DNA of 64,000 nucleotides from Roseibacillus sp. GTDB taxonomy: Bacteria; Verrucomicrobiota; Verrucomicrobiia; Verrucomicrobiales; Akkermansiaceae. Shown in pieces: positions 1 through 64,000 of the stretch (positions are counted from its first letter, which is position 1; each line of letters begins with the position of its first letter). The DNA lies in assembly GCA_965242925.1 (NCBI GenBank), contig CBDEUM010000014.1, positions 224,001-288,000 of the forward strand, read 5' to 3'. A program made the position numbers and the translations under genes. The notes below the pieces were generated by a model. It had not been told where the DNA came from. It saw only the letters and a program-made list of their open reading frames with translations, and ran no database searches.

Positions 1-167
1 TCCTCCCTGCTGAGCGAGTTTGCCAGACCCTCCAGATCGTAGCGGACCAGGAGAGGGCGCCCCTCTCGTGACAAGCCCTGCAGCACATCTGCTTCATAAC
101 GCTCGCCAGTCATCGAGCACTCGAGATGAGTCACGAAGGTCGGCCTTTCCGCAGTAATATTGTCCAT
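1..167 (-). CDS. thrC: Threonine synthase-like PLP enzyme, N-terminal part (runs off window start)
   Basis: Manual translation from ATG at 167: MDNITAERPTFVTHLECSMTGERYEADVLQGLSREGRPLLVRYDLEG..., matching the N-terminus of a threonine synthase subfamily. Not in the ORF track. Confidence 0.7.
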   Translation of the reverse strand, partial: MDNITAERPTFVTHLECSMTGERYEADVLQGLSREGRPLLVRYDLEGLANSLSRE

Positions 168-275
168 CCCGGCCATTCTCTTCCGCTCCTCTGTCCGGCA
201 AAGCCGAAAGCCCCGTTTCTCGACTTTTCCTTGACCCCGGCCTCCTCCGCGGCACGTTCTCTTGGCCCTGAAACC

Positions 276-1709
276 ATGTTCACCCCCCGTTCGACATCCC
301 GGCTCTCCTGGAACCTGCTGGCGATTGTCCTGACCCTTTCCCTCGGCGGGCCAGTGAACGCCCAGCTTATTCAAATCCGGGGCAACGACCGGGTCATCAG
401 CAATGGAGACACCACCCCCAGCGGTGACGATCACACCTCCTTTGGCCAGGTTCTTGCCGACTCCGGACCCGTTGACCGCGAGTTCACCATCCGCAACCTC
501 AGCAGCACACCGCTGCAGATCCTCTTCTTCCAACGCACCGGGCAACACCCCGGCAATTTCACAGTGATCGACCCCCCCGACCTGACCATTCCAGGGAACG
601 GGAATTCCTCCATGACAATCCGTTTCCTGCCACCCGCCGCAAGCGGACTGCGCACTGCCACCATTCGCCTCGTAAGCTCCTCCGTCGTAAACGGCGACTT
701 CCGGTTCGACGTCGCGGGCGAACTGATTTTCCCCTCCCCCAACATCGTGATCTCCGGCAACGGAGTCGTGATTCCGGACGGATTTTCCTCTCCCGTCGTG
801 GGAAACAACACGAATTTCGAAACCCTCGACCTCGACGGCAACCCCCTCACCCGCACCTTCATCATAAGCAACACCGGAGAGCAGGACCTCCGCATCCGTA
901 GCGTCGACGTGGTCGGGATCAACAGTGACCAGTTCTCCATCAGCAGGAACCCCGACACTTTTATCGGACCGGACAGCGAGAGCACCTTCGAGGTTACCTT
1001 CAATCCGACCCGGGAAGGGGCGCACCGGGTCACCGTGCAGATCAACAGTAACGACCCCACCCCGACCGAAAGGATCTACAGCTTCTCCTTGCGTGGCACG
1101 GGACAATCCCTCAGTCCCCGACTCGTTCTCAGCGGAAACGGAATCGATATCACTCCCGACGATGAGACTCCCGGACCGGAGGATCACACCCGGTTCCCCG
1201 ATACCGATCTGCTGTCCGCCTCGACCCGCACCTTCACCGTGCGCAACCCAGGCAACGGCCCGCTCCTGATTGACGCCGTTGAATTCCTTGGTTCCCATGC
1301 GGCCGAGTTCACCGTGACGCAGCCCCCCTCCTCCCCGCTTGAACCGGAAACGGTGTCCAGCCTTCAGATCACTTTTCGACCCATGGTGCAGGGACCCCGG
1401 ACCGCCACTCTGCGCATCACAAGCAACGACCCCGCTCAACCCGTCTACGAAGTCGACCTGGAAGGCATCGGGGGACGCTTCAAGCTCCTTGGAATCGAGC
1501 GGGACGACAACGACGCCCTCATCAATTTCAGCACCACCTCCTCCCCGGGAACATACATCTACCGCATCTTCCACTCCACCGACATGGAGGAATGGGAATC
1601 CGTCGGATCGATTTTCTCCAATGGCAGGGAGACCCTGCAATTCCGCCACCGTAACAGCACCGGAAGCGCCAAGGCGTTCTGGTATGTGGAAGAATCGCGC
1701 TTCGAGTAG
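276..1709 (+). CDS. Secreted protein with three ASH/Ig-like (choice-of-anchor D type) repeats and a short C-terminal beta domain
   Basis: Signal peptide after Met at 276. Three repeats of the pattern IxIxGN...TxF...RxFTIxNxG..L.I...F.P...G.R.AT..I.SND. Confidence 0.75.
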   Translation: MFTPRSTSRLSWNLLAIVLTLSLGGPVNAQLIQIRGNDRVISNGDTTPSGDDHTSFGQVLADSGPVDREFTIRNLSSTPLQILFFQRTGQHPGNFTVIDPPDLTIPGNGNSSMTIRFLPPAASGLRTATIRLVSSSVVNGDFRFDVAGELIFPSPNIVISGNGVVIPDGFSSPVVGNNTNFETLDLDGNPLTRTFIISNTGEQDLRIRSVDVVGINSDQFSISRNPDTFIGPDSESTFEVTFNPTREGAHRVTVQINSNDPTPTERIYSFSLRGTGQSLSPRLVLSGNGIDITPDDETPGPEDHTRFPDTDLLSASTRTFTVRNPGNGPLLIDAVEFLGSHAAEFTVTQPPSSPLEPETVSSLQITFRPMVQGPRTATLRITSNDPAQPVYEVDLEGIGGRFKLLGIERDDNDALINFSTTSSPGTYIYRIFHSTDMEEWESVGSIFSNGRETLQFRHRNSTGSAKAFWYVEESRFE

Positions 1710-1712
1710 TCA

Positions 1713-2495
1713 TCACCCTTCCGGTCCGATCAAGTCGACCACGCCCTCCAGGAAACGGATGTGGCACTGCACGCGCCGGTAAAGCGAGTATTCCGAGGGG
1801 GTCTCGAAGGTCAGCGCGCTACGAGCACCGTTGAGAAACAGGTGGATCGACTCCGGCATCCCTCCGAGCTCCCTCACGATCTTCATCAGACCGCGGGTGC
1901 GCCGCATCACTCCGCTCTTCGGAATCATTCCCTCCACTCGTCCCCGGTGGCGGGGGATGATCTCCTCCACCCGTTCAAGCAGATCCTCCCCCAGACTCTT
2001 TCCCTGGCGGACTAATTCGTAGACGTAGGTCCCGTTGGCATCGAAATCCTCATGGAGACTGACCGCGACTGCGAAATCCCGCTCCGAGATGAAATCGAGA
2101 ATGGCCCCGATGATCGGGATCCCGGGACAATCGAAAGAGCGGTTCAAGTCCCTTCCCTCGGCGTCTTCCCGCCTGTTGTTGCTCAACCCCCACGGATTGA
2201 GGCAGGGGAAGATGACCACCGGTCGCTCACGCAGCGATTGCAGGTTGTTTTCCGCCCATTGCAGGAGCCCCTGCACCGCTGCAGGCTCATCACCGTGAAT
2301 TCCCGCACTCAGGTAGAGTCCGTTGCCCTGGACGGGGTGACGGTTGCGCAACCCGATGACGGGATCGCCCCCTCCTCCCAGTAGTCTGACAATCTGGAGA
2401 TCCGCTTTCCGGGCAACCGAGCGCCAGCTCCTCAGAAGTTGGCCCGCATCATGACTGCGGTGAGCGGCAAGGTAGGCACGTTCATCGGAATCCAC
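1713..2495 (-). CDS. M14 family / succinylglutamate desuccinylase-aspartoacylase-type zinc hydrolase
   Basis: Motifs AGIHGDEPA, NPWG, DLNRSF, SLHED, TFETPS. Start (GTG 2495) is inferred. Confidence 0.85.
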   Translation of the reverse strand: MDSDERAYLAAHRSHDAGQLLRSWRSVARKADLQIVRLLGGGGDPVIGLRNRHPVQGNGLYLSAGIHGDEPAAVQGLLQWAENNLQSLRERPVVIFPCLNPWGLSNNRREDAEGRDLNRSFDCPGIPIIGAILDFISERDFAVAVSLHEDFDANGTYVYELVRQGKSLGEDLLERVEEIIPRHRGRVEGMIPKSGVMRRTRGLMKIVRELGGMPESIHLFLNGARSALTFETPSEYSLYRRVQCHIRFLEGVVDLIGPEG

Positions 2496-2603
2496 ATTCC
2501 TCGCTTCGCACAAGGCGACAACAACGTCGATCCCTATGGCAGGAAAAAGCGCCTCGCCGCGTAGCGGTGCAGCAATTATAAATCCGGCTCTACTCGCCCC
2601 ATC

Positions 2604-4880
2604 ATGATCATCACCCAACCAGCCTTCCTCTTCTCCCTGGTCACAGCCTTCCTTCTCCTCTCAGGTAGCCACCTGCTTCAGGCTCAGAAAAACAAGATCC
2701 AGGAGGAGAAGAAGCCGTGGTGGGATGCCCCCCAGCCGCGCTTCTCGAGATCGGAACTCGGCGACGTCTTCACCGGGACAATCGACATGCGGGGGGACGC
2801 AAAGGTCAGGGATCGCACCATCTACAAGGCAATCGCAGTCCGGCTAGGGGAGGGTGGCAAGGCAGGCACGGTCCTCTTTGACACCGAGATGATGCGCATG
2901 GCCTGCGCCGTTCCCGATAAACCGGTCATGTTCAATACCTACCGCGACGGACTGGGCGGAGCCGGGCACTGGATTGGTTCGCCCTATCTCTTCACTACCG
3001 AAAGTGGACCGGCCTGGGCCGATGAAGGCGGGAACTTCCAGGATGTGCGCAAGGGGAAGAAGGCTGGTCCGTTGCCCCGGGCATGGGCTCAATATCGCGG
3101 ACTCTACCGACATGACGAACGGGTGGTTTTTTCCTACCGCATCAATGGGACGGGCATCCTCGACATGCCCTGGATCGAGGAAATCGATGGAATCAGGCTC
3201 TTCACCCGGACCCTGGAAGTGGAGCCCTCCAAGGTCATGCTCGTCCTGCGACTCTGCCAGAACCGGACCACCCCGGGTTCCCTCACCACCGTGCTCCCCT
3301 GCCGCGGGACCAGCCCCGCCGTGGAAGTAGCCGAAAAGGACGGTCACTGGCACCTCGGGATTAAACCCCGCAAGGAAACCATCCGTCTCAAGCTGGTGAT
3401 TGGATCCATCCCTCTCGACCAGTCCGGGAAAATCGCAGCCACCGTCAAGAAAGTGGCTCCGGCTGAGGATCTCTCGCGTTCCACCGGGGGTGGACCACCC
3501 CGGCATCCCAAGACCCTGGTAACCCGGGGATCGGTCGGCCAGGAGAAGGGTCCCTACGTTCTCGATACCATCACTCCGCCTTTCGAAAACCCGGACAAGA
3601 TTCTCTTTCGATTTGGGGGACACGACTTTTTCTCCAACGGTGACATCGCGACCTGCACCATCGACGGGGATGTATGGCGCGTATCGGGCATTGATGACAA
3701 ACTTCTCAAGGTTGAATGGCGCCGCTACGCCACCGGCCTCTTCCAGCCGCTCGGACTCAAGGTGGTCGAGGACAAGGTCTACGTTCTCGGACGCGACCAG
3801 ATCACCCGCCTCCACGATCTCAACAAGGACGGTGAAGCAGACTTTTACGAGTGTTTCAACAACGAGTGCCGCATCGGGAAACACGTGCACGAGTACGCCA
3901 CCGGCCTCGAGACCGATCCCTCGGGAAACTTCTATTTCGTGAAGGGGCATGGTGCCAACAACGAGCACGCAGGCACCCTGCTCAAGGTCTCACGGGACGG
4001 ATCGCAGATCGAGGTGGTAGCCACTGGATTCCGCTGGCCCAACGGGTCCGGCGCAGGACCGAACGGAGAGCTCACGGTGGCCGATCAGCAGGGCACATGG
4101 GTCCCCTCCTCGCGCTTGGACCTGGTCAGGAAGGACGGATTCTACGGCTTCATGAACGCTCATCACCGGGCGGAGAAACCCACCACCTACGATGGCCCTC
4201 TCTGCTGGATCCCCCACAAGGTGGACAATTCCTGCGGAGGGCAGACCTGGAATACCTCCAGCAAGTGGGGGCCCTTCAAGGGCCACATGGTCCATTGTTC
4301 CTATGGAAAGTGCACCCTCTTCCTGGTCCTCCAGGAAAATGTCGGGGGCGTGGACCAGGCCGGCCTCTATCAGTTTCCCTTCAAGTTCCAGTCAGGGGGA
4401 ATGCGGGCCCGTTTCAGCCCTCACGACGGTCAACTCTACGTGAGTGGACTGAAAGGCTGGCAGACCAGCGGAGCCAAGGATGGATGCCTGCAGCGCGTGC
4501 GCTACACCGGTGCCGCCGTGGCCATGCCCAAAAGCCTGAACATTCACAAGAATGGGATCCGGATTGGTTTCACGCAGAAAGTCGACAGGGAACTGGCCGA
4601 GGACCTCGACAGCTGGCAGCTCGAGCAGTGGAACTACCGATGGACCAGTAAGTATGGCTCCAAGGAATACAAGGTCTCCAATCCCGACCAAGTCGGACAC
4701 GATAAGGTTGAAGTCACCTCCGCCAAACTGCTGCCCAACGGCACGGAGGTCTATCTTGAGATTCCCAACCTCGCACCCGTCATGCAGATGAAGATTCGCT
4801 TTGATCTCGAAACCACTGACGGGGAGGAAATGATTGGAGACCTGCACAATACCATCCACGTCTTGGGACCCGCATTGTAG
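2604..4880 (+). CDS. Secreted PVC-type beta-propeller protein (DUF6797-like N-terminus, sorbosone dehydrogenase-like propeller)
   Basis: Signal peptide; GLFQPLGL, DLNKDGEADFYE, ATGFRWPNG, DGQLYVSGLKGWQ motifs typical of this PVC family. No CxxCH seen. Confidence 0.65.
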   Translation: MIITQPAFLFSLVTAFLLLSGSHLLQAQKNKIQEEKKPWWDAPQPRFSRSELGDVFTGTIDMRGDAKVRDRTIYKAIAVRLGEGGKAGTVLFDTEMMRMACAVPDKPVMFNTYRDGLGGAGHWIGSPYLFTTESGPAWADEGGNFQDVRKGKKAGPLPRAWAQYRGLYRHDERVVFSYRINGTGILDMPWIEEIDGIRLFTRTLEVEPSKVMLVLRLCQNRTTPGSLTTVLPCRGTSPAVEVAEKDGHWHLGIKPRKETIRLKLVIGSIPLDQSGKIAATVKKVAPAEDLSRSTGGGPPRHPKTLVTRGSVGQEKGPYVLDTITPPFENPDKILFRFGGHDFFSNGDIATCTIDGDVWRVSGIDDKLLKVEWRRYATGLFQPLGLKVVEDKVYVLGRDQITRLHDLNKDGEADFYECFNNECRIGKHVHEYATGLETDPSGNFYFVKGHGANNEHAGTLLKVSRDGSQIEVVATGFRWPNGSGAGPNGELTVADQQGTWVPSSRLDLVRKDGFYGFMNAHHRAEKPTTYDGPLCWIPHKVDNSCGGQTWNTSSKWGPFKGHMVHCSYGKCTLFLVLQENVGGVDQAGLYQFPFKFQSGGMRARFSPHDGQLYVSGLKGWQTSGAKDGCLQRVRYTGAAVAMPKSLNIHKNGIRIGFTQKVDRELAEDLDSWQLEQWNYRWTSKYGSKEYKVSNPDQVGHDKVEVTSAKLLPNGTEVYLEIPNLAPVMQMKIRFDLETTDGEEMIGDLHNTIHVLGPAL

Positions 4881-4898
4881 GGCTGCGCCTCGCCTGCC

Positions 4899-5909
4899 CT
4901 ACAATACTTCCGCGATCACCTCCACGGCCCGGTCCACGTCCTCCGCGGACACATCGAGGTGGGTAACCAACCTCATCGGATTCCCGGGATACACCAGGAT
5001 CCTCCGCTTGCGCAAGGAATTGACAATCCTCTCCACCGCGATCTCCGGAAACCTGGCATACACCATGTTGGTCTGCACCTGATCCGGATCGGCCTGGCAG
5101 CCCTCGATATCCACCAGTCCCTCAGCCAGACGTTGCGCGTTGGCATGATCATCGGCCAAACGTTCCACATGATGCTCCAGGACATAGATTCCCGCTGCCG
5201 CCAGCAGACCCGATTGCCGCATCCCTCCGCCCACCACCTTGCGCCAGCGCCGGGCCTCGGTGATAAAATCAGCTGACCCCGTAAGCACGGAGCCCACCGG
5301 GGCACCCAGCCCCTTGGAGAGGCAAATCGAAACACTGTCAAAGGGTGCCGCCAGTTCGGCGGCCGGACGGCCGGACTTGACCGCTGCGTTGAAGAGCCGG
5401 GCCCCATCCAGGTGCAGACACAGGCCGTGCCTGTCCACCAATGCGCGCGCGTCCTCCTCATGCCCTGCCGGCAGGACCCGCCCATTGGTGGTGTTCTCCA
5501 AGCACAACAACCGCGTGCGGGCGAAGTGATAGTCATCCGGCTTGATGAGGCGCTCCACTTTCTCGAGATCGAGCCTGCCATCTTCCTCCAGATCGAGGGG
5601 TTGCGGTTGAATCCCGCCCAAGGCGGCTGCGCCACCTCCCTCGTAAATGTAGGTGTGGGCTTGCTGTCCCACGATATACTCGTCTCCCCGGCCACAATGA
5701 GTGAGCAAGGCGCAAAGATTGCTCTGTGTTCCGCTCGAGACAAAGAGCCCCGCTTCCTTGCCCAGCATCCCGGCAGCCAGTTCCTCCAGCCGATCCACGG
5801 TGGGATCGTCCCGGAAGACATCGTCTCCCACCTCGGCCTCCGCCATCACGCGCCGCATCTCCGGTCCCGGCCGGGTCACCGTGTCACTTCGCAGGTCGAT
5901 CACGCTCAT
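4899..5909 (-). CDS. ltaE: Low-specificity L-threonine aldolase
   Basis: [42 protein letters not shown] (PLP lysine), GGGMRQ. Confidence 0.95.
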
Positions 5910-6023
5910 GATGCCGAGTGCTTAGAGAGAAGGGAACGCAAGCACAAGCTTCACCCCACAGACCCGCGTTCCGGGGATTGCCTCCAGCGCCGTTCCTGCC
6001 TAAAGAAAGCCCTGCCTGTCGAG

Positions 6024-8822
6024 ATGTCCCGTTTCCTGCCATTACTGCTTACGCTCCTGCTGAGCCCGTCGACGTTCTCGCAGGAGATCCAGTTCAATCG
6101 CGATATCCGGCCCATCCTCTCCAACAAGTGCTTCCTCTGCCACGGACCAGATGAGAAGAAGCGCAAGGCGGACCTGCGGCTTGACCTCCGTACGGGAGCG
6201 GTCGCGGACCTGGGCGGTTATGCCGCCATCGTTCCAGGAAAACCCGGGGAAAGCGAACTACTGGCGCGGATTGCGCACGACGATCCAGACGAGATCATGC
6301 CACCGCCCAAAGCCAAGCGGGGACAACTTACTGCAAGTGAAATTGCTCTCGTCCACCGCTGGATCGAACAAGGCGCTCCCTACCAGGGGCACTGGGCCTT
6401 CGAACCGGTCGCAAATGTGACGGTGCCCGATTCGTGGCAGGGCAATCCCATCGACTACTTTATCGAGCAGCGGCTGAAGAAGGCGGGGGTCATGCCCAGT
6501 GCGCCCACCGACTCCGAAACGCTCCTGCGCCGCCTCTCCCTCGACCTCACCGGCTTATTACCAAGCCTGGAAGAACAACAGACCTTTTCGGAGGCGAGTT
6601 TCGAGGCCACCGTCGACCGCCTGCTGGCCTCCCCTCACTTCGGCGAACGCTGGGGCCGCCACTGGCTCGACCAGGCGCGCTACGCGGATTCTCACGGTTA
6701 CTCTATCGATGGCGATCGCCAGATGTGGCCCTTCCGCGACTGGGTGATCAAGGCCCTCAACGACGACTTGCCCTTCGACCAGTTCACTATCGCGCAACTC
6801 GCGGGCGACCTTCTACCCAACCGCACCAAGGCGCAGCACGTCGCCTCCGCCTTCCACCGCAACACCCTCATCAACCAGGAAGGCGGATCCGATCGCGAAC
6901 AGTTCCGCGTCGAGTCCGTCATTGACCGGGTCAACACCACAGGGGCGGTCTGGCTGGGTCTCACCGTCGGTTGCGCACAGTGCCACACCCACAAGTTCGA
7001 CCCCATCACGCAGCGCGAGTATTACCAGCTCTTCGCCTTTTTCAACAACACCGAGGACGCCAACAGCACCGGCGCCACCGTTGAGGTGGAGGAGCACGAG
7101 ATCCTGGACAATGCCCCTGAGCCACCACCCGCCAAAACTTTCCCGTCCGCCAAGGCCAAGTGGAACCCGGTGCGCTACCAGGATCCTGTCACGAGCTCCG
7201 GGAAGCCGCTGCACGTGCAGAAGGACAACTCACTCCTGGTCGACAAGGCCGCCGGCATGAACGACTCCTACCATGTGCGGGCGGCGACCTACCTCGACCG
7301 CGTGGCCGCCCTGCGCCTCCGCGTGTTGCCGGACAAATCTCTCCCCCGGGACGGACCGGGCACTGCCAGCAACGGCAATTTCGTTCTCACCAAATTTCGC
7401 ATCCAGGCACAGGGAAAACCGATCGAGATAAGTCAAGCCTTCGCCGATCACGAACAGCCAGGCTATCCCATCGCAGGCACGTTGGACCAGGATGGGAAGA
7501 CCGGTTGGGCCATCAACGTGGACGGGGGACAAAAGGCTGCCATGAACGCGCCTCACGAGGCTGTCTTTGTCTTCAAGGAACCGCTCGAAACGAAGGGCGA
7601 GCCCCTCGAAATCACGCTGGAGCACACCCTCAACGAGAACTACATGGTGGGCCGCTTCACAATCGAACTCTCCTCCTCGGTTCCGCTTGCACCGACTGTC
7701 AAGCCGGCGGCAATTCCCAAGCCGCGCAAAGGGAAAGTGATGGTCATGAAGGAACTTCCCAAGCCCCGGCCGACCTTCCTCCTCACCCGCGGCGACTTTA
7801 CCCGCCCCGATAAGGAGGCGGGCGAAATCGTCCCGGGCACCCTCTCGCAGGTGAACCCCACCCTTGCACAAGCCACCGGGCGCCCCACCCGGCTCGAGCT
7901 GGCCCGCTGGCTGGTCCACCCCGAGAATCCACTTACCCCACGCGTGACCGCCAACCGTATCTGGATGCGCTACTTTGGCCGAGGCCTAGTGGAAACGGAG
8001 GAGGACTTCGGAACTCAGGGGAGTCCCCCCAGTCACCCCGGGCTGCTCGACTATCTAAGCCACCACTTTGTGGAGGGGGGCTGGTCGATGAAGAAGCTCC
8101 ACCGCCTCATCGTCACCAGCAAAACCTACCAGCGCTCCTCCCATGCCCGGCCCGACCTGGGGGAAATCGACCCGGGCAACTATCTCCTGGCCCGCCAGAA
8201 CCGAATCCGGCTCGATGCCGAGGTTGTGCGCGACGCCGCCCTCTGCGCCAGCGGCCTGCTCACCCCAAAAATCGGTGGACCCGGCGTCTACCCGCCACAG
8301 CCCACAGGCATCTACGCCTTCACTCAGAGCAGGAAGAACTGGAAGACGAGCACGGGGGCAGACCGCTACCGGCGCGGCATGTACATCTTCTTCTACCGGA
8401 GCGCTCCCTATCCACTTTTGCAAACCTTCGATGCTCCCGACTTCCAGACCACCTGCACGCGGCGGGTAAACTCAAACACACCTCTCCAGGCCCTCACGGT
8501 GGCCAATGATCCCGCTTTCCTTGAACTTGCTCAGGGATTCGCCGAGCGGTTGCTGCGCGAATTGCCCTCCGCCAACATCGCGACCCGCATCGAGCGCGCC
8601 TATCAACTGGCTCTCGGCCGCGTTCCCAGCGAGACGGAACGGAAGCTCCTCGTCGACTACTTCGAAGCGCAGGCCGCCGACTTCGCCGGCGATGCCACCG
8701 CCGCGGGCAAATTGGCCACCGGCGCCATGAAGGCGGGACCGGAACCTTACGCCCGGGGCGCAGCCCTCGTGTGCGTGGTCCGCGTCATCCTCAACACCGA
8801 CAACTTCATCACGCGCGAATGA
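6024..8822 (+). CDS. Planctomycete cytochrome c + DUF1549 + DUF1553 protein
   Basis: Signal peptide; FNRDIRPILSNKCFLCHG, GERWGRHWLDQARYADS, CAQCHTHKFDP, PSHPGLLDYL, NTPLQAL. The ORF-track start at 5412 overlaps ltaE, so ATG 6024 is preferred. Confidence 0.9.
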   Translation: MSRFLPLLLTLLLSPSTFSQEIQFNRDIRPILSNKCFLCHGPDEKKRKADLRLDLRTGAVADLGGYAAIVPGKPGESELLARIAHDDPDEIMPPPKAKRGQLTASEIALVHRWIEQGAPYQGHWAFEPVANVTVPDSWQGNPIDYFIEQRLKKAGVMPSAPTDSETLLRRLSLDLTGLLPSLEEQQTFSEASFEATVDRLLASPHFGERWGRHWLDQARYADSHGYSIDGDRQMWPFRDWVIKALNDDLPFDQFTIAQLAGDLLPNRTKAQHVASAFHRNTLINQEGGSDREQFRVESVIDRVNTTGAVWLGLTVGCAQCHTHKFDPITQREYYQLFAFFNNTEDANSTGATVEVEEHEILDNAPEPPPAKTFPSAKAKWNPVRYQDPVTSSGKPLHVQKDNSLLVDKAAGMNDSYHVRAATYLDRVAALRLRVLPDKSLPRDGPGTASNGNFVLTKFRIQAQGKPIEISQAFADHEQPGYPIAGTLDQDGKTGWAINVDGGQKAAMNAPHEAVFVFKEPLETKGEPLEITLEHTLNENYMVGRFTIELSSSVPLAPTVKPAAIPKPRKGKVMVMKELPKPRPTFLLTRGDFTRPDKEAGEIVPGTLSQVNPTLAQATGRPTRLELARWLVHPENPLTPRVTANRIWMRYFGRGLVETEEDFGTQGSPPSHPGLLDYLSHHFVEGGWSMKKLHRLIVTSKTYQRSSHARPDLGEIDPGNYLLARQNRIRLDAEVVRDAALCASGLLTPKIGGPGVYPPQPTGIYAFTQSRKNWKTSTGADRYRRGMYIFFYRSAPYPLLQTFDAPDFQTTCTRRVNSNTPLQALTVANDPAFLELAQGFAERLLRELPSANIATRIERAYQLALGRVPSETERKLLVDYFEAQAADFAGDATAAGKLATGAMKAGPEPYARGAALVCVVRVILNTDNFITRE

Positions 8823-10276
8823 ACGTCCACAATCAGGAGCGCATCCAACATTGGCTCGCCGAGCGCACGCGCCGTCACTTCTTCCGCGACTGCGGAGTGG
8901 GACTGGGGACCATTGCCTTCAATTCCTTGCTCGGACAATTGCAGGCCCGTCACCTCCCGGCCATCGATCCCGCCCGGCCCATGGGCGCCCGCATTCCGCC
9001 CCTCCCGGCCAGGGCCAAAAACGTCATCTTCCTGCACATGGCTGGTGCACCCAGTCAACTCGAACTCTTCGAGGACAAACCAAAGCTGCGCGAGCTCCAC
9101 GGCAAGACGCCTCCCAAGAGCCTGATGGAGGGCAAGCGCTTCGCCTTCCTCAAGGGCAACGAAACGCTCCTCGGCAACTCGCGCCCCTTCGCGCGCTACG
9201 GACAGTGCGGGATGTCCCTGAGCGATCAGATCCCGCACCACCGTAAGATCGTGGACGAGGTGGTCTGGCTCCGTGGAATGACCACCGATGTCTTTAATCA
9301 CGGCCCGGCCAAGCTCTTCATGAATACCGGATTCCAGGCTCCGGGACGTCCGAGCATGGGCGCCTGGATCACCTACGGCCTGGGCAGCGAGAACGACAGT
9401 CTCCCCGGCTTCGTGGTTCTGCAGAGCGGTCCGCGAGGGCCACGCGCGGGCAATTCGCTCTGGGCCAGCGGGTTCCTCCCCACCTCCTTCCAGGGCGTCC
9501 CCTTCCGCGGCAAGGGCGACCCCATCCTCCACCTGCGCAGCCCGGAAGGAATGACCCGGAAGCGCGAGCGCAAGTTCTACGACGCGGTGGGAGCCCTCAA
9601 TCGCGCCCGCCTGGAGGAAACCGGCGACCCCGAAATTCTCACCCGCCTCAACGCCTACGAGATGGCCTATCGCATGCAGAGCAGCGCACCCGAGCTCATG
9701 GATCTGAACAAGGAGTCGCCGCACACTCTCGACCTCTACGGCGTGAAACCGGGCCAGCCATCCTATGCCTCCAATTGCCTCCTCGCCCGCCGCCTGGTGG
9801 AGCGCGGGGTGCGCTTCGTGCAGCTCTATCATACGAATTGGGATAGCCACGGCGGCCCAGGCGAGACCCTCACGGATGACTTTGAGAAAGTCTGCAAGTC
9901 AGCTGACCAGGCCAGCGCCGCCCTCGTCCTCGATCTCAAGGAACGCGGCATGCTCGACGACACCCTCGTCATCTGGGGCGGTGAATTCGGTCGCACCCCG
10001 ATGGGCGAAAATCGCAAGACCACCGGACGCGATCACCACATCGACGCCTTCACCATGTGGATGGCCGGAGCCGGACTGAAGAAGGGCTACATCCACGGCG
10101 AAACCGACGAGCTCGGCTTCGGCGTGGTAAACGGAAAAGTCCACGTCCACGACCTCCACGCCACTCTCTTGCATCTGCTAGGCTTCGATCACGAACAGCT
10201 CACCTACCGCTTCCAGGGGAGAGACTTCCGACTCACCGACGTACACGGCCGCGTGGTGAAGGAGATTCTGGCATAG
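8819..10276 (+). CDS. DUF1501 family protein with Tat signal
   Basis: TRRHFF twin-arginine motif; AKNVIFLHMAGAPSQLELF, CLLARRLVERGVRFVQ, WGGEFGRTP, RLTDVHG. ATGA overlap with the upstream DUF1553 gene. Confidence 0.92.
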   Translation: MNVHNQERIQHWLAERTRRHFFRDCGVGLGTIAFNSLLGQLQARHLPAIDPARPMGARIPPLPARAKNVIFLHMAGAPSQLELFEDKPKLRELHGKTPPKSLMEGKRFAFLKGNETLLGNSRPFARYGQCGMSLSDQIPHHRKIVDEVVWLRGMTTDVFNHGPAKLFMNTGFQAPGRPSMGAWITYGLGSENDSLPGFVVLQSGPRGPRAGNSLWASGFLPTSFQGVPFRGKGDPILHLRSPEGMTRKRERKFYDAVGALNRARLEETGDPEILTRLNAYEMAYRMQSSAPELMDLNKESPHTLDLYGVKPGQPSYASNCLLARRLVERGVRFVQLYHTNWDSHGGPGETLTDDFEKVCKSADQASAALVLDLKERGMLDDTLVIWGGEFGRTPMGENRKTTGRDHHIDAFTMWMAGAGLKKGYIHGETDELGFGVVNGKVHVHDLHATLLHLLGFDHEQLTYRFQGRDFRLTDVHGRVVKEILA

Positions 10277-10707
10277 ATCTCCCGGACAGGAGGATTGTCA
10301 CGCCCGAAGTCCCTTCCTGATGGTGATGTTTCAAGACGAGAGCTCCAGGGATATTCCAAGATCCTCTTTAATGCAGTGAGCTTTCTTCGAAGAAACAAGG
10401 CGGTTGGAAAAGGGGCACTTCCTCCTCCGCTAGAATTCCTCACTCCACGATAATCCGCCCAGGTGATCAGGAAGATGGTGGAGATCAAGGAGTGCCTGCG
10501 GAAAAGCTACGTGAGAGAACACGAGGGAAGAGACCCGTTTGCCTCTCCCCTGATGCATCCGGCCGGAATCCGGTTTCTGGATGACGAGAAGGAGCGCCCG
10601 ATCCTCTCTCCCTTCTTCCCCGATGAAGAAGGATCCGCAGCGCAGGCCCCCTCCTGAAATCGAGGATCCCCTTGCTTCGACTGTCAAGACCCCTGAAGAT
10701 CCGCCTC

Positions 10708-13554
10708 ATGCGACTGACCTGCCTTGCTCTCACGCTGGCACTTGCCGCTCCGCTCCCTGCCAATCCGGTCCTCATTCGCGAGACCGGCCCGCTCACGCCG
10801 GAGGAGGAACTCAGGGGGTTCAGCGTTCCGGACGATTTCGAGGTGCAACTCTTCGCAGCGGAGCCCATGATCAACAAGCCCATCAACCTGGCTTGGGATG
10901 GAAAGGGACGACTATGGGTATCATCCACGGTGGAGTATCCCTATGCCGCAGGAAAAGACAGATGGATCGACGGGGAAGGATCGAAAGTCCGGGACAGCCA
11001 CGACGCCATCAAGATCCTGGAAGATGTCGATGGCGACGGGAAGGCCGACAAGGTGATCGACTTCGCAGAGGGCCTGAACATTCCCACTGGCGTGCTCCCC
11101 TGGCACAAGCCGGAACACAAGAACGGTTGTATTGCCTGGAGCATTCCAAATATCTGGTACTTCGCCGATACCACCGGGGACGGCAAAGCCGACCTGCGTG
11201 AGGTCCTTTTCGGGCCAATGGGTTACGAGCGGGACACCCATGGAATGTGTTCCAGCTTCCGACTTGGATCCGACGGCTGGGTTTACGCCACTCATGGATT
11301 CAACAACACCTCAACTGCCACCGCAAGCGACGGCTCAAGGGTGGAGATGCATTCGGGAAACGTCTTTCGCTTCAAACCGGACGGTTCAAGAATCGAAATC
11401 TGGAGCCGTGGACAGGTCAATCCCTTCGGTCTCTGCTTCGACAAGAGAGGCAATCTCTACAGCGCGGACTGCCACAGTGCCCCGATCTACCAGCTCATTC
11501 GCGGAGCCTACTATCCAAGCTTCGGAAAGCCGCACGACGGGATGGGTTTCGGGCCCACCATGATCCAGCACACCCACGGCTCCACCGGGATCTGCGGAAT
11601 TGTCTTCGTCGATCGCAACCAGTGGGGCCGGCGCTGGAACTACCGCATGCTCATTGGCAACCCGGTCAATTCGGTGATCAACCACGACGGGATCAAATAT
11701 GCCGGCACCACCCCCATCGCGGTGGAGCAACCCGACTTCATGACCAGCAAGGACCCCTGGTTCCGACCGGTCGACCTCTGCCTTGGCGAAGACGGAGCCC
11801 TCTACGTCGCCGACTTTTACAATAAGATCATCGGCCACTACGAAGTTCCACTCGACCATCCGGGCCGGGATCGGGAGCGCGGACGCATCTGGCGTGTGGT
11901 CTACAAGGGCGGAGCGGCTGCCCCCGGCCCCATGACTCTCCCCAAACCCAGTGCCAATCCGGTTGACGACCTCAAGTCCCGGGCCCCCTACACCCGGCGG
12001 GCTGCCGCGGCCCACCTCCAGCAGAACCCCCGGGCCGGAGCCCTGGACCCACTCCTTGAACTTTACTACCGCGAACGTCCCGACGACACCCACCTGCGGC
12101 ACGTGCTCCGGCTTGCAATCCGCGCGCAACTTGGGGTGCCCGCTGCCCTCCAGAGCGAGACGGCGTCCCGGCTCCTGCCCACCAACATCGCCCTCGCAAG
12201 TCACAACCAGCCCACTGCCGCGTTTCTTCTCCAGCGCCTGCAACGTGGCCCACGGCTACGACACACCCTCGAGATTCTCCAGCACCTCGCCCGTCACGGG
12301 GATTCCGGAGTGGTGGAGGGCGCAATCGCATGGGTGAAAACGCAGCATGACCGGCCGGTCCCCGTGCGCGCACGCCAATCAAGTGCCCTGCTGCAGGGCC
12401 TGCAGGAACGCGGCGAGCTGAAACCCCGTGCCTCCCTGGTCCGCCTGGGACAGGAAGTCGCCCACGCTCTCCTCGACGAGGAACGAGAGATCCATTGGAC
12501 GGTAAGCCCTCATCCCACCGATCCCGGGGGAGCTTCACCATGGATCATCCAGCAACGCAGGTGCGGCGACGGAAAAACCGTGGACGTCATCTCCAGTCTC
12601 CCCACTGGAACTCCCGGGGCAGAGACCTTCACCGGGATTCTGCGCACCGTAGCCTTTGAAGCCCCGGCCAGACTGAGTTTCTGGCTCTGCGGTCACCGCG
12701 GGCATCCGGATCAACCTGCTCACGAGAAGAACCTCGTGCGCCTGGTAGAAACGGCAACAGGCAGGGAATTGCACTGCAGCTACCCACCGCGCAACGATGC
12801 CGCCACCCGGATCGAGTGGGATCTCTCCGGCGCAAAGGGCCGCCAGGTGCAGTTGGAGGTGGTGGACGGCGACAATGGCGCTGCCTTCGCCTGGCTGGCG
12901 GTGACACGCCTTGAACCGGAAGTGGCCAAGGTGGAATCATTTGGACCGGCCGGGATTCACAGTGACCTCCTGCAGGAACTCGCCAGCCTGCTCCTGGTCA
13001 GCGCCCCCGTCGACCTGCGCGATCGCCTGCGACCCTTCCTTCCTCCTGCTCCGGCGCCTGCTCCTGCGGCCGTCTCCAAGGAGGAGCGCACCCGGCTCGA
13101 CCAGCTCATCGCACAACGCACGACCTCCTTCGCAGGGATTAGTCCCGACCTGATCCGGGGAAAAGCGCTCTTCAGAACCCACTGTGCCTCCTGCCATCAG
13201 GTGGCTGGCGAGGGCGCTCTCCTCGGTCCCCAACTGGACGGCATTGGGGCCCGGGGTCCTGCCCGGCTGAGCGAGGATATCCTGGACCCCAACCGCAACG
13301 TGGATGCCCACTTTCATCTGACCACCCTGAGGCTCAAGGACGGCACCATCACAACCGGTTTTATCCGTGGGCAATCAGGAGCGATTCTCCTCCTCGTGGA
13401 TCCCGCGAGCAAGGAACACCGACTGCAGAAGGATGCGGTTGAGAGCAGGGAAACCATCCCCCGCTCCCTCATGCCGCCCACCTTCGAGCACCTGCTCAAG
13501 GAGGCCGAATTCAATGATCTCCTGGGCTGGCTTCTCTCTCAGAAGAAGCAGTAA
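10708..13554 (+). CDS. PVC-type membrane-bound dehydrogenase-like / heme-binding CxxCH protein
   Basis: FxVPDDFEVQLFAAEP N-terminus, WFRPVD, ALYVADFYNKIIGHYE, HEAT-like middle, C-terminal CASCH...GPQLDG...SLMP. Confidence 0.88.
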   Translation: MRLTCLALTLALAAPLPANPVLIRETGPLTPEEELRGFSVPDDFEVQLFAAEPMINKPINLAWDGKGRLWVSSTVEYPYAAGKDRWIDGEGSKVRDSHDAIKILEDVDGDGKADKVIDFAEGLNIPTGVLPWHKPEHKNGCIAWSIPNIWYFADTTGDGKADLREVLFGPMGYERDTHGMCSSFRLGSDGWVYATHGFNNTSTATASDGSRVEMHSGNVFRFKPDGSRIEIWSRGQVNPFGLCFDKRGNLYSADCHSAPIYQLIRGAYYPSFGKPHDGMGFGPTMIQHTHGSTGICGIVFVDRNQWGRRWNYRMLIGNPVNSVINHDGIKYAGTTPIAVEQPDFMTSKDPWFRPVDLCLGEDGALYVADFYNKIIGHYEVPLDHPGRDRERGRIWRVVYKGGAAAPGPMTLPKPSANPVDDLKSRAPYTRRAAAAHLQQNPRAGALDPLLELYYRERPDDTHLRHVLRLAIRAQLGVPAALQSETASRLLPTNIALASHNQPTAAFLLQRLQRGPRLRHTLEILQHLARHGDSGVVEGAIAWVKTQHDRPVPVRARQSSALLQGLQERGELKPRASLVRLGQEVAHALLDEEREIHWTVSPHPTDPGGASPWIIQQRRCGDGKTVDVISSLPTGTPGAETFTGILRTVAFEAPARLSFWLCGHRGHPDQPAHEKNLVRLVETATGRELHCSYPPRNDAATRIEWDLSGAKGRQVQLEVVDGDNGAAFAWLAVTRLEPEVAKVESFGPAGIHSDLLQELASLLLVSAPVDLRDRLRPFLPPAPAPAPAAVSKEERTRLDQLIAQRTTSFAGISPDLIRGKALFRTHCASCHQVAGEGALLGPQLDGIGARGPARLSEDILDPNRNVDAHFHLTTLRLKDGTITTGFIRGQSGAILLLVDPASKEHRLQKDAVESRETIPRSLMPPTFEHLLKEAEFNDLLGWLLSQKKQ

Positions 13555-13606
13555 CCCCGTGCGACCCGGTCCCATCCCGTCGCTCTACCCGCTCTCCTGG
13601 TCGGCC

Positions 13607-13638
13607 CCCCGCTACCACTTGGCTCCCCGCTACCACTT
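13607..13638. repeat. 14-bp direct repeat (ccccgctaccactt x2) at the 3' end of the gluconolactonase gene
   Basis: Copies at 13607-13620 and 13625-13638. Confidence 0.8.
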
Positions 13639-14529
13639 CACGCCCTTGGGCTTGGCGCCCCGCGCCAGCGTCTTCACTGAATAGAGCGAGGTGCGGGCGG
13701 TAATAAAGAGAGTATCGTAGTTGTCCCCCCCGAAGCAGACATTGGCGGGATGCTCGGGCGTTTCAATCACCCCGATCTTTCCCCCGTCCTTGTCAAACAC
13801 GTGGATCCCACCCCGCGAAGTAGTGTAGATATTCCCCTCGGTATCGATGCACATCCCGTCGCAGCGGATATCGATCTCAAAAAGCGGCTCCCCGAGCATG
13901 CCCTTCTCCACGACGTCGAAGGACCGGATCTTACCGACCTTGCCGGTGTCCGCGATGTAGACGCGCTTCTCATCCGGGGAAAAAGCGATCCCATTGGGCA
14001 TGTCATGCCCCTTGTAAAGGACATCGATGCCTGTCTTACCGATACGCCAGACCCACTTTCCACCAATCTCACCGGGCTTGCCCCTCAATCCATAACTGGG
14101 ATCGGTGAACCAGACTTCGCCATTGGAAAGAATGGCCAGGTCATTGGGGGAATTCAACTTCTTCCCCCCGATGTTGTCAGCAAGAACGGTGACTTTTCCC
14201 CCCGAATCGGTGCGAATCACGTTTCGGCCCGCGTGCTGGCAGGTGAGAAGATTGCCCTCCAGGTCGAGGATGTTGCCATTGGACTGCTGCACCTCCCGGT
14301 ATTCCCTGAGTCCACCCTTTCTGCTCCACTGCATGAGAACGCTGTTGGGAATGTCACTGAAGACCACCATCTTCCCGGAGGGAATCCAGACTGGCCCCTC
14401 CGTAAATTTCATCCCCCCCCCGAGCTTCTCCACCTTCGCCTCAGGCGACACGATCTTCGCCAGATCGGCTGGGGACAGGCTGGCAATAATGAGAGAAAGA
14501 ACGAGAACGAGAGGAAGAACCTGTTTCAT
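13630..14529 (-). CDS. SMP-30/gluconolactonase/LRE family protein
   Basis: FTEGPVW, FSDIP, LNSPNDL, FTDPSYG, PNGIAFSPD, DGMCID, PANVCFGG. Signal peptide from ATG 14529. Confidence 0.92.
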   Translation of the reverse strand: MKQVLPLVLVLSLIIASLSPADLAKIVSPEAKVEKLGGGMKFTEGPVWIPSGKMVVFSDIPNSVLMQWSRKGGLREYREVQQSNGNILDLEGNLLTCQHAGRNVIRTDSGGKVTVLADNIGGKKLNSPNDLAILSNGEVWFTDPSYGLRGKPGEIGGKWVWRIGKTGIDVLYKGHDMPNGIAFSPDEKRVYIADTGKVGKIRSFDVVEKGMLGEPLFEIDIRCDGMCIDTEGNIYTTSRGGIHVFDKDGGKIGVIETPEHPANVCFGGDNYDTLFITARTSLYSVKTLARGAKPKGVKW

Positions 14530-14714
14530 GGGAGCATCTTGCAGGGCCCTTCCCCGATGGCAATGCCCTTCTAAGCTCTCACAGGCAGAGATTGGCACCC
14601 TGCTTGTAGTTGAAACATGCCACCCCCTTTGTTCCGGAAACTGTCTCTGTTCCATGGATTCATTCTCTGTCCTTCCCGGAGGCACGCCAACGTCCTAGGG
14701 TTCCCTGCATTGAA

Positions 14715-15650
14715 ATGAAAAATGCATTCCCGACCATCATGACCATACTGGCGCTGGGACATGGCGCCGACCGAGGGGCAGCCCAGTCCGACAACTGGGG
14801 CAAAACAACAACGCAAAAAGCTGAATTTCATGCCGCCAGTGATGTCCCCCGTTCCCAGGTCGAGCTCACCAGACAATGGTATGAAATAGCTTCCAGGGCC
14901 TGGGGTAATTACGGACCCCTGGAGTTCTGGATTGTCGGTCGCAACGAGGCCGCGGCGAGAGAGCTGGACAAAAAACATTGCGGGATCAGGAAGAAGAAAG
15001 ATCCCTCCGTCAGCCTCCGGCACTGCCTGGACAGAGGACACAATTTTGTTTCGTACGCAAAAGACGGGAATGCAGGCCTCAACACCAGGCGGAATGAAAA
15101 CGAAGAGTGGTCCGGCTTCATTATAACCATGTCCGCCAGGTATCCCGGTCCGGAAGAGGAGGATTACAAACCCGTGGTCTTGCACGAATATTTTCATGTC
15201 TACCAGCATGCACACATCCACAGCAGAAAGGACTCCGTCCGGAAGAGCCTGAACCAGGAAAATCCATGGTGGGGAGAGGGCGGGGCCGAATACATGGCCC
15301 AGCTGCTCTACTCAAAACAGAAAGGAGTCAGGCCAGGCTATTTAAAGGAAACCATGAAGCGGAAACTGAGATCATTGAAGGACCTCCGCCAAGGGGAGAA
15401 TATCAGGGATGTTCCCTATGGCAGGAGAGGAAGAATCTCCTATGACCTGGGAGCGTGGTTTATTGCATTCATTATCAGTAAATCCAGCGAGGAGGCTTAC
15501 CGGGTCAGGTTCTTCAAGGAGCTGGACTCAAAGGGTTTTGAAGGTGCCTTCGTGAAAAGCTTCGGGCAATCTTCGAAGGATCTTCTCGATGAATTCCACA
15601 ATGGTTTCCTCCAGTCGGATCTTGAGGAAAAGATGAAGATTATCCCTTAG
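14715..15650 (+). CDS. Secreted putative zinc metallopeptidase (gluzincin-like)
   Basis: HEYFH (HExxH) followed by WWGEGGAEY; signal-like N-terminus. Confidence 0.6.
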   Translation: MKNAFPTIMTILALGHGADRGAAQSDNWGKTTTQKAEFHAASDVPRSQVELTRQWYEIASRAWGNYGPLEFWIVGRNEAAARELDKKHCGIRKKKDPSVSLRHCLDRGHNFVSYAKDGNAGLNTRRNENEEWSGFIITMSARYPGPEEEDYKPVVLHEYFHVYQHAHIHSRKDSVRKSLNQENPWWGEGGAEYMAQLLYSKQKGVRPGYLKETMKRKLRSLKDLRQGENIRDVPYGRRGRISYDLGAWFIAFIISKSSEEAYRVRFFKELDSKGFEGAFVKSFGQSSKDLLDEFHNGFLQSDLEEKMKIIP

Positions 15651-15877
15651 CATTCCCGCTTACGCCTTACGGGGCTGGCCTGCGGCATCCACGCGGCGGA
15701 AGCCTCCATTGTTCTGCCCCGGGACAAGGGCACCCGGTGCCGGCAAAACAAGCCGTGATGATTGGCAGCTCCATTTTCATGACTGCGCCCTGCGCCAAAT
15801 CTCCGGGAGGGAAATCTGAAGGTTGCCGCCCTCTTTTCCGGATGGCGAATCCCTCCTCTCTGCGCTAAGAGGCCCCC

Positions 15878-17191
15878 ATGTTCTTGTCCCTGCGTTATCT
15901 CTTCCCGCTGCTGGTGCTCGCCCTCATTGCGGTCGTCTCCCTGGGCGGGGGCCATGAAACCCCGGTCCCGATCCGAGCCTACGTGGGCGCACGGATTATT
16001 CCGGTAACCTCTCCCGAGATTGCGGACGGCGTCCTCCTCGTCAAGGGGGAGACCATCGCGGCCGTGGGAAAGCGCGGCGAGGTTGTCATCCCGGATGACG
16101 CCGAAGTGATCGACGTAAAAGGCAAGGTCCTCTTTCCGGGTCTGGTCTGCACCCACTCCCACATCGGAAAAGTCCAGGGCGGAGATGGCTCTTCGCCCAT
16201 CCAGCCGGATGTGCGGGTGCTTGATTCCATTGACGTCCTCGACAGCACCGTTGAAAAGGCCCGCGCCGGGGGCATCACCATGGCCAACCTCATGTCCGGT
16301 TCAGGGCACCTGCTCTCCGGTCAGACCGCCTACCTCAAACTACGGGACGGCAACACCATCGAGGATCTCGCGGTACGCAATGAGGACGGTTCGATGGCGG
16401 GCGGAATCAAGATGGCCAACGGAACAAACTCTATCAAGGGTTCGGGTGGATCCCCCGGAACGCGGGGCAAGTCGGCCGCGCTGGTCCGGGCACAGTTCCT
16501 CAAGGCCCAACGCTACCGCGAAAAGCTGGCCAAGGGTGGCGATGACCCGCCCGAGCGCGATCTCGCCATGGAAGCTCTCGTGGAGGTTCTTGAAGGCAAT
16601 CGGGTGGTCCATCACCACACCCACCGCCACGACGACATCATTACCGTGCTGCGATTGAAAAAGGAGTTCGGCTTCAAGGTCGTCCTGCACCACGTCTCCG
16701 AGGCATGGAAAGTGGCGGACGAAATTGCGGAGGCCAAGGTGCCCTGCTCCATCATATATCTCGACTCACCCGGTGGAAAGCTGGAGGCGCGTGACCTCGA
16801 GTGGAAAAACGGAGCGGAACTGGAAAAGCGCGGGGTGCTCACCGCCTTCCATACGGATGACCCGATCAACGATTCGCGCTGGTTCCTGCGCAGCGCCGGT
16901 CTGGCGGTGCGGTCCGGGATGTCCCGTCAGAAGGCGCTTGAGGCGGTCACCATCGCGGGCGCCGAAATGATGGACCAGGCTCGCCACACCGGGTCGCTCA
17001 CGGTGGGAAAGAAAGCGGATTTTGTGATTCTGAATGGAGACCCCCTCTCGGTTTACACGCGGGTGCTGGAAACCCACGTGGAGGGGAGGAAGGTCTTCGA
17101 CCTCGACGATCCCAGGGACAAACTCTGGGCCGAAGGCGGGTTTGGTGCCGGTCACAAGCGACGTGCCAGCGGCTGCTGCTTCACCAGATAG
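15878..17191 (+). CDS. Amidohydrolase family protein (metal ligands intact)
   Basis: PGLVCTHSHIG, KMANGTN, HHHTHRHDD, LHHVSEAW, HTDDP, GSLTVGKKADFV. Confidence 0.88.
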   Translation: MFLSLRYLFPLLVLALIAVVSLGGGHETPVPIRAYVGARIIPVTSPEIADGVLLVKGETIAAVGKRGEVVIPDDAEVIDVKGKVLFPGLVCTHSHIGKVQGGDGSSPIQPDVRVLDSIDVLDSTVEKARAGGITMANLMSGSGHLLSGQTAYLKLRDGNTIEDLAVRNEDGSMAGGIKMANGTNSIKGSGGSPGTRGKSAALVRAQFLKAQRYREKLAKGGDDPPERDLAMEALVEVLEGNRVVHHHTHRHDDIITVLRLKKEFGFKVVLHHVSEAWKVADEIAEAKVPCSIIYLDSPGGKLEARDLEWKNGAELEKRGVLTAFHTDDPINDSRWFLRSAGLAVRSGMSRQKALEAVTIAGAEMMDQARHTGSLTVGKKADFVILNGDPLSVYTRVLETHVEGRKVFDLDDPRDKLWAEGGFGAGHKRRASGCCFTR

Positions 17192-17203
17192 GAGGACGAT
17201 CCA

Positions 17204-18436
17204 ATGAAGATATCCCCATTACTGACGATCCTCCTCCCGCTTACCGTGGCGACGGCCGGCGCCCAGATGGCCGTGCAGGCGGAATTGCTCTACCCCATGA
17301 CCGGGGATCTCAAACCCATCGAGGACGGAGTGGTGCTCTGCTCAAAGGACGGCAAGATCGAGAAGGTGGGCCCGGCCGGGGCCGTGCCCATTCCAGAGGG
17401 CTACCAGGTGCTCAAGGCCAAAGTGGCGACCCCGGGTTTCATCGATGCCCACTCCACCGTCGGCCTCTCGGGCATTCTGAATCTCGACCGTCACGACCAG
17501 GAACAACTGGAGAAATCGGCTCCGATCCAGCCCGAACTACGCGCCATCGACGCCTACAACGGGCGCGACCCACTCGTGAAATGGATCCGCCAACTGGGCA
17601 TCACCACGATCCACACCGGACACGCCCCCGGCGCCCTGGTGGCCGGGCAGACCATGATCCTCAAGACGAATGTCCCTACCATCACCGACCCGGAGAAAAA
17701 CACCCTGCGGCCTTTCTCCATGGTGGCCAGCACCCTCGGTCCGGACGGTTTCGGAGGAGGAGGAAAGGCCCCCGGAAGCCGGGCCAAGTCTCTCGCCATG
17801 CTGCGCGAAAACCTGCTCAAGGCGCAGAGCCACCTGAAGAAAAGGAAGAAGGCGAAGGAGGACGAAACGCCCGATCCCGACCTCAGGATGGATGCCCTCG
17901 CGGATGTCCTTGAAAAGAAAGTGCCCCTCCTCATCACGGCGCGGCGTCATCACGATATCGCCGCCGCCCTGCGCCTCCAGAAGGAGTTTGGATTCCGCCT
18001 TGTCCTCGATGGAGCCTCCGAGGCCTACCTGCTGCTGGAGGAGATCAGGGACGCCGGGGTTCCCGTTCTGGTCCACCCCACCATGGCCCGACCCTATGGC
18101 GAGAACGAGAACATGACCTTCACCCTGGCCGCCAAGTTGCACGCAGCGGGCATCCCCTTTGCTTTTCAATCAGGATACGAAGGCTATGTGCCCAAGACCC
18201 GTGTCGTGCATTTCGAAGCCGCCCTCGCCGTGGCCTACGGTCTTCCTCACCGGATCGCCCTCGCAGGCTGCACTTCGGCGGCCGCTGAACTGCTTGGAAT
18301 CGCCGACCGGGTGGGATCGCTGAAACCCGGAATGGCGGCTGACCTGGCCCTGTTTGATGGCGATCCCCTCGAAACCGTGACGCATTGCACCGGAGTGATC
18401 ATCGATGGCGTGGTCGTCTCCGAGAAAGTGAAGTAG
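17204..18436 (+). CDS. Amidohydrolase family protein (degenerate metal site)
   Basis: PGFIDAHSTVG and GSLKPGMAADLALFDGDP; paralogous to the upstream gene. Confidence 0.85.
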   Translation: MKISPLLTILLPLTVATAGAQMAVQAELLYPMTGDLKPIEDGVVLCSKDGKIEKVGPAGAVPIPEGYQVLKAKVATPGFIDAHSTVGLSGILNLDRHDQEQLEKSAPIQPELRAIDAYNGRDPLVKWIRQLGITTIHTGHAPGALVAGQTMILKTNVPTITDPEKNTLRPFSMVASTLGPDGFGGGGKAPGSRAKSLAMLRENLLKAQSHLKKRKKAKEDETPDPDLRMDALADVLEKKVPLLITARRHHDIAAALRLQKEFGFRLVLDGASEAYLLLEEIRDAGVPVLVHPTMARPYGENENMTFTLAAKLHAAGIPFAFQSGYEGYVPKTRVVHFEAALAVAYGLPHRIALAGCTSAAAELLGIADRVGSLKPGMAADLALFDGDPLETVTHCTGVIIDGVVVSEKVK

Positions 18437-18538
18437 AGCCTTTGAAGAGGGCCTCCACACAATGACTGACGCTTCAGGCATAATGATCACGGTGAACACC
18501 TTTCCTCCCTCCTGGAATTGGGGTATTGCACGTCGCCC

Positions 18539-20392
18539 ATGAACCGCATCTCCCGCCTTCTCTCCTGCGTTCTATTCCTTGCCCTGCCTGCTTCCGCCCG
18601 GACCTTTCCAGAGGCCGAACAGACCGCACACAAGCAGGGCGGAAAGGCTCTGAAGCAATCCGTGCAGGGCATTTCCGAAAAGGACCTGCGCAATTACGTA
18701 ACTCGCCTCGCCTCCCCCGAATACGAAGGCCGGGGAACAGGAGACAAGGGCGAACGCATGGCGACCTCCTATCTGGCTGCCTTCTTTGAAGGTCTCGGCC
18801 TGCAGCCCGCAGGAGCAGACGAATCCTACTTTCAGCCCTTCGACTTCCCGGCCGGCATGAAACTGGACGGCAAGAATGATCTCACCTTTGACAGGGTGAT
18901 CCCTGCCGGTTTTGGCAGAACCATCACCCCGGGGGAGCACTACCAACCGCTGTCCTTCAGCCAATCCGGCAAATTTGCGGCGGGGCTGGTCTTTGCCGGG
19001 TTCGGGATTCTCGCCGGGGAATACGACAGCTTTGAAGGATTGGAAGTGAAGGACAAGTGGGTCGTGGTCCTGCGGGGGAACCCGGAAGCGCGTCCACGGC
19101 TCCGCGGCTCCGGCCCACTCATCGTGAAAGCGAACCTGGCGAGGGAGAAGGGCGCGGCTGGGATCATCTTTGTGAAGGGAACCAACAAAGAGATCTCGGC
19201 GGAACTTTTACCGCCCAGTCAGGATATTGGCGGCGGCACGATTCTTCCCGCCATCACCATTACGGACCAGCTGGCCGCCTCCCTCCTCACCGGCAAACCG
19301 GAGCTCTCTTCCCTGAAAGACCTCTTCGAATCCTACTCCACGGCGAGGAAGATCACGGGTTTTGAGCTGAAAACCTGGATCTCCGCCCGGATCGGAGTGG
19401 TCAAACGCCGCGACGAGGGACGCAACGTGATCGCGCGCCTCGTCACGGGCACGAAGCCCTCGGAGGAAGCCATTATCATTGGCGCCCATATCGATCACCT
19501 GGGACATGGTAATCGCGGGGGCAGCCGCGCCCGGGGCGGGGAAGCGGCTGAGCTTCACCTCGGAGCCGACGACAACGCCTCGGGGGTGGCCGCCATGATG
19601 GAACTGGCCCAGCACTTCACTGCCCGGAAAAAGTCCGGGGCTCTCAAACTCAAGCGGGACCTACTCTTCGCAGGATGGTCGGGAGAGGAGCTGGGACTGC
19701 ACGGTTCAAGCCACTACGTCAAGCAGGTCGAAAAGCAGGGAGCCCTGCATCCGCGGGTCGCCGCCTACCTGAACCTCGACATGGTGGGACGGCTCAAGAA
19801 GGAGGGCCTTAACGTGCAGGGAACGGGGTCAAGCCCGGCCTGGGCCGGAGTGCTTGACCGGATTGATAAGCCGGATCAGCTCAGGATCCTCCGCTCCACC
19901 AGTCCCTACCTGCCCACTGACACCACTCCCTTCTACAATGCAGACGTCCCGGTGCTCTCCATCTTTACCGGCCTTCATGACGATTACCACACCCCGCGCG
20001 ACACCATCGAGACGCTCAATTTTGCCGGCCTCCACAAGGTCACCCGCTATGTCCGGAACATGACGGTCGCACTGGCACAGCTTCCCGAGGCCCCTGGCTA
20101 TGTGAAGGTCGAACGCAACCCGGGACGCAATGCGCCACGGGTGCGCCTGGGCATTCAGTTCGAGGCCCTCGAAGAGGGCATCAGGGTGACCAGTGTCCAG
20201 GCGGGATCCGCTGCCGCACGATCGGGCCTGCAGAACAGCGATATCCTCCGGCAGCTGGATGGGATGGATCTCGCGAATACGAATGATCTGACCGCCGTTC
20301 TCCGTAGGCTTGAGCCGGGAAAGGAGTACCCCTTGGCAGTCGGCCGCAGGGGGAAGGACCTCAAACTCCGAATAGTCCCCGAGAGGCGGTAG
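18539..20392 (+). CDS. M28 family peptidase with PA and C-terminal PDZ domains
   Basis: EGRGTG, GAHIDHLG, GADDNASG, SGEELGLHGS, NLDMVG, HDDYHTPRD; PDZ-like RLGI...GSAAARSGLQNSDIL. Confidence 0.92.
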   Translation: MNRISRLLSCVLFLALPASARTFPEAEQTAHKQGGKALKQSVQGISEKDLRNYVTRLASPEYEGRGTGDKGERMATSYLAAFFEGLGLQPAGADESYFQPFDFPAGMKLDGKNDLTFDRVIPAGFGRTITPGEHYQPLSFSQSGKFAAGLVFAGFGILAGEYDSFEGLEVKDKWVVVLRGNPEARPRLRGSGPLIVKANLAREKGAAGIIFVKGTNKEISAELLPPSQDIGGGTILPAITITDQLAASLLTGKPELSSLKDLFESYSTARKITGFELKTWISARIGVVKRRDEGRNVIARLVTGTKPSEEAIIIGAHIDHLGHGNRGGSRARGGEAAELHLGADDNASGVAAMMELAQHFTARKKSGALKLKRDLLFAGWSGEELGLHGSSHYVKQVEKQGALHPRVAAYLNLDMVGRLKKEGLNVQGTGSSPAWAGVLDRIDKPDQLRILRSTSPYLPTDTTPFYNADVPVLSIFTGLHDDYHTPRDTIETLNFAGLHKVTRYVRNMTVALAQLPEAPGYVKVERNPGRNAPRVRLGIQFEALEEGIRVTSVQAGSAAARSGLQNSDILRQLDGMDLANTNDLTAVLRRLEPGKEYPLAVGRRGKDLKLRIVPERR

Positions 20393-20659
20393 GAGTCCAG
20401 GCCGATCTCCCAACGGACATCAGAAGTCACCTCCCTCCGTCATCCGCCAATCTCGAAGGCCCCGGAGGATGCCTCGACATCGGGGGCGGCACGGCAGGAA
20501 CTTTGCCTGAAGCAACATTCGGTCAGATTTACGAGGCCTCAACTGCACCCTGGCAATCTGGAAGCTCACCTGCTTTCCGGGAAGGTTGTTACCTTCTTCA
20601 TTCCGCTCCCCTCCGTGAGTGCATGAAAAATGAGACCTCCCCGGATTCTTCAGCAGTCT

Positions 20660-21325
20660 TTACACCTGCTGAGCAGTTTTTCGTTCGATCTCCCTGAGCG
20701 CTTTGACGAGATCAAGAGAGGTTGCAAACAACAGGCAGTAGGCCAGTAGTTCTGACAGTTCCTCATAAAAGACATGATGACGGAACCCGAAGAGATCTTT
20801 CTCGAAGGCCCTGCTCAGCGCGACGAGAAGAATGGCCGCCTGGACAAGATGAATACCGAGCGATGACCGCAGGTAGAGCCTTCTGTTGCCGAGATAGTAT
20901 TTCGCATCCTTTAGCATCAGGACCAGCAAGACCAGGGCCACGAGGAAAAAGATCGCCCTGCCCTCCTCCGCGAGCAGGAAGATCAACCATGTGGACACCC
21001 CCAGCTCATCCACATCCACCTCACGGAACGAAAAAATAAAACAAAGAACCGCCAGGAACAGGGCCAGCGCCCTGTGCTTTCCCCTCAGGGCGAATCCCGC
21101 GAAAGCAAAAACAACGCAACTGACCAGGAGCACCCCAGCCTGGATATTCTCCATCCAGCTGTTTTCTTCGTAGATAAAATCCATCCCCCGCCCGATCGCC
21201 AGATACCAGAGCACCAGATTCCCGGAGAGGAGCACCGACAACACGATGAGATTCCTGCGATCCAGAAAAATGAATCCCGTTGCGAGCAACACGCCAAACA
21301 GAATCGCAATGAGAAAGGAATCCAT
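20660..21325 (-). CDS. Hypothetical polytopic membrane protein
   Basis: About 7 hydrophobic segments; acidic motifs ENSWMENIQ, FREVD, YEELSEL. Confidence 0.6.
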   Translation of the reverse strand: MDSFLIAILFGVLLATGFIFLDRRNLIVLSVLLSGNLVLWYLAIGRGMDFIYEENSWMENIQAGVLLVSCVVFAFAGFALRGKHRALALFLAVLCFIFSFREVDVDELGVSTWLIFLLAEEGRAIFFLVALVLLVLMLKDAKYYLGNRRLYLRSSLGIHLVQAAILLVALSRAFEKDLFGFRHHVFYEELSELLAYCLLFATSLDLVKALREIERKTAQQV

Positions 21326-21517
21326 CAGGAAGCCGGGTTCAGACCTTGCCAGGCGAGCGGGAATACGGACTCATGGAGAAGCTGGCAGGCTGGGTTTCAG
21401 GAGATATTGGGGGATCCGGAAGAAAAGGATCCAGATGGGACACGGAACGCCATCATCACGTGCATTCCAGTATCACGGCTGATGCAAACATCCAAGATAG
21501 GATATCCAGCCGCCGGA

Positions 21518-22123
21518 CTAGGGAGCCGGGAGAGGTGACTTTCCCCACTCAGCCTTCCGGGACTTCCACTCCTCCAGCCCCGGCGTCATCCATTCTTCCG
21601 GATCCACGCCCAGCCCGTCCGCGATCCGATTGATGTAGTTGAAATAACCTATGACCTGTACCGCGATGGTAAGGGCCTCATCATCAAAACCCTCCTTCCG
21701 GAGGGAAATCAGGTCCGCCGCGCCCGCTTCACCCGGGGAGAGCGTGAGCTTCGCGGCGTAGTCGCAAAGCAACCGGTCGGCAGACGGAAGATCCATTTCG
21801 CGATAGTCGAAGACCAACTGCCGCGCCCCTGCCTCATCGCCCGATTCGCGGCCGAACTCGGCCGCGTGCGAGAGGGTTCAGTAGTAGCAGTCGTTGAGGT
21901 TGCTCACCACCGCTGCCAGCATCTCTCGACGGGCCGCCGAGAGCCCGTTGGGCGATTTCATCAGCTTGAGGTAGAACATCATGGAGCCCTCCAGGGCGGC
22001 AGGTTCCCGGCTCATCACCTTGATGATGTGGGCCACTCCGCCAGCCCGTGTCCGCGCGGATTCGTAAATTCTGGCGAGGGCACCTTCCGCCTCTTCTTCC
22101 GGAACCTGCTCAATATAGGCCAT
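21518..22123 (-). CDS. AhpD/carboxymuconolactone decarboxylase-like peroxidase-related protein, probable selenoprotein (CYYU)
   Basis: Track ORFs 21878..22210 and 21518..21817 are in the same frame, separated by one TGA (21878-21880). Read-through gives ...VVSNLNDCYY-U-TLSHAAEF...YAAKLTLSP...YFNYINRIADGLGV, a complete AhpD-like CxxC(U)xxxH protein. Confidence 0.88.
21832..21877 (-). promoter_or_regulatory. Bacterial SECIS-like hairpin
   Basis: After UGA: ACCCUCUCGCA-CGCGGCCG-AGUU-CGGCCGCG-AAUCGGGCGAUGAGG. Perfect 8-bp upper stem; GU-containing apical loop beginning 20 nt after UGA; possible lower stem CCUC-UCGC/GCGA-U-GAGG. Confidence 0.75.
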
Positions 22124-22456
22124 GAGGAATCCAACCGCGGATCGTGGCCCATGGCGATCCTGGAAGCAGTTCTCCACAAGCTGCCTTAGGGCACGTCCGC
22201 GGTCGGCCATGCATCCGGTTTTCGGGCAATCGATCCACTAACTTTGAATATTAATTCTCCTTGAATACTTGATCCGCAGGTTTTTGACGGCGCAGACCTG
22301 GCAATTGTCATTGCCCAGATGAAGATCTCCCGCAAACGACGCGCCCTGCTGGCAGATCCTCTCACCGACAATAGCATCTGTGAGCCCATCCTACCTTTGC
22401 TCCATCATTTCATAATGAGCATGACAGCTCCTGATCAAATGATCAGGGTGTCCCGG

Positions 22457-25400
22457 ATGGTGAGAAGAAGGCAGGGCAGATTCGCAACAGGCGGGGCATT
22501 CCTCCTCGCATTGCTGACGATGCTCCCCGGCCAGATCCAGGCCCAGGGCAAGGATCCTGCCCTTGATCTCTACTACCTCGCCTCCGGTGCCTACAACCGG
22601 AAGCTCTACCCTGCCGCCATCGGCGGATTCCAGGAGTTCCTGCAGAAGAACGCCAAGCACACCAAGGCGGACCAGGCCCGGCAGGGCCTGGCCCTCAGCT
22701 TCTACGCGCAGAAGCAATACGCCCAGGCCATTCCTCACCTCGGCGCCCTCCTGGCCAAGCCCAATCTTCCCAAGGAGATCAGTCGCGACCGCATCATCCT
22801 GATGCAGGGACAGTGTCTCCTGCGCAGCGGCCAGAAGGACCAGGCCCGCGCCCACTTCATCAAGGAGGAAGGCAAGTTGCAAAATCCCGCCTACAAGGCC
22901 TCCGCCCTCGCGGCCATCTGTGACATCTGCTTCGGCAAGCACGAATGGGATCAGGTCAACACCTGGACCGCCAGGCTGGTGCAGGCCAAGGGCACCCCCG
23001 ACCAGATGGCCCGTGGTCTCTATCAGCAGGGCTTCGCGAATTACCAGCTGAAGAAATACGAGAAGGCCGCCGGGATCCTCGAAAAGGTCACCCCCCTCAC
23101 CGCCAACGCCATCTGGAAGACACGGTCCTCCTACCTCCTCGGTGAGTGCTACACCATCGTCAAGAACCACGAGAAGGCCGAGCCCGCATTCGTGGCAGCC
23201 CTCCCGGGCCTGGAGGGCCCCGACAAGACCGAGTGCCACTACCGCCTGGGAGTGACCCGGTTCATCCTGGAGAAGTGGGCTCCGGCCGCGGAAGAGTTCG
23301 AGACCTTCCTGAAAGAGGAGCCCGGAACCCGGGACAAGGAACAGAAGAAGGAGAACCCCTACATCAAGGAATCGCAGCTCTACATCGGGAGATGCCTGCT
23401 GGAGCAGGGAGAGTTCAAAAAGGCCCAGAACCGGCTCTCGGGGTTGATCAACGTGGACAGCCCGTTGGGAGCCAAGGCCAACCTGTGGTTCGCCCGCGTT
23501 TTTTCGCGTCCGGAGAAGCCAAATTACGATCAGGCCGCCGCCTCCCTGGAGCCTGCGGTCAAGAAATACCAGAAATTCGCTCCCTTCAACGACGACCTGC
23601 GCTTCGATTATGCCAACGCCCTGATGAGCCGCAACAACCCCGACTGGAAGACCGCGGCCCAGGCGCTGGGACAGATCAACGGTGGGGTCTTCGGCCAGTT
23701 CGCGGAGGTTCTCGCCCAGCGGGCCACCTGCTACCACAAGCTCAAGGACTACAACACGAGCCTGAACCTGGCCAACGAGTACCTGGCCAAGTTCAAGGAC
23801 CATGAGATGGCTGGGGACACCCGTTTCCTGCGGGCCGAGAACATGTTCCTGCTCAACCAGCTCGATAACGCCATCAAGGCCTACCAGGAGTACCTGGCCG
23901 CAGACAAGGAGCACCCCCACACTCTTGCCGCAGCCTTCCGGGTGGCCCAGATCCACCACCACCAGGATCGCTGGGATCAATCCCTGGCCGCCGCCACACC
24001 ACTCCTGGCCAAGAAGCCGGAGGGTCCCCTCTTCGCCCAGCTCGCCTTCCTGGTGGGCAACTGCCACTTCCGCAAGGAGCAGTGGAAGGAATGCCTGGAA
24101 CCGCTGGAAGCCTTCGTGGCCACCCGGGTGCAGAAGAAAGGCAACAACCAGCAGGTCACTGCCGACCCCAATGTGGACACCGCGCTCATCCAGCTCGCGG
24201 TCGCCTACGACCGCACCGAGGATTCCATCAAGGCCCTTGAGCACCTCGAGACCCTCACCCGCTTCTACCCCAAGCCCACTCCGCACCTGCCCCTGGCTCT
24301 CGCCGAGCAGGGACGGCTTGCCTACCAGCAGGAGAACCTTTCCCTGGCAAGGCAGTCCCTCGAGCGCTTCCTCAACGAGGACAAACAGAACAAGGAACCC
24401 TTCAAGAGCGGGGCCCCGCCCCAACGGTTCCGGGTGAATTACTTCCTCGGCTGGATCAATGCCACCGAGAAAAAGCATGAGCCGGCTGCGCTGCACTTTG
24501 GTGCGGTTTCCAGGCACCACCAGCACGACCTGGCCCCGGATGCCGCCCTGCAGGAGGGCCTCGCCTACGTCTACCTCGAAAAGTTCGACCAGGCCGCGAC
24601 CCTGTTTCCGCAGATCCTCCAACGCTACCCGAAACACGAGAAGCTCCAGCGCGTCACCTACTACGCCGGACTCTCGCTCGCCCGACTGGAGAAGTGGGGA
24701 CCGGCCGCCGGCCACCTGCGCAAGGTGGCCGATACCTGGCCGGATTCCGAGTTCGCAGACCAGGCGCTCTACGAGTGGGCGTGGTGCGAACGCAAGCAGA
24801 AGCGGGAGACCGAGGCGGTCAAACTCTACGAACGCTTCCTGGCCAAATACAAGCAGAGCGCCCTCGTGATCAAGGTGCAGAGCGAGCTTGCCGGACTCAA
24901 CCTCAAGAGCGGCGCCCAGGACATGGTCATCGAGCGCCTCACCAAGGCGCTTGGGGAGGTCAAGGACGACGCCCTCAAGGAAGACCTGCGCTACCAACTG
25001 GCCAGCGCCCATTTTAGCAAGGGCGAATACGAAAAATCCGCCGGCATGTTTGAGCAACTCCTCAACGACTACCCCAAGTCCAAGCTCAAGGCCTCCATGT
25101 GCTTCCAGGCCGGGGAATCACGCTACAAACTGAAGGAGACCGTGACCGCCCGCGGACACTTCGCCGAGGGCATGAAGGCGAGCGGTCTCCAACCCGCCAT
25201 CGCCGAGTCCATGATGATGCGCCTCGCTGAAATGCAGTCCGCCACCGCCGATCACACCGGTGCTCGCAAAACCTATCAGGACTTCATCGGACGTTTTCCG
25301 GAAAGCAAATGGAGGCGCAACGCCCAGTTCGGACTGGCCTGGTCCCTTGAGAATTCGGACAAGCCCAACGACGCCATCCACCACTATGCCCCTCTCCTCG

Positions 25401-25699
25401 ACCCGAAGACCCCCATTGACCTCTGGACTGTGAGGGCCCGCTTCCAGACCGGAGAGTGCTACTTCAACATGCAGAAGTACGAACAGGCCGTGAAGGAGTT
25501 CCTCAACGTCGAAATTCACTACAAGAAGCATCCCGGCTGGCAGGCCAAGGGGATCCTCGAAATCGGCCGGGTTCTCCTCGCCCAGAACAAACGCGAGGAC
25601 GCCAAGCAGCGCTTCAAGGATGTCATCATCCGCTACCCGAAGCAAAAGGCGGCCATCGTCGCGCGCCAGTACCTCGATCAACTCCGCACCAACGGATAA
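22457..25699 (+). CDS. Large secreted tetratricopeptide-repeat protein (CpoB/YbgF/BamD-like TPR type)
   Basis: Signal peptide (FLLALLTMLPGQIQAQ); many A..Y..G..Y.......A...F......YP TPR units. Start uncertain (22414-22457). Confidence 0.85.
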   Translation: MVRRRQGRFATGGAFLLALLTMLPGQIQAQGKDPALDLYYLASGAYNRKLYPAAIGGFQEFLQKNAKHTKADQARQGLALSFYAQKQYAQAIPHLGALLAKPNLPKEISRDRIILMQGQCLLRSGQKDQARAHFIKEEGKLQNPAYKASALAAICDICFGKHEWDQVNTWTARLVQAKGTPDQMARGLYQQGFANYQLKKYEKAAGILEKVTPLTANAIWKTRSSYLLGECYTIVKNHEKAEPAFVAALPGLEGPDKTECHYRLGVTRFILEKWAPAAEEFETFLKEEPGTRDKEQKKENPYIKESQLYIGRCLLEQGEFKKAQNRLSGLINVDSPLGAKANLWFARVFSRPEKPNYDQAAASLEPAVKKYQKFAPFNDDLRFDYANALMSRNNPDWKTAAQALGQINGGVFGQFAEVLAQRATCYHKLKDYNTSLNLANEYLAKFKDHEMAGDTRFLRAENMFLLNQLDNAIKAYQEYLAADKEHPHTLAAAFRVAQIHHHQDRWDQSLAAATPLLAKKPEGPLFAQLAFLVGNCHFRKEQWKECLEPLEAFVATRVQKKGNNQQVTADPNVDTALIQLAVAYDRTEDSIKALEHLETLTRFYPKPTPHLPLALAEQGRLAYQQENLSLARQSLERFLNEDKQNKEPFKSGAPPQRFRVNYFLGWINATEKKHEPAALHFGAVSRHHQHDLAPDAALQEGLAYVYLEKFDQAATLFPQILQRYPKHEKLQRVTYYAGLSLARLEKWGPAAGHLRKVADTWPDSEFADQALYEWAWCERKQKRETEAVKLYERFLAKYKQSALVIKVQSELAGLNLKSGAQDMVIERLTKALGEVKDDALKEDLRYQLASAHFSKGEYEKSAGMFEQLLNDYPKSKLKASMCFQAGESRYKLKETVTARGHFAEGMKASGLQPAIAESMMMRLAEMQSATADHTGARKTYQDFIGRFPESKWRRNAQFGLAWSLENSDKPNDAIHHYAPLLDPKTPIDLWTVRARFQTGECYFNMQKYEQAVKEFLNVEIHYKKHPGWQAKGILEIGRVLLAQNKREDAKQRFKDVIIRYPKQKAAIVARQYLDQLRTNG

Positions 25700-25744
25700 C
25701 AGAATCTCTCCGGCACTCCACCACTCCGACCCTGCCCTTTCCCC

Positions 25745-26485
25745 ATGACGAACTACACAACAACCCAACCCTGGAAAGCCGTCCTCGGCATGACCTCCCT
25801 CTTCCTCCTCGCTTTCACCACCACCCTGCTGGCAGCGGATGCCGGAGCCGATGCGGGCGTCGAGAAGGAAACAATGTTTTCCCTCATCAAGAAAGGGGGG
25901 CCGATCATGATCCCGCTGGGCCTCGCCTCCATCATCGCCCTCGCAATTGCCATCGAACGCTTCATCTCCCTGCGCCGGGACAGGATCCTACCGGACGGAT
26001 TCCTCAATGGGCTGGGCCAGGCCTGGGACTCCGATTCTTCCGGTCAGACCGCCGAGCAGTATTGCGAGCAGAACTCCGGCGCCGCCGGGCACGTCTTCAA
26101 GGCCGGCATCCAGTGGCGCGACTCGGGCTACCAGGCGGTGGCCAAGGCCATCGAAGACGCTGGCATCCGGGAGGCCGACAAGATGAAGCGCAGCCTGCGC
26201 GGGCTTTCAATCATCGCGGCAGTCTGCCCGTTGCTCGGACTTCTCGGCACGGTTTACGGGATGATCGATGCCTTCCAGCGGACCTCCTCCAGTGGGGGTG
26301 CGGCCAAGACCGCCGATCTCGCAACCGGGATTTACGAGGCCCTGGTGACCACCGCGGCCGGCCTCACCATCGCCATTCCCGCCATGCTGCTCTACCAGTT
26401 TCTCCAATCCAAGGTGGACGGCCTGATCGATCATATCGACGAGGTGGGCACCGAATTCATCGTCAAACATGCCCGCAGCCACTGA
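25745..26485 (+). CDS. exbB: MotA/TolQ/ExbB proton channel family protein
   Basis: CPLLGLLGTVYGMIDAF and LATGIYEALVTTAAGLTIAIPA signature helices. Confidence 0.93.
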   Translation: MTNYTTTQPWKAVLGMTSLFLLAFTTTLLAADAGADAGVEKETMFSLIKKGGPIMIPLGLASIIALAIAIERFISLRRDRILPDGFLNGLGQAWDSDSSGQTAEQYCEQNSGAAGHVFKAGIQWRDSGYQAVAKAIEDAGIREADKMKRSLRGLSIIAAVCPLLGLLGTVYGMIDAFQRTSSSGGAAKTADLATGIYEALVTTAAGLTIAIPAMLLYQFLQSKVDGLIDHIDEVGTEFIVKHARSH

Positions 26486-26531
26486 TGCCGGGTAGTCAAG
26501 GGCGACACACGGAAGCTTAACACCTGAACCC

Positions 26532-26948
26532 ATGAGAATTCGCAGCCGGGACAACGACCAGGGCGAGATAATCAACATCTCGAGCATGATCGACGTCATG
26601 TTCATCCTCATCATCTTCTTCCTGGTCACCACCACCTTCAAGGAGGAGGAAGTCGATCACCTCATCAAGTTGCCGGTCGAATCGCGTAACCAGTCGCTCA
26701 CCCAGACCGCGGGCAACCTGATCAAGGTCAATATCCGGGACAGCGGAGCCTACGTGGTGATGGGACAGCAGGTGACCGAAGAAGACCTCACCAAGTGGAT
26801 GAACGAGGAGGTCGAAAAGAAACCCGAACTCAAGGTCCTGATCCGTTGCGACAAGGAATCCAAGCACCTCTATCTCGCCAACGTGATGTCGATCTGCCGC
26901 CACGTGGGAGTTCCTGAGGCCAGCATCGCCGTCCGCACCGAGAAGTAG
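26532..26948 (+). CDS. exbD: ExbD/TolR family protein
   Basis: INISSMIDVMFILIIFFLVTT transmembrane helix with conserved Asp; periplasmic VLIRCDKES. Confidence 0.93.
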   Translation: MRIRSRDNDQGEIINISSMIDVMFILIIFFLVTTTFKEEEVDHLIKLPVESRNQSLTQTAGNLIKVNIRDSGAYVVMGQQVTEEDLTKWMNEEVEKKPELKVLIRCDKESKHLYLANVMSICRHVGVPEASIAVRTEK

Positions 26949-26960
26949 GCTGACAGAATT

Positions 26961-29648
26961 ATGAACCAGCCCATGCCCATCCCCATCGAGGACGATCGCG
27001 ACCCCGATCGCAGGATCCTCGGGGTGACACGCAGGCAGCGCTTCCGTGCCTATTTCTGGATCGGGGTTATCCTGATGGTGGGGTTCCTCATCTGGGCTCT
27101 TTTCTACCTCCGCCCCGACCGCTGGTACACCTACACCGACCAGGTCGCCTTCGAGCAGGTCGCCCGCGACGTGGAACCCGGTTACGTCCTCTGGGAAAAG
27201 GCCGAACCGGTCGGTAGCGGATTGGCCCCTGGCGACGACATCGCCACGCCGGTCGTCTCCTCCAACGGGGCCCGCATGATCTACAGTGCCGGGGAGAAGG
27301 ATGGAAACGCCAATCTCTTCCTGCGGGAGTGGGACGGCACCGACTGGAAGGAGCCGCGTCCCATGCGGGCGCTCAACAGCTCCTTCCACGAACTCGCTCC
27401 CTCCCTCAGTGGCAATGGGGAGCTCCTCTACTTTACCAGTGACCGCCCCGGAGGGCAGGGCGGCTTCGACATCTGGGTCTCGAAGTGGGACGGCTCCGAA
27501 TATGCATGGCCGCTCCCCCTCACACCCCGGGTTAACACGCCCTTCGACGAAATTGACCCGGACTTCGCTCCCGACAACCTCAAACTCTACTTTGCGTCCA
27601 ACCGCCCCCGCCGCGCGACTGACACCTCCGAGAAAGTGGCCGCCATCCTGGAGAACGTCGAGGACCGCAAGGGCAACTTTGACCTCTACTCTGCTGACAC
27701 AGCCGGCGGTATCCCCCCGACAGTAAAAGGTCTCCTGAAACTCCAGGCTGAACAGAAAGCGCTCGCTGATTCACTGCAGGGATCCGAAAGCCCCCCCGGG
27801 GAAGAAACCGCGACCCAGGCGCAGACAAGTGCCGCTCAGGCAGCCCAGTTTCTCAGGAAGGCCGCCCAGCGACTTGGGGACGACGAACTACCGGATCCAA
27901 TCGGGCAGTCTAAAGAGGCGCTGAGTGCAGCGATCCATGAGATGAAAAAGGTCGAAGAGGCCCTGAGTGAGGAGCCAGACATGGCCCGGGAGCAGCTCAT
28001 CATTCGGAAACAAGCCAACGTCATGAACACGGGCGCCCCGGTTGGCATCATCGTGGAGCGTCAGTTGAGCATGCTCTATTCCCTGCGTGAAAGCGCCCTC
28101 GCCGATACGGAGATCATGGCCAAGCTTGGCGGCACTCCCCAGACCGAGGCCGCGGTGGACAAGGGACTCGCCTACCTCGCTAGCACCCAGGAGGAAGATG
28201 GGCGTTGGAACATCGCCAAGTCCGGGGGACAGGGGAACCACGACCAGGCCGCCACCGCCTTCGCCCTCCTCGCCTTCTACGGCCGGGGAGAAGTGCACGA
28301 CGAGGAGTGCAAGTATCAGGACACCGTAAAACGGGGAATCGAGTGGCTGCACGGGCAAAGGAATGTGGCCACCGGAGACTTCCGTGGCACCAGGCCCCAG
28401 GGCAATGCCATGTATGACCACGGCATTGCCTCCCTCGCCGTGGTGGAGGCCTTTGGAGTCACCAAGGACACCACCCACCGTGCCGCGGCCCAGTCCGCAA
28501 TCGATTTCATTGTGGCAACCCAGCACGAAGAAGGCGGCTGGCGCTACACGCCCAATCAGAAGGGAGACCTCTCGGTCACCGGCTGGTACATCATGGCTCT
28601 CGCCAGCGCCAAGATGTCGGGCCTCGAGGTCCCGGACAAGACCATGGAAGGTGCCGCAAAGTTCCTCGCCAGCGTGAGTCACGGCAAGAACAAGGGAGCT
28701 TATGGCTACACCGGCCCGGGAGGGGGAACCCCGGCCATGAACGCGGCCGGCTTCTTCTGTTCCCAGTTGCTGGGTCATTCCTCCAATACATCCAAGGCCT
28801 ATGAATCCTCCGTCATCGTCGACCGCCAGGCCTTCCAGTTGAACGACATCTACTACGCCTACTACGGCACCGTGGCATCCTACCAGCACCAGGGCCCGGC
28901 CTGGCGCAAGTGGATGGGAGCAATGCAGCCGGCCTTCGTGAAGGCGCAGAACTCTGACGGCTCCTGGAACACGGGGGGAGGCCACGGCGGGGCCATGGGC
29001 AAGGTCATCGTGACCGCCCTGGTGACTCTCTGCCTGGAAGCCCACTACCGTTACACTCCCCTCTACGGCCTGGGCTGGGAACCCGACCCCGAGGGGCCCA
29101 CCGGAAACAGCAGGGATCTCGCCGACCTCGCCGAGACACCCCTCTTCCGCCACGCCAAGTTTCTCAAGGATTTCAGCTCCCCCGCCAACGACACCGGACC
29201 GGTCCTCACCGACCATGGGGACTTCCTCTATTTCGCCTCCGAGCGTGATGGGGGAGAGGGAGGGGCCGACATCTGGCGTTCGCGGATCAAACGCACCCGG
29301 GTCAACGAGCCCGTTCAACCGAAGAACCTCGGTCCCGAGATCAACGGGGAAGATGATGAGACCAACCCCGCGGTCCGCAATGCCGGCTTCCACCTCCTCT
29401 TCAACTCCGACCGCGAAAACAACAGGAATGCCCTCTACAGCGCCCGCAGCAAGCGTGTGGTGCGTCGCTTCGATCTCACCAAGATGCCCGACCTCAACTG
29501 GATCATGGGTAACATGCTCTGGATCCTTGGTCTCCTCGCCTCATTGATTGGTTTTGTCTGGCTCACCAGGCGGGCCCTGACCGCTGGCAAGGAAGCCCAA
29601 GCCTCATCCGCCCTGCCCGATGACGCCCCCCCCGATCCCGCTGCCTAA
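26961..29648 (+). CDS. Membrane-anchored PD40 (TolB-like) propeller + prenyltransferase/squalene-cyclase-like QW-repeat barrel protein
   Basis: N- and C-terminal TM helices; PD40 repeats (LYFTSDRPGGQGGFDIW, LYFASERDGGEGGADIW); QW motifs QEEDGRW, QHEEGGWRY, QNSDGSW. Confidence 0.8.
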   Translation: MNQPMPIPIEDDRDPDRRILGVTRRQRFRAYFWIGVILMVGFLIWALFYLRPDRWYTYTDQVAFEQVARDVEPGYVLWEKAEPVGSGLAPGDDIATPVVSSNGARMIYSAGEKDGNANLFLREWDGTDWKEPRPMRALNSSFHELAPSLSGNGELLYFTSDRPGGQGGFDIWVSKWDGSEYAWPLPLTPRVNTPFDEIDPDFAPDNLKLYFASNRPRRATDTSEKVAAILENVEDRKGNFDLYSADTAGGIPPTVKGLLKLQAEQKALADSLQGSESPPGEETATQAQTSAAQAAQFLRKAAQRLGDDELPDPIGQSKEALSAAIHEMKKVEEALSEEPDMAREQLIIRKQANVMNTGAPVGIIVERQLSMLYSLRESALADTEIMAKLGGTPQTEAAVDKGLAYLASTQEEDGRWNIAKSGGQGNHDQAATAFALLAFYGRGEVHDEECKYQDTVKRGIEWLHGQRNVATGDFRGTRPQGNAMYDHGIASLAVVEAFGVTKDTTHRAAAQSAIDFIVATQHEEGGWRYTPNQKGDLSVTGWYIMALASAKMSGLEVPDKTMEGAAKFLASVSHGKNKGAYGYTGPGGGTPAMNAAGFFCSQLLGHSSNTSKAYESSVIVDRQAFQLNDIYYAYYGTVASYQHQGPAWRKWMGAMQPAFVKAQNSDGSWNTGGGHGGAMGKVIVTALVTLCLEAHYRYTPLYGLGWEPDPEGPTGNSRDLADLAETPLFRHAKFLKDFSSPANDTGPVLTDHGDFLYFASERDGGEGGADIWRSRIKRTRVNEPVQPKNLGPEINGEDDETNPAVRNAGFHLLFNSDRENNRNALYSARSKRVVRRFDLTKMPDLNWIMGNMLWILGLLASLIGFVWLTRRALTAGKEAQASSALPDDAPPDPAA

Positions 29649-29669
29649 CCCAAGCGAAGGGAGAAGGCC

Positions 29670-32600
29670 ATGCCCGAACCGGAACAACAAAAACCCGAAC
29701 AACCCCCGGCCAACCACGCGCCCTCGCCGGCGCGCTGGCTGCTGCCGCTTGCCGCCCTCGCGGTAATGATCGGGATCGGCCTCCTCATCCAAGGCAAGCT
29801 CCGCAACGAGATCTGGTCCTACTTCACCGACGACCAGGGAACCCGCGTGGTAGTGCAGGATGGCAGGGAACGCTACATCCTCTGGCAGGATCCCCGGCAG
29901 AGCCTCTTCAAGGAAGAGGGCTCCACCGAAGAGCCCGATCCCGTCAATCAAGCCTCCGGTCGACTGGAAGCGGCCTTCTCCCCGAATGGCACCTCCATGG
30001 TCCTGGTCCGAACGGAAGCCGAAAACACCCGGGCCGACCTCTACTGGTCCACCTGGGATGGACGGCTCTGGACCCGCCCCACCGCTCTCAGCGCCCTCAA
30101 CACGGAGGCCGACGAGCGGGGACCGGCCTTCTCCCGCGACGGCAGGTATCTCTACTTCAGCTCCGATCGCGAGGGTGGCCAGGGAGGCACCGACATCTAC
30201 GTGGCCCGCTGGAACGGTCAGGAATGGACCGGCGTGGGAGCGCTGGGGACCACCGTCAATTCGCCCGCCCACGAAACCGGCCCCGCTCCCACCACCGACG
30301 GGAACCGCCTCTACTTCTCGTCCAATCGCGACGGCACCGGAAACGACATTTTCGTCTCACAACGTCTTGAGGAAACGCCTTCGGACCCCGGAGAGACTGC
30401 GAACGAAGCCGCCCCCGAACCAGTGGAGCCAAAAAATCCTGCCAATTCCGGGGAAGCAGTGGTCGAACTCCCGCCTCTCCCGAAATTTCGCAATGGGGAG
30501 ATCGTCGACCACCTCAATTCCTCCGCCGAGGACCTGCAGGCCGCCCTGACCCGGCGCGGCAACCATGTCTTCCTGGCCTCCGATCGCGATCGCAACACAG
30601 AGTCCGGTTTCGGCGTCTACTTCAGCCGCGTCATCGACGGGGAAGCGCTTCCTCCCGAGCGCGTCGACCTCTACCTCGACAGGGGTGATGTCACCGACCC
30701 CGCGGTACGCATGGAGGGCTTCGATCTCCTCTTCAGCACCAACTCCGGGACCAGCGAGGAGGAAGAAGGATTCAAGCTCTACCGTTCCACCACCCGTGAG
30801 GTCATTGGCTACACCAACCTCGATCGCTGGGAGTCCTTCAAGGAACTCATGAAGAATATCGGCTGGTGGATCCTCCTCGCTCTCCTCGCCCTCATTGCCC
30901 TCCTTTATCTCATGGAGGCCTGGCAGGACATCACCAACCTCTTCCACAAGTGCCTGGCCGGGTCCGCCGTCGTCCACCTCATCATTCTCTTTCTCCTCAT
31001 GCTCTGGCTCATCGCCAGGGAAGTGGGCGGCAAGGAGCCACAATCGCCCGTGGCCACCGTCAGCATCGAAGCCCTCATGGAGGAGGAACTGGCCCTCGAG
31101 AGCGAACCGGAACAGGCCCAGATCGCGGAAACCAAGAATCTTGTGATGACCGAGAAGTTCGACAGCGACTTCAAGATCCCCGTTTTCAAACCGCGTGAGA
31201 ATACCAAGGTCGTCCCCATCGTCACCAAGACTTCCAATGCCTCCCTCGTGCCCAGCGTGCGGCCCTCCAAGCTCAATGAATCGGAGTCGGAACAGGAACA
31301 ACCACAGCCCACCAAGGAACTCACCGTCCTGACCTCCCTGCCCGAGACCTTCCTCCCCGAACCGGAAGACCCCACCCTTGAGGAGGAGCAGGTCACCGAC
31401 CAGCAACTGGCCGAGAAACCGGCCGACCCCGCCGAGACCGAGTTCAAGCCCACCGAGTCCCTGGAGCAGGTGGAGCCCAAGCAGGCCGAGGAACACGAGG
31501 TGGTCGACACCGCCATCGAAAATGAGGCCGAGTCCAAGGATGTCTCGCAAACCGACTCCGCCCCCCAGGCCGCCGATACCGGGGGCGACATCGTCAATCC
31601 CCACCGCGGCCTGGAGGCCCTCGGCGCACCGCCCGAACTGGACGGGGCCGGAGACGCCATTACCAATCTGCTCAACCTCCCGGGGGACGCCCAGGCCAAT
31701 GACCCTCTCCTCCCCGGCAAACTGGCCACCCCGACCAATGATCTCGACACCCGGGCCATCACCAAGCTCATCAAGAAACAACGCGGACGGCCCTCACTGG
31801 ACACCATCGAGCAGCTTGGGGGATCGGACGCCACCGAGCGTGCCATCGGGGCGGCCCTTGAATGGCTCGCCCGCAACCAGGAGGGGGACGGCCGCTGGGA
31901 CATGCGCAAACACGGTGCCAACGGCGCCTACGATACCGCCGGGGCCGGACTGGCCCTGCTGTGTTTCTACGGCTGGGGCGAGGTTCACAACAAGGGTGGC
32001 AAATACCAGGCCACCGTCCAACGCGCCCTCGACTGGCTCATCAAGCAGCAGAAGGAAAACGGCGACCTGCGGGGCGGGGGCCGGATGTATTGCCACGGCA
32101 TCGCCGCCATCGCCCTCTGCGAGGCCTACGGTGCCACCAAGGATCCCAAGCTCAGGGAAGCGGCCCAGAAGGCCATCTCCCTGATCCTCGCCTCCCAGAG
32201 CCCCAGCAAGGGGGGTTGGCGCTACAACCCAGTCAACCAGAACAGTCAACCCAGTGAGGACTCCGACCTCTCGGTCACCGCCTGGCAGTACATGGCCCTG
32301 CACAGTGCCCGCCTGGCCGACCTCAGTGTCCCGGATGCGGCCTTCACCCGGGCCCAGAATTACCTGTCCTCGGTCTCCTCCGGAAAACACGGGGGGCTCT
32401 ACGCCTACACCGGCGGTGGGCCCAACCCCGCCATGACTGCCAGCGGCATGTTCTGCCGTCAGCTCGATCTCGTCCCCCCCACCGATCCCAGCATGCCGGA
32501 GAGCGCCGAATACCTGGGACGCCACAAGCTCCAGCAGAATCCCAAATACTACTACATGTACTACGCCACCCTCGCCCTCTACCAGCACCAGGGGCCAGTT

Positions 32601-32828
32601 TGGAAGGAGTGGAACGAGAAGCTGAAGGAGGTCCTGCCCCTCATCCAGAAGAAGGTCGGCCCCGAACGGGGAAGCTGGGATCCGGGCGGCCAGCACGCGC
32701 GGGCAGGCGGGCGGGTGGTCTCCACCACCCTCTCGGTCCTCAGCCTTGAGGTCTACTACCGTCTCCTCCCGATGTACGGGTTCCGTGGAGCGGACGACTT
32801 GCCCGCCGCCAAGAAAAAGGGCGAGTAG
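29670..32828 (+). CDS. Membrane protein: PD40 propeller, TM hairpin with SxxxH, acidic Pro-rich linker, C-terminal QW-repeat barrel
   Basis: LYFSSDREGGQGGTDIY repeats; GSAVVHLIILFLL; E/P/T-rich spacer; QEGDGRW, GGWRY, SDLSVTAW, LEVYYRLLPMY. Confidence 0.8.
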   Translation: MPEPEQQKPEQPPANHAPSPARWLLPLAALAVMIGIGLLIQGKLRNEIWSYFTDDQGTRVVVQDGRERYILWQDPRQSLFKEEGSTEEPDPVNQASGRLEAAFSPNGTSMVLVRTEAENTRADLYWSTWDGRLWTRPTALSALNTEADERGPAFSRDGRYLYFSSDREGGQGGTDIYVARWNGQEWTGVGALGTTVNSPAHETGPAPTTDGNRLYFSSNRDGTGNDIFVSQRLEETPSDPGETANEAAPEPVEPKNPANSGEAVVELPPLPKFRNGEIVDHLNSSAEDLQAALTRRGNHVFLASDRDRNTESGFGVYFSRVIDGEALPPERVDLYLDRGDVTDPAVRMEGFDLLFSTNSGTSEEEEGFKLYRSTTREVIGYTNLDRWESFKELMKNIGWWILLALLALIALLYLMEAWQDITNLFHKCLAGSAVVHLIILFLLMLWLIAREVGGKEPQSPVATVSIEALMEEELALESEPEQAQIAETKNLVMTEKFDSDFKIPVFKPRENTKVVPIVTKTSNASLVPSVRPSKLNESESEQEQPQPTKELTVLTSLPETFLPEPEDPTLEEEQVTDQQLAEKPADPAETEFKPTESLEQVEPKQAEEHEVVDTAIENEAESKDVSQTDSAPQAADTGGDIVNPHRGLEALGAPPELDGAGDAITNLLNLPGDAQANDPLLPGKLATPTNDLDTRAITKLIKKQRGRPSLDTIEQLGGSDATERAIGAALEWLARNQEGDGRWDMRKHGANGAYDTAGAGLALLCFYGWGEVHNKGGKYQATVQRALDWLIKQQKENGDLRGGGRMYCHGIAAIALCEAYGATKDPKLREAAQKAISLILASQSPSKGGWRYNPVNQNSQPSEDSDLSVTAWQYMALHSARLADLSVPDAAFTRAQNYLSSVSSGKHGGLYAYTGGGPNPAMTASGMFCRQLDLVPPTDPSMPESAEYLGRHKLQQNPKYYYMYYATLALYQHQGPVWKEWNEKLKEVLPLIQKKVGPERGSWDPGGQHARAGGRVVSTTLSVLSLEVYYRLLPMYGFRGADDLPAAKKKGE

Positions 32829-32903
32829 GGAAGTCCTCCCTTCCTTCCTCCGAAAGCCACTTCCCGGTTGGGACCGGTCAATTGAGGATCCAGGACCGCG
32901 CCT

Positions 32904-33533
32904 TTAATGCGCCTTGACCTTGATATTGCGTACCCAGAACGGCTGTCCGTGATCCTGGATGGCGATCTTCCCCTTCTCCGCCAGCTTCTTGTTGGGACGC
33001 TTTTTGGCGACGAGATCCAGTCCATCCTGGACCTTCTTCCCGTTGAGAACCACGGTGAGTTTGTTGTCCTTCAGGGTCACCACCATGCGATTCCATTCGC
33101 CCGGCTTTTTCGCGGCGTTGACGAGGGGACCCGCGGTGCCGATGACGCCTCCCAGGTCATGGGGGCCGAGTTTCTTTTTCCCGAAGCAGTCGAGAATCTG
33201 CACCTCAAATCCGTGGGCGGTGGCATCTGACTCGTCGTAAATGCGGAAGTAGAGCCCGGAGTTTCCGCCCTTGGGATGCTTGTACTCGAAGTCGACGGTG
33301 AAATCCTTGAAGTCATCCTTGAGCCAGAGATAGGAGCCGTAGCGGGTCCAGCCCTTCTCCCCCTCCCGCGGATCAAGGTAGAGGGATCCGTCCTTCTGGA
33401 TCTTCCAGTTCCCCTTGGTCTTGATGTTGGAGAGATCCTTCCCGTCGTAAATGGTCTTGAACTCGTGGTGGTCGGCCAGGACACAGGTCCCGGGGATGAG
33501 GGCAGAAGCGAGGGCGAACAGAACTGATTTCAT
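32904..33533 (-). CDS. DUF1080 / 3-keto-disaccharide hydrolase family protein
   Basis: YDGKDLS, GGNSGLYFR, FEVQILD, GEWNRM, GKIAIQDHG, VRNIKVK. Confidence 0.9.
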   Translation of the reverse strand: MKSVLFALASALIPGTCVLADHHEFKTIYDGKDLSNIKTKGNWKIQKDGSLYLDPREGEKGWTRYGSYLWLKDDFKDFTVDFEYKHPKGGNSGLYFRIYDESDATAHGFEVQILDCFGKKKLGPHDLGGVIGTAGPLVNAAKKPGEWNRMVVTLKDNKLTVVLNGKKVQDGLDLVAKKRPNKKLAEKGKIAIQDHGQPFWVRNIKVKAH

Positions 33534-33687
33534 GGTCCCTCCAGCTAGCAACAAATCAGCACCGCCCGAAAGAAGAAACTACCACCTGATCCGATGATGG
33601 GAACGGAGTGTCCCGGTCACCAGAGAGACCGGGAGGCGAATCGCCTCCCCACGAGGGGCCGATTCTGGTAGGCAGGGTCCCTTCGTG

Positions 33688-34950
33688 ATGCGCCTCGCCT
33701 TCATCCTGCTCACCCTGGCCCCCATCCTGGCCGCGCAGGGGGAAGATGCTCCCGCCCCCACCCCGGACGATCTTCCCTGGCACGCCCTCGCGGCGGGACT
33801 GCCTCCCGGCACCATTGCCGGTCCGCCCACCGGCCTGACCATCCACAACCGGACCGATCGCCCGGTGAAGATCTTCTGGGTGAAGTACAACGGAACCCTC
33901 AAGGCCTACGGGGAGCTGGAAGCAGGCGGCACCCGCGAACAGAAAACAACCGCCAATTCCAACTGGCTCATCGCGGATGGAAACGACAAGCCCCTCGGTT
34001 ACTTCCAGGCCACCCCCCGACCAGGCCGGGCCGTCATTCCGAAGAATCTCCCGGTTCCCGTCCTGCGAGCCGGGAAATACACCCCGGGAACCCGGAAGGG
34101 GGCGCTGGCCTGGCAGAGGGAACTACGCGGATCGTTCCTCCACTTGCTGAAGATGGAAGACCTCGTAGCCCACAAGACCCGCCTCCCGCTCAACCCCAGG
34201 ACGATTTCCTCCGAGGACAAGGGCGCGTTCGTGTTGCACGAGATGGAAATCAACAGCACACCAGACAGCCGCATCAAGGTGGTCTTGACTGTCCCCCGGA
34301 ATGTCGCGGAAGCCTGCCCCGCGGTGGTCGCCATCGCGGGACACAGCGGGACGCGGCATTCGTGCTACCAAGGCCGCGGCTTCGCCACCCTGCTTGCGGA
34401 GAAAGGCTACGTCACCGTCTCCACCAGAATCAGCCAGCACAGTGTGCGCGAGCAGGAACGCTCCATGATGGGCGAACGCCTCTGGGATCTCATGCGCTGC
34501 GTCGACCTCCTGGCCTCCCGCAGGGAAGTCGATCCCGGGCGCATCGGCTGCGCGGGCAACTCCCTCGGCGGCGAGATGGCGATGTGGCTGGCGGCCATGG
34601 ACGAGCGCATCGCAGCCACTATGAGCGCCGGCTTCCTCACCCGCATGGACCAGTTGGAGGAAAATCACTGCCGTTGCTGGAAGTTTCCCGGCTTGCGCAC
34701 GCTCGCCGACTTCTCCGACATTTACGCCCTCACCGCCCCCCGCCCCCTGATGTGCCAGAACGGCCTGCAGGAACGCCCCACCTGGTTCACCGTCCCCCTC
34801 GCCCGCGAGGCCCTCGCCGACATCAAGCCCATCTACGAGGTCCTTGGCGCCCCGGAACACCTGGAGTTCCTCGCCCACGAGGGCGGCCACGTGATCGAGA
34901 TCCCGTCCCTCCTTGCCTTCCTTGGGAAACACCTCGGACGCGAGGAATAG
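33688..34950 (+). CDS. Secreted alpha/beta hydrolase (esterase/dienelactone hydrolase-like) with N-terminal VHL beta-like domain
   Basis: Nucleophile motif GNSLGG, VDPGRIG, HEGGH; N-terminal IHNRTDRPVKIFWVKYNG...YGELEAG...WLIAD. Confidence 0.75.
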   Translation: MRLAFILLTLAPILAAQGEDAPAPTPDDLPWHALAAGLPPGTIAGPPTGLTIHNRTDRPVKIFWVKYNGTLKAYGELEAGGTREQKTTANSNWLIADGNDKPLGYFQATPRPGRAVIPKNLPVPVLRAGKYTPGTRKGALAWQRELRGSFLHLLKMEDLVAHKTRLPLNPRTISSEDKGAFVLHEMEINSTPDSRIKVVLTVPRNVAEACPAVVAIAGHSGTRHSCYQGRGFATLLAEKGYVTVSTRISQHSVREQERSMMGERLWDLMRCVDLLASRREVDPGRIGCAGNSLGGEMAMWLAAMDERIAATMSAGFLTRMDQLEENHCRCWKFPGLRTLADFSDIYALTAPRPLMCQNGLQERPTWFTVPLAREALADIKPIYEVLGAPEHLEFLAHEGGHVIEIPSLLAFLGKHLGREE

Positions 34951-34963
34951 CCCCACGCGACCT

Positions 34964-35257
34964 CTATTTCTCGGTTCTGATTGCGATGTTCGCCTTCGGA
35001 ACCCCGACGTAACGGCAGATGGACATCACGTTGGCAAGGTAGAGGTGCTTGGACTCCTTGTCACAGCGGATCAGGACCTTGAGATCGGGGTTTTTCTCGA
35101 ACCTCTCGTTGATCCACTTGGTGAGACCTTCCTCGGTCACCTGCTGGCCCATCACGACCATGGCACCGTTGTGACGAATGTTGACCTTGATCAGGTTGCC
35201 AGCGGTCTGGGTGAGGGACTGGGGCCTTGAATCAGTCGGCAGTTTGATGAGGTGATC
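34964..35257 (-). repeat. Diverged inverted copy of the exbD 3' segment (26655..26948)
   Basis: 294-nt colinear match from DHLIKLP to RTEK-stop, without indels. Confidence 0.9.
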
Positions 35258-35872
35258 CGCGCTCGTATCCGTATTCTTCACCCGCCCGGATGCCGTGATA
35301 AATATTTTTTCGGGCCCCACCCCGTATTCAATTGTGAACCACACCACTTCACTGAATCGCCACCGCAGTGCTTTGTTCCCGTTATTTTTCCCATAGGCGG
35401 CTCCCTTGTCCCGGGTAAACCGGTTAGCCTTATAAAAAGGGGGATTAAATAAATCCGGGTGGGAATTCTGCCAATGTTGGGCTGTGGCACCAAAGGGCTT
35501 GAGGGTGTCCTCCCAGAACTTTCGGTAGGCAGCCAGGGAATCGGCATTGGGCTCTACAAGGTGGGCATCGTGGTCAGGATGCTCTTTGACAACCTCATCC
35601 ATTACAAGCTGGGGAGCCCGGGGCCAGATGTCACCGTTTGCCTCCAGGTAACGCTGCATCGCAACGTGCAGTGCCATCAGGTCCTCCGTGGCTTCCTCGA
35701 TAGCGCCTTTTTCCTGCCAGAGCAGGGGCAGGGTGGCAAAGGATTGCGTATTTTCCTTTGCTTCAGGGCCGTCCGGGTTCCGGCTCTCTTCATTGGCGGG
35801 CTTTTCACAGGCCACCAGGAGCAAGGCCAGAGAGGCTGTAATGAAGCAAGCCAAGGAACCTCTTACATTCAT
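34964..35872 (-). CDS. Chimeric lipoprotein with C-terminal ExbD periplasmic domain
   Basis: Lipobox LLLVAC; last 97 aa match the ExbD at 26532 at 81/97 positions by manual alignment. Confidence 0.75.
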   Translation of the reverse strand: MNVRGSLACFITASLALLLVACEKPANEESRNPDGPEAKENTQSFATLPLLWQEKGAIEEATEDLMALHVAMQRYLEANGDIWPRAPQLVMDEVVKEHPDHDAHLVEPNADSLAAYRKFWEDTLKPFGATAQHWQNSHPDLFNPPFYKANRFTRDKGAAYGKNNGNKALRWRFSEVVWFTIEYGVGPEKIFITASGRVKNTDTSADHLIKLPTDSRPQSLTQTAGNLIKVNIRHNGAMVVMGQQVTEEGLTKWINERFEKNPDLKVLIRCDKESKHLYLANVMSICRYVGVPKANIAIRTEK

Positions 35873-35956
35873 AACAGATCAACCCTAGGGAAGATTACAT
35901 GAAAGGCAACGGAACAGGGAATGGTCTCCCGTGGAATCACGTTCCCCGGATCACAT

Positions 35957-38900
35957 TCATGGTTGTCTCTTCGGCTCCACTCCAAAATGATGCAACACGT
36001 TCCTGACCAGCGCGCTCAGGGCCTTGTCATGATACATGGCCCAGGCCGTCGCGATTGAACCGGTGTGAAAAACCTGTCCCCCTTCAGGCCGCTCCCAATA
36101 GATGATCTCCGCAATGGTCTGCTCATCTCCCGCCCTTGGCCGGTGCGCTTCGGCATTGAAATCAAGGATGTTCCGCTTGTCCTGGCTGCTGGCGATGGTG
36201 ACGATCCCCTTCGGTTCTGCCAGCCCTTTCAGGGCCGGATTCCTGGTCGCCCTCAGCAACGTCGAGAGGCGCACGTCGTACTCGTGACCGACTGCACCGA
36301 TGCTCTTGTTGACGAACCCGAAGGGATCTCCCTCTTGCAGATCGATCTTGTGGGGTTTGTTGAAAAGGAAATGATCCGGCAGATCAGCGTGATAGGGCTT
36401 GAAGTTCAAGCCACCCCACCCGGCACAGGTCAACCCGACCAGCTTCCATGCGGGGTAGCCGCAGAAACGCATCAGGCTCCCGCGCTTGAAATCGTGGCTA
36501 TGGTAGAGTTCGCCCACCTTGGCCCGGGCCCGGCCCCCGATACTTTTCCCGAACTTACGACACTCCATCACCTCGCCACTGTCGTCGAAGCTCACCCGCC
36601 AGAACATGGTGTTTCCTGACATCACCACCGCCGCCCCACCGGCCTTCAGATAGTTATCAAGACCGTCGTAGGCGCGGCTTGACCAGTATTCGCTGTGTCC
36701 GTTGATGCAGACCGCCTTGTAGCCATTCAATATTTCCGGGTGACGGTCCAGGTCGTGGTCGGTGATGACATCGTAGTGGTAGCCGTGGTCGTCCAGCCAG
36801 AGGTGCAGGAAGCGCTCGCCACGGAGCAGATGGCTGTAGCCTCCGCCGATATAGGTCTTGTTGGGCCCTCCCGCCGGCCAGGGCACTTTCATGCCGATCT
36901 TATAGGTCGGCTGGCCGTTGTGGTGATCACTGTAGCAGCTGTAGCTGGGCGCTCCCGGGTGGCTGTTGCCCAATCCACCCGTCCCCATGTTGACCAGGCC
37001 CGGCCCATGATTCACCGGAAAGGGAGTCGAATTGTAGGCCAGCCAGGTATTTGACGAAACGAGAACGAGCAGGGGCGCCTTCGGCCTGGCCTCGGGGCGC
37101 CGCACGATGAAGGAGGCATGGTAGCGCATCGGTTTGCCGTTCAACTGGAAATCGAAGCGTCCGGCGTAGACGCCCGACTTGGCATGGGCAGGAACACGGA
37201 ATCGATGGCTTACCTTCCAACGGGCATTGTATATTTCGTCAGTGGCCAAGCGGAGCCCGTGACCTCGTCTGGCATCCTTGGTCGGATCGTATGCCGTATC
37301 GTGTCGGCCGATCGCCGCCGCATCAAAGGTCGGGCCGCCGATCATCCAGGTTCCCCGGTTGATGATCCTGCCATTGCGTCCAAAATCACTCGTATCGGCT
37401 ACTTCTACACCCCGTTCCTCGGTGAACGGCCAGCAGGCCAGCAGGCGGTCATCCCTGGGAACGCTCAAGCCGCGACCGGAAAAACGTTTCCTGATTTGAT
37501 CCTCACTTAGAGCCCGGTCATAGATAGCACACATCGCGATGTCGCCGTTATAGAAGTTCACCGCCGTTCCCTTTTGACCATAGGCCCCGATGCGCAGGGC
37601 GGTCTCGCCAGGTCTTACTGTTCCGGCGAAGGGGAACTCGGCAACAAGTTTGCCGTCCACATAAACCCGTTTTTTCTTCCCATCCCAGCAACCAACGAGG
37701 TGGTGCCATTGCTGGGCCTTGATCAGCCCGGGCTCGGTCTGGTGAAAGGCGGCCTGATCGTAAGCACCTCCTGCCCCGGTGCCAAAGACGATCCTCCCCT
37801 CGCTAAGAAACAACCCAACTCCACAACGTTCCGGATAATCGTGCTGGGTGATCAAGCCCTGCCAGCCGGTCAACTTGAATGGGCGGATCCAGCATTCCAG
37901 GGTCAGCTGCGACAAGCGTCTCTCGACAGGTAGAGCTTTGGCCACATGCACGTAGGACCCCGGATGGATCGCCTGGGCCTGCGGTTGTTCGACCCGAAAG
38001 GTTTGCAGCACCGGATCCTTGTCCCGGCTCTCGGGATCCTGCCCCAGTTGCACGACGCTCAGGTCGTAAGGGACGCTGCTGCTGACTCGAAACTCGATTT
38101 CCTCACCCGCCGCAATGCTCTTCTGCGCGTAGGCGTGCAGACCTGGCAAATCCACCGGCTGATGCGGGGGTATTTCCTGTTCCTTGCCTGCATTCCCCTC
38201 CGTGGAAGCAAAGGCGGCAGGCAACTTGGCCGCTTTCAAATAAGCCACCAGGTCGGCAATTTCTCCAGGTTTCAAGAGGCCGTCAAAAACCCGGGGCATT
38301 AACGAAATGTTCGAATACTTTGCCGCTTTGATGTCCCGAATCGGCACGGAGTGTTCCAATCCGGGCGCCGGCGCGAGGACCATCTTATCCACGGTATCCC
38401 TCAGGATCAGGCCCCCTGTTTCTCCTTTCCTGGTCTGCACCTTCACCAGTTCGTAGTAACGGGCAATCGATGAACTGGGATAGACGATCGCCTCCAGAAG
38501 GTCCTGTTCACTGCGAATGGACCCGATTCCGGTCAGGTCAGGACCGAACTTCACTCCCTGATCCCCCATGACGTGACAGGTGATGCACAAGGATTTGGAA
38601 GCATTGTGAAATAGCTTCTCTCCTCGATCCGGATCTCCCTCCGGCAGCAGGGCCGACAGCTCCTTGAGACGCGTCTGTTGAAGAGCCGCCGCTTCCGGAT
38701 CGGACTCGACGGCATCCGCCAGCTGGATCCTCGGCATGGCCTGGGGCGCGGGATCCGCTTCGCCAAGCTCGTGCATGAGACGAACCTGCCTTCCCAGCGG
38801 ATCATCCTCGGAAAGGCTCCGGGTGTCTCCGATCTCGTAGAGTGCATAGATGATGGCGTGCCTCAAAAACGCATCCATCTTCTTCGAGCTGGCCGCCACC

Positions 38901-40468
38901 AGGGGTTTCACCGCCCTGCGATCCCCGATCCGGCCCAGGGCCATCGCTGCCAGTCGGCTTTGGTGGGCATCACCACCAAGCAGGCGGGTCAACGGCTCCA
39001 CCGCGACTGGATCGCGCCACAGCCCCACACTGTGGATCGCGGCCGCGCACACATCAGCACTTCCATCGCTGAGAAATTCCCGCACCACCGCTCGCGCCGC
39101 CTGCCCCGGGATCCGGTGCAGGGCCCAGAGGGCGGGGATTCGGGCTTTGGCCGTGCGCAATTCATCGATGTTTCCCTCCTTGGCAAGGGCATCGATGGCC
39201 AGCTTGACCACCGCAGGTCGACCATCAGAAAGCCAGCTGACTTCAGGTTTACCCCAGTCCAGTTCGAGGCCCCGGGAGTTTCCGGGCGGGAGCGCCCCCT
39301 TTCTTTGGACCCGATAAATGGCGCCCAGGACATGGGGCTTGGCCACCTTCGAGGTCGGGCAACAGATCATGTACCAACTGCCCGTATCCGCCACGAGGAG
39401 ACTGCCATCCGCATCTTCAATCACATCAGTGGGATGAAAATCGGTCTGATCACTCTCAAGAAAAACGCTCGTCTCTGCGGAGTAGGTCGATCCGGACCGG
39501 GACAGCCTGTGCCTCGACAGGCGTCGCAGGTTGAAGTCGGCGCAAAGCAAATCACCCCGGAAACCGAGCACATCACTTACAGGCATCACGATCCCCGATG
39601 GAGCCGCGGGACCCATTTGGGCAAGAATCGGCAGCAACCCTCCCGAACTGGGATGTGGTGCGAGCACGCGATCGTTCTTCTTGCCGTAGATCCCTCCATG
39701 GACGGCATGGAGAATGCCGTCCCGTTTCCCGGGACCGGACAGGTCAAAAAAGGTGCCGCTCAAGAACCGCTCCCCCGTCCTGCTGAATGCCAGCCCCACG
39801 GGATTGTTCATTCCCCCTGTAATCACCACTTCCAGGCCGCTGCCGTCGGGTCTGGCGCGATAGACATGTGCGGCGCTTGATTTAAACGTCCTCCCATTAC
39901 CGAGCACATGGCTCTGCGGAGAAAACGCGCCCTTGCACCAGTAGAAATATCCGTCCGTCCCCAGATAGGGTCCGTGCAGATCGTTGCCGCAACCTTCGAT
40001 TGATCCACCGTCGAACCAGACCGTCCGCTCATCGGCCGCGTGATCTCCATTCGTATCGCGAAGTTTCCAGATATGTGGAGGGGCCCCCACATAAACCGCG
40101 CCCTGATGCACGAGGATGCCCTCCGGAAAAGGGAGGCGCTCGGCAAAGACGGTCGATCGATCAAAGACACCATCGCCATCCTGATCGACCAACCGCAACA
40201 CCCGATGACTTGGGTTCTTGAGTTGAGCAGGGGCCTTATCCGTGTTCCCGGAGCTATCCGTGACGTAGAGTACGCCATTCTCATCGAAGCACATGTGAAT
40301 GGGCCTCTGCACAAGGGGCGGCGCAGCGACCAGCTTCAAGGTGTAGCCGTCGGGAATGGTAAATGTATGCGGAGAGAACGTGACTTTCTTGGCGTTCAGC
40401 AGGGACGAACAGAGGATCAGAACCTGCAAACCCAGACATGCGCGTAAGAAATTCGGCAAGGATTTCAT
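35957..40468 (-). CDS. PVC-type heme-binding (CxxCH) protein fused to a LamG-containing N,N-dimethylformamidase beta-subunit-like domain
   Basis: FTIPDGYTLKLVAAPP, FHPTDV, HEAT repeats, CITCH...GPDLT...SLMP; then YAQKSIAAGEEIEFRVS, LamG (WHHLVGCWDG, YNGDIAMCAIYDRALS), NTWLAYN, GHSEYWS, SGNTMFWRV, GQVFHTGSI. Confidence 0.82.
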   Translation of the reverse strand: MKSLPNFLRACLGLQVLILCSSLLNAKKVTFSPHTFTIPDGYTLKLVAAPPLVQRPIHMCFDENGVLYVTDSSGNTDKAPAQLKNPSHRVLRLVDQDGDGVFDRSTVFAERLPFPEGILVHQGAVYVGAPPHIWKLRDTNGDHAADERTVWFDGGSIEGCGNDLHGPYLGTDGYFYWCKGAFSPQSHVLGNGRTFKSSAAHVYRARPDGSGLEVVITGGMNNPVGLAFSRTGERFLSGTFFDLSGPGKRDGILHAVHGGIYGKKNDRVLAPHPSSGGLLPILAQMGPAAPSGIVMPVSDVLGFRGDLLCADFNLRRLSRHRLSRSGSTYSAETSVFLESDQTDFHPTDVIEDADGSLLVADTGSWYMICCPTSKVAKPHVLGAIYRVQRKGALPPGNSRGLELDWGKPEVSWLSDGRPAVVKLAIDALAKEGNIDELRTAKARIPALWALHRIPGQAARAVVREFLSDGSADVCAAAIHSVGLWRDPVAVEPLTRLLGGDAHQSRLAAMALGRIGDRRAVKPLVAASSKKMDAFLRHAIIYALYEIGDTRSLSEDDPLGRQVRLMHELGEADPAPQAMPRIQLADAVESDPEAAALQQTRLKELSALLPEGDPDRGEKLFHNASKSLCITCHVMGDQGVKFGPDLTGIGSIRSEQDLLEAIVYPSSSIARYYELVKVQTRKGETGGLILRDTVDKMVLAPAPGLEHSVPIRDIKAAKYSNISLMPRVFDGLLKPGEIADLVAYLKAAKLPAAFASTEGNAGKEQEIPPHQPVDLPGLHAYAQKSIAAGEEIEFRVSSSVPYDLSVVQLGQDPESRDKDPVLQTFRVEQPQAQAIHPGSYVHVAKALPVERRLSQLTLECWIRPFKLTGWQGLITQHDYPERCGVGLFLSEGRIVFGTGAGGAYDQAAFHQTEPGLIKAQQWHHLVGCWDGKKKRVYVDGKLVAEFPFAGTVRPGETALRIGAYGQKGTAVNFYNGDIAMCAIYDRALSEDQIRKRFSGRGLSVPRDDRLLACWPFTEERGVEVADTSDFGRNGRIINRGTWMIGGPTFDAAAIGRHDTAYDPTKDARRGHGLRLATDEIYNARWKVSHRFRVPAHAKSGVYAGRFDFQLNGKPMRYHASFIVRRPEARPKAPLLVLVSSNTWLAYNSTPFPVNHGPGLVNMGTGGLGNSHPGAPSYSCYSDHHNGQPTYKIGMKVPWPAGGPNKTYIGGGYSHLLRGERFLHLWLDDHGYHYDVITDHDLDRHPEILNGYKAVCINGHSEYWSSRAYDGLDNYLKAGGAAVVMSGNTMFWRVSFDDSGEVMECRKFGKSIGGRARAKVGELYHSHDFKRGSLMRFCGYPAWKLVGLTCAGWGGLNFKPYHADLPDHFLFNKPHKIDLQEGDPFGFVNKSIGAVGHEYDVRLSTLLRATRNPALKGLAEPKGIVTIASSQDKRNILDFNAEAHRPRAGDEQTIAEIIYWERPEGGQVFHTGSIATAWAMYHDKALSALVRNVLHHFGVEPKRQP

Positions 40469-40531
40469 GCTGACAATTTTGCGCAAATAAGGAGGATGTT
40501 ATAAATTCAATGTCCTGCGGGATCGACCGGC

Positions 40532-41773
40532 TCAGCGGCCAAAGGACCAGAGGGTGAGCCGGTTGAGATCCTTGATGAGAAGCTGATTATCGAGGAGGAC
40601 CGGAGGGGCCCAGCTCTGGTCGGGTGCGACCCGGTAGGCCGCCCGGGCCCGGTAGCCCGCCGGATCAGCCGCAATGATGCGGAGCTCCCCATTGGCCCGG
40701 AGGGCCGCGACATGACCCTGGAGGGCGAGAAAAGCCACGTTCTGCCCAATCCTCCCTTCGCTGAGCCAGCGGATTGCACCATCCCGGGGATCGAGACAGA
40801 AGATCTGTCCCATCTTGAAATGCGACATCCCGTAGAGGTGGTCGCCGTTGATGACCGCGGTGCTCATGTCGAGGGCCACCTTCCGCTGGTGCCAGAGCCG
40901 GTTCACCGACCACTTGCCGTCCTTGAGCACGGGTTCCAGGCACTTGATCCCCCGGTTCTCCCCTCCGAGCAGGATCCGTCCCTCATGAAAGACGGGTGTG
41001 GGCATGTTCTGGTTATGACTGCGGTGCGGGGCGGGATACTCCCAAAGCAGCTTCCCGGTCCTGCTTTCCACTCCGGCGAGGGTCTCGTGGTTCCACTGCA
41101 CCACCTGCCGCACTCCCGCGATCTCCACCAGAAGCGGCGAGGAATACGAGGTGCCATGCTCGCCCTGCTTCCACACTTCCCTGCCGGATTTCACATCAAA
41201 GGCCATGAGCGCGCCAGCCCCGTCATTGCCAAGGTGCACGATGAGACGATCCCTGTCCACGATGGGCGACGTAGCTACGCCCCAGTTGGGCTTGTTTCCC
41301 TTCTCCCACTTCCCACCGTAATCCTTGCGCCAGAGCAGGCTCCCACTTTCGGCATCCCAAGCGTGAATCACCCCGGTGATACTCAAGGTGAAGAGGCGTC
41401 CGTCCGCGAGTACCGGGCAGGACTTGGGCCCCTTGCCATGCCGCTCCCCTCCCCCGCCCATCTTGAAAGGGGTGGGATAACTTTTGCGCCACACCTTCTT
41501 CCCACTCTCCAGGTCAAGGCACCAAAGCACCTCTTCCTCCCCCTCACGGGCATGCTGGTAGACGCGCTTCCCGGCCACCAGGGGCGTGCCATAACCCGTC
41601 CCCACTTCCACGCTCCAACCCTTCTTCAACTGCTTCGGCCAGCGGACCGGAACCTTGAAGTGGTCCACCCACCCGTTGCGTTGGGGGCCGAGCAGCCCCG
41701 GCCACACGAGTTCAGCGGCAGGGAGGACCGGAGTGAGGGACCCTGCGAGGGCGAGCAACAGGAAAGGTCTCAT
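40532..41773 (-). CDS. PQQ-binding-like beta-propeller repeat protein (PVC BamB-like family)
   Basis: WPGLLGPQRNG, GYGTP, GPKSCP, SYSSP, WAPPV motifs; signal peptide. Confidence 0.85.
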   Translation of the reverse strand: MRPFLLLALAGSLTPVLPAAELVWPGLLGPQRNGWVDHFKVPVRWPKQLKKGWSVEVGTGYGTPLVAGKRVYQHAREGEEEVLWCLDLESGKKVWRKSYPTPFKMGGGGERHGKGPKSCPVLADGRLFTLSITGVIHAWDAESGSLLWRKDYGGKWEKGNKPNWGVATSPIVDRDRLIVHLGNDGAGALMAFDVKSGREVWKQGEHGTSYSSPLLVEIAGVRQVVQWNHETLAGVESRTGKLLWEYPAPHRSHNQNMPTPVFHEGRILLGGENRGIKCLEPVLKDGKWSVNRLWHQRKVALDMSTAVINGDHLYGMSHFKMGQIFCLDPRDGAIRWLSEGRIGQNVAFLALQGHVAALRANGELRIIAADPAGYRARAAYRVAPDQSWAPPVLLDNQLLIKDLNRLTLWSFGR

Positions 41774-42067
41774 GGCCCTTTCCTCCTAGGGCATCCGCCC
41801 GCATAGCGCGAGTGTCAAGTTGCCTGCTCCGGCCTCCAGGCCGGGGCAACAGCAGGGCCCGCCGAAAAGAAACTGGGAATGTGCTTTTGCCATCGGCTTG
41901 CGGCCTTCCCTGGGTCAGGATTCGTTCATGATCAGGAAAGGCCCTGCCCTCCGGGAACGCCCCCGCAAGGGACACATCGGCTTCCAGAATCTCAGCCGCG
42001 GAGGCTCCACCGTTCTTATCCTTAACGCACGAATCAAGCTACCGAAGTAACCACGGGCCTCTCCCTC

Positions 42068-42907
42068 ATGAATTCCCTCCCCATCGGCGTATTTGACTCC
42101 GGCATCGGCGGGCTCACGGTGGTCAACGCCATCCAGGAGCACCTCCCCAACGAGGATATCGTCTACGTCGGCGACACCGCCCGCGTCCCCTACGGGTCCC
42201 GCAGTCCGGGCACGGTCACCGAATACGCCACCCAGATCGCGGCCCACCTTGAGCACATCGGCGTGAAGGAGATTCTTATTGCCTGCAACACAGCTTCCGC
42301 AGTCGCCCTTGAGGCGGTGGCCGCCCGGACCTCCCTCCCGGTCTCCGGGGTGATCACACCCGGTGCCGAGGCCGCGCTGGAACTCAGCGGTTCCGCCCCC
42401 ATCGGGGTCATTGCCACCCGGGCCACCATCACGAGCGAGGCCTACCGCAGTGCCATCCAACGGCTTAATCCCGCCGCCGAGGTGGTATCGGTAGCCACTC
42501 CCCTGCTGGTCCCCCTGATCGAGGAGGACTGCATGGATGAACCCTTCGCCCCGGACATCCTGCAACACTACTTTGAGCCCACCCGCCTCCATGCGTGCGA
42601 CACCCTCATCCTGGGCTGTACCCACTATCCCCTCCTGGCAGATCAAATCGCCCGGGTCTTCGGCAAGCCTGTCGTCGACACTCCCACCGCCACCGCCCTC
42701 ACCCTGGCAAAGAGCCTGGACCAGAGGAACACTCGCAACGAATCAGACGGGGCAGGCTCTCTCTCCGTTCTCCTGACCGACGACGCCGATCGCTCCCTCG
42801 GAATCGTGTCGCGCCGCCTGGGAGTGCGCATCACGGAAACGAGCAGGGTCGACCTCTCCGAACTCGCGGCACCAGAAACCAGACCGCCCGACTCACCCAG
42901 CGCATGA
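42068..42907 (+). CDS. murI: Glutamate racemase
   Basis: PIGVFDSGIGGLTV, DTARVPYG, IACNTAS, LGCTHYP. Confidence 0.96.
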   Translation: MNSLPIGVFDSGIGGLTVVNAIQEHLPNEDIVYVGDTARVPYGSRSPGTVTEYATQIAAHLEHIGVKEILIACNTASAVALEAVAARTSLPVSGVITPGAEAALELSGSAPIGVIATRATITSEAYRSAIQRLNPAAEVVSVATPLLVPLIEEDCMDEPFAPDILQHYFEPTRLHACDTLILGCTHYPLLADQIARVFGKPVVDTPTATALTLAKSLDQRNTRNESDGAGSLSVLLTDDADRSLGIVSRRLGVRITETSRVDLSELAAPETRPPDSPSA

Positions 42908-44781
42908 AACAACTTCTTATCACCTTCCTGGCACTATTTGCCTTTTCCCTCTCAGCAAAGGAAACGCCGAACCTGGTCCTCATTTTCATTGATGACATGG
43001 GCTATGGCGATATTGGCCCCTACGGCTCCAAACTCAACCGCACACCAAACCTCGACCGCATGGCCAGGGAGGGCCGTAAGCTCACCAGTTTCTATGCCGC
43101 CCCGGTTTGCTCGGCCTCGCGCGCGCAATTGATGACCGGTTGTTATGCGCCACGCGTGGGTGTCCCCGGCGTATTTTTTCCTGCCGGTCGCAACGGGCTC
43201 AACCCCGATGAACACACCGTGGCCGATTACCTCAAGGACCTGGGCTACGCCACCATGTGTGTAGGCAAATGGCATCTGGGGGATCAACGGGAGTTTTTAC
43301 CTACACGCCAGGGTTTTGATGGCTACTTTGGCATCCCCTACTCCAATGACATGGGCCGCACCGCCACAGCCAATGGCAAGCGGGTTCATCCTCTGATGCG
43401 GGACGAAAAAGTGGCTGCGTTACTCGAGGATGAAGGCCAGCGGCGCGTCACCCGTGAATACACCGAGGAAGCGGTGAAATTCATTGAGACCAGCAGCAAG
43501 GCGGACAGAAACTTTTTCCTCTACCTGCCCCACACCGCCATGCATGTGCCGCTCTATCCTCATCCGGATTTTGTCGGCAAATCCAGGAATGGCACCTACG
43601 GCGACTGGGTGGAGGAAGTCGACTGGAGTGTGGGACAGCTACTCAAAACCCTGGAACGACTGCAGATCGAAAAGAATACCTTTGTCCTCTTTACCAGTGA
43701 CAACGGCCCGTGGGCTTCCAAGGGCAAGGCCGGGGGGGTATCCGGCCCCTTGCGCGGCAGCAAGGGGTGCACGCTGGAAGGTGGCGTGCGCGAACCCACC
43801 ATCGCCTGGTGGCCCGGCACCATTGCCCCCGGCACTGAATCTGCCGGCATCGCCGGCACCACCGATGTGCTCCCCACCTTCGTTTCACTGGCTGGCGGCA
43901 AAGTCAGAAAAGACATCAAGATTGATGGAATGGACGTATCGACGTGGATGCTCGGCAAAACCGAAACGTCCCCACGTAATACCTGGCATTATTTTCAGGG
44001 CACCAAATTGCAGGCGATCCGGCAGGGGCCATGGAAACTGGCTCTCACCGGTCAATCCCTCGGCATGGGAATTCGCCAGCGCGATGCGGACCTGGCCAGG
44101 GGAGGCCGCCTCTACAACCTGGAAAAAGAAATCGGCGAAATAACCGACCTCGCGGAAGAGAACCCCGCCATCGTCGGAAAACTGGAAAAAATGGCGACGC
44201 AAATCACCGCCGACATTTCCGCCAATAAACGACCAGCGGGGACGGTGCAGAATCCGGTAACGCTTTATCCCACCACCAGCCGCAAGCGACCTGCCAGAAA
44301 AACCAGGAAGCCGGTCAAGCCCATCAACTGGGACAAGGCCAAACTGGGTGACACCTACGCCAGCACCTCGTTACCCGACATGGCCGGCAAACCCTTCACT
44401 ATTCAGATCACCGTGAAAATTGAGCCCGGCAAAACCCCCAATGGCATCATCCTGGCCCATGGGGGCTCCGCGGTGGGTTACGCACTCTACGCCAAGGATG
44501 GCAATCTGATCTTTGCCCTCCGCCTCGGCACAACCGCCGTGCAAAAAATCGCATTTGGCTCACCGGGAGAAAAAATGGAGATCACCGCCTCCCTCACCAG
44601 GGAAAAGTTCTCAATCCAAGTTGGTGAGAAATCTGTCGAAGCAAAATCGCACGGTCTTCTAAACAAGCACCCGCAGGAGAATCTCTGTATCGGTCATGAT
44701 GATGCGAATCCGGTGGACCCCGAAGCCCCAGGGAGCCGTATCAACGGCGTGCTCTCGAACCTGCAGATGACCATCAAGTAA
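42904..44781 (+). CDS. Sulfatase (formylglycine-dependent) with C-terminal LamG-like extension
   Basis: PNLVLIFIDDMGYGD, CSASR, GKWHLG, TSDNG, EGGVREP. ATG 42904 overlaps the murI stop. Confidence 0.92.
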   Translation: MKQLLITFLALFAFSLSAKETPNLVLIFIDDMGYGDIGPYGSKLNRTPNLDRMAREGRKLTSFYAAPVCSASRAQLMTGCYAPRVGVPGVFFPAGRNGLNPDEHTVADYLKDLGYATMCVGKWHLGDQREFLPTRQGFDGYFGIPYSNDMGRTATANGKRVHPLMRDEKVAALLEDEGQRRVTREYTEEAVKFIETSSKADRNFFLYLPHTAMHVPLYPHPDFVGKSRNGTYGDWVEEVDWSVGQLLKTLERLQIEKNTFVLFTSDNGPWASKGKAGGVSGPLRGSKGCTLEGGVREPTIAWWPGTIAPGTESAGIAGTTDVLPTFVSLAGGKVRKDIKIDGMDVSTWMLGKTETSPRNTWHYFQGTKLQAIRQGPWKLALTGQSLGMGIRQRDADLARGGRLYNLEKEIGEITDLAEENPAIVGKLEKMATQITADISANKRPAGTVQNPVTLYPTTSRKRPARKTRKPVKPINWDKAKLGDTYASTSLPDMAGKPFTIQITVKIEPGKTPNGIILAHGGSAVGYALYAKDGNLIFALRLGTTAVQKIAFGSPGEKMEITASLTREKFSIQVGEKSVEAKSHGLLNKHPQENLCIGHDDANPVDPEAPGSRINGVLSNLQMTIK

Positions 44782-44793
44782 TCTGTTCAATTC

Positions 44794-46407
44794 GTGAAAG
44801 TCACCCTTCTTGCCCTTCTCGTGTTCCTGCTGCCCCTCACGGTAGTCGGGGGGAAACGGAAACAGCCGGATATCGTTGTGATCCTGGCCGATGATGCCGG
44901 CTACTCGGATTTCGGCTGTTATGGTGGTGAGATCGAGACGCCGGTTCTGGACAAGCTTGCCGCCAATGGCCTGCGCTTTTCCCAGTTTTACAACACCGGT
45001 CGCTGTTGTCCCTCGCGTGCTGCGTTGCTTACCGGGGTTTACCAGCACCAGGCGGGCATGGGCCATATGGCCAGGGACCGGGGTATTCCCAGCTACAGCG
45101 GCACCATCCTGCCCCATGTGCCGACTCTGTCCGAGCGCCTGAAGAAGGGCGGCTACCGCACCATGATGACCGGTAAGTGGCACCTTGGCACTGAGCCCGC
45201 CCAATCGCCGGTAGCCCGCGGCTTTGACCGCTTTTACGGCACGCGCAACTTTATTGATTCCTACTTTACCGTTCTCAAGCATTGCCAGGTCTTCCTGGAT
45301 GACAAGGAGGTGCTGCCCGGCACCGAGACCCCCACCAACCATCTGCACCCGGAACAGGAGTGGTACACCACGGACGTCTTCACTGACTATGCCCTGCATT
45401 TCATGGACGAAGCCTTTGAGAAGCACGCCGACCAGCCCCTTTTCCTCTATCTGGCCTACAACGCGCCCCATTTTCCACTGCACGCACGGGACGAGGACAC
45501 GAGGAAATACCGCGGCCGCTTTCGGGACGTGGGCTGGGACAAACTTCGCCAGGAGCGGTACACCCGGATGGTGAAGCTGGGACTGATCAAAAAAGAATGG
45601 GCGCTCTCGCCATTGGACGTTCCCAGGTGGGAAACCTACGATGCCAAGCTGCGTGATGAGCTGGATTTCAAGATGGCACTCTACTCCGCCATCATTGACC
45701 GGATGGATCAGAATATTGGCCGTATCGTGGAAAAACTGAAGTCGGCAGGGCGACTGGAAAACACCTTGATTCTGTTCATGGTCGATAACGGGGTGCCCGG
45801 TACGGGCGTGCACGATTGGCGCGGCCTCTCCGCCAAGAGTGGCAAGCATCCCGAAACCCGCGTGGACAATTACGCAGAGTGGGCGAGGCGGGGAGGCTGG
45901 TCCTCGAGTTCCGGGCGCGGCTGGGCCAACCTGAGTAACGCCCCCTTCCGGATGTACAAGCGCTACACCCACGAGGGCGGAGTGGCCACCCCGCTGATCG
46001 TGCACTGGCCGGACGAGGTCAAGGCCAGGGGGGAACTCCGCCACGCGCCCGGTCACTTGATCGATGTCGCACCCACCTGTCTTGCAGTAGCGGGATTGCC
46101 GGCCGAAGGCATGGAGGGAAAGAGTTTATTGCCTGTTTTTGCAGGGGAGAAGAAACAGGACCGCACGCTTTTCTGGGAGCACGAGGGCAACCGTGCGGTG
46201 CGCAGGGGAAACTACAAGCTGGTCGCCATCCATGACACTCCCTGGGAGCTCTATGACATGAGCAGGGACCGCAGTGAATTGAACGACCTCTCCAGTGCCA
46301 TGCCCGGGAAGGTTAAGGAATTACAACGTGCTTACGAGGCCTGGGCCAGGCGCGTGGGCGCAAAGCCATGGAATGAAGTGAACGTGAAGAAGAAAAAGAA
46401 GAAATGA
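44794..46407 (+). CDS. Arylsulfatase
   Basis: ILADDAGYSD, CCPSRAALLTG, GKWHLG, APHFPLHA, HEGGVATP, WEHEGNRAVR. Confidence 0.92.
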   Translation: MKVTLLALLVFLLPLTVVGGKRKQPDIVVILADDAGYSDFGCYGGEIETPVLDKLAANGLRFSQFYNTGRCCPSRAALLTGVYQHQAGMGHMARDRGIPSYSGTILPHVPTLSERLKKGGYRTMMTGKWHLGTEPAQSPVARGFDRFYGTRNFIDSYFTVLKHCQVFLDDKEVLPGTETPTNHLHPEQEWYTTDVFTDYALHFMDEAFEKHADQPLFLYLAYNAPHFPLHARDEDTRKYRGRFRDVGWDKLRQERYTRMVKLGLIKKEWALSPLDVPRWETYDAKLRDELDFKMALYSAIIDRMDQNIGRIVEKLKSAGRLENTLILFMVDNGVPGTGVHDWRGLSAKSGKHPETRVDNYAEWARRGGWSSSSGRGWANLSNAPFRMYKRYTHEGGVATPLIVHWPDEVKARGELRHAPGHLIDVAPTCLAVAGLPAEGMEGKSLLPVFAGEKKQDRTLFWEHEGNRAVRRGNYKLVAIHDTPWELYDMSRDRSELNDLSSAMPGKVKELQRAYEAWARRVGAKPWNEVNVKKKKKK

Positions 46408-47615
46408 AAGTCCTTGTGGTTTTGCTGTGCGTAATCCTTGCCGGGTGCGGCAGGGAAAAACAGGATCGGCCAAATACCGAGGAGGAGGATCAGCCGTCGC
46501 GCACGCCCCAGGCTGAGAGAAAGAAGGCGGGCACACTTCTGTGGACTTTTGAAACGGATGGCTCAGTGCATTCATCCCCGGCGGTCGGTACCGACGGCAC
46601 CGTCTACGTGGGAGGGGGCAATTTCGTTTACGCTCTTGATGGTAAAACGGGGGCCAAAAAGTGGGAGTTTGAGGCGAACGGCGTGGTGAGATCTTCTCCG
46701 GCGCTCAGTGATGACGATACGGTTTACATCGGAGGGGGCAGGTATGTTTACGCTTTCGAGGGCAGGACAGGTGTCAAAAAGTGGGAGTTTGAGACGGGAA
46801 TACGAAAGTTAGAATCCGGACCGGAGTACTCGGGTGTGCATGGATCCCCGGCTGTTGGCCCTGACGGCACCATTTATATTGGAACACTGGCTGGTACATT
46901 CTATGCGATCGACGGCAAGGCTGGTATTAAGAAATGGGAAATCGACTTCGTGGCCCCGCTCGATACGTCTGCTGCGATCAGTCCGGATGGTATCGTCTAC
47001 ATTGGCGCTCCTGACAGCCATGTTTATGCACTTGAGGGCAAGACCGGAGAGCTTAAGTGGCATTGTGAAATCGACTTCGGGGTCGGGAATGGTTCCTCCC
47101 CTGCCATTGGCGCAGATGGCACCGTCTATGTGGGGGGGCAAAATGCTACTTATGCCCTCGACGGCAAGACCGGTGCCAGGAAATGGCAGTCTGTGAGGGC
47201 AAGTGGCGTTGTGTCTTCCCCGGCGGTTGGCCCCGATGGCGATGTTTACGTTGGGTCAGAGAATCACGAATTCTATCGACTCGACGGCAAGACCGGTGTT
47301 CCCAGGTGGCTCTTTGAAGCGGAATACTGGATCAAGTCGTCTCCAGCCATCGGTGATGATGATACCGTTTACTTTGGATCACAGGACCAAAAGATTTATG
47401 CGGCGGACCTCAGGACCGGTGCCAGGAAATGGGAGTTTGAAACCATGGGCGGCGTTGGTTCCTCGCCAGTCATTGGTCCGGATGGAATTCTTTATTTGGG
47501 GTCATACGATGATCAGGTATACGCCATCGCGACCTCAAGTTCAGGCTTGGCCAAGGGTTCCTGGCCGATGTTTGGTCAAAACCCCCAGCGCACCCGACGC
47601 GCATTGGAAAACTGA
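46404..47615 (+). CDS. Lipoprotein with PQQ-like beta-propeller repeats
   Basis: Lipobox LAGC; about 8 repeats of SSPAIGxDGTVYVG...YAxDGKTGxKKWEF; C-terminal WPMFGQNPQRT. Confidence 0.85.
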   Translation: MKVLVVLLCVILAGCGREKQDRPNTEEEDQPSRTPQAERKKAGTLLWTFETDGSVHSSPAVGTDGTVYVGGGNFVYALDGKTGAKKWEFEANGVVRSSPALSDDDTVYIGGGRYVYAFEGRTGVKKWEFETGIRKLESGPEYSGVHGSPAVGPDGTIYIGTLAGTFYAIDGKAGIKKWEIDFVAPLDTSAAISPDGIVYIGAPDSHVYALEGKTGELKWHCEIDFGVGNGSSPAIGADGTVYVGGQNATYALDGKTGARKWQSVRASGVVSSPAVGPDGDVYVGSENHEFYRLDGKTGVPRWLFEAEYWIKSSPAIGDDDTVYFGSQDQKIYAADLRTGARKWEFETMGGVGSSPVIGPDGILYLGSYDDQVYAIATSSSGLAKGSWPMFGQNPQRTRRALEN

Positions 47616-47692
47616 CAACTTCCGGTTGGCTACCGGGAGTGAGGCAAAGCAGAAAAACGCTGTCCTCATCCTGATGAAGGTTGATTTCATCA

Positions 47693-48973
47693 TCACATCT
47701 CCTCTACGGCCCTGCCCAGCGCTTCACATGCCCCGGTAATCTCTTCCGTCGTACTGCACAAAGGCGGCATCATCACGATGGTGTCCCTGATGGGGCGGGT
47801 CAGCAATCCGTGGGCGCGAGCTGCGAGACAGACCTGCTCTCCCATGCGTTCCGTGGCAGGAAAGCGTTCTCCACTTTCCTGCCGCAACTCGAGCCCGGCA
47901 ATGAAACCGCATTGGCGCACTTCGTGAACGGAAGGATGAACAATTGCTTCAAGCCCCTGCGTGAGGGCTTCCACCCGGGGCGGAAGCCCCTCCAGCACAC
48001 TCTCTTCCTCAAACACCTCGAGGTTGGCGAGGGCCACGGCACAGCCAAGCTGGTTGGCGGTATAGCTGTGGCCGTAGTGGAAGGTGCGATCCCTCTCCCC
48101 GAGGAAGGCATCGAAGACCGGCCCGGTCGTCATGGTAGCGGCCAAGGGCAGGTAGCCTCCGGTCAACCCCTTGGCCAGACAGAGAAAATCCGGGATAACC
48201 TCTTCCTGCTGGCAGGCAAACATCGTCCCGGTCCGGCCGAACCCGGTCATCACCTCATCGAGGATCAGGTGCACCCCCTGCTCGTCACACCAGGCCCGGA
48301 TCTCCGCCAATTGCCCGGCAGGCCAAGGCCGCATTTCATTGACCCCCTGGACCAGGGGCTCCAGCACCACCGCAGCCGTGCCCGCAATTTCCGCGGCGGA
48401 CAGCGCGCGCAAATCCGCAAGCGAACCCACCCTCGTTGCAGGAAAGCCGAAGCTGCGAAAACGATCGAAAAAGAGTGCGACTCCTCCCAGCGACGCCGCC
48501 CCCATGGTGTCCCCATGGTAGGCATTCTCGAAGGAGATGAACCTGGTCCGTTCGGGCTCGCCGCATTGCTGGCGGTACTGGATCGCCATCTTGATGGCAA
48601 CCTCCACTGCGGTGGACCCGTCATCCGAGAAGAAGACCCGCTCCAGCGTGCCAGGGGGAAAGAAATCAACCAGCCGTTTTGCCAGTTCCGCAGCCCGTGG
48701 ATTGTTAAACCCCAGAAAGGAGGTATGGGCGACCTTCCCCAGCTGCGTCCTCAGGGCGGCATCGAGCCGGGGATGGCAGTGACCGTGGATGTTGGTCCAG
48801 ATGCTTGAGTTGCCATCGAAGTAACGCCGTCCTTCGGCATCGATCACCCACGGGCCCTCTCCTCCCACCAGGATCACCTCCTCACCCACCATCCCCCAAT
48901 CGGCGTGCTGGGTGAAGGGATGCCAGCAATGCTGCCGGTCCCACTCCCGCCAACTGTCTGCGTCATTGCTCAC
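47693..48973 (-). CDS. bioA: Adenosylmethionine-8-amino-7-oxononanoate aminotransferase
   Basis: WHPFTQH, DGSTAVEVAIKMA, YHGDT, DEVMTGFGRTG, AKGLTGGYLP, YGHSYTAN. Confidence 0.95.
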   Translation of the reverse strand: MSNDADSWREWDRQHCWHPFTQHADWGMVGEEVILVGGEGPWVIDAEGRRYFDGNSSIWTNIHGHCHPRLDAALRTQLGKVAHTSFLGFNNPRAAELAKRLVDFFPPGTLERVFFSDDGSTAVEVAIKMAIQYRQQCGEPERTRFISFENAYHGDTMGAASLGGVALFFDRFRSFGFPATRVGSLADLRALSAAEIAGTAAVVLEPLVQGVNEMRPWPAGQLAEIRAWCDEQGVHLILDEVMTGFGRTGTMFACQQEEVIPDFLCLAKGLTGGYLPLAATMTTGPVFDAFLGERDRTFHYGHSYTANQLGCAVALANLEVFEEESVLEGLPPRVEALTQGLEAIVHPSVHEVRQCGFIAGLELRQESGERFPATERMGEQVCLAARAHGLLTRPIRDTIVMMPPLCSTTEEITGACEALGRAVEEM

Positions 48974-49266
48974 TGTCTCCCCTTGTCGCCTCCTCTCTCT
49001 CCGGGAGCATCCGGATCCCCTTCCGCCAGATCCTTCAGCCGCTTGTCAATCCGTTCGAGCAACTTCCATGGACAACGCCCCCGCTGATACTTGCGCCAGA
49101 GCACCTCGCGCAGCTTGCTCCACTCTTCCCCACTGATGGGATCATGCAGCTGCCACTCCTCCTCATCCTTGAGCTGGGACTGCAGGGTCCAGTTCGAGGA
49201 TTGGTAGGAGGCCCGGTAAAACCGGACTCCTTCCTCGGTGTGTTCCCGCCAGGAGTGCCGCTGCAT
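48970..49266 (-). CDS. Small hypothetical protein, translationally coupled to bioA
   Basis: MQRHSWREHTEEGVRFYRASY...LWRKYQRGRCPW; stop overlaps the bioA start (GTGA). Confidence 0.65.
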   Translation of the reverse strand: MQRHSWREHTEEGVRFYRASYQSSNWTLQSQLKDEEEWQLHDPISGEEWSKLREVLWRKYQRGRCPWKLLERIDKRLKDLAEGDPDAPGERGGDKGRQ

Positions 49267-49353
49267 GCCCCTCTCCCTTACGGATCTGCGCCCAAATCCC
49301 AAGAACAAACACGATTTGACTTTTTGCCCCTGCCACCTACAGATCGCAACGGA

Positions 49354-50436
49354 ATGAGAGTGCTCAGGAGCGACGCCGCCAAGCTCGTAATCTATCTCAT
49401 CTCCTGCTTCCTCCTGGCCGCCCTTGCCACCCCCTGGCTCTATAATGCCGGCACCATGCTCGGCGAGGCCACCGAAGAGAGGAGTATCAACTGGGTGATC
49501 GACTACATCGGCGAACACGCCCGGAGGGCGGAATTGCCAAAGTACTTCAAGCGCTGCCTGCTGGCAGCAGCCCTCCTGCTGTCGTTCCCCCTCCTCTTCG
49601 CTCTCAGGCTGCGCCGGGAGCCCGCTCCTCTGCGCGAATCTCCCTGGTCGGTCTATCTCCCCTCCCGCATGGTGGCCCCATCAGGCGGGCAACCGCTCCG
49701 CAATAGCAAGTGGGGCCCGCTTCAGCTCCTGACCGGATTCATCCTCGCTGCCGGACTTCTCTTCGGCATGGGATGGCTCCTCATCTCGATGGAATGGTTC
49801 ACCCTCAGAGATCCCGTCCCCTGGGACATGGCGTGGAAAAAATCAGTTGGACCCGCCATCACAGCTTCGCTCCTGGAAGAGATCATCTTCCGGGGCGTCT
49901 TCCTCGGCATTTGCCTGCGTGCATTCCGCCCTGCCACCGCAATCATAGTTGTGTCCCTGATATTCTCGGCCCTCCACTTTCTACAACCCCCGAACGATGT
50001 GGCCGTCTTCGTGCAGGACGCGGTCGTTCCCGCGGGAGCCATCTACATCGATCCCAACAGCCATCTCTCCGGGTTCCAGTTACTCCAGGCCATCGGGATG
50101 CGCTTTCAGAATTTCGAGCTCGTTCTCTTCGAGTTTATCTCGCTGACTGCAATCGGCCTGATTCTGGCCTACTCGCGCTATGCCACCGCCTCCCTCTGGC
50201 TTCCCATCGGCCTCCACATGGGCTGGATCTTCGCCTACATCTTCTTCAAGCGCATCGCACTCCGTGCTCCCGAGCTGGATGAAAACCTGCGCTACCTCAT
50301 CGGCACCAATCTCAAGGAAGGCCTGATCCCCCTTGCTACCCTGTCGCTCACCGCTCTTCTCGTCATGCTCTTTGTCCGAATCTTCCCCAGTCGGACTGCT
50401 CGGCCCGAGGAAGGAACGGTTTCTCCCGGGGACTGA
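49354..50436 (+). CDS. CPBP (CAAX/Abi) family intramembrane glutamic endopeptidase
   Basis: LEEIIFRG, FSALHF, LWLPIGLHMGW; multiple TM segments. Confidence 0.9.
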   Translation: MRVLRSDAAKLVIYLISCFLLAALATPWLYNAGTMLGEATEERSINWVIDYIGEHARRAELPKYFKRCLLAAALLLSFPLLFALRLRREPAPLRESPWSVYLPSRMVAPSGGQPLRNSKWGPLQLLTGFILAAGLLFGMGWLLISMEWFTLRDPVPWDMAWKKSVGPAITASLLEEIIFRGVFLGICLRAFRPATAIIVVSLIFSALHFLQPPNDVAVFVQDAVVPAGAIYIDPNSHLSGFQLLQAIGMRFQNFELVLFEFISLTAIGLILAYSRYATASLWLPIGLHMGWIFAYIFFKRIALRAPELDENLRYLIGTNLKEGLIPLATLSLTALLVMLFVRIFPSRTARPEEGTVSPGD

Positions 50437-50554
50437 AGCTCCCGCCCACGGGACCACTTCGACAACGGGGCCCGTGACTCAATATTCCCCGGGAACTGTG
50501 TGGCTCCTGTATTGGTCTGGAAATTGGCCCATGGTTCTGAATAGTTCTTCAAAG

Positions 50555-51283
50555 ATGCCCCTCGCCCGCTGGCTCGATTTTCTCTACCCGCCATCTTGCG
50601 CCCTTTGCCGGGATCCCCTCCGGGACGGACGCTACCTCTGCCGCCCTTGCCGGGATGGTCTTCCGCGAATCCTGAAGCCCTATTGCATCCAATGTGGCGG
50701 ACAGATCGAGGGATTCGTGCCTGAGGACGCACTCTGCAGTCAATGCCGCGGATTGGAATTCGCCTTCGAATTTGCCCGGGCGGCCGCCAGCGCACATGGC
50801 CAAACGCGCGAACTCATGCACACCTACAAGTATGGAAGACAGATCCATCTGCATCGTGAGCTCGCGCTTCTGGCCGAAGAAGTCTGGGACGATCCACGGG
50901 TGGCCACGCAATGTGATCCGCCCTGGGTCCTGGTCCCCGTCCCCCTGCACTGGCGACGGCAGCGATGGCGCTGGTTCAATCAATCCTACGAGATCGCTAG
51001 AACCCTTGCCCAACGACGCCAACTGCGCTGTGAGCAGGCTCTGCGCCGCGTTCGCCACACCAATCAGCAGACCCTCCTCAATCGAACCGAACGCCTTGCC
51101 AACCTGCGCGGAGCCTTCCGTCTGAGCCGCCGCCAACGGCGGGTCCAGAGCCTCCGAAACAAGCCTGTTCTGCTTGTTGACGATGTTTTCACAACCGGCT
51201 CAACCGCAGAGGAATGCGCCCGTGTCCTGATCGAGGAAGGAGGTGCCGAAAAGGTGGTTGTCCTCACCGTCCTGCGGGGATAA
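50555..51283 (+). CDS. comF: ComF family phosphoribosyltransferase-like protein
   Basis: N-terminal double zinc ribbon (four CxxC), VPVPLH, FNQS, LLVDDVFTTGST. Confidence 0.9.
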   Translation: MPLARWLDFLYPPSCALCRDPLRDGRYLCRPCRDGLPRILKPYCIQCGGQIEGFVPEDALCSQCRGLEFAFEFARAAASAHGQTRELMHTYKYGRQIHLHRELALLAEEVWDDPRVATQCDPPWVLVPVPLHWRRQRWRWFNQSYEIARTLAQRRQLRCEQALRRVRHTNQQTLLNRTERLANLRGAFRLSRRQRRVQSLRNKPVLLVDDVFTTGSTAEECARVLIEEGGAEKVVVLTVLRG

Positions 51284-51389
51284 CATTCATGTGTTCCCCC
51301 ACTCGTTAATTTCCTTTCCGCGCCAGTAATTCCAAGCGAAGAACAGCAACCGTCTCGCCTATTTCTTTCAAGACTCCGCGCTTCCCGCC

Positions 51390-52223
51390 ATGGGCATCTT
51401 TGACAAGCCGAAGCTCCGTCGTGGCAAAAAGAAGAAGGATGTCGTCCCCGACGATCTCTGGACCAAGTGCCCGGACTGCGGTGAGTTGATCCACACTCTG
51501 GACCTCAAGCAGAACTACCAGGTCTGCACCCATTGCAGCCACCACTTTCTCATGGATGCGCACGATCGCATCACCCTCCTGGCCGATCCCGACAGCTTCA
51601 GGGAGACTGACGAATCCCTGCAGTCCGCCAACCCGCTCGACTTCGCAAATTACGACGACAAGATCGCGCTCCTCAAGGAAAAGACCAAGATGAATGAGGC
51701 GGTGGTCACGGGCCGTGCAAGCATTGGCCGCCATCCCGTCATGCTGGCGGTCATGGGATTCAAGTTCTTTGCCGGATCGATGGGCTCGGTGGTCGGCGAG
51801 AAGATCACCCGCGCCATAGAACTCGCGACCAAGGAGGAACGTGCGCTCATTATCATCTCCTCCTCCTCCGGTGCCCGCATGCAGGAAGGGATGCTTTCAC
51901 TCATGCAGATGGCCAAGACCTGCGGAGCCATTGCCCGGCACAACAATGCCGGGCTGCCCTACCTCTCCGTCTTTACCCACCCAACTACCGGAGGTGTGAC
52001 CGCCTCCTTTGCCTCCATCGGCGACATCAACCTGGCCGAACCCAGGTGCATGATCGGCTTTGCCGGACCACGCGTGGTCAAGGAAACCACCCACCAGGAT
52101 CTCCCCCCTGGCTTCCAGACTGCCGAGTTCATGCTTGAGCACGGCCTCATCGACTCCATCGTAGAGCGCCGTTTTCTGCGCGAGCGACTGGTCCAATTGC
52201 TGGGCTACATGATGCCCGTCTAG
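51390..52223 (+). CDS. accD: Acetyl-CoA carboxylase carboxyltransferase beta subunit
   Basis: LWTKCPDC zinc finger, GSMGSVVGEKI, GARMQEG, PTTGGVTASFA, FQTAEF. Confidence 0.97.
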   Translation: MGIFDKPKLRRGKKKKDVVPDDLWTKCPDCGELIHTLDLKQNYQVCTHCSHHFLMDAHDRITLLADPDSFRETDESLQSANPLDFANYDDKIALLKEKTKMNEAVVTGRASIGRHPVMLAVMGFKFFAGSMGSVVGEKITRAIELATKEERALIIISSSSGARMQEGMLSLMQMAKTCGAIARHNNAGLPYLSVFTHPTTGGVTASFASIGDINLAEPRCMIGFAGPRVVKETTHQDLPPGFQTAEFMLEHGLIDSIVERRFLRERLVQLLGYMMPV

Positions 52224-52238
52224 AGTAAACCCTGACTG

Positions 52239-53465
52239 GTGAACTACTCAGAGGCTCTCGACTGGCTCTACTCTTCCCAGCTTTTCGGAATCAAGCTGGG
52301 CCTGGAGAATCCCAAGCGGCTCCTGCGTGAATACCTCGCGTATCCCCCGCGCAGGACCAGGGTCATTCACGTTGCGGGCACCAACGGCAAGGGATCGACC
52401 TGTGCGTTCATCGAGTCCGTGGCCCGTGCAACCGGAACCCGCACTGGGCTTTTCACTTCTCCTCATCTTGTCCGATACGGTGAACGCATCCGCGTCTCCG
52501 GCATCGAAATCAACGAGGAAGAAATCGCCTCCCATCTCACCGCCCTGCGGGAGTTGGTAGCGGAATGGGAGCAACACCCCACCTTCTTCGAACTGAGCCT
52601 CGCCCTTGCCATGAAATATTTTACCGAGCGTGCCTGCGAGCTGGTCATCCTGGAAACCGGGATGGGTGGACGCCTCGACGCCACCACCGCCGTCCCGGCC
52701 GATGTGGCGGTTCTCACTCCCATCGCGCTCGATCATCAGCAATGGCTGGGAGAAACCCTGGGCGAAATCGCGGCAGAAAAGGCTTCCATCATCGTTCCCG
52801 GGAAGAAGGTCTTCTCTTCCCCGCAACTCCCCGAGGCACGCCCCATCATCGAGCAGGTTGCCAACGAACGCCGCGCACCCCTTGAGTTTGTCGAGGAACC
52901 CCTCCACGGCTACGCCCTGGGCCTGCCCGGAGAACACCAGCACGAAAACGCGGCCCTGGCCCTGGCGGCTCTCCACTCCGTCGGCATCACCCTCAGCTAC
53001 GAAACGGTCAAGGCCGGACTGGGTTCCACCAGCTGGCCTGGCCGCTTCGAACGCCTCGATTCCGGGACCGGGGCCATCGCCTCCGGCCTCGTTCTGGATA
53101 TCGCTCACAACCCCGCGGCGGCCGCCGCCCTGGCCGCCAACTGGATACGCGAGTTTGGTGACCGCAAGGCCAACCTCATCTTCGGGGCGGTCGAATCCAA
53201 GGATATTACCGGCATCCTGCAAGCTCTTCTTCCCATTGTGGACCGGGTGCACTTCGTTCCTGTGAATTCGCCCCGGGCACTACCACCTGCCAAACTGGCC
53301 TCCCTGCTGCCCGCCAGTTCCCCGCCAGTCGAAATCCACCAGAATCTGCAATCCGCCCTCGATGTTTCCGCTGCTTTTCCCTCCCTGGTCACCGGGTCTG
53401 CCTTCCTCGTCGGGGAGGTGAAGGCCCTCCTGGATGATTCTTCTCACCGTCCGAGCACACAGTAG
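52239..53465 (+). CDS. folC: Dihydrofolate/folylpolyglutamate synthase
   Basis: HVAGTNGKGS, FTSPHL, ETGMGGRLDAT, WPGRFE, LDIAHNP. Confidence 0.96.
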   Translation: MNYSEALDWLYSSQLFGIKLGLENPKRLLREYLAYPPRRTRVIHVAGTNGKGSTCAFIESVARATGTRTGLFTSPHLVRYGERIRVSGIEINEEEIASHLTALRELVAEWEQHPTFFELSLALAMKYFTERACELVILETGMGGRLDATTAVPADVAVLTPIALDHQQWLGETLGEIAAEKASIIVPGKKVFSSPQLPEARPIIEQVANERRAPLEFVEEPLHGYALGLPGEHQHENAALALAALHSVGITLSYETVKAGLGSTSWPGRFERLDSGTGAIASGLVLDIAHNPAAAAALAANWIREFGDRKANLIFGAVESKDITGILQALLPIVDRVHFVPVNSPRALPPAKLASLLPASSPPVEIHQNLQSALDVSAAFPSLVTGSAFLVGEVKALLDDSSHRPSTQ

Positions 53466-53529
53466 CGATCGCGACATTCCGATTCACAGTGATCTCCCTG
53501 CAGTATACAGAAAGCTTCTCCCTCCATCC

Positions 53530-54528
53530 ATGCGCGACCCGATCCCGCTCGAGACTGAGAACGGCCTCTACCTGACCGATCTCGAATTGTTCCTCGACTC
53601 ACGTCGTTCACGGGAGAACGGCTTCGTATCCCACGCCCACGCCGATCACTTCGGACGCCACGAGAACATTCTCTGTTCCGAACCCACTGCCCACCTCCTC
53701 AAGGCCCGCTACAACGTCGCCGACGAGCGTCTCAATCCCCATCCCTTCCATGAACCCCTGGAAGTGGGCCCGTTCCGCCTCCAACTCCTCCCCGCGGGCC
53801 ACATTTACGGGTCCGCCATGCTCCACGTGACCCGTAAGTCCGATGGAGAGTCGCTCCTCTATACGGGGGATTTCAAGGTTCACCGCAGCCTCACTGCCGA
53901 AGAACCCGTTTTCCGGCGGGCCGACACCCTCGTAATGGAAACCACCTTCGGAGCTCCCAAGTGGATCTTTCCCGGTGAGAACGAAATCACCGGAATGATT
54001 CTCAACTTCGTCAACCAAAGCCTGGAAGAAGGTGTTGTCCCCGCTCTCCTCGCCTACTCCCTGGGCAAGGCCCAGGAGGTCCAGGCCATTCTCACCCGGT
54101 CCGGGATCCCGGCTGTCTCCCATCCAGCAGTCGCAAAAATGACCACGGCCTGCCGGGAAGCTGGTTGCCGGCTTCCTGAGCCGCTCACCTTTGAGGGCCC
54201 TGTTCCGGTCGGACACGCCCTCATCTGTCCCCCCAATGTGATGCGCTCGGAAGAATACCAGTCCATCCCCAACCTCAGGACTGCAATCCTCTCCGGCTGG
54301 GCTCTGGATACCAACGCCACCTACCGCTTCGGCGTCGATGCCGCCTTTCCGCTATCCGACCACGCCGACTTCCCGGGGCTTCTCGATGCCGTTCGGCGAG
54401 TCAGCCCCAAGCGCATCGTCACCATCCACGGCTACACCAGGGAATTTTCCTCCGAACTACGCCGACAAAACTACGAAGCCTGGTCCGTCGACGGTGGCGA
54501 CCAGATGGAGCTTGATCTGCAACGCTAG
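53530..54528 (+). CDS. Metallo-beta-lactamase/beta-CASP fold exonuclease (ligase-associated DNA damage exonuclease-like)
   Basis: SHAHADH, PAGHIYGS, YTGDFK, METTFG, YSLGKAQE, LSDHAD, IHGY. Confidence 0.85.
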   Translation: MRDPIPLETENGLYLTDLELFLDSRRSRENGFVSHAHADHFGRHENILCSEPTAHLLKARYNVADERLNPHPFHEPLEVGPFRLQLLPAGHIYGSAMLHVTRKSDGESLLYTGDFKVHRSLTAEEPVFRRADTLVMETTFGAPKWIFPGENEITGMILNFVNQSLEEGVVPALLAYSLGKAQEVQAILTRSGIPAVSHPAVAKMTTACREAGCRLPEPLTFEGPVPVGHALICPPNVMRSEEYQSIPNLRTAILSGWALDTNATYRFGVDAAFPLSDHADFPGLLDAVRRVSPKRIVTIHGYTREFSSELRRQNYEAWSVDGGDQMELDLQR

Positions 54529-54586
54529 CCTGCAGGTCCGCGTGGACAATGGCTGCCTGGTTGGCAGAAGGTCCGCCGCGATCGGA

Positions 54587-54748
54587 TCAACAATCCCTCT
54601 CCTCGCTCTGCGAACGGGGAATCACCCTGGGAGCAGGTGAAAGTCCGGAGGGGTTGCCCCCGAACACTCCCCGTCCCGCGAGATAACCCACGATCAGGCC
54701 CACCGCTACGCCGGCCAGCAACATCCAGATGGAATAGCGGGAAGTCAT
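54587..54748 (-). CDS. Putative 53-aa single-TM small protein
   Basis: Manual translation: MTSRYSIWMLLAGVAVGLIVGYLAGRGVFGGNPSGLSPAPRVIPRSQSEERDC. Promoter-like motif directly upstream. Confidence 0.45.
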   Translation of the reverse strand: MTSRYSIWMLLAGVAVGLIVGYLAGRGVFGGNPSGLSPAPRVIPRSQSEERDC

Positions 54749-54754
54749 CGACGG

Positions 54755-54784
54755 AGTCTAACTCTCCATCCCCGGGTGGTGCAA
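54755..54784 (-). promoter_or_regulatory. Sigma70-like promoter, leaderless arrangement
   Basis: Minus strand reads TTGCAC-N18-TAGACT-N6-ATG(54748). Confidence 0.45.
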
Positions 54785-54786
54785 CC

Positions 54787-54823
54787 GCGGGGCAGGGACG
54801 GTTTGCCCCTGCGATCCCTGCCC
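54787..54823. terminator. GC-rich hairpin downstream of cysQ (possible terminator or stabiliser)
   Basis: gggcaggga (54790-54798) pairs with tccctgccc (54815-54823). No clear U-tract. Confidence 0.3.
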
Positions 54824-54854
54824 GGGGCTCTGCCTGGTCACACCATCACCACGC

Positions 54855-55640
54855 CTACTCTACAATGAAATACGGATTGAGCAGGTTCTCCTTATTGTAG
54901 GATAATGGTTCACGGGTCTCAGCATTGAGAACCTGCCTCCCCGCTGCGGTGGCCACCACCTGGGCGGCCCCCGTATCCCACTCCATTGTGGGACCAAAGC
55001 GCGGGTAAACGTCGGCCGTTCCCTCCGCCACCAGGCAGAGCTTCAGCGAGCTGCCCGCCGAGAGGAAGGCAACCTCCCTGCCCTGCCCCCGCAGCTCTTC
55101 TACGAAGGCCTCGACCTCGGGGGTAAGATGCGATCGACTGGCCACCACCTGCACCTGGTCCTTCTCCGAATAATGCGGACCACCCTCAAGAACCCGGGGA
55201 TGGCCACCCCCCTCGATCCGCCAAGCTCCGGCATTCTCCACCCCGAGATAAAGAATATCGTTCACCGGTCGGTAGACCACCCCGAGAACCGGACGGCCCT
55301 TCTCCACCAGCGCGATATTTACCGTGAACTCGCCGTTCTTCTTGATGAATTCCTTGGTGCCGTCAAGAGGGTCCACCAGCCAGAAACGATGCCAGTCACG
55401 CCGTTGCTCGTAAGCGATCTCCCTGTTTTCCTCGGAAATGACGGGCGTCCCCGCATGGCTCGAATCCAGGAAAGCCATGATAATCCGGTTGGCCGCCTTG
55501 TCCGCCTCGGTGAGCGGGGAATCGTCCCCTTTGTACTCGACCTCGAAGTCGCGTCCATACACCTCCAGGATCTTCGCTCCCGCCACCCGGGCCGTGTCCA
55601 TCAACGGCGCAATCGCCACCCCATGAGCTTCGTCAATCAC
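54855..55640 (-). CDS. cysQ: 3'(2'),5'-bisphosphate nucleotidase CysQ
   Basis: KGDDSPLTEAD, ISEE, FWLVDPLDGTKEF, GSSLKLCLVAEG, EWDTGAA. Confidence 0.95.
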   Translation of the reverse strand: MIDEAHGVAIAPLMDTARVAGAKILEVYGRDFEVEYKGDDSPLTEADKAANRIIMAFLDSSHAGTPVISEENREIAYEQRRDWHRFWLVDPLDGTKEFIKKNGEFTVNIALVEKGRPVLGVVYRPVNDILYLGVENAGAWRIEGGGHPRVLEGGPHYSEKDQVQVVASRSHLTPEVEAFVEELRGQGREVAFLSAGSSLKLCLVAEGTADVYPRFGPTMEWDTGAAQVVATAAGRQVLNAETREPLSYNKENLLNPYFIVE

Positions 55641-55681
55641 GATCTCTGATCCTCAATTGACCAATTGCCGCGCCGAAGGCC

Positions 55682-56854
55682 CTAGTGCGCACGGCAGAAT
55701 TCCTCGAAGCGCGTGATGCCTTCATTGAGCACATCAAGAGTGGTGCAGTAACTCAGACGCACCGCAGCATCATGCCCAAAGGCGATCCCCGGTACCGCTG
55801 CAACCTTGTAGCGCGTCAGCAGTTTGTCGCAGAGATTCTGTGATTTGAGCCCGAGCGGGGTGCAGTTGACGAAGAAGTAGAAGGCTCCGCCGGGATTGTG
55901 TACGCTCACATTGGGAATCGTGCTCAGGCGGGCATGGACGAACTGCCGGCGCACGTCGTACTCGTTGCGCATGTCCTCCACGAAATCCTGCGGTCCGCTC
56001 AGGGCGGCCAGCGCGCCGTATTGGGCAAAGGTGGTGGCATTGGATGTCGTGTGACTTTGAATCTTGGAGATGGCCGTGGCCAGCTCAGGCGGAGCAGCGG
56101 TGTAGCCCAATCGCCAACCGGTCATGGAATAGGCCTTGGCAAAGCCGTGGCAGATCACGGTGAGTCCCTTCAGTTCCTCGCTGATGGAAGCGATGCTCAC
56201 ATGCTTCTGCCCATCGTAGATGAGCTTCTCGTAAATTTCATCGGAGAGGATGACAATATCCTCGTAGGAGGCCACTTCCCCGATGGCCCGGAGTTCCTCC
56301 TCGGTATAAACCGCCCCGGTGGGATTGCCCGGGGAATTGATGATGACCATCTTGGTTCTAGGCGTCATGGCCTCCTCGAACTGCTCGGCGGTCATCTTCC
56401 ATCCGTTCTCCTCGGTGGTCTCCACGATGACCGGCTCCGCCCCGCAGAGACGTACCATCTCAGGATAGCTCACCCAGTAGGGGCCGGGGATGATCACCTC
56501 GTCCCCCTCATCGCACATCGCCATGATGGCATTCATGCAGGCCTGCTTGCCCCCCGAGGTGACGCAAATCTGCTTCGGCTCATATTCCAGACCGTTGTCA
56601 TCGAGGAGTTTCCCCGCAATGGCCTCGCGCAACTCGGGAATACCAGCTGCCGGGGTATACTTGGTCTTACCCTCCTGAAGAGCCTTGATCGCCGCCGCCT
56701 TAATGTGGTCGGGGGTATCCATATCCGGCTCACCGCCGGCGAGACCGTAGACTTCATCACCCTGTGCCCGCAGGGCCTTGGCCTGATTGGTGACCGCCAG
56801 GGTAAGCGAGGGAGTGACTCCTTGAACGCGTAAAGAAAGAGAATCTGGATCCAT
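55682..56854 (-). CDS. Class I/II PLP-dependent (aspartate) aminotransferase
   Basis: GEPDMDTP, PYWVSY, NSPGNPTG, SDEIYE, AKAYSMTGWRLGY, VRLSY. Confidence 0.93.
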   Translation of the reverse strand: MDPDSLSLRVQGVTPSLTLAVTNQAKALRAQGDEVYGLAGGEPDMDTPDHIKAAAIKALQEGKTKYTPAAGIPELREAIAGKLLDDNGLEYEPKQICVTSGGKQACMNAIMAMCDEGDEVIIPGPYWVSYPEMVRLCGAEPVIVETTEENGWKMTAEQFEEAMTPRTKMVIINSPGNPTGAVYTEEELRAIGEVASYEDIVILSDEIYEKLIYDGQKHVSIASISEELKGLTVICHGFAKAYSMTGWRLGYTAAPPELATAISKIQSHTTSNATTFAQYGALAALSGPQDFVEDMRNEYDVRRQFVHARLSTIPNVSVHNPGGAFYFFVNCTPLGLKSQNLCDKLLTRYKVAAVPGIAFGHDAAVRLSYCTTLDVLNEGITRFEEFCRAH

Positions 56855-56995
56855 CTGAGAGAATATGTGTCTGAGATTGCCCCCCAAGAGGCGGAGTCAC
56901 GGACGCTGGGCGAACACACACTCCCCTCTGGAGCGGGGGCAGTTCATAGCGCTGCTCCTCACGGATGCAAGCGGAATTCAGAAATTCAGCCCTGC

Positions 56996-59971
56996 CTACG
57001 GCGCTCGGCCATACTTCTCCCTGTGCAGAGCCCGAGCCCGCTTCTGCCAGCCATCACGCCGGATGCGCCCCCCCAGCTTGAGTTCCTCGCTGATCGCCCT
57101 GACCTGTGGCGCTCGCCATTTCACCACCTGCCGATAGGTATAAATGCCGATCTCGTGGAGGCGACGGCAAATGGACTCCCCGACCCCATGGAGACCGGTC
57201 AGATCATCAACTTCGGCAGGAGCCTTGCGGTAAATCGGACCAAACCGGGGATTCTCAACCAGATTCCCCCGACCCCCGGACGGCAGTTTGACCACCGGCT
57301 CAGGCGCGGCCTTCAGGCGCACCGGCTTTGTCGACCGCTTCACTGGCCGTTTGGTCGAGGAGAGTTCCGCGCGCAACTCTCTGGCTGCCGCGGCACTCCG
57401 CTTTTCTTTCTTTTTCGCCACCTCCAATTCCGCCCGCAGGGCCTCCTCTATTTCCGTGTGCGTGCGGCCGGCAACCTCCTGCGCTTCTCCCCGAGCTTCT
57501 GCGACAGCCTCTCGAATAGCTTCGTCCCGCCCGGTTCTGAGAGCTTCCATCTCCTCGGCGAGGAGGCGTTGCGTCTCATCTGAGACCGCGGAAGCCGTTT
57601 TGAGCGACTCCAGTTTATCCGCGAGGGACTTATGCTCCTCCAGCGACCTGGTGAGATTCATCTGCGCGCGCCCGAGGCGTTCCTCGGTTGAAAGCAACCG
57701 ACCCTGCAGCTTGTCGAAGGCTTCGATCTTCTGTTCGGCCTCCACCAGCTCGCTACGCAATCCGTGCATCTCCCTGCGGAGCACGAGAGCGGCATCTTCC
57801 ACCTGCTGCCTCTCATGCTGCTGGTCTTCCAGTTCGTGCAGGAGCCGGTCCTTCTCAACCTTCATCTGCCTGACAACCACCTCAGCCTTGCTATCACCCG
57901 AGAGAACGGCCATGTGTTGATGGAGTTCTTTCTTTTCTTCACGGAGACGATGTAATTCCTCGGCCCACTTCGTCTCGGACACCTTGCGCCGTTCCAGTTC
58001 CTGGTGTTCGTGGTCGTACTCCTGCCGGGCCAGGTCAACGTCCACCCTGGCTTGTTCCGTCTCAAGGCGGGCGACCGTGACCTGTTCCTCCAGACCGGCC
58101 TTGGTTCCGGACAGCTCTTCCAGTTCGCCACTGGTTTTCGTGACACACTCCTCCAGTTCGCCCACCCGGGATTCAAGACTCTCCTTCTCCTCCTTCATCT
58201 CCTTCAGCACCCGCTCCCCCTCGCTGCGTTCCTCACGCAGTGAGACAAGCCCGCTCTCGAGTTTTTCCTTCTCGTCCAGCACCTCGTGCAGCCTGGATTC
58301 CGTTTTCCCCGCATCCGTCTGAGCGGTCACAAGGGCTCGTTCCAGATCCGACCGCTCTCCGGCCACATCGGCCAGCTCCCGCTCACCCTCCTCCTTTTCC
58401 TGCCGAATGACTCCCAACTGCTTTTCAAGCTCCGCCCTCCTGCCTCGCAATTCCTCCAGCTCCGCAGACGTCTTTTCCTGTTCATCACTCCGGAGCTTGA
58501 TCTCCTGCTCCAGCCTGCCGGACAGCTCGTCTTGCTTTTCCTGCAACCCCGTCAATTCCACCAGCTTTTCATCGCGCTCGCATGCCACGCCCGTCATCTG
58601 TTCCTCGATTACCGCCCGTTCCCCTTGGACCTCTTCGAGTTCCCTGGTGAGCTGTTCCCCCTTTTCCTTCTGGCTCTCCGCCTCGTCCCTGAGACGGGCC
58701 GTCATCTCCTGGTGTTGCCCCCTGAGGTCCTTCAGCTCCTCAATACGTTGATCGCCCTCCTCCCCAGCTGCTTCAAGTTGATCCTCCAGTCCGGATCGTG
58801 CGCGGTGCAGTTGCGCCAGCTCCTTCTCCAGATTTTCCCTCTCGTCCATGCGACCCTTCTCCGCCGACGCCAGCTCCGCCATCAGGGTTTCACGTTCCTT
58901 CTGCAGGGAGGCCAGTTCCCGAACCTTCTCGTCGCGCTCCCCTTCGACAGTCTGTAACGACTCCCTGAGTTTTCCCCTTGCCTCCCGCTCGGCAGCGAGA
59001 TCCTTTTCCAATCTCTCTCCCTCCTGCCTGCGACCCTTCACTTCGAACTGCAGCTTGCTACCCAGTTCATCCCGCTCCTTTCTCAGGGCCGCCAGCTCCG
59101 CCAGCTTCTCGTCGCGCTCCTTGCTGATCTCGCTGAGTTTTCTCTCCACTTCCTTCCTGACCCTGCGGAGTTCTCCAAGCTCCTTCCCTGTTTCCCGGGC
59201 CTCGGCCTTCTTCTCAGCGAGCTCGGATTCCGCCTTCATCCGGGATGCGGCCAGTTCATCTGCTTCCGACACCTTGCTTTGCAGTCGCCGATCAAGGTCT
59301 CTCACCTTCTTTTCAAGGCCGCTCACCACGCGCCTGCCGGCCTTCTCCTGAACCGCCAGCTTCTTTTGCAGGTCACGCTCGGTGGTCGCCAGTTTCTTCT
59401 CCAGTTCCCGTTTCTCCACCTTGAGCTTCTTCTGATGCGCCTTGTTTTCCGACGATGAAGGCCCGGACAGCCTGCCCCCCTCCTTGCCAGATTTCTTCCC
59501 CTCTTCTCCTGCACGGCCACCCGCCGTCAGCTTCCTTTCCAGCTCCTCCTTCGCCACGTTGAGTTTCACGAGATCCCCGGCCAGGCTCTCCTTCTCCTTG
59601 GCCAGATCCGCGAGGCTGGCCTCGGCCTCCTCCCGCTCCTTGCGGGCAGCTTTCAGGATCTTCTCCAGTTCCTCGTTGTCCCGACGCAAGGCCGTCATTG
59701 TCCCTTCCCCCGCCGGAAGCGCCGGAACGGTTCCTCCCTCTTCTGCGGTCTCCTGGTAGAGCTTGAGCTGCTCCCGTTCCCTGCTTAGCGCTATCTCGAC
59801 CTCATGAGCCACCCGCTCAGCCTGCTCGAGGCGTTGCCGCGATTCCATCGCACCTGCCCGGTGCTTTCCCCAGGCAATCCAGCCGTAGGCGACTCCCAGC
59901 AAGGCAGCCGGCACGACCAGAAACAGGCTGTAGAGGCCATAATTGACGAGGAAGTATGTAATCGCGTCCAT
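56996..59971 (-). CDS. Membrane-anchored long coiled-coil protein with C-terminal helix-hairpin-helix (DUF4332/COG3743-like) domain
   Basis: N-terminal TM (ALLGVAYGWIAWG); ~800 aa E/K/R/L heptads; C-terminal DDLTGLHGVG...LHEIGIYTYRQVVKW...GRIRRDGW. Confidence 0.8.
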   Translation of the reverse strand: MDAITYFLVNYGLYSLFLVVPAALLGVAYGWIAWGKHRAGAMESRQRLEQAERVAHEVEIALSREREQLKLYQETAEEGGTVPALPAGEGTMTALRRDNEELEKILKAARKEREEAEASLADLAKEKESLAGDLVKLNVAKEELERKLTAGGRAGEEGKKSGKEGGRLSGPSSSENKAHQKKLKVEKRELEKKLATTERDLQKKLAVQEKAGRRVVSGLEKKVRDLDRRLQSKVSEADELAASRMKAESELAEKKAEARETGKELGELRRVRKEVERKLSEISKERDEKLAELAALRKERDELGSKLQFEVKGRRQEGERLEKDLAAEREARGKLRESLQTVEGERDEKVRELASLQKERETLMAELASAEKGRMDERENLEKELAQLHRARSGLEDQLEAAGEEGDQRIEELKDLRGQHQEMTARLRDEAESQKEKGEQLTRELEEVQGERAVIEEQMTGVACERDEKLVELTGLQEKQDELSGRLEQEIKLRSDEQEKTSAELEELRGRRAELEKQLGVIRQEKEEGERELADVAGERSDLERALVTAQTDAGKTESRLHEVLDEKEKLESGLVSLREERSEGERVLKEMKEEKESLESRVGELEECVTKTSGELEELSGTKAGLEEQVTVARLETEQARVDVDLARQEYDHEHQELERRKVSETKWAEELHRLREEKKELHQHMAVLSGDSKAEVVVRQMKVEKDRLLHELEDQQHERQQVEDAALVLRREMHGLRSELVEAEQKIEAFDKLQGRLLSTEERLGRAQMNLTRSLEEHKSLADKLESLKTASAVSDETQRLLAEEMEALRTGRDEAIREAVAEARGEAQEVAGRTHTEIEEALRAELEVAKKKEKRSAAAARELRAELSSTKRPVKRSTKPVRLKAAPEPVVKLPSGGRGNLVENPRFGPIYRKAPAEVDDLTGLHGVGESICRRLHEIGIYTYRQVVKWRAPQVRAISEELKLGGRIRRDGWQKRARALHREKYGRAP
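58400..59119 (-). repeat. Four tandem 180-nt (60-aa) coiled-coil repeats
   Basis: Units begin ERDEKL (59119), ERDEKV (58939), EGDQRI (58759), ERDEKL (58579), at exact 60-residue spacing. Confidence 0.8.
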
Positions 59972-59998
59972 CCGGATATCCTGCCCTTCGCTCTCCCT

Positions 59999-61009
59999 CT
60001 ACTTCACCACGATCTCCACCTGGTTGTCGCGGGCTCCCTCCGGGGCAACACTGAAGGGAACAATCTCAATCTGCCCGGCCGCCACGCCGTGATCCACCAG
60101 AATCTTCACCACGACCTCTGCCCGGAGGCGGGCCAACTGGCTGTTCACAGTCGCGTTCCCATCACGCGCCGGATGCCCTCCTACCGCGTAGCGGGCTCTT
60201 TCCCCCGCCGTGATAATGGCCCTGGCTGCCAGGATGACCTTATCCCGATCCACACTCAGGAGCTGTTCGCTCCCGGGACGGAAGGTCACCACGTTTGCGT
60301 TCAGCTGCCGCCGCAACTGCTCAAGGACTGCCTCGTCGGTCAGCGAGAGCGGCTGGTAACCTGGAAAGTGAAAGGCCGAGGGCCGGAGGTTGAAATCGTC
60401 GAAGACCATGTCCTTGGATACCACCTCACTCGCCTTGGAGAGCCAGTCGCTCCGGAGTCCGGCGGTGGCATCACCGTGCATGGTCAAACCTCCCATCTGC
60501 AGCTTCACACTGCGGTCACCCTGCTCCCGGAAGTAGTAGAGGAGGAACTCCCCCCAATCCCCGACTCCCCCGGGATCTTCCACTATCTCCCGCCGTTTCA
60601 GCCCCTCGTCCCATTCCTCCATCATCTCCAGAGGATCGGGAAGACGCACAGCCAGGGCCTCGGAAACAACCCCCGTCGCAGTGAAACGCTCTCCCCTCCT
60701 CTCGATGCGTAACCACCCATAGGTGTGGAGTCGCTTCCCCTTCCCGGTCATGCGCACCCCCGACAAGGCATCGACGCCGGCAATCACTCGTGCACGCTGT
60801 TCATTAGATTCAACTCTCCCGGAGATCACGGCATCAAGATAATCGAGATGAACGACCGGATCGACGACTCCCTCCGCCTTCAGAACCTCCTTCACCTGAG
60901 CCTCCAGCCCGGGCTTCAGATGGTTGAGAAAGTGCTGCCTATGGAAGTAGCCGATGCTGGGAATCAGCAGCACGATTGCCAACACCACAAACCCCTTCAC
61001 GGCGGGCAT
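59999..61009 (-). CDS. BON-like + OmpA_C-like domain membrane protein
   Basis: N-terminal TM; BON-like segment (AVISGRVES...VDALSGVR); OmpA-like VTFRPGS, VGGH, NSQLARLRAEVVVKILVDHGV, NQVEIVV. Confidence 0.78.
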   Translation of the reverse strand: MPAVKGFVVLAIVLLIPSIGYFHRQHFLNHLKPGLEAQVKEVLKAEGVVDPVVHLDYLDAVISGRVESNEQRARVIAGVDALSGVRMTGKGKRLHTYGWLRIERRGERFTATGVVSEALAVRLPDPLEMMEEWDEGLKRREIVEDPGGVGDWGEFLLYYFREQGDRSVKLQMGGLTMHGDATAGLRSDWLSKASEVVSKDMVFDDFNLRPSAFHFPGYQPLSLTDEAVLEQLRRQLNANVVTFRPGSEQLLSVDRDKVILAARAIITAGERARYAVGGHPARDGNATVNSQLARLRAEVVVKILVDHGVAAGQIEIVPFSVAPEGARDNQVEIVVK

Positions 61010-61133
61010 GGTCGACGAGGGACGGGCTGGCGACAAAAGAAAAATTCGAATCACTCGCCCCCAGCTCCATCGAAAGGGTCCTGATTCCAGGCTGCAAGCC
61101 TGCCCTGAAGTCCTCCCGGACCGGATTCCGGAG

Positions 61134-61973
61134 CTAATCCACCCCGCCTTTCGCCGAGACCCACTTCCCCTTCTTCTTCACGATCTCGAAGGCCAGGCCG
61201 GCTGTCCGGGCAGCTTCTTCGGTCTCTGTCCACTGTTCACGCAGGACCCCCGAAAGGATGAAGGCGCTTCCCGGCCCGAGCGTCCGGCGGATCTTTCCGA
61301 AGGAGGCCTGCAACACATCGGCGAAGAGATTGGCCACCACAACTTCATACTGCCGTTCGACACGCCACTCACGCAGATCCGCCTCCTCCACCCGCACCTC
61401 CTGCGCCCCGTTACGCTCCACATTGTGACGCGCGATTTCCACCGCTTTCCGATCAAAATCAAGCGCCTCGCACTCCTCCGCCCCGAGCAGATTGGCCGCA
61501 ATGGCAAGCACCCCACTTCCGCAACCGAGGTCCAGCACCCGCCAGCGTCCTCCCTTCCGCGCCCTGGCCTCATCGGCCAGAAAACGCAGACACGCGGCCG
61601 TCGTGGGATGATCTCCCGTGCCAAAGGCCATCTCGGGTGGAATACTCACCACCACCCGCCCCTCGTTGAGCAGCAACAGTTCACGCAGCTTCGAGGGCGT
61701 CACTTCCGCAGTCAGGAGGAGGCTATCACGGATCTTGATGGGCGGACCGGGAACAGCCGAAAAAGCCGCCCAGTTTCTATCCGCCACTTCCTTGACCGAA
61801 CCGCCGAACTGCGCCGCGATATCCACCGCCTCTCCTTCTTCCTCACAATAGACATCGACCCGCACCGACCTGCCGCCCTTGAGCCGGGTCAACACTGCAT
61901 TCCGATTCCCGTAAAAGCGCTCCTCCCAGGCATCCTCCCATTTCAACGCCGCCAGTTTCGACCAGACCCACAT
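61134..61973 (-). CDS. prmA: Ribosomal protein L11 methyltransferase
   Basis: MAFGTGDHPTT, VLDLGCGSGVLAIAA, VVANL, ILSGV. Confidence 0.92.
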   Translation of the reverse strand: MWVWSKLAALKWEDAWEERFYGNRNAVLTRLKGGRSVRVDVYCEEEGEAVDIAAQFGGSVKEVADRNWAAFSAVPGPPIKIRDSLLLTAEVTPSKLRELLLLNEGRVVVSIPPEMAFGTGDHPTTAACLRFLADEARARKGGRWRVLDLGCGSGVLAIAANLLGAEECEALDFDRKAVEIARHNVERNGAQEVRVEEADLREWRVERQYEVVVANLFADVLQASFGKIRRTLGPGSAFILSGVLREQWTETEEAARTAGLAFEIVKKKGKWVSAKGGVD

Positions 61974-62146
61974 GGAACCTTCATCCAATCAAATTTGGAT
62001 GGAATGGAGAGTAAAAAAGCCGTGGTCCCTGAAACGCTCCGGCCAGGAAACCGCATCATTTTGGCCCATTGCTGATCCGCTCCCGGCTTGGGATCCAAGG
62101 CCCTCCATTGTCCAGGCCCCCTGCCTGTCCAGGCGCCCGTCGGTGT

Positions 62147-62545
62147 CTAACCGGTTTTCTGCGTCAACTGGTACAAGGCGCCGACGAGCTTCTCCTGGTC
62201 CCCGTCGAAGTGGTGCCCGATGAGAGTCGCTCGATGTTCATCCCCAATGGCCCAGGCATTGAGGGTCTTGCTTGCTCCGAAGAAGGCAAGAATACGCAGG
62301 GGGTGGTCGCAGGCATACGAGTAATGCGAGCGACCCTCGCGGATCGGCATCACCTGCAGGATGCGATCGCCATCGCCCAGTCCGAGGGCGGGCGGACAAC
62401 GATTGAGATTTTGTGCCAGCGCCTCTTCGTAGCAGACCAATTCGTTTGCCCAGTCAAAGGACTGCAGCAGATCGAGACATTGCCCCACAGTGGCATCCGA
62501 AACCGATACCATGCTGCAGTCATGCCGCTGAATCCATGCCTCCAT
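62147..62545 (-). CDS. Hypothetical protein
   Basis: 132-aa ORF with protein-like composition, filling an intergenic gap. No family recognised. Confidence 0.5.
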   Translation of the reverse strand: MEAWIQRHDCSMVSVSDATVGQCLDLLQSFDWANELVCYEEALAQNLNRCPPALGLGDGDRILQVMPIREGRSHYSYACDHPLRILAFFGASKTLNAWAIGDEHRATLIGHHFDGDQEKLVGALYQLTQKTG

Positions 62546-62712
62546 TCAGGCCCTTTTCTCGTCCCTCTGCTCCAATGTCCAGCCCGGAGTTGGAGGAAGT
62601 CCATGGCTGGTAATTGTGATTCTGAAGCTTGTGAGAAGGCCGCATTAAAGGTAATTAGGGGAGCATTTTTTTGCACCTATAGGAGTAATTATTTATCAGG
62701 ACGGGTTCCCCC

Positions 62713-64000
62713 ATGAGGCGACTGCTGTTTTTTCTGAGTTCAATGACGTGTCTGGGCATCCCCGGGGTGGCTCAGGAATCTGAATACTGGGCTTTCCGTT
62801 CTCTGGCACCGGTAAAGGTTCCTCCGGTTAAGGGCACCCAGTGGGCTCGGAATACTATTGATCATTTCGTGCTGGCCAAGGTCCGGAAGAAAGGCATTGC
62901 GCCAAACGCCCCTGCTGATCGCCACACGTTAATTCGCCGGGTTTACTTTGACCTGACAGGCCTTGCCCCCACACGTACGGAGGTGGCGGATTTTGTTGCG
63001 AGCAAATCGCCTGACGCTTATGCAGAAATGATTACGCGGCTGCTTGCCAGCCCCCATTACGGGGAACGCTGGGGACGGCACTGGCTTGATGTCGCACGTT
63101 TTGGTGAAAGTCACGGTTATGAAAGTGATGATGAGCGGCCGACGGCCTGGACGTATCGTGATGCGGTTATTCGCGCGCTCAATGAGGGCATGCCGTTTGA
63201 TCAGTTCGCGCGCTGGCAGGTTGCTGGTGATGCCTTGCAGGGTGATGACCCGCTGGCCATGGCGCTTACAGGATTTCTCACGTCCGGATCGACTGTGACC
63301 AATGTCGATGGTGTCGACAAGGAGAAGGCGACCTACGACAAGATGGATGACATCGTCTCGGCCACGGGCACAGCGTTCCTCGGGTTGACCATAGGGTGCG
63401 CCAGGTGCCATGACCACAAGTACGACCCGATCTCCCAGCGTGATTATTACCGGCTTGTCGGGTTTTTCCTGCCCGGCAAGCCCGGAGATCGCAAGGTTGC
63501 CATCGGCAGTGCCGGCTCCGAGGTCAATGCCCTCACCTGGAATGGCGGCAACAAGCGCACCAACCCGCTCCTGAAGCGTGGCGATGTTGAGCAGAAAGGG
63601 GGTGATGTCGGGTTTGGCGTGTTAACGGCCCTGAATCCAGGGGACGGAGACCTTGAAGATTGGATCAGTTCGAATGAAAACAAGAGCGGGGACGGCAGGA
63701 CCGGCCTGGCCCGATGGCTGACGGATGTCAGGGACGGGGCAGGAGCCCTGCTGGCAAGGGTGATCGTTAATCGTCTCTGGCAACATCACTTCGGTGTCGG
63801 TCTTGTGAAGACCAGCAATAATTTTGGTGGTGTTGGAGATAAACCTGCTCAGCCTGAACTACTGGATTGGCTGGCTGGTGAGCTTGTCAGGGGGGGCTGG
63901 CGGCTAAAGCCGATACACCGCCTCATCATGAGCAGTTCGGTCTATATGCAAAACACCCAGTGGGATCAGAAGAGGCATGAGATTGATCCGGCTAACGACC
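62713..64000 (+). CDS. DUF1549/DUF1553 protein (partial, runs off window end)
   Basis: Manual translation from ATG 62713: MRRLLFF...YWAF...IDHFV...GERWGRHWLDVARF...GCARCHDHKYDP...VNRLWQHHFG. Absent from the ORF track because it has no stop in the window. Confidence 0.9.
   Translation, partial: MRRLLFFLSSMTCLGIPGVAQESEYWAFRSLAPVKVPPVKGTQWARNTIDHFVLAKVRKKGIAPNAPADRHTLIRRVYFDLTGLAPTRTEVADFVASKSPDAYAEMITRLLASPHYGERWGRHWLDVARFGESHGYESDDERPTAWTYRDAVIRALNEGMPFDQFARWQVAGDALQGDDPLAMALTGFLTSGSTVTNVDGVDKEKATYDKMDDIVSATGTAFLGLTIGCARCHDHKYDPISQRDYYRLVGFFLPGKPGDRKVAIGSAGSEVNALTWNGGNKRTNPLLKRGDVEQKGGDVGFGVLTALNPGDGDLEDWISSNENKSGDGRTGLARWLTDVRDGAGALLARVIVNRLWQHHFGVGLVKTSNNFGGVGDKPAQPELLDWLAGELVRGGWRLKPIHRLIMSSSVYMQNTQWDQKRHEIDPAND

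Follow-up and report, generated by a model that had tools for sequence, protein, structure and literature searches.

Organization of the locus

The DNA analysed here is a stretch of 64,000 bases, referred to below as the window; it is collinear with MAG contigs of Roseibacillus (Verrucomicrobiota). On its minus strand, a reading frame opens with an ATG at 22123 and closes with a TAG at 21520..21518, and its sole interruption is a TGA at 21880..21878. An ORF listing under genetic code table 11 splits the frame into 21878..22210 (110 aa) and 21518..21817 (99 aa). The preliminary description of this DNA had claimed that two ORFs are joined in frame by a single TGA, and a frame of 201 codons was indeed found. 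The features of the locus are given below. Here and throughout, counts out of 81 refer to the window gene together with the best 80 of the 555 relatives found in a scan that took one genome per species.

21518..22123, minus strand: AhpD-like gene, very probably encoding a selenoprotein (TIGR01926, 'peroxidase-related enzyme'); 201 codons, one of them an in-frame UGA, followed by a TAG stop
21878..21880, minus strand: UGA, very probably read as selenocysteine (alignment, dN/dS, match to 6k40)
21887..21889, minus strand: TGC codon for the partner Cys of the C-x-x-U redox motif (Cys in 80 of 81 sequences)
21866..21868, minus strand: CAC codon for the invariant His at Sec+4 (CxxUxxxH; His in 81 of 81 sequences)
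21847..21866, minus strand: predicted core of a bacterial SECIS, an 8-bp stem with an AGUU apical loop, 11 nt past the UGA
21832..21875, minus strand: possible extended stem-loop with a lower helix around the core (minimum-energy fold of 21826..21880, window only)

The UGA codon corresponds to residue 82 of the 201-aa protein (residue 111 if numbered from an upstream ATG at 22210) and is embedded in the motif N-D-C-Y-Y-U-T-L-S-H. The longer frame starting at ATG 22210 was rejected as the gene, the N-termini of the homologues matching position 22123 (MAYIEQ). In the relatives L002 and L003, in-frame stops are present just 5' of the MAYI start. As judged from these sequence comparisons, the gene start is ATG 22123. 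A scan for promoters and terminators around the gene gave nothing exceeding chance.

Family and fold of the read-through product

The read-through product scored 135.9 bits against the TIGR01926 profile, for a curated cut-off of 81.8 (E = 1.3e-39), and the match covered positions 3-176 of the 178 in the profile. A sequence search of the PDB gave as closest solved structure the AhpD-like protein 6k40 from Deinococcus radiodurans (E = 7.8e-30, 35% identity), which we take to be the DR1765 of Zhao et al. 2020, a study summarised in PMC8945050. The second Cys of its CVYC motif is aligned with the U of CYYU, and the CxxCxxxH segment CVYCAVSH is aligned with CYYUTLSH; D. radiodurans thus has a Cys where the window would have Sec, and the proposal that the TGA stands at the second Cys of a CxxCxxxH motif is borne out.

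The AlphaFold model (33 sequences) was of high quality (pLDDT 95.2, pTM 0.91). It predicts an all-helical fold of the AhpD/CMD type in which the motif opens the helix 80-94. When the model was compared with 6k40 by Foldseek, TM values of 0.83/0.90 and an rmsd of 1.5 Å over 176 columns were obtained; further matches were 2oyo, 2pfx, 3c1l and 2prr. With the Pfam CMD profile (PF02627) the score fell just short of the gathering threshold (22.8 bits against 23; E = 9.4e-5) and concerned only residues 74-118; assignment to the CMD superfamily is therefore based on the TIGR01926 score and on the fold, and not on Pfam CMD. With TIGR01926 passed, a sequence match to 6k40 and a similar fold, the read-through product is an AhpD-like protein of the CMD superfamily, as had been claimed from the letters of the DNA.

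Three narrower assignments were tried and rejected. For NF041238 (AhpD_rel_CFYUT) the score was 68.2 bits, against a cut-off of 175, over positions 146-341 of 357 only. This family, the 'hypothetical protein 1' of the Sargasso Sea, shares with the window protein an AhpD-type domain and the C-x-Y-U-T motif; its model has an extra N-terminal region. The score for NF053654 was likewise under its cut-off. The same was found for canonical AhpD of the M. tuberculosis type, for which, in addition, the structure match was remote and no ahpC neighbour was found among the 50 ORFs scanned. M. tuberculosis AhpD (1lw1) does belong to the same superfamily, as a distant member (Foldseek TM 0.48/0.54, E = 0.1), and the PDB sequence search gave no match to it at E <= 0.001. 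The spacing Glu-x11-Cys-x2-Cys-x3-His is the one found for Glu118, Cys130, Cys133 and His137 in M. tuberculosis AhpD.

Conservation of the UGA codon and selection on both sides of it

Among the best 80 of 555 relatives, the codon aligned with the UGA was TGA in 79 and TGC in one, the lone Cys-form locus L037. The alternation between Cys and TGA that the preliminary description had in view thus exists, and is lopsided in the near relatives. Those 80 genomes belong to at least eight phyla: Verrucomicrobiota, Planctomycetota, Acidobacteriota, Actinomycetota, Chloroflexota, Gemmatimonadota, Latescibacterota and Marinimicrobia. In none of the 79 TGA relatives is the frame shifted at this codon. L001, the closest relative, is a Roseibacillus sp. 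MAG; L001 and L002 are Roseibacillus contigs collinear with the window, and both have the TGA too. Five residues (Glu67, Ser74, Asn77, Tyr81 and His86) are invariant in the 81 sequences, and Cys79 is shared by 80 of them, the exception being the Cys-form locus L037, where the motif is TxxC. In the comparison with L001, dN/dS was 0.069 upstream of the UGA and 0.074 downstream of it, for dS values of 0.60-0.69. The locus is a single frame in which purifying selection acts before as well as after the UGA.

The picture given by protein databases is different in kind. At the UGA column, 15 aligned homologues have Cys (7), W (4) or G (1), or begin just past the column (3). This pattern of W, G, Cys and late starts is the one expected of gene callers confronted with a TGA.

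These data bear on two explanations that dispense with selenocysteine. One, which had been raised from the start, is that a Cys codon has become TGA by nonsense mutation or has been misread as TGA in sequencing, in which case the locus would be a pseudogene or an ordinary AhpD-like gene of the CxxC type. Cys forms do exist (7 of the 15 database homologues, the TGC of L037, and 6k40), and a single base separates TGA from TGC. However, 79 of 80 independent genomes of many phyla (best 80 of 555) have TGA at this codon, as do both collinear Roseibacillus contigs, which stands against an accident, and a downstream dN/dS of 0.074 at a dS of 0.69 is incompatible with an untranslated remnant. This explanation is effectively refuted, and its probability is close to nil.

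The other is that the halves are genes in their own right, or parts of a protein that is split by nature, with termination at the TGA and a restart downstream. Public records do contain the halves as distinct proteins, of 81 or 110 aa for the first and 92 or 99 aa for the second. Such a break would nevertheless run through an active-site motif, CxxC/His, in a protein folded as one domain. The first in-frame start past the TGA is a TTG located 21 codons on, and its use would cause the loss of the invariant His. Moreover, the frame across the codon is identical in the 79 TGA relatives. A split of this kind is hardly credible, and the reading as one gene translated through its UGA was retained.

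A SECIS-like hairpin downstream of the UGA

The 20 nt at 21866..21847 can form a perfect hairpin. Its 5' arm (21866..21859) and 3' arm (21854..21847) make eight Watson-Crick pairs and enclose the loop AGUU (21858..21855); the first base of the stem is the last base of the invariant His codon. The preliminary description had announced, 20 nt downstream of the TGA, a hairpin of 8 perfect base pairs around an AGUU loop. The stem and the loop are as described, and the distance has to be amended: the loop has its first base at 20 nt, and the stem itself begins at 11 nt.

The predicted stability of the 20-mer is -16.5 kcal/mol (z = -4.52), a value equalled by none of 200 dinucleotide shuffles. For the 48 nt past the UGA, the energy was -26.4, against a mean of -16.2 in 200 permutations of synonymous codons (z = -3.23, p about 0.01), and the same stability was reached by about one permutation in 200. 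With dinucleotide shuffles of longer segments the difference was not significant (z = -1.91 for 55 nt and -0.83 for 66 nt). Perfect hairpins with a stem of at least 8 bp and a loop of 3-8 nt are rare, only nine distinct ones per strand being present in the 64,000 bases. The occurrence of this hairpin by chance is unlikely.

The bacterial SECIS model, as set out in the legend to Fig. 2A of PMC13188914, specifies a loop of 3-9 nt, an upper stem of 4-16 bp, an energy not exceeding -7.5 kcal/mol, a G at position 1 or 2 of the loop, usually followed by G or U, and a spacing of 16-37 nt between the UGA and the loop. The window hairpin lies inside these limits for loop length (4 nt) and stem length (8 bp), for its energy of -16.5 kcal/mol, for the sequence A-G-U-U, in which the G at position 2 is followed by U, and for the UGA-to-loop spacing (19 nt). 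The suggestion that it is a SECIS thus holds to the extent that the predicted hairpin fits all four of the constraints published for bacteria. A search of Rfam at gathering thresholds, carried out with the window and with L001, L002 and L003, gave no match, which speaks neither for nor against a SECIS.

The hairpin is kept in the closest relatives: L001, L002 and L003 retain at least 5 bp and the AGUU loop, and in L001 one pair of the stem is broken (C-A), which leaves 5 bp. The extended stem-loop, whose lower helix is absent in L001 and L002, is weakly supported. When compared with the SECIS of E. coli fdhF, the window hairpin is similar in that it follows the UGA directly and carries G-U in a small apical loop; it differs in that it has no sequence similarity to the E. 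coli element and no bulged U. The start of the upper stem, 11 nt past the UGA, corresponds to the spacing in the minimal fdhF element.

Variation of the hairpin across the family

When RNAalifold was applied to 80 aligned sequences, no single consensus structure was obtained, because subgroups set the hairpin in different registers. After this null result, the named helices were counted and the published SECIS model was tested sequence by sequence, in a strict implementation which disallows bulges and mismatches. Of the 80 TGA genes, 45 have a compliant hairpin after the UGA, and 35 failed the strict model; elsewhere in these genes, such a hairpin follows 1063 of 11,836 in-frame positions (9.0%). 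The Cys-form locus L037 has no compliant hairpin, its best being at -0.9 kcal/mol.

Among the 81 sequences, 44 place the hairpin in one register, 18 in a neighbouring one and 6 in a third. The window and L001-L003 use a fourth register, each time with an AGUU loop. For the commonest helix, 81.7% of the cells were paired, versus 32.5-63.3% when the helix was slid along the alignment. Its covariation score was 0.213, for a mean of 0.137 in shuffled alignments, and none of 500 shuffles reached as high a value; this result is supportive only, because kin sequences may beat shuffles without there being a structure. A family-wide test of minimum energy by synonymous permutation gave a weak signal, with a mean z of -0.45 and 12.5% of the genes below -1.64.

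A near-invariant Asp (77 of 81 sequences) is replaced by Glu in the clade of the window, and the corresponding change from GAC to GAG provides the G of the loop. The AGUU hairpin of the clade sits 5-6 nt upstream of the commonest hairpins of the family. One way to account for this is that the SECIS was rebuilt in place, the Roseibacillus/Akkermansiaceae clade having left the common registers for a much stronger, GC-rich hairpin whose loop G was acquired through the Asp to Glu change. We put this forward tentatively, its chances being in our view a little short of even. If it is true, the RNA element, and not the function of the protein, dictated the swap of a residue beside the active site.

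It may also be asked whether the AGUU hairpin is the functional element at all. Sec could be inserted under the control of a weaker, overlapping stem in the planctomycete register (columns 29-34 paired with 44-49); this stem and the 8-bp AGUU hairpin are mutually exclusive. The register is that of 18 of the 81 sequences, the neighbouring one being used by 44, and the window can form five of its six pairs, as read by eye from the alignment. Against it, the same Asp to Glu codon change introduces a G-A mismatch into the stem in the window clade, the predicted energy of the 8-bp hairpin is far lower (-16.5 kcal/mol versus a mean of -6.9 for the register-78 hairpins), and none of the four members of the clade has a better hairpin. 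Control by the weaker stem is unlikely, and the AGUU hairpin remains our candidate for the SECIS of this gene.

Selenocysteine machinery and the content of the window

Within the 64 kb of the window there was no tRNA gene and no Rfam match, and selA, selB and selD were absent among the 50 ORFs scanned. The situation is different around the relatives. Among the best 80 of 555, a tRNA-SeC gene lies at most 10 kb away in 7 loci, and 10-11 loci have selA (TIGR00474, 507 bits) and selB (TIGR00475, 354 bits) as conserved neighbours. A 94-nt 'tRNA-???' predicted in L003 was set aside for lack of support. Like the preliminary description, we infer that the organism probably has the machinery to decode Sec: both the TGA and the hairpin are retained in the collinear Roseibacillus contigs, and the family adjoins the Sec machinery in other lineages.

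The data also allow us to consider a UGA read through without Sec, either because a tRNA for Trp or Cys acts as a near-cognate or because the code is reassigned (table 4 or 25), for instance in a lineage having lost the Sec machinery. This would agree with the window, in which that machinery was not seen, and with the databases, where gene callers have put W in four homologues and G in one. On the other hand, W and G are choices made by gene callers on short contigs and carry no evidence of decoding. Since TGA is the stop codon of 6 of the 22 family-supported genes in the window, where it works as such, the code is standard and not reassigned, and read-through is local. The maintenance of a strong SECIS-like hairpin in the clade, and the presence of tRNA-Sec, selA and selB next to the loci of relatives, also go against read-through of this kind, which we hold to be very improbable. 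Decoding of the UGA as Sec is the reading kept in what follows.

A search for a second selenoprotein gene was based on codon usage at the 210 in-frame TGA sites of the window flanked on either side by 40 or more open codons, a setting from which short genes may escape; none was found among them. Besides the gene studied here, only the TGA at 61991 on the minus strand has coding-like flanks on both sides; it was rejected as the normal stop at a gene junction, with a prmA-like gene downstream. No peroxiredoxin gene was present among the 50 ORFs scanned in the window. The analysis of conserved neighbours gave no functional partner for the clade of the window, which shares with L001 and L002 only the gene itself and collinear flanks.

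Proposed decoding and activity

From the above, we consider it very probable that the locus is a single gene for a Sec-containing, AhpD-like thiol/selenol oxidoreductase of the TIGR01926/COG2128 type, with a CxxU motif. If decoding follows the established bacterial mechanism, the hairpin just 3' of the UGA would serve as the SECIS. SelB, together with GTP and Sec-tRNA(Sec), would bind its apical loop, in which G is the second base, and supply Sec when the UGA occupies the A site of the ribosome. Translation would then yield the 201-aa protein, and not an 81-aa fragment.

As to the activity, M. tuberculosis AhpD uses the second position of the motif (Cys133) as nucleophile and has a Glu/His relay. 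In the window protein, Sec82 lies in the first turn of the helix, at +3 from Cys79 and -4 from the invariant His86, and Glu67 precedes Cys79 by 12 residues and Sec82 by 15. If the enzyme works like AhpD, the selenolate of Sec82 would be the attacking nucleophile, with the help of His86 and Glu67, and what it reduces may be a peroxide or an oxidised partner peroxiredoxin. Cys79 would then resolve the intermediate as a selenenylsulfide, which a cellular dithiol donor would re-reduce. Both the substrate and the reductant are thus proposed by analogy. For the D. radiodurans homologue, a phenotype is described in the passages of PMC8945050 dealing with that gene: its deletion renders the cells more sensitive to H2O2, and the CxxC cysteines are required for full complementation.

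Relation to described selenoproteins and significance for annotation

AhpD-like selenoproteins with a CxxU motif had been said to be known from environmental sequences, and they are documented as such. The passages of PMC1088965 on the Sargasso Sea (2005) list 27 sequences, under COG2128, and those of PMC2398784 on the GOS data (2008) attribute to 'AhpD-like 1' 299 selenoproteins and 902 Cys homologues. An entry of a 2026 review reads 'AhpD-like protein, TIGR01926, CxxU' (PMC13188914), and BSepDB has a page for the AhpD-like family (PMC13326102). The window gene shares with this family TIGR01926 membership, a probable Sec at the second position of the motif, a SECIS-like hairpin, the existence of Cys homologues and a marine bacterial origin. 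Nothing essential differs; the Roseibacillus-like clade has its own hairpin register and AGUU loop. Descriptions of the family, with its CxxU motif and SECIS, thus date from 2005-2008, a curated model exists, and the gene is an ordinary member. Only the host lineage and the annotation gap are new; a search of a literature collection combining Roseibacillus and selenocysteine found no paper.

The gap is a real one. The exact 81-aa, 110-aa and 99-aa pieces are present in databases as separate proteins, and in Roseibacillus MAG records the halves are adjacent entries named 'hypothetical protein', the names 'alkylhydroperoxidase family enzyme' and 'peroxidase' being also encountered. The prediction that annotation pipelines would split the gene is thus confirmed by the separate entries for its halves. 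To conclude, the main worth of the finding is one of annotation: the gene is a textbook case of a selenoprotein cut in half by standard gene callers, and some pipelines place a Trp or a Gly at the UGA. For the biology of the host, the gene adds one antioxidant or redox enzyme to the inventory of this marine verrucomicrobial lineage, and marks the lineage as a likely user of selenium.

Conservation of the locus

Two related loci, L001 and L002, both on contigs of Roseibacillus sp. MAGs, were found to be collinear gene for gene with window positions 20665..32000, with tblastx identities mostly between 70% and 94%. This collinearity assigns the window to a Roseibacillus-like bacterium of the Verrucomicrobiota. 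The AhpD-like selenoprotein gene, the 221-aa membrane protein gene downstream of it and a TPR/TolQ/OmpA-like cluster are common to all three; the locus of another member of the Akkermansiaceae, L003, shares with the window the AhpD-like gene alone. Conservation extends to the sequence just upstream of the start codon:

22124..22145, - strand: short conserved stretch with a small inverted repeat (ATCC ... GGAT), directly 5' of the AhpD-like ATG.

L001 carries an almost unchanged copy of this stretch and L002 a similar one, although dS is about 0.6 between the coding regions of the window and L001 genes; a role in regulation or ribosome binding is possible.

The Sec codon and its hairpin in the family

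The predicted SECIS hairpin adopts at least four distinct registers across clades (columns 22-50 of the gene family alignment A2, i.e. window 21868..21840). In the clade of the window, the loop G appears together with a codon change from GAC to GAG that replaces Asp by Glu. Among the best 80 of 555 relatives' loci, the sole Cys form was that of an Acidobacteriota sequence (L037:10244-10321), in which TxxC replaces CxxU, the first Cys being lost, and where there is practically no hairpin 3' of the codon (best value, -0.9 kcal/mol). The TxxC pattern recurs in the database proteins P0017 and P0018. In five public metagenome proteins (P0002, P0003, P0004, P0008 and P0009) the Sec codon is rendered as Trp (four cases) or Gly (one case), presumably as a result of gene calling on short contigs with genetic codes 4 or 25. 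Such gene calling is one source of false 'recoded' proteins within large protein collections.

Other sites in the window

Two other regions were considered:

61134..61973, - strand: prmA-like methyltransferase gene (NF001785, 141.5 bits, under the cut-off of 188).
126..1709, + strand: protein of 527 aa carrying choice-of-anchor D domains, with a weak and partial hit to the (seleno)protein model of the OS_HP2 family.

The 373-aa ORF at 60954..62075 (+) is antisense to the prmA-like gene and probably spurious. Directly 5' of the prmA-like gene, an in-frame TGA (61991..61989, -) was rejected as a Sec codon, being an ordinary stop or non-coding. The OS_HP2 match (32.7 bits for a cut-off of 100) probably reflects a mere common domain architecture.

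Sec machinery beside the gene in other lineages

In L003, ARAGORN called a 'tRNA-???' of 94 nt whose anticodon has two bases (L003:13660-13753); the call lies 3.4 kb away from the AhpD-like gene, and Rfam at gathering thresholds gave no match there. Among the best 80 of 555 relatives, selB and selA adjoin the AhpD-like gene in 11 loci (L009, L039, L041, L045, L046, L052, L058, L062, L069, L070 and L077), of Actinomycetota/Thermoleophilia-type lineages save for two from Planctomycetota. In seven loci of this group tRNA-SeC also adjoins the gene, and in L041 and L058 it stands no more than about 100-200 nt upstream. These lineages may possess a compact Sec island, with the AhpD-like gene as its anchor selenoprotein.

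Follow-up and report, generated by a model that had tools for sequence, protein, structure and literature searches.

A cluster of five genes from a marine Verrucomicrobium probably encodes a dedicated motor driven by the proton motive force (PMF) and coupled to a toroid-headed force transducer, here called P5; we assign this reading a probability of about 60%. Its gene order in related genomes shows that the cluster is a genuine and conserved unit; it would be a scarcely described form of the machinery by which inner-membrane energy reaches the outer cell envelope.

ORF calling in the window (i.e., the whole 64-kb stretch of DNA that was analyzed) placed TPR, ExbB, ExbD, P4, and P5 in this order on the + strand, separated by 45, 46, 12, and 21 nt, where the original prediction had put five co-oriented, closely set genes. 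The first is a 1126-aa ORF (22319..25699, +; Pfam TPR_6, 9.9e-46) for a giant, presumably periplasmic TPR protein; both the ORF and the Pfam TPR families agree with the ~1,100-aa TPR protein that had been expected. The start given earlier, 22457, is Met47 of the frame, and relatives begin to align at residues ~23–79; the likely start is between Met33 and Met47 (22415–22457), followed by a signal-peptide-like stretch (the signal peptides of this protein and of ExbB were assessed by eye). The protein carries seven YbgF/CpoB-type TPR stretches, which together add up to its TIGR02795 total of 219 bits; when the genome was searched, no stretch alone exceeded 63 bits, below the YbgF cut-off of 90.1, and the CpoB model gave 36.5 bits vs a cut-off of 383.

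The motor consists of an ExbB/TolQ-type proton-channel subunit of 246 aa with a signal-like N-terminus (25745..26485, +; PF01618, MotA_ExbB, 2.8e-30) and an ExbD/TolR-type subunit of 138 aa (26532..26948, +; PF02472, ExbD, 7.6e-26). The signature helices of ExbB are intact, as had been claimed: T169, T203, and P212 are invariant in the alignments, E. coli TolQ included, and S62 in TM1, aligned with E. coli TolQ S28, is invariant in 16/16 sequences. The conserved transmembrane Asp claimed for ExbD was recovered as well (D21, invariant in all 16 aligned sequences). ExbB falls below the equivalog cut-offs of the TolQ model (92.8 bits) and the ExbB model (68.4 bits vs 206), as does ExbD with the ExbD model (39.8 bits vs 216) and the TolR model. 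The identity of ExbB is 43–78% to eight P5-linked ExbBs vs 26–32% to its six own-genome paralogues; ExbD is 36–82% identical to eight P5-linked ExbDs, and the best of the five own-genome paralogues with a BLASTP match shares 34% identity over 126 residues (75 bits). These identities indicate that the cluster motor is an orthologous group of its own, which travels with P5-like genes across the phylum.

On the − strand, a gene at 34964..35872 encodes a predicted lipoprotein of 302 aa (Pfam ExbD, 7e-10) that ends in 98 residues duplicating, without a TM, the periplasmic domain of the operon ExbD (83% identity, 81/98, to ExbD 41–138). A second ExbD-like match, ~2 kb downstream and on the opposite strand, was found in close relatives only; the lipoprotein gene is possibly accessory to the motor system. 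RNA contigs from four libraries of three studies cover parts of all five cluster genes, and one spans the ExbB/ExbD junction; because the contigs also cover the flanking genes and may stem from carried-over DNA, they are weakly suggestive of expression.

The gene-neighborhood check proposed with the original prediction supported the cluster as a unit. Among 107 related loci, 45 were assessable, and the full order TPR-ExbB-ExbD-P4-P5 was kept in 35/45, with ExbB-ExbD-P5-like in a further 4/45. In 39 of the 45 loci, a P5-like gene is thus immediately preceded by ExbB-ExbD, and in 44 a TPR gene lies upstream of the P5-like gene; five loci have TPR and P5-like genes without upstream ExbBD, and one has neither. 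A 2003-aa paralogue in the same genome, on contig C30, also has no adjoining motor. In a phylum sample searched with a single query, the module was found in only 8/401 genomes, which argues against a universal housekeeping role; ExbB was in the fetched locus of all seven non-self matching genomes. The hairpin module was sampled in 46 proteins, of which 41 have PD40, 22 a GGW.Y-type toroid motif, 11 SQHop_cyclase_C, and 6 VWA_2. In other proteins, one PD40-hairpin chassis carries a toroid, a vWA domain, or no recognizable head, which links P5 to the vWA "force transducers" described in PMC12204202. According to the sections of that paper on these proteins, PVC bacteria encode vWA-headed, SHLS-bearing transducers downstream of TPR, tolQ, and tolR genes, and vWA force transducers also occur beyond PVC (Williams-Jones et al., Mol Biol Evol 2025). 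The original prediction knew of no functional description of the architecture; the vWA transducers do give it a published precedent in make-up.

P5 (1052 aa, 29670..32828, +; PD40, 2.2e-22), the proposed transducer, has three predicted transmembrane helices (TM scan). TM1 (29739–29795) is followed by a PD40 module (29946–30815, Pfam), TM2 (30858–30914), and TM3 (residues 430–448, 30957..31013), a TolA/TonB-like helix with Ser432 at 30963–30965 and His436 at 30975–30977. Ser432-x3-His436 is invariant in 60/60 homologues. In two wider alignments, of 19 and 46 diverse sequences, the His is the sole invariant column; at least 90% of the 46 retain the Ser, and three distant members have Ala in its place. 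In a single BLASTP comparison, P5 432–446 matched E. coli TolA 18–31 (S18–W31) with 8/15 identical positions (E 0.002), pairing Ser432 with S18 and His436 with H22. The match amounts to 15 residues inside a hydrophobic helix. Within the S-H-L-S motif only S and H are conserved in P5, the last Ser being replaced by Leu447. The His helix of P5 is its third TM and no N-terminal anchor.

Beyond TM3, a disordered acidic and Pro-rich linker of 256 aa (residues 453–708, 31026..31793; AF2 pLDDT < 50; E 14.1%, P 10.5%, net charge −29) leads to a C-terminal alpha/alpha toroid with QW-like repeats (residues 710–1038, 31797..32783; pLDDT ~90). About 25 residues past the helix, a motif (residues ~460–478, 31047..31103) is conserved across 20 to 59% identity, with Leu at column 95 in at least 90% of 19 sequences; it is a candidate for the "motor box" that PMC12204202 describes after the transducer helix. 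The TM2-TM3 hairpin was modeled with modest AF2 confidence (pLDDT about 60–74). Profile and sequence searches with hairpin and linker gave no tie to TonB or TolA, with only chance-level Pfam matches at E up to 1 and nothing relevant among PDB sequences, and Pfam found neither TonB_C nor a TolA C-terminal domain in P5. The earlier claim that TolA and TonB are missing therefore holds for the TonB_C domain and has to be amended for P5, which has a TolA/TonB-like helix, a post-helix motif, and a disordered linker.

The toroid of P5 barely exceeds the Pfam cut-off for SQHop_cyclase_C (27.6 bits), matches 8pak_A in Foldseek (E 1.6e-06, TM 0.64), and falls in the ESM Atlas among unnamed PVC clusters labeled "prenyltransferase/squalene oxidase repeat". 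The DxDD motif of class II cyclases is present in 0/60 P5 and 0/56 P4 homologues, and no CxEQ thioester motif was found in P4 or P5. The toroid is taken for a putative binding module and not for a terpene cyclase. The genome holds ten toroid-bearing ORFs, most of them distant from any motor. Signal-peptide-like N-termini in 4/10 of these suggest that the toroid is extracytoplasmic, and three toroid paralogues have a TM and linker without the His, so that a tethered toroid can apparently do without motor docking.

P4 (895 aa, 26961..29648, +; PD40, 4.7e-26; SQHop_cyclase_N, 6.4e-08, at 32.6 bits barely above the Pfam cut-off) is anchored at both ends by TM1 (27054–27110) and TM2 (29493–29549), both from the TM scan. 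Between them lie PD40a (27183–27701, Pfam), a helical insert, an alpha/alpha toroid (28110–29072), and PD40b (29190–29459). Its AF2 model (mean pLDDT 78.8, pTM 0.73) matched AprG, a single-domain SHC, and TolB in Foldseek. P4 and P5 are indeed paralogous PD40/alpha-alpha barrel membrane proteins, as predicted, on the agreement of Pfam with the identities of three modules (toroid 45%, PD40a 35%, PD40b 27%). The P4 homologue alignment has no conserved TM His, and P4 has no His-bearing helix. The TolB model gives 38.7 and 25.5 bits here vs a cut-off of 343; the TolB and CpoB partners named earlier are thus recognizable at the level of fold and repeat only, all equivalog cut-offs being missed.

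The ExbB/TolQ-like and ExbD/TolR-like subunits would form a proton-driven 5:2-type motor, with P5 as its own transducer. In the probable topology of P5, TM1 leads to a TolB-like PD40 module in the periplasm, TM2 returns the chain to the cytoplasm for a short, conserved loop, and TM3 is followed by the flexible 256-residue linker and a toroid that is again periplasmic. TM3 would dock through Ser432/His436 on TM1 of an ExbB subunit near Ser62, in the way that TolA engages TolQ and TonB engages ExbB; in the TolQRA cryo-EM structure (PMC12583513, PMC12905483), hydrogen bonds join TolA S18 and H22 to I29 and S28 of TolQ. The post-TM3 motif may act as the motor box, and proton flow would pull on the linker and on any outer-envelope partner bound by the toroid head. 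P4 and the giant CpoB-like TPR protein could jointly serve as periplasmic scaffold or partner. The original prediction of a PMF-driven envelope machine with a QW-barrel effector end gains from the conserved unit and is made concrete by the His helix and linker of P5, in that the toroid would take the place of the TonB/TolA C-terminal domain. As output, Tol-like tethering or maintenance of the outer envelope layers and energized capture or import of a polymer, on the surface or outside the cell, are equally tentative, the rest falling to other roles.

ExbB-ExbD motors are able to energize a TonB whose gene lies at another locus, and the cluster motor could be an ordinary Ton motor that powers the single orphan TonB of the genome and its receptors, with TPR, P4, and P5 as unrelated periplasmic or membrane proteins in a shared operon. 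As claimed before, the window has no TonB_C and no TonB-dependent receptor; for Pal, the picture is qualified by an OmpA-domain ORF at 59999–61054 (−), 27 kb from the cluster, and the Pal and TolB models had no match over cut-off anywhere in the genome. The genome has a single TonB_C match, on contig C13 and without adjoining motor, plus three TonB-dependent receptor matches (on C9, C24, and C29). Against this reading, the genome has six other ExbB and six other full-length ExbD matches, among them a C30 pair that has no TPR genes beside it, and an invariant Ser-x3-His helix is encoded two positions downstream of the cluster motor. Being orthologous to the motors beside P5-like genes and not to its own paralogues, the pair is probably more than a spare motor; we regard the Ton reading as improbable, although serving TonB and driving P5 are not mutually exclusive.

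A somewhat less remote reading, still unlikely, is that P4 and P5 work in the envelope independently of the motor, as binding proteins or as enzymes such as membrane-held alpha/alpha toroids that process glycans or lipids, the His helix serving oligomerization or signaling and the motor being a co-regulated neighbor. The toroid fold resembles terpene cyclases, AprG, and GH76/GH-type glycosidases, the window has sulfatase, esterase, and 3-keto-disaccharide-hydrolase genes, and the motor-distant toroid ORFs and the five motor-less loci fit as well. Against it stand the missing DxDD and CxEQ motifs, the occurrence of toroid and vWA heads on one chassis, which this reading leaves unexplained, and the motor-transducer linkage in 39/45 loci. 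Coupling may also be as proposed in a machine for surface motility, adhesion, or a surface structure, in the style of the Myxococcus Agl-Glt gliding complex, which pairs TonB-like and TPR proteins with a motor of the TolQR type. A gliding-type role was suggested for related vWA transducers by the authors of PMC12204202, in the sections on them. The window showed no outer-membrane or adhesin genes of Glt type, none of the cluster data bears on motility, and this use of the motor is improbable. We prefer a dedicated motor driving P5.

Compared with known systems, the cluster shares with E. coli Tol-Pal a PMF motor with TM Asp and Thr ring, the Ser-x3-His helix of TolA, the TolQ S28 counterpart, and TolB-like PD40 and YbgF-type TPR modules; it differs in lacking a TolA C-terminal domain, Pal, and a free TolB (PD40 is membrane-anchored), and CpoB is 4–5 times smaller than its TPR protein. 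Its motor family and Ser/His helix also occur in the Ton system, as does a flexible linker rich in Pro and Glu; the cluster differs from that system by the absence of TonB_C and receptor and by the missed ExbB/ExbD equivalog cut-offs. The heads of P4 and P5 have the fold of 8pak, MstE 6sbe, AprG 9lfq, and GH76 6y8f (Foldseek E ~1e-06, target TM 0.6–0.64) and the QW-like repeats of single-domain class II terpene cyclases and toroids; unlike the PDB toroids, to which they are 11–18% identical, they lack DxDD and are presumably periplasmic, inside a membrane-tethered multidomain protein. Set beside P5 by description, the vWA transducers of PMC12204202, Tichowtungia included, likewise have a TM helix with SHLS-type His, a disordered linker with motor box, and a globular non-TonB head, which is vWA in theirs and a toroid in P5. 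The sections of that paper on vWA transducers make no mention of a module like the ~420-residue N-terminal one of P5 (TM1, PD40 propeller, TM2); they describe two heterologous TolR genes, whereas the cluster has one ExbD and, in addition, the double-anchored toroid/PD40 paralogue P4.

The five genes TPR-ExbB-ExbD-P4-P5 were confirmed as tightly spaced ORFs on the + strand where the original prediction had placed them, with intergenic gaps of 45, 46, 12, and 21 nt, in order. The TPR protein (22319-25699; Met47 of the frame is at 22457, the start originally given) has TPR-family Pfam matches. It is followed by ExbB (25745-26485; Pfam MotA_ExbB, 2.8e-30), ExbD (26532-26948; Pfam ExbD, 7.6e-26), and two proteins, P4 (895 aa, 26961-29648) and P5 (1052 aa, 29670-32828), in each of which Pfam detected PD40 and a weak squalene-cyclase/prenyltransferase toroid match. 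The expected paralogy of the last two was also found: they share three modules, with 45% identity in the toroid, 35% in the first PD40 block, and 27% in the second one. The domain order is TM1, PD40a, PD40b, TM2, TM3, linker, and toroid in P5, and TM1, PD40a, toroid, PD40b, and TM2 in P4. At the PD40a-toroid boundary (residues ~253-356), the P4 of this species has a helical insert of ~100 residues, absent from most homologues (~780-800 aa).

All five genes are represented in part, at 95-99+% identity, among contigs from four RNA libraries (three studies), and one such contig spans the ExbB/ExbD junction; these contigs show presence alone, because the neighbouring genes are represented as well and DNA carry-over is possible, and they give no strand, ends, or operon structure. 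A scan for sigma-70-like promoters returned 0 sites. The terminator-like sites were near expectation (23 vs 15.2 +/- 4.1 in shuffles), and no operon boundary was drawn.

Both motor components are members of their expected Pfam families. Indeed, ExbB scored 105.1 bits on PF01618 (MotA/TolQ/ExbB; cut-off 22.9) and ExbD 91.1 bits on PF02472 (ExbD/TolR; cut-off 25.4). The signature residues held up as well: T169, T203, and P212 of ExbB are invariant in an alignment of 16 sequences (A3) and in one that includes E. coli TolQ (A5), and the transmembrane aspartate D21 of ExbD is invariant in 16/16 sequences. The corresponding pore threonines are T145/T178 in E. coli TolQ and T148/T181 in E. coli ExbB, with roles assigned in PMC12905483. 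Both proteins are below the equivalog cut-offs, with ExbB at 92.8 bits on TIGR02796 (TolQ; cut-off 221) and 68.4 on TIGR02797 (ExbB; 206.2), and ExbD at 53.1 on the TolR model (127.3) and 39.8 on the ExbD model (216); among these NCBIfam models, ExbB is closer to TolQ than to ExbB, and ExbD is closer to TolR than to ExbD.

The proposed likeness of the other modules to TolB and CpoB was upheld at the level of the repeats (PD40 and YbgF-type TPR) but not at that of the whole proteins. On the TolB model TIGR02800 (cut-off 343.15), P5 reached 38.7 and P4 25.5 bits, with a match spanning the PD40 repeats only, and the TPR protein reached 36.5 of 383 bits on the CpoB model NF008068. Its 219 bits on TIGR02795 (YbgF/CpoB TPR) are obtained only when seven stretches are added up, the best single stretch in the genome search being 63 bits (cut-off 90.1). 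Furthermore, TolB is a soluble periplasmic protein made of an N-terminal alpha/beta domain and a six-bladed propeller, whereas P4 and P5 are membrane-anchored, and CpoB/YbgF is ~260 aa long, a coiled coil preceding its single YbgF TPR domain, while the TPR protein here is ~1,100 aa long.

Then, we evaluated whether ExbB-ExbD could be a mere spare Ton motor. In the genome of this organism (4.58 Mb, 89.9% complete), MotA/ExbB matched seven times and ExbD eight times; there are also three TonB-dependent receptor matches and a single orphan TonB_C protein. Since the maximum-likelihood tree of ExbB (18 rows) did not resolve, with 12 of its 15 inner branches open and long paralogue branches, pairwise scores were taken instead. 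ExbB is 43-78% identical (162-397 bits) to eight ExbBs adjoining P5-like genes in other lineages, and 26-32% identical (23-91 bits) to its six paralogues in the same genome. For ExbD, identity to P5-linked ExbDs is 36-82% (82-246 bits), and among the five paralogues with a BLASTP match, the best one is 34% identical over 126 residues (75 bits); a further paralogue match is short (66 residues, 36%, 47 bits). The higher identity to P5-linked motors than to own paralogues argues against its being only a spare Ton motor, and these sequence comparisons fit a motor co-inherited with P5-like genes. As regards the canonical system, no TolB or Pal model exceeded its cut-off anywhere in the genome (~90% complete), and canonical Tol-Pal was not detected.

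Motors accompanied by giant TPR proteins recur in this genome at three further ExbB-ExbD loci. These encode an ExbB, an ExbD, and two TPR proteins of ~818 aa (contig C29:372000-390000, locus L029); a 2383-aa TPR protein, an ExbB, two ExbD, a 166-aa ORF, a DUF4159 protein, and a 580-aa TPR protein (C18:48000-66000, L030); and an ExbB, two ExbD, and a 1111-aa TPR protein (C42:88000-97806, L032). In the window itself, a 302-aa predicted lipoprotein (34964-35872, − strand; its lipobox-like N-terminal Cys was judged by eye) ends in 98 residues that are 83% identical to ExbD 41-138, the periplasmic domain, without the TM helix. Close relatives, and no others, have a similar ExbD-like match on the opposite strand, ~2 kb downstream. 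The lipoprotein may act as a decoy or a partner, or it may bind peptidoglycan. The sole peptidoglycan-binding-type domain of the window is a weak OmpA-family one (30.5 bits), in a 351-aa ORF that adjoins a 991-aa ORF without Pfam match (56996-61054, − strand).

The statement that the window has no canonical TolA or TonB was correct as regards the C-terminal domain: Pfam found no TonB_C in P4 or P5, and P5 terminates in an alpha/alpha toroid. It overlooked the anchor, which P5 itself carries in a TolA/TonB-like Ser-x3-His form. The original interpretation holds in part and becomes more precise, with P5 itself as the proposed counterpart of TolA/TonB.

A hydrophobicity scan placed the P5 transmembrane helices at 24-42, 397-415, and 430-448, the third of which holds Ser432-x3-His436. 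Both residues are invariant across 60 homologues (47-83% identical), and so are several positions in the short loop that precedes the helix. His436 is the sole invariant column in a 19-sequence alignment including distant short forms (20-59% identical), and the same is true among 46 diverse profile-search representatives, where the Ser is retained in at least 90%. In a BLASTP comparison of P5 420-520 with residues 1-100 of E. coli K-12 TolA, P5 432-446 aligned to TolA 18-31 with 8/15 identities (E 0.002, for a single comparison), pairing Ser432 with S18 and His436 with H22. On the motor side, E. coli TolQ Ser28 aligned with Ser62 in TM1 of ExbB, which is invariant in 16/16 P5-linked ExbBs. According to the TolQRA cryo-EM study (PMC12583513), TolA S18 and H22 form hydrogen bonds with TolQ I29 and S28, and H22A/S28A substitutions break the H22-S28 contact and impair function. 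The SHLS motif of the TonB/TolA anchor helix, given as Ser-x3-His-x6-Leu-x3-Ser in PMC12905483, is partly kept in P5, with S432 and H436 invariant, L443 present in a column that varies within the family, and the last Ser replaced by L447. The placement differs: TonB and TolA have a single N-terminal TM anchor, whereas the His helix of P5 is the third of three, starting at residue 430.

The motif following TM3 is conserved down to 20% identity, and AF2 puts a low-confidence helix there; this position matches that of the TolA/TonB "motor box", as described in PMC12204202. Residues 453-708 (256 residues) have AF2 pLDDT <50 and are modelled as disordered; Glu makes up 14.1% of them and Pro 10.5%, and their net charge is −29. 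In this they are like domain II of TonB/TolA, which is disordered or Pro-rich and spans the periplasm; in those transducers, the motor box that follows the helix is a strand. Searching P5 385-710 against Pfam at E up to 1 returned chance-level DUF matches only and no TonB/TolA N-terminal family, and phmmer with P5 385-540 against PDB sequences returned three irrelevant matches (E >=0.11). A complex prediction with two copies of ExbD 38-138 and P5 450-540 gave a score of 0.03 and a mark of 0.32, run with no controls, and counts neither way.

AF2 modelled P5 with a mean pLDDT of 64.1 and pTM of 0.41, reaching ~90 in the toroid (710-1032), and P4 with 78.8 and 0.73. The best Foldseek match of the PD40 region in the PDB was TolB (2w8b_A, E 2.6e-08), with a target TM of just 0.37. 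The toroids of P4 and P5 matched single-domain squalene-hopene cyclases (8pak), MstE, AprG, and GH76-type enzymes (E ~1e-06 to 1e-05, target TM 0.56-0.64, identity 11-18%). DxDD is the defining catalytic motif of class II terpene cyclases, and it occurs in the toroid columns of 0/60 P5 homologues and 0/56 P4 homologues; on these motifs the terpene-cyclase reading was rejected, as was that of a thioester protein, P4 and P5 having no CxEQ motif. In the ESM Atlas, the toroid groups with unnamed "prenyltransferase/squalene oxidase repeat" clusters, chiefly from Planctomycetota.

Ten ORFs of this genome carry the toroid: four secreted proteins of ~330 aa, three of ~490-550 aa, P4, P5, and a 2003-aa frame on contig C30. 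From this set it follows that the toroid is an extracytoplasmic module and that the His helix is missing from some of its tethered copies. The three ~490-550-aa proteins (C29:74376-75881, C14:150339-151997, and C30:40186-41658) consist of an N-terminal TM helix without His, a Ser/Pro-rich linker, and a toroid, a TonB-like layout minus the docking residue. The 2003-aa frame (C30:297968-303979, L028) contains a P5 paralogue, 52-61% identical in pieces, preceded within the frame by long tandem Pro-rich peptide repeats, its exact start being uncertain. A TPR gene (50% identical) lies upstream, and ExbBD is not between the two. This motor-less layout of TPR and long P5 also occurs at L086, L087, L092, and L094, and at L084 and L088, where the upstream DNA is shorter.

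The neighbourhood survey covered 107 related loci (20 from reference genomes, 7 from the phylum sample, and 80 from metagenomes), in which P5 identity ranged from 25 to 99%. Setting apart 24 loci without a match across the P5 hairpin (TM2-loop-TM3) and 38 with <4.5 kb upstream left 45 that could be assessed. Many of the loci are close kin and some near-duplicates, so that the counts are not independent. The complete TPR-ExbB-ExbD-P4-P5 order was kept in 35 of the 45, as the original prediction would have it. In four, which are distant short or toroid forms, the order was ExbB-ExbD-P5-like and P4 was missing; five had the TPR and P5-like genes with the motor absent upstream (in one, ExbB is directly downstream), and one had P4-P5 alone. 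A TPR gene was upstream in 44/45. In the phylum sample, P5 250-470 matched in 8/401 genomes, own genome counted, and ExbB was in the fetched locus of all seven non-self genomes. Among the 31 other genomes of the same family in that sample, none matched the P5 hairpin (0/31), and a possible link to an Akkermansia mucin-utilisation locus (2023 study) was dropped.

In two distant Verrucomicrobiota genomes, ExbD is followed by a protein of 770-835 aa that has the hairpin, PD40 blocks, and a long disordered tail, without toroid (L024:12176-14485 and L027:11978-14485). Both end in a short conserved acidic Glu-Leu-Glu-Val-Pro-Glu-type motif, recurrent in several ~750-aa relatives from the profile search, which may be a peptide "head" or a docking tag.

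A profile of the hairpin and post-helix motif (A6), searched against 1.84 billion representatives, matched 361 representative clusters (50% identity) at E <=1e-3, 108 at 1e-10, and 27 at 1e-30. Among the matches listed, the match usually starts at about residue 340-430, in proteins of 730-2,279 aa. From 150 listed matches, 46 relatives were chosen, with preference for longer proteins within the residue limit. PD40 was present in 41/46, and the heads varied: a GGW.Y-type toroid motif C-terminal to the helix in 22/46, SQHop_cyclase_C in 11/46 and SQHop_cyclase_N in 7/46, VWA_2 in 6/46, VWA in 5/46, VWA_3 in 3/46, DUF6288 in 2/46, and CarboxypepD_reg in 1/46. Pfam found no VWA domain in P4 or P5.

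Gene content, motifs, conservation, motor orthology, and predicted folds were established directly, and they are compatible with a proton motor coupled through P5 TM3 and the post-helix motif to linker tension and a toroid-held ligand, a reading to which we give a probability of about 60%. Proton flow through an ExbB5-ExbD2-type motor would drive P5, S432 and H436 of TM3 together with the post-helix motif would couple motor and transducer, and tension would pass along the long linker to whatever the toroid head holds. The topology of P5 is our inference, as are its docking, the transduction of force, and the ligand. The PD40 and toroid modules would both be periplasmic, since some paralogues are secreted and the TM helices separating the two modules are even in number. 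The periplasmic partner set would comprise the giant TPR protein, P4 with its two anchors, and the P5 PD40 module.

As to the cellular output, we consider capture or uptake as likely as Tol-like tethering, because of the patchy distribution in the phylum and the marine polysaccharide-degrader gene context; the window encodes sulfatases, an esterase, and a 3-keto-disaccharide hydrolase. It also holds PVC-typical gene pairs and giants (5412-13554 and 35957-40486), including PSCyt1/PSCyt2/PSD1 with DUF1501 and two DUF7133 + cytochrome c proteins, of which one (1509 aa) carries HEAT, Laminin_G_3, and DMFA2_C domains. More tentatively, the operon could belong to a further PVC family of PMF-driven, trans-envelope force transducers. 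All would share one chassis, in which a TolB-like propeller tethered to the inner membrane is combined with a motor-docking hairpin that bears the His, a motor box, and a long linker; the heads (alpha/alpha toroid, vWA, or short C-terminal peptide) would have been swapped, a CpoB-like giant TPR protein being constant in every pairing. On this broader proposal, the toroid version might do a Tol-Pal-like or polymer-capture job, exerting force on a toroid-bound glycan or outer-layer ligand in organisms like this one, where canonical TolA/TolB/Pal are undetected.

Ton and Tol are the two textbook routes by which inner-membrane energy is spent at the outer envelope of diderms. If the coupling is real, the range of uses for 5:2 motors would be wider, and it may help explain how energy reaches the outer layers in Verrucomicrobia and Planctomycetes, two groups in which little is understood of the envelope and of polymer uptake. 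The residues to address are P5 S432/H436, ExbB S62, and ExbD D21, and the 361 clusters are the family in which to seek a tractable host.

The cluster, widespread in PVC metagenomes, is a variant within a type of system that was proposed only recently. The claim that its architecture lacked a functional description stood for a toroid- or PD40-bearing transducer, of which literature searches found no description, but related vWA-headed transducers had been first proposed in 2025 (PMC12204202), their phenotype and function being not known according to the available text. A term search of that text found no mention of toroid, PD40, or a prenyl-type domain. As described there, the vWA transducers of PVC bacteria are encoded downstream of a TPR gene and of tolQ and tolR genes, an arrangement that this operon shares. 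They have a C-terminal vWA domain and two ExbD/TolR-type genes, whereas P5 ends in a toroid and its operon has one ExbD. In this operon, the conserved chassis combines a TolB-like propeller on a tether with a motor that is dedicated and apparently co-inherited and with a giant TPR partner that stays constant; on it, the toroid would be the second non-canonical transducer head, after vWA.

Follow-up and report, generated by a model that had tools for sequence, protein, structure and literature searches.

A candidate force transducer with a Ser-x3-His membrane helix and a QW-repeat toroid head in an ExbB-ExbD cassette of Roseibacillus sp.

Introduction

The closest described counterparts of the protein reported here are TolA and TonB. 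TolA (E. coli b0739) carries a Ser-x3-His motif near the cytoplasmic side of a single, N-terminal, in-to-out membrane helix, followed by a short conserved stretch some 31-32 residues past the Ser, a long, Ala/Lys-rich and helical spacer which spans the periplasm, and the domain III head; its gene follows tolQ/tolR-type genes, and the system also includes a CpoB-like TPR protein and the TolB propeller. TonB likewise has a single N-terminal Ser-x3-His helix, together with a Pro-rich spacer, a partnership with ExbB-ExbD and a C-terminal TonB_C domain. To our knowledge, TonB_C and TolA domain III were for decades the only transducer heads known.

Williams-Jones et al. (2025, Mol Biol Evol, PMC12204202) have proposed a further group, the vWA-headed SHLS transducers, which in PVC bacteria are encoded downstream of TPR-tolQ-tolR genes. 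Their concept is identical to that of the protein reported here, in that an SHLS helix is followed by a motor box, a disordered linker and finally a head that is not of TonB type. The terms PD40, prenyltransferase, toroid and squalene are absent from the main text of that paper. A literature search for ExbB, ExbD, TolQ or TolR in combination with terpene-cyclase-like or PD40 domains found no account of the present family.

Results and Discussion

The window analysed is a stretch of 64,000 nucleotides from Roseibacillus sp. (GCA_965242925.1, CBDEUM010000014.1:224001-288000), in which an open reading frame at 29670-32828 was called that encodes the candidate transducer, a protein of 1052 amino acids (this and all features below lie on the plus strand unless stated otherwise). 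Three hydrophobic segments were found in the protein by a Kyte-Doolittle scan (aa 20-45, 392-421 and 424-455), helices were placed at aa 20-48, 385-417 and 424-453 in an AlphaFold2 model of aa 1-505, and the protein is a three-helix inner-membrane protein. TM1 (aa 20-45; 29727..29804) is assigned N-in from hydropathy, the model helix and the charge of its N-terminal flank, and TM2 (aa 392-421; 30843..30932), supported by hydropathy and the AlphaFold2 model, runs out-to-in and forms a hairpin with TM3 via a short loop. TM3 (aa 428-448, CLAGSAVVHLIILFLLMLWLI; 30951..31013), assigned from hydropathy and the homologue alignments, runs in-to-out. The sequence-only reading had located a Ser/His pair in the third helix, and translation of the reading frame together with the Kyte-Doolittle scan bore this out, Ser432 starting at nt 30963 and His436 ending at nt 30977. 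A conserved His-Lys-Cys (aa 426-428), strongly conserved here and without counterpart in the TolA sequence, directly precedes the helix.

The N-terminal part of the protein is a PD40 beta-propeller of TolB-like fold, predicted to be periplasmic (aa ~90-376; 29937..30797; PF07676, E 2.2e-22). The first 18 Foldseek matches listed for it are TolB chains without exception (best E 4.1e-12), although the TM-scores are only 0.32-0.40 over ~290 columns. PD40 repeats are thus common to this domain and TolB, while the propeller here is anchored in the membrane at both ends and is without the TolB N-domain. Neither a TonB_C nor a TolA domain was found in the 1052-aa protein with Pfam and NCBIfam, and Pfam gave no vWA domain in it.

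Ser432 and His436 are invariant columns both in A1, a MAFFT alignment of 16 sequences, and in A4, one of 36 sequences reaching down to 33% identity, and S-x3-H is kept in 120/120 homologues listed, at 43-99% identity. In a further 94 representatives of 50%-identity clusters, 91 of which cover the motif, His is present in 91/91 and Ser in 85/91 (Ala instead of Ser in 6), while the positions neighbouring His436 vary freely; the invariance of the pair that had been anticipated for homologues was therefore observed in both alignments and, for the His, in every representative covering it. The motif reads SAVVH here and SAVLH in TolA. The other half of the SHLS motif (Leu at +11 and Ser at +15, counted from the first Ser) is not kept, +11 being Met/Leu/Phe and +15 Leu/Gln/Val; in TonB too, these Leu and Ser residues are less conserved, according to Celia et al. 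(2025, PMC12215075).

Orientation was assessed from the family-mean net charge of the helix flanks, which is +2.4 ahead of TM1 and -1.4 behind it, +0.7 in the loop joining TM2 and TM3, and -2.2 beyond TM3. In addition, one paralogue (P0128) bears an extension of ~400 aa before TM1 which is rich in Lys/Arg and in repeats and lacks a signal peptide. This charge bias and the extension without a signal peptide together place the linker and the toroid in the periplasm, and helix 3 fits an N-in, C-out orientation. The topology is a prediction from sequence, and it agrees with the earlier proposal that helix 3 is N-in/C-out and that linker and barrel are not cytoplasmic.

Helix 3 is followed by an acidic, Pro/Thr-rich, predicted periplasmic linker (aa 449 to ~705; 31014..31784), recognised by its composition and charge. 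Residues 449-720 (272 aa) comprise 38 Glu, 27 Pro, 26 Leu, 24 Ala, 23 Thr and 18 Asp, and net charge summed over seven 40-residue windows from aa 441 to 720 is about -32. The linker proper is ~255 aa long and poorly conserved, and in the 65 of 122 relatives in which the head start could be located by pattern it spans 253-938 aa, a variability that suits a spacer. The sequence-only description of a Glu/Pro/Thr-rich spacer of ~240 aa leading into a barrel was borne out, the stretch being acidic, moderately rich in Pro and Thr, and followed by a toroid. The linker differs in composition from the Ala/Lys-rich helical spacer of TolA, and its length in relatives from the ~100 aa given for vWA SHLS transducers in PMC12204202.

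Near the start of the linker lies a conserved island, a candidate motor box identified by family conservation (aa 461-480, VATVSIEALMEEELALESEP; 31050..31109). Conservation is 0.69 at aa 466-480 as against 0.17-0.40 across most of the linker, and columns L84, E87, L89 and A90 (A1 numbering) are invariant. The box lies 32 residues from the Ser here and 31 in E. coli TolA, and the family consensus SIDAL can be set beside SSIDAV of TolA. Celia et al. (2025, PMC12215075) describe a beta-strand D-box after the E. coli TonB helix (45-ISVTMVT-51), to which VATVSIE (aa 461-467) may be comparable. The AlphaFold2 model has pLDDT <50 across the island, and a complex prediction pairing the post-helix segment with two copies of the ExbD periplasmic domain scored 0.02, an uncontrolled value that weighs neither way on binding.

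Sequence homology to TolA or TonB does not reach statistical significance. TM3 gave a BLASTP local match to aa 18-31 of E. coli TolA (E 0.004, in a single comparison), and hhalign against the TolA N-terminus gave E 0.0072 at a probability of 5.4% with the box placed five residues off. A profile of TM2, TM3 and the box searched against all PDB sequences returned noise only (GPCR and FliQ helices, best E 0.7); neither TonB nor TolA appeared up to an E-value of 10. Judged by sequence, the 1052-aa protein falls outside the TonB and TolA families proper; it differs from TolA in having three helices and its own N-terminal propeller, from both in that its candidate docking helix comes third and belongs to a hairpin, and from TonB in lacking a TonB_C domain, the TonB_C protein of this genome being a different gene.

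The gene lies in a cassette with the order CpoB-like TPR protein, ExbB, ExbD, permuted paralogue, transducer. The first gene (22319..25699) encodes a large protein with CpoB/YbgF-like repeats, which matches many TPR Pfam families and scores 219.2 bits against NCBIfam TIGR02795 (tol_pal_ybgF; cut-off 90.1) over 7 stretches. It is followed by an ExbB/TolQ-type motor subunit of 246 aa (25745..26485; PF01618, E 2.8e-30), whose best NCBIfam match is TolQ at 92.8 bits, under the cut-off of 221, and whose PDB matches are TolQ and ExbB (E ~5e-11), and by an ExbD/TolR-type subunit of 138 aa (26532..26948; PF02472, E 7.6e-26), with an NCBIfam TolR score of 53.1, under the cut-off of 127.3. Ser62 in TM1 of this ExbB aligns with Ser34 of E. 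coli ExbB, a TonB contact according to Celia et al. (2025, PMC12215075), and is kept in 38/38 cassette orthologues; membrane Asp21 of ExbD is invariant in 26 aligned orthologues. From these two residues the motor looks functional. The position of E. coli ExbB Trp38, also a TonB contact, is Leu here and Leu/Val/Ile in the cassette orthologues. As in the Tol system, the transducer gene follows tolQ/tolR-type genes and the cassette combines a CpoB-like TPR protein with a TolB-like propeller, but no Pal gene is adjacent to it. It also contains one tolR-like gene where the vWA SHLS transducers have a pair.

Synteny was scored at 44 loci where the sequence upstream of the transducer ORF extends for 4.5 kb or more. 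ExbB-ExbD lies directly upstream of the transducer in 37/44 loci, and a CpoB-like TPR gene lies upstream in 44/44. The [SA]-x3-H pattern itself served in part to recognise the ORFs counted, and the counts are not independent events, since the loci are related to one another. The arrangements were TPR-ExbB-ExbD-paralogue (33), TPR-ExbB-ExbD (4), TPR only (5) and TPR with paralogue (2), so that 7/44 loci are without an adjacent motor. Synteny with ExbB-ExbD persists to ~33% identity, the full cassette is present at nine genome loci of the same family, and the family spans at least 100 clusters at 50% identity in Verrucomicrobia and Planctomycetes.

We infer, with a probability of roughly 0.6, that this protein transmits force into the periplasm from the ExbB-ExbD motor in the way of TolA or TonB. 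The same role had been proposed from the sequence, and it is supported by the invariant S-x3-H, the predicted topology, the ExbB-ExbD synteny, the local match to the TolA helix, the island at TolA spacing, the parts lacking in the paralogue, the genome's count of ExbB-like and TonB_C genes and the exchange of the head for a vWA domain in two distant relatives (see below).

The cassette gene immediately upstream (26961..29648) encodes a permuted paralogue of 895 aa, in the order TM, propeller blades, toroid, propeller blades, TM. BLASTP aligned it with the 1052-aa protein in three blocks, aa 34-215 with 30-220, aa 384-704 with 711-1038 (43% identity) and aa 709-868 with 253-414. Its TM segments (aa 28-52 and 845-870) contain no His, which upholds the sequence-only statement that it has no SxxxH helix; the accompanying statement that it has no long spacer needs a small correction, as it has its own non-propeller spacer of ~165 aa before the toroid, which is not preceded by a membrane helix. 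By sequence comparison, the paralogue differs from the transducer by exactly the SxxxH helix, the island/box and the long linker.

The paralogue bears on an alternative in which the TM2-TM3 hairpin is a conserved anchor or assembly interface, for example with the paralogue itself, Ser and His serve helix packing, and the motor drives some other component or engages just the ExbD-binding island, helix 3 having no part in motor docking. TM2 is as conserved as TM3 (0.63-0.65 against 0.53-0.73), the hairpin is unlike the arrangement in TonB and TolA, the ExbB Trp contact is absent, and the His-Lys-Cys before the helix has no TolA equivalent; furthermore, paralogue and transducer are fused into one protein in locus L096, which points to a joint complex of the two. 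On the other hand, TM1 and TM2 recur in the paralogue whereas TM3 does not, which makes TM3 an addition to the anchor that the two have in common. The polar pair also agrees with that of TonB and TolA in spacing and in depth near the cytoplasmic side of the membrane, and the His is retained in every cluster representative covering it amid variable neighbours. We therefore consider a purely structural hairpin unlikely.

The C-terminal domain (aa ~706-1040; 31785..32789) is a QW-repeat alpha/alpha toroid according to a structure model, Foldseek and profile comparison. The model is an all-alpha toroid with pLDDT 84.8 and pTM 0.86, and the domain scores 27.6 bits against SQHop_cyclase_C (PF13243; cut-off 26.1). 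The best Foldseek matches are the single-domain squalene-hopene-cyclase-like structures 8pak/8paj (E 1.6e-7, TM ~0.6), with AprG, GH76 mannanases and MstE among the other top matches, and the head profile matches squalene-hopene cyclase at E 1.3e-11 through QW-type repeats. The fold and the repeats are thus common to class II terpene-cyclase-like and GH76 (alpha/alpha)6 toroids, from which the head differs in its low identity (9-20%), its predicted periplasmic location and its tethering to a motor-associated helix; it is a single toroid of ~335 aa as opposed to the two-domain build of squalene-hopene cyclase, and it is not the domain III fold of TolA. A vWA domain replaces the toroid at the end of 2 of 43 distant module-bearing proteins (P0175 and P0193), in a Pfam scan which covered 43 of the 94 further representatives. 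Compared with the vWA SHLS transducers, the present protein has the QW toroid head, a TolB-like propeller and a second helix before the candidate docking helix, and a permuted paralogue in its cassette.

A second alternative is that the protein serves mainly as an enzyme or binding protein of the periplasm, its toroid resembling terpene cyclases or glycoside hydrolases and hanging from a long tether; its membrane His, Cys and Ser would then form a sensing, metal or lipid-linked-substrate site, and the motor would be adjacent for another reason. The closest folds of the head are enzymes, head residues Asp177 and Ser179 are invariant within a D-S-D-T-S consensus string, and the conserved His-Lys-Cys plus the His could bind metal. 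The profile comparison gave no alignment between the head and the catalytic Asp-rich motif of squalene-hopene cyclase, however, and both the persistence of ExbB-ExbD synteny at low identity and the spacer-like variation of the linker speak against this explanation. The occurrence of a vWA head on the same membrane module further argues that the module, not toroid chemistry, is what is constant, and an enzymatic or binding role of this kind appears improbable.

A chance origin of the motif merits almost no credence: one helix carries S-x3-H at a base rate of 0.64% (14/2191 TM-like segments in ORFs of at least 200 aa in this genome), so that a single occurrence is unremarkable, but its invariance across the family, with flanking positions that vary, exceeds chance and refutes the notion of a meaningless feature of a hydrophobic helix.

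If the protein is the force transducer proposed, helix 3 would dock on the rim of the ExbB pentamer via Ser432 and His436, against the conserved ExbB Ser62, and the periplasmic ExbD dimer would catch the island. Proton flow through the motor would then pull the linker and toroid head, the latter perhaps holding an outer-envelope ligand, for which the head fold suggests a glycan or a polyprenyl-type lipid. The TolB-like propeller of the transducer, together with the paralogue and the TPR protein, may form a membrane-anchored platform.

In a broader and tentative interpretation, to which we give somewhat less than even odds, one chassis (TolB-like propeller, hairpin, SxxxH helix and motor box) would carry interchangeable QW-toroid or vWA heads in a PVC-specific envelope machine which a TolQR-like motor drives and to which the CpoB-like TPR protein and the permuted paralogue, as a static part, also belong. 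Such a machine might either stand in for Tol-Pal in bacteria without TolA and TolB or pull glycans inward during periplasmic polysaccharide uptake; uptake of a polysaccharide (fucoidan) into the periplasm is reported for marine Akkermansiaceae in PMC13174399. Were the transducer role correct, the Ser-x3-His helix and box would be a portable coupling device, and the paralogue lacking only the coupling parts would offer a natural with/without comparison of that device. One of the six ExbB-type motors would thereby gain a partner, in a genome whose single TonB_C protein is atypical, and the transducer role would point to how Verrucomicrobia and Planctomycetes energise an outer-envelope process.

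The genome encodes six ExbB-like genes and only one TonB_C protein. That protein is without an S-x3-H helix, and none of its scanned neighbours is a motor gene. A TolB N-domain was not found in the genome (89.9% complete), and four OmpA-domain genes are present, none of them in the cassette. In a precomputed table some homologues carry the Pfam accessions PF26549 and PF26550, which could bear on novelty, and an ESM Atlas look-up with aa 380-720 gave a best score of 0.77, under the useful range. Two further candidates were set aside. Insertion of helix 3 into the ExbB pore in the manner of ExbD was ruled out, as the helix has no Asp, and the Akkermansia mucin utilization loci were dropped as a lead, MUL1 synteny being absent from aquatic Akkermansiaceae and ExbB and TonB going unmentioned in the part of the source covered.

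Downstream of the transducer, on the minus strand, 34964..35872 encodes a lipoprotein-like protein of 302 aa, possibly accessory, whose N-terminus reads like a lipoprotein signal and whose C-terminal 98 aa are a copy of the cassette ExbD's periplasmic domain (83% identity to ExbD aa 41-138). An ExbD-like ORF of 248-320 aa was likewise observed on the opposite strand ~2 kb downstream in relatives (loci L004, L008, L015, L017, L020, L036, L038 and L039).

Ser-x3-His helix and its conservation

The 1052-aa protein (window 29670-32828, + strand) contains hydrophobic segments at residues 20-45, 392-421 and 424-455, and an AlphaFold2 model of residues 1-505 places helices 20-48, 385-417 and 424-453 around a beta-propeller. 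The third of these helices was found to carry the S-x3-H motif exactly where the sequence-only reading had located it (CLAGSAVVHLIILFLLMLWLI, residues 428-448; Ser432-His436, nt 30963-30977). The tripeptide His-Lys-Cys (residues 426-428; window 30945-30953) directly precedes helix 3 and has no counterpart in the TolA sequence read.

S-x3-H is present in 14 of 2191 TM-like segments of the window's genome (0.64%); a single occurrence proves nothing, while retention across the family, judged from the sequences compared, exceeds chance. Among 8000 candidates scored in a search of 5.8 billion proteins, 1647 matched at E ≤1e-5, and the motif was kept in the third helix of all 120 homologues among the matches listed (identity 43-99%). 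In MAFFT alignments of 16 sequences and of 36 sequences (to 33% identity), which were built without reference to the motif and so provide an independent check on the His, both S432 and H436 were invariant columns, so that the conservation expected by the sequence-only reading was borne out. A profile of the module (TM2, loop, TM3 and post-helix segment) was screened against 1.84 billion cluster representatives, giving at least 100 proteins at E ≤0.001; 94 of 100 were new, three of which were fragments missing the motif, and the remaining 91 had His in every case and Ser in 85, with Ala instead in six. Residues between and around the pair are freely variable. Per-position counts in 122 close and 89 distant relatives, anchored on [SA]-x3-H and thus partly fixing the His count by construction, revealed a Cys at Ser-4 (121/122 and 83/89, respectively) and a Trp at Ser+14 (108/122 and 71/89). 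The Leu-x3-Ser half of the SHLS motif was not kept in these sequences; this half is less conserved in TonB too (Celia et al. 2025, PMC12215075).

Topology, linker and candidate motor box

Mean net charge in 36 relatives was +2.4 before TM1, -1.4 after TM1, -0.4 before TM2, +0.7 in the TM2-TM3 loop and -2.2 after TM3. P0128 (1994 aa; contig C30, locus L035:7996-13980, + strand), a second transducer paralogue encoded by this genome, retains the S-x3-H helix and bears a Lys/Arg-rich extension of ~400 aa before TM1, with PPIAE-type repeats and no signal peptide. The flank charges and this extension point to a cytoplasmic N-terminus, which would make the propeller periplasmic and the short loop cytoplasmic, with helix 3 running in-to-out into a periplasmic linker and head; helix 3 is thus predicted to have the orientation of the TonB/TolA helix, as had been proposed. 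The acidic, Pro-rich spacer was likewise recovered, the 272 residues after the helix including 38 Glu, 27 Pro and 23 Thr with a strongly negative net charge.

The module profile retrieved no TonB or TolA at E ≤10 among 177,635 PDB sequences, and on these comparisons there is no statistically secure homology to either. Against the E. coli TolA N-terminus, BLASTP matched SAVVHLIILFLLMLW to SAVLHV-ILFAALIW (E 0.004 for a single comparison) and hhalign gave E 0.0072 with a probability of 5.4%. More telling for a likeness to TolA than either score is an island of conservation within a linker that otherwise varies (residues 466-480, conservation 0.69 versus 0.17-0.40 for most of the linker); in the 16-sequence alignment the island has the consensus I-S-I-D-A-L-A-Q-E-E-L-A-L-E-S. 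TolA has S-S-I-D-A-V-M-V at the matching place, and the Ser that precedes I-[DE]-A lies 32 residues beyond the motif Ser in the 1052-aa protein and 31 beyond it in TolA. The TonB counterpart is the D-box, 45-ISVTMVT-51, which adds a strand to the ExbD dimer on binding (Celia et al. 2025, PMC12215075); the name motor box is that of Williams-Jones et al. 2025 (PMC12204202), who report it in 93% of TolA sequences from a validated set of 113. The conservation of the island, together with its TolA-like spacing and residues, makes it a candidate motor box. It was modelled with low confidence in the single-chain AlphaFold2 prediction, as expected of a disordered stretch.

Propeller, toroid head and permuted paralogue

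The N-terminal domain, predicted to be periplasmic, consists of PD40 repeats, and its structural matches at ranks 1-18, as listed, were all TolB chains (best E 4.1e-12), with modest TM-scores of 0.32-0.40. The "QW barrel" described from the sequence proved to be correct: the head was modelled as an (alpha/alpha) toroid (pLDDT 84.8, pTM 0.86), and a profile search with it reached squalene-hopene cyclase through QW-type repeats (E 1.3e-11). Its closest folds are the single-domain squalene-hopene-cyclase-like structures 8pak and 8paj (E 1.6e-7, TM ~0.6), followed by AprG, GH76 mannanases and the cyclase MstE. Toroids of this fold are used for polyprenyl and glycan substrates.

The 895-aa protein (26961-29648, + strand) was identified as a permuted paralogue, in which TM1 plus blades (residues 34-215), toroid (384-704; 43% identity) and blades plus TM2 (709-868) correspond to residues 30-220, 711-1038 and 253-414 of the 1052-aa protein. 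It lacks helix 3 and the long linker, in agreement with the sequence-only reading, and the transducer's toroid sits behind three added parts, namely helix 3, island and linker. At one metagenome locus (L096:6680-10906, + strand) the two are fused, paralogue first, in an ORF of 1409 aa (stop to stop) with five hydrophobic segments, an arrangement consistent with a joint complex and with cytoplasmic placement of both termini.

Association with motor genes

The 1052-aa protein is the fifth member of a tight cassette of five + strand genes, where the 895-aa PD40-plus-toroid protein is preceded by a 1126-aa TPR protein with CpoB/YbgF-like repeats (22319-25699; TIGR02795, 219 bits against a cut-off of 90.1), ExbB/TolQ (25745-26485; PF01618, E 2.8e-30) and ExbD/TolR (26532-26948; PF02472, E 7.6e-26). 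The full cassette was present at nine genome loci from this bacterial family that had sufficient flanking sequence, and a metagenome pattern scan with the module gave 62 loci. Pooling yielded 83 transducer ORFs, 44 of them with at least 4.5 kb of upstream sequence; TPR-ExbB-ExbD-paralogue lay upstream at 33/44, TPR-ExbB-ExbD at four, TPR only at five and TPR plus paralogue at two, the loci being mutually related rather than independent events and the ORFs recognised partly by motif. Short transducers (757-789 aa) were among the four loci without the paralogue, and most of the five TPR-only loci encode long forms. ORFs first flagged as motif-less were inspected, and all transducer-type ones (L022, L026-L028, L091, L096) had S/A-x3-H; toroid proteins without the TM2-TM3 hairpin are of a different architecture. 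The window's genome holds both the full cassette and, on another contig, a motor-less pair, comprising P0128 (linker roughly 780 aa) and an upstream 1100-aa TPR gene without ExbB/ExbD; P0128 presumably borrows a motor encoded elsewhere.

The cassette motor looks functional from its sequence. The ExbD membrane Asp was invariant in 26 orthologues, and an ExbB TM1 Ser kept in 38/38 cassette ExbBs aligns with E. coli Ser34, an alignment that rests on whole-protein homology (-2.7 bits over the TM1 helix alone). Ser34 contacts TonB Ser16 and His20 in a cryo-EM structure (Celia et al. 2025, PMC12215075). The position of the second TonB contact, Trp38, is Leu, Val or Ile in cassette ExbBs, and this argues against full conservation of the interface. 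Another gene (34964-35872, - strand) encodes a 302-aa protein whose signal resembles that of a lipoprotein; the protein is 83% identical over its last 98 aa to the cassette ExbD periplasmic domain, lacks the ExbD membrane helix and may serve the ExbD dimer or motor box as a decoy or partner. Eight related loci have an ExbD-like ORF of 248-320 aa on the opposite strand, ~2 kb downstream.

Proposed mechanism and relationship to known transducers

The comparative evidence supports the proposal, made from the sequence, that the 1052-aa protein may be a force transducer. We put the probability at roughly 60% that it is TolA/TonB-like, in which case helix 3 would dock on ExbB, the island would engage ExbD and the toroid head would be pulled through the long acidic linker. 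The main rival, under which the conserved TM2-TM3 hairpin is an assembly element that does not dock on the motor, is considered unlikely. Membership of the TonB or TolA sequence family was rejected on account of the head and the lack of detectable homology.

The 1052-aa protein fits best into a class proposed only recently, that of SHLS transducers bearing alternative heads. Williams-Jones et al. 2025 (PMC12204202) describe transducers with an SHLS helix, motor box, disordered linker of ~100 residues and vWA head, so that a non-TonB head on such a helix is a published concept; their main text, supplements aside, has no mention of PD40, prenyltransferase, toroid or squalene, and no description of a toroid-headed family was found in the literature searched. 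A Pfam scan (E ≤1e-6) of 43 distant module-bearing representatives identified PD40 in 38 and SQHop-type toroids in seven, the head being unrecognised in many at this threshold. Two, P0175 (1121 aa) and P0193 (873 aa), have a vWA terminus in place of the toroid on the same membrane module, thereby connecting the two classes.

Transducers and motors in the genome

The closest public relatives of the window's genome (89.9% complete) are Roseibacillus MAGs (Akkermansiaceae, Verrucomicrobiota; protein identity up to 97%). It contains six ExbB-like and five ExbD-like ORFs and three TonB-dependent-receptor barrels. The sole TonB_C protein (283 aa; contig C13, locus L029:6435-7286, - strand) has neither His nor S-x3-H in its membrane helix, and no ExbB/ExbD gene was among the three neighbouring ORFs scanned. 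A single atypical TonB_C protein against six ExbB-like ORFs suggests that most motors of this genome lack a canonical transducer. The five further ExbB-like loci (L030-L034) are on contigs C18, C29, C30 and C42; among scanned neighbours, large TPR proteins were near four and a DUF4159 protein near one.

No TolB N-domain was found in this 89.9% complete genome. There are four OmpA-domain genes, none within the cassette; one domain is at window ~60059-60286 (- strand; contig C14:284059-284286) in an ORF of ~390 aa, and a further one lies just past the window's end. Planctomycete-type genes (PSCyt1, PSD1, DUF1501) are in the cassette's vicinity, and window 5412-10276, 10672-13554 and 35957-40486 together encode a PSCyt1/PSCyt2/PSD1 protein paired with a DUF1501 protein as well as two large DUF7133-cytochrome c proteins, of types typical of Planctomycetes and Verrucomicrobia.
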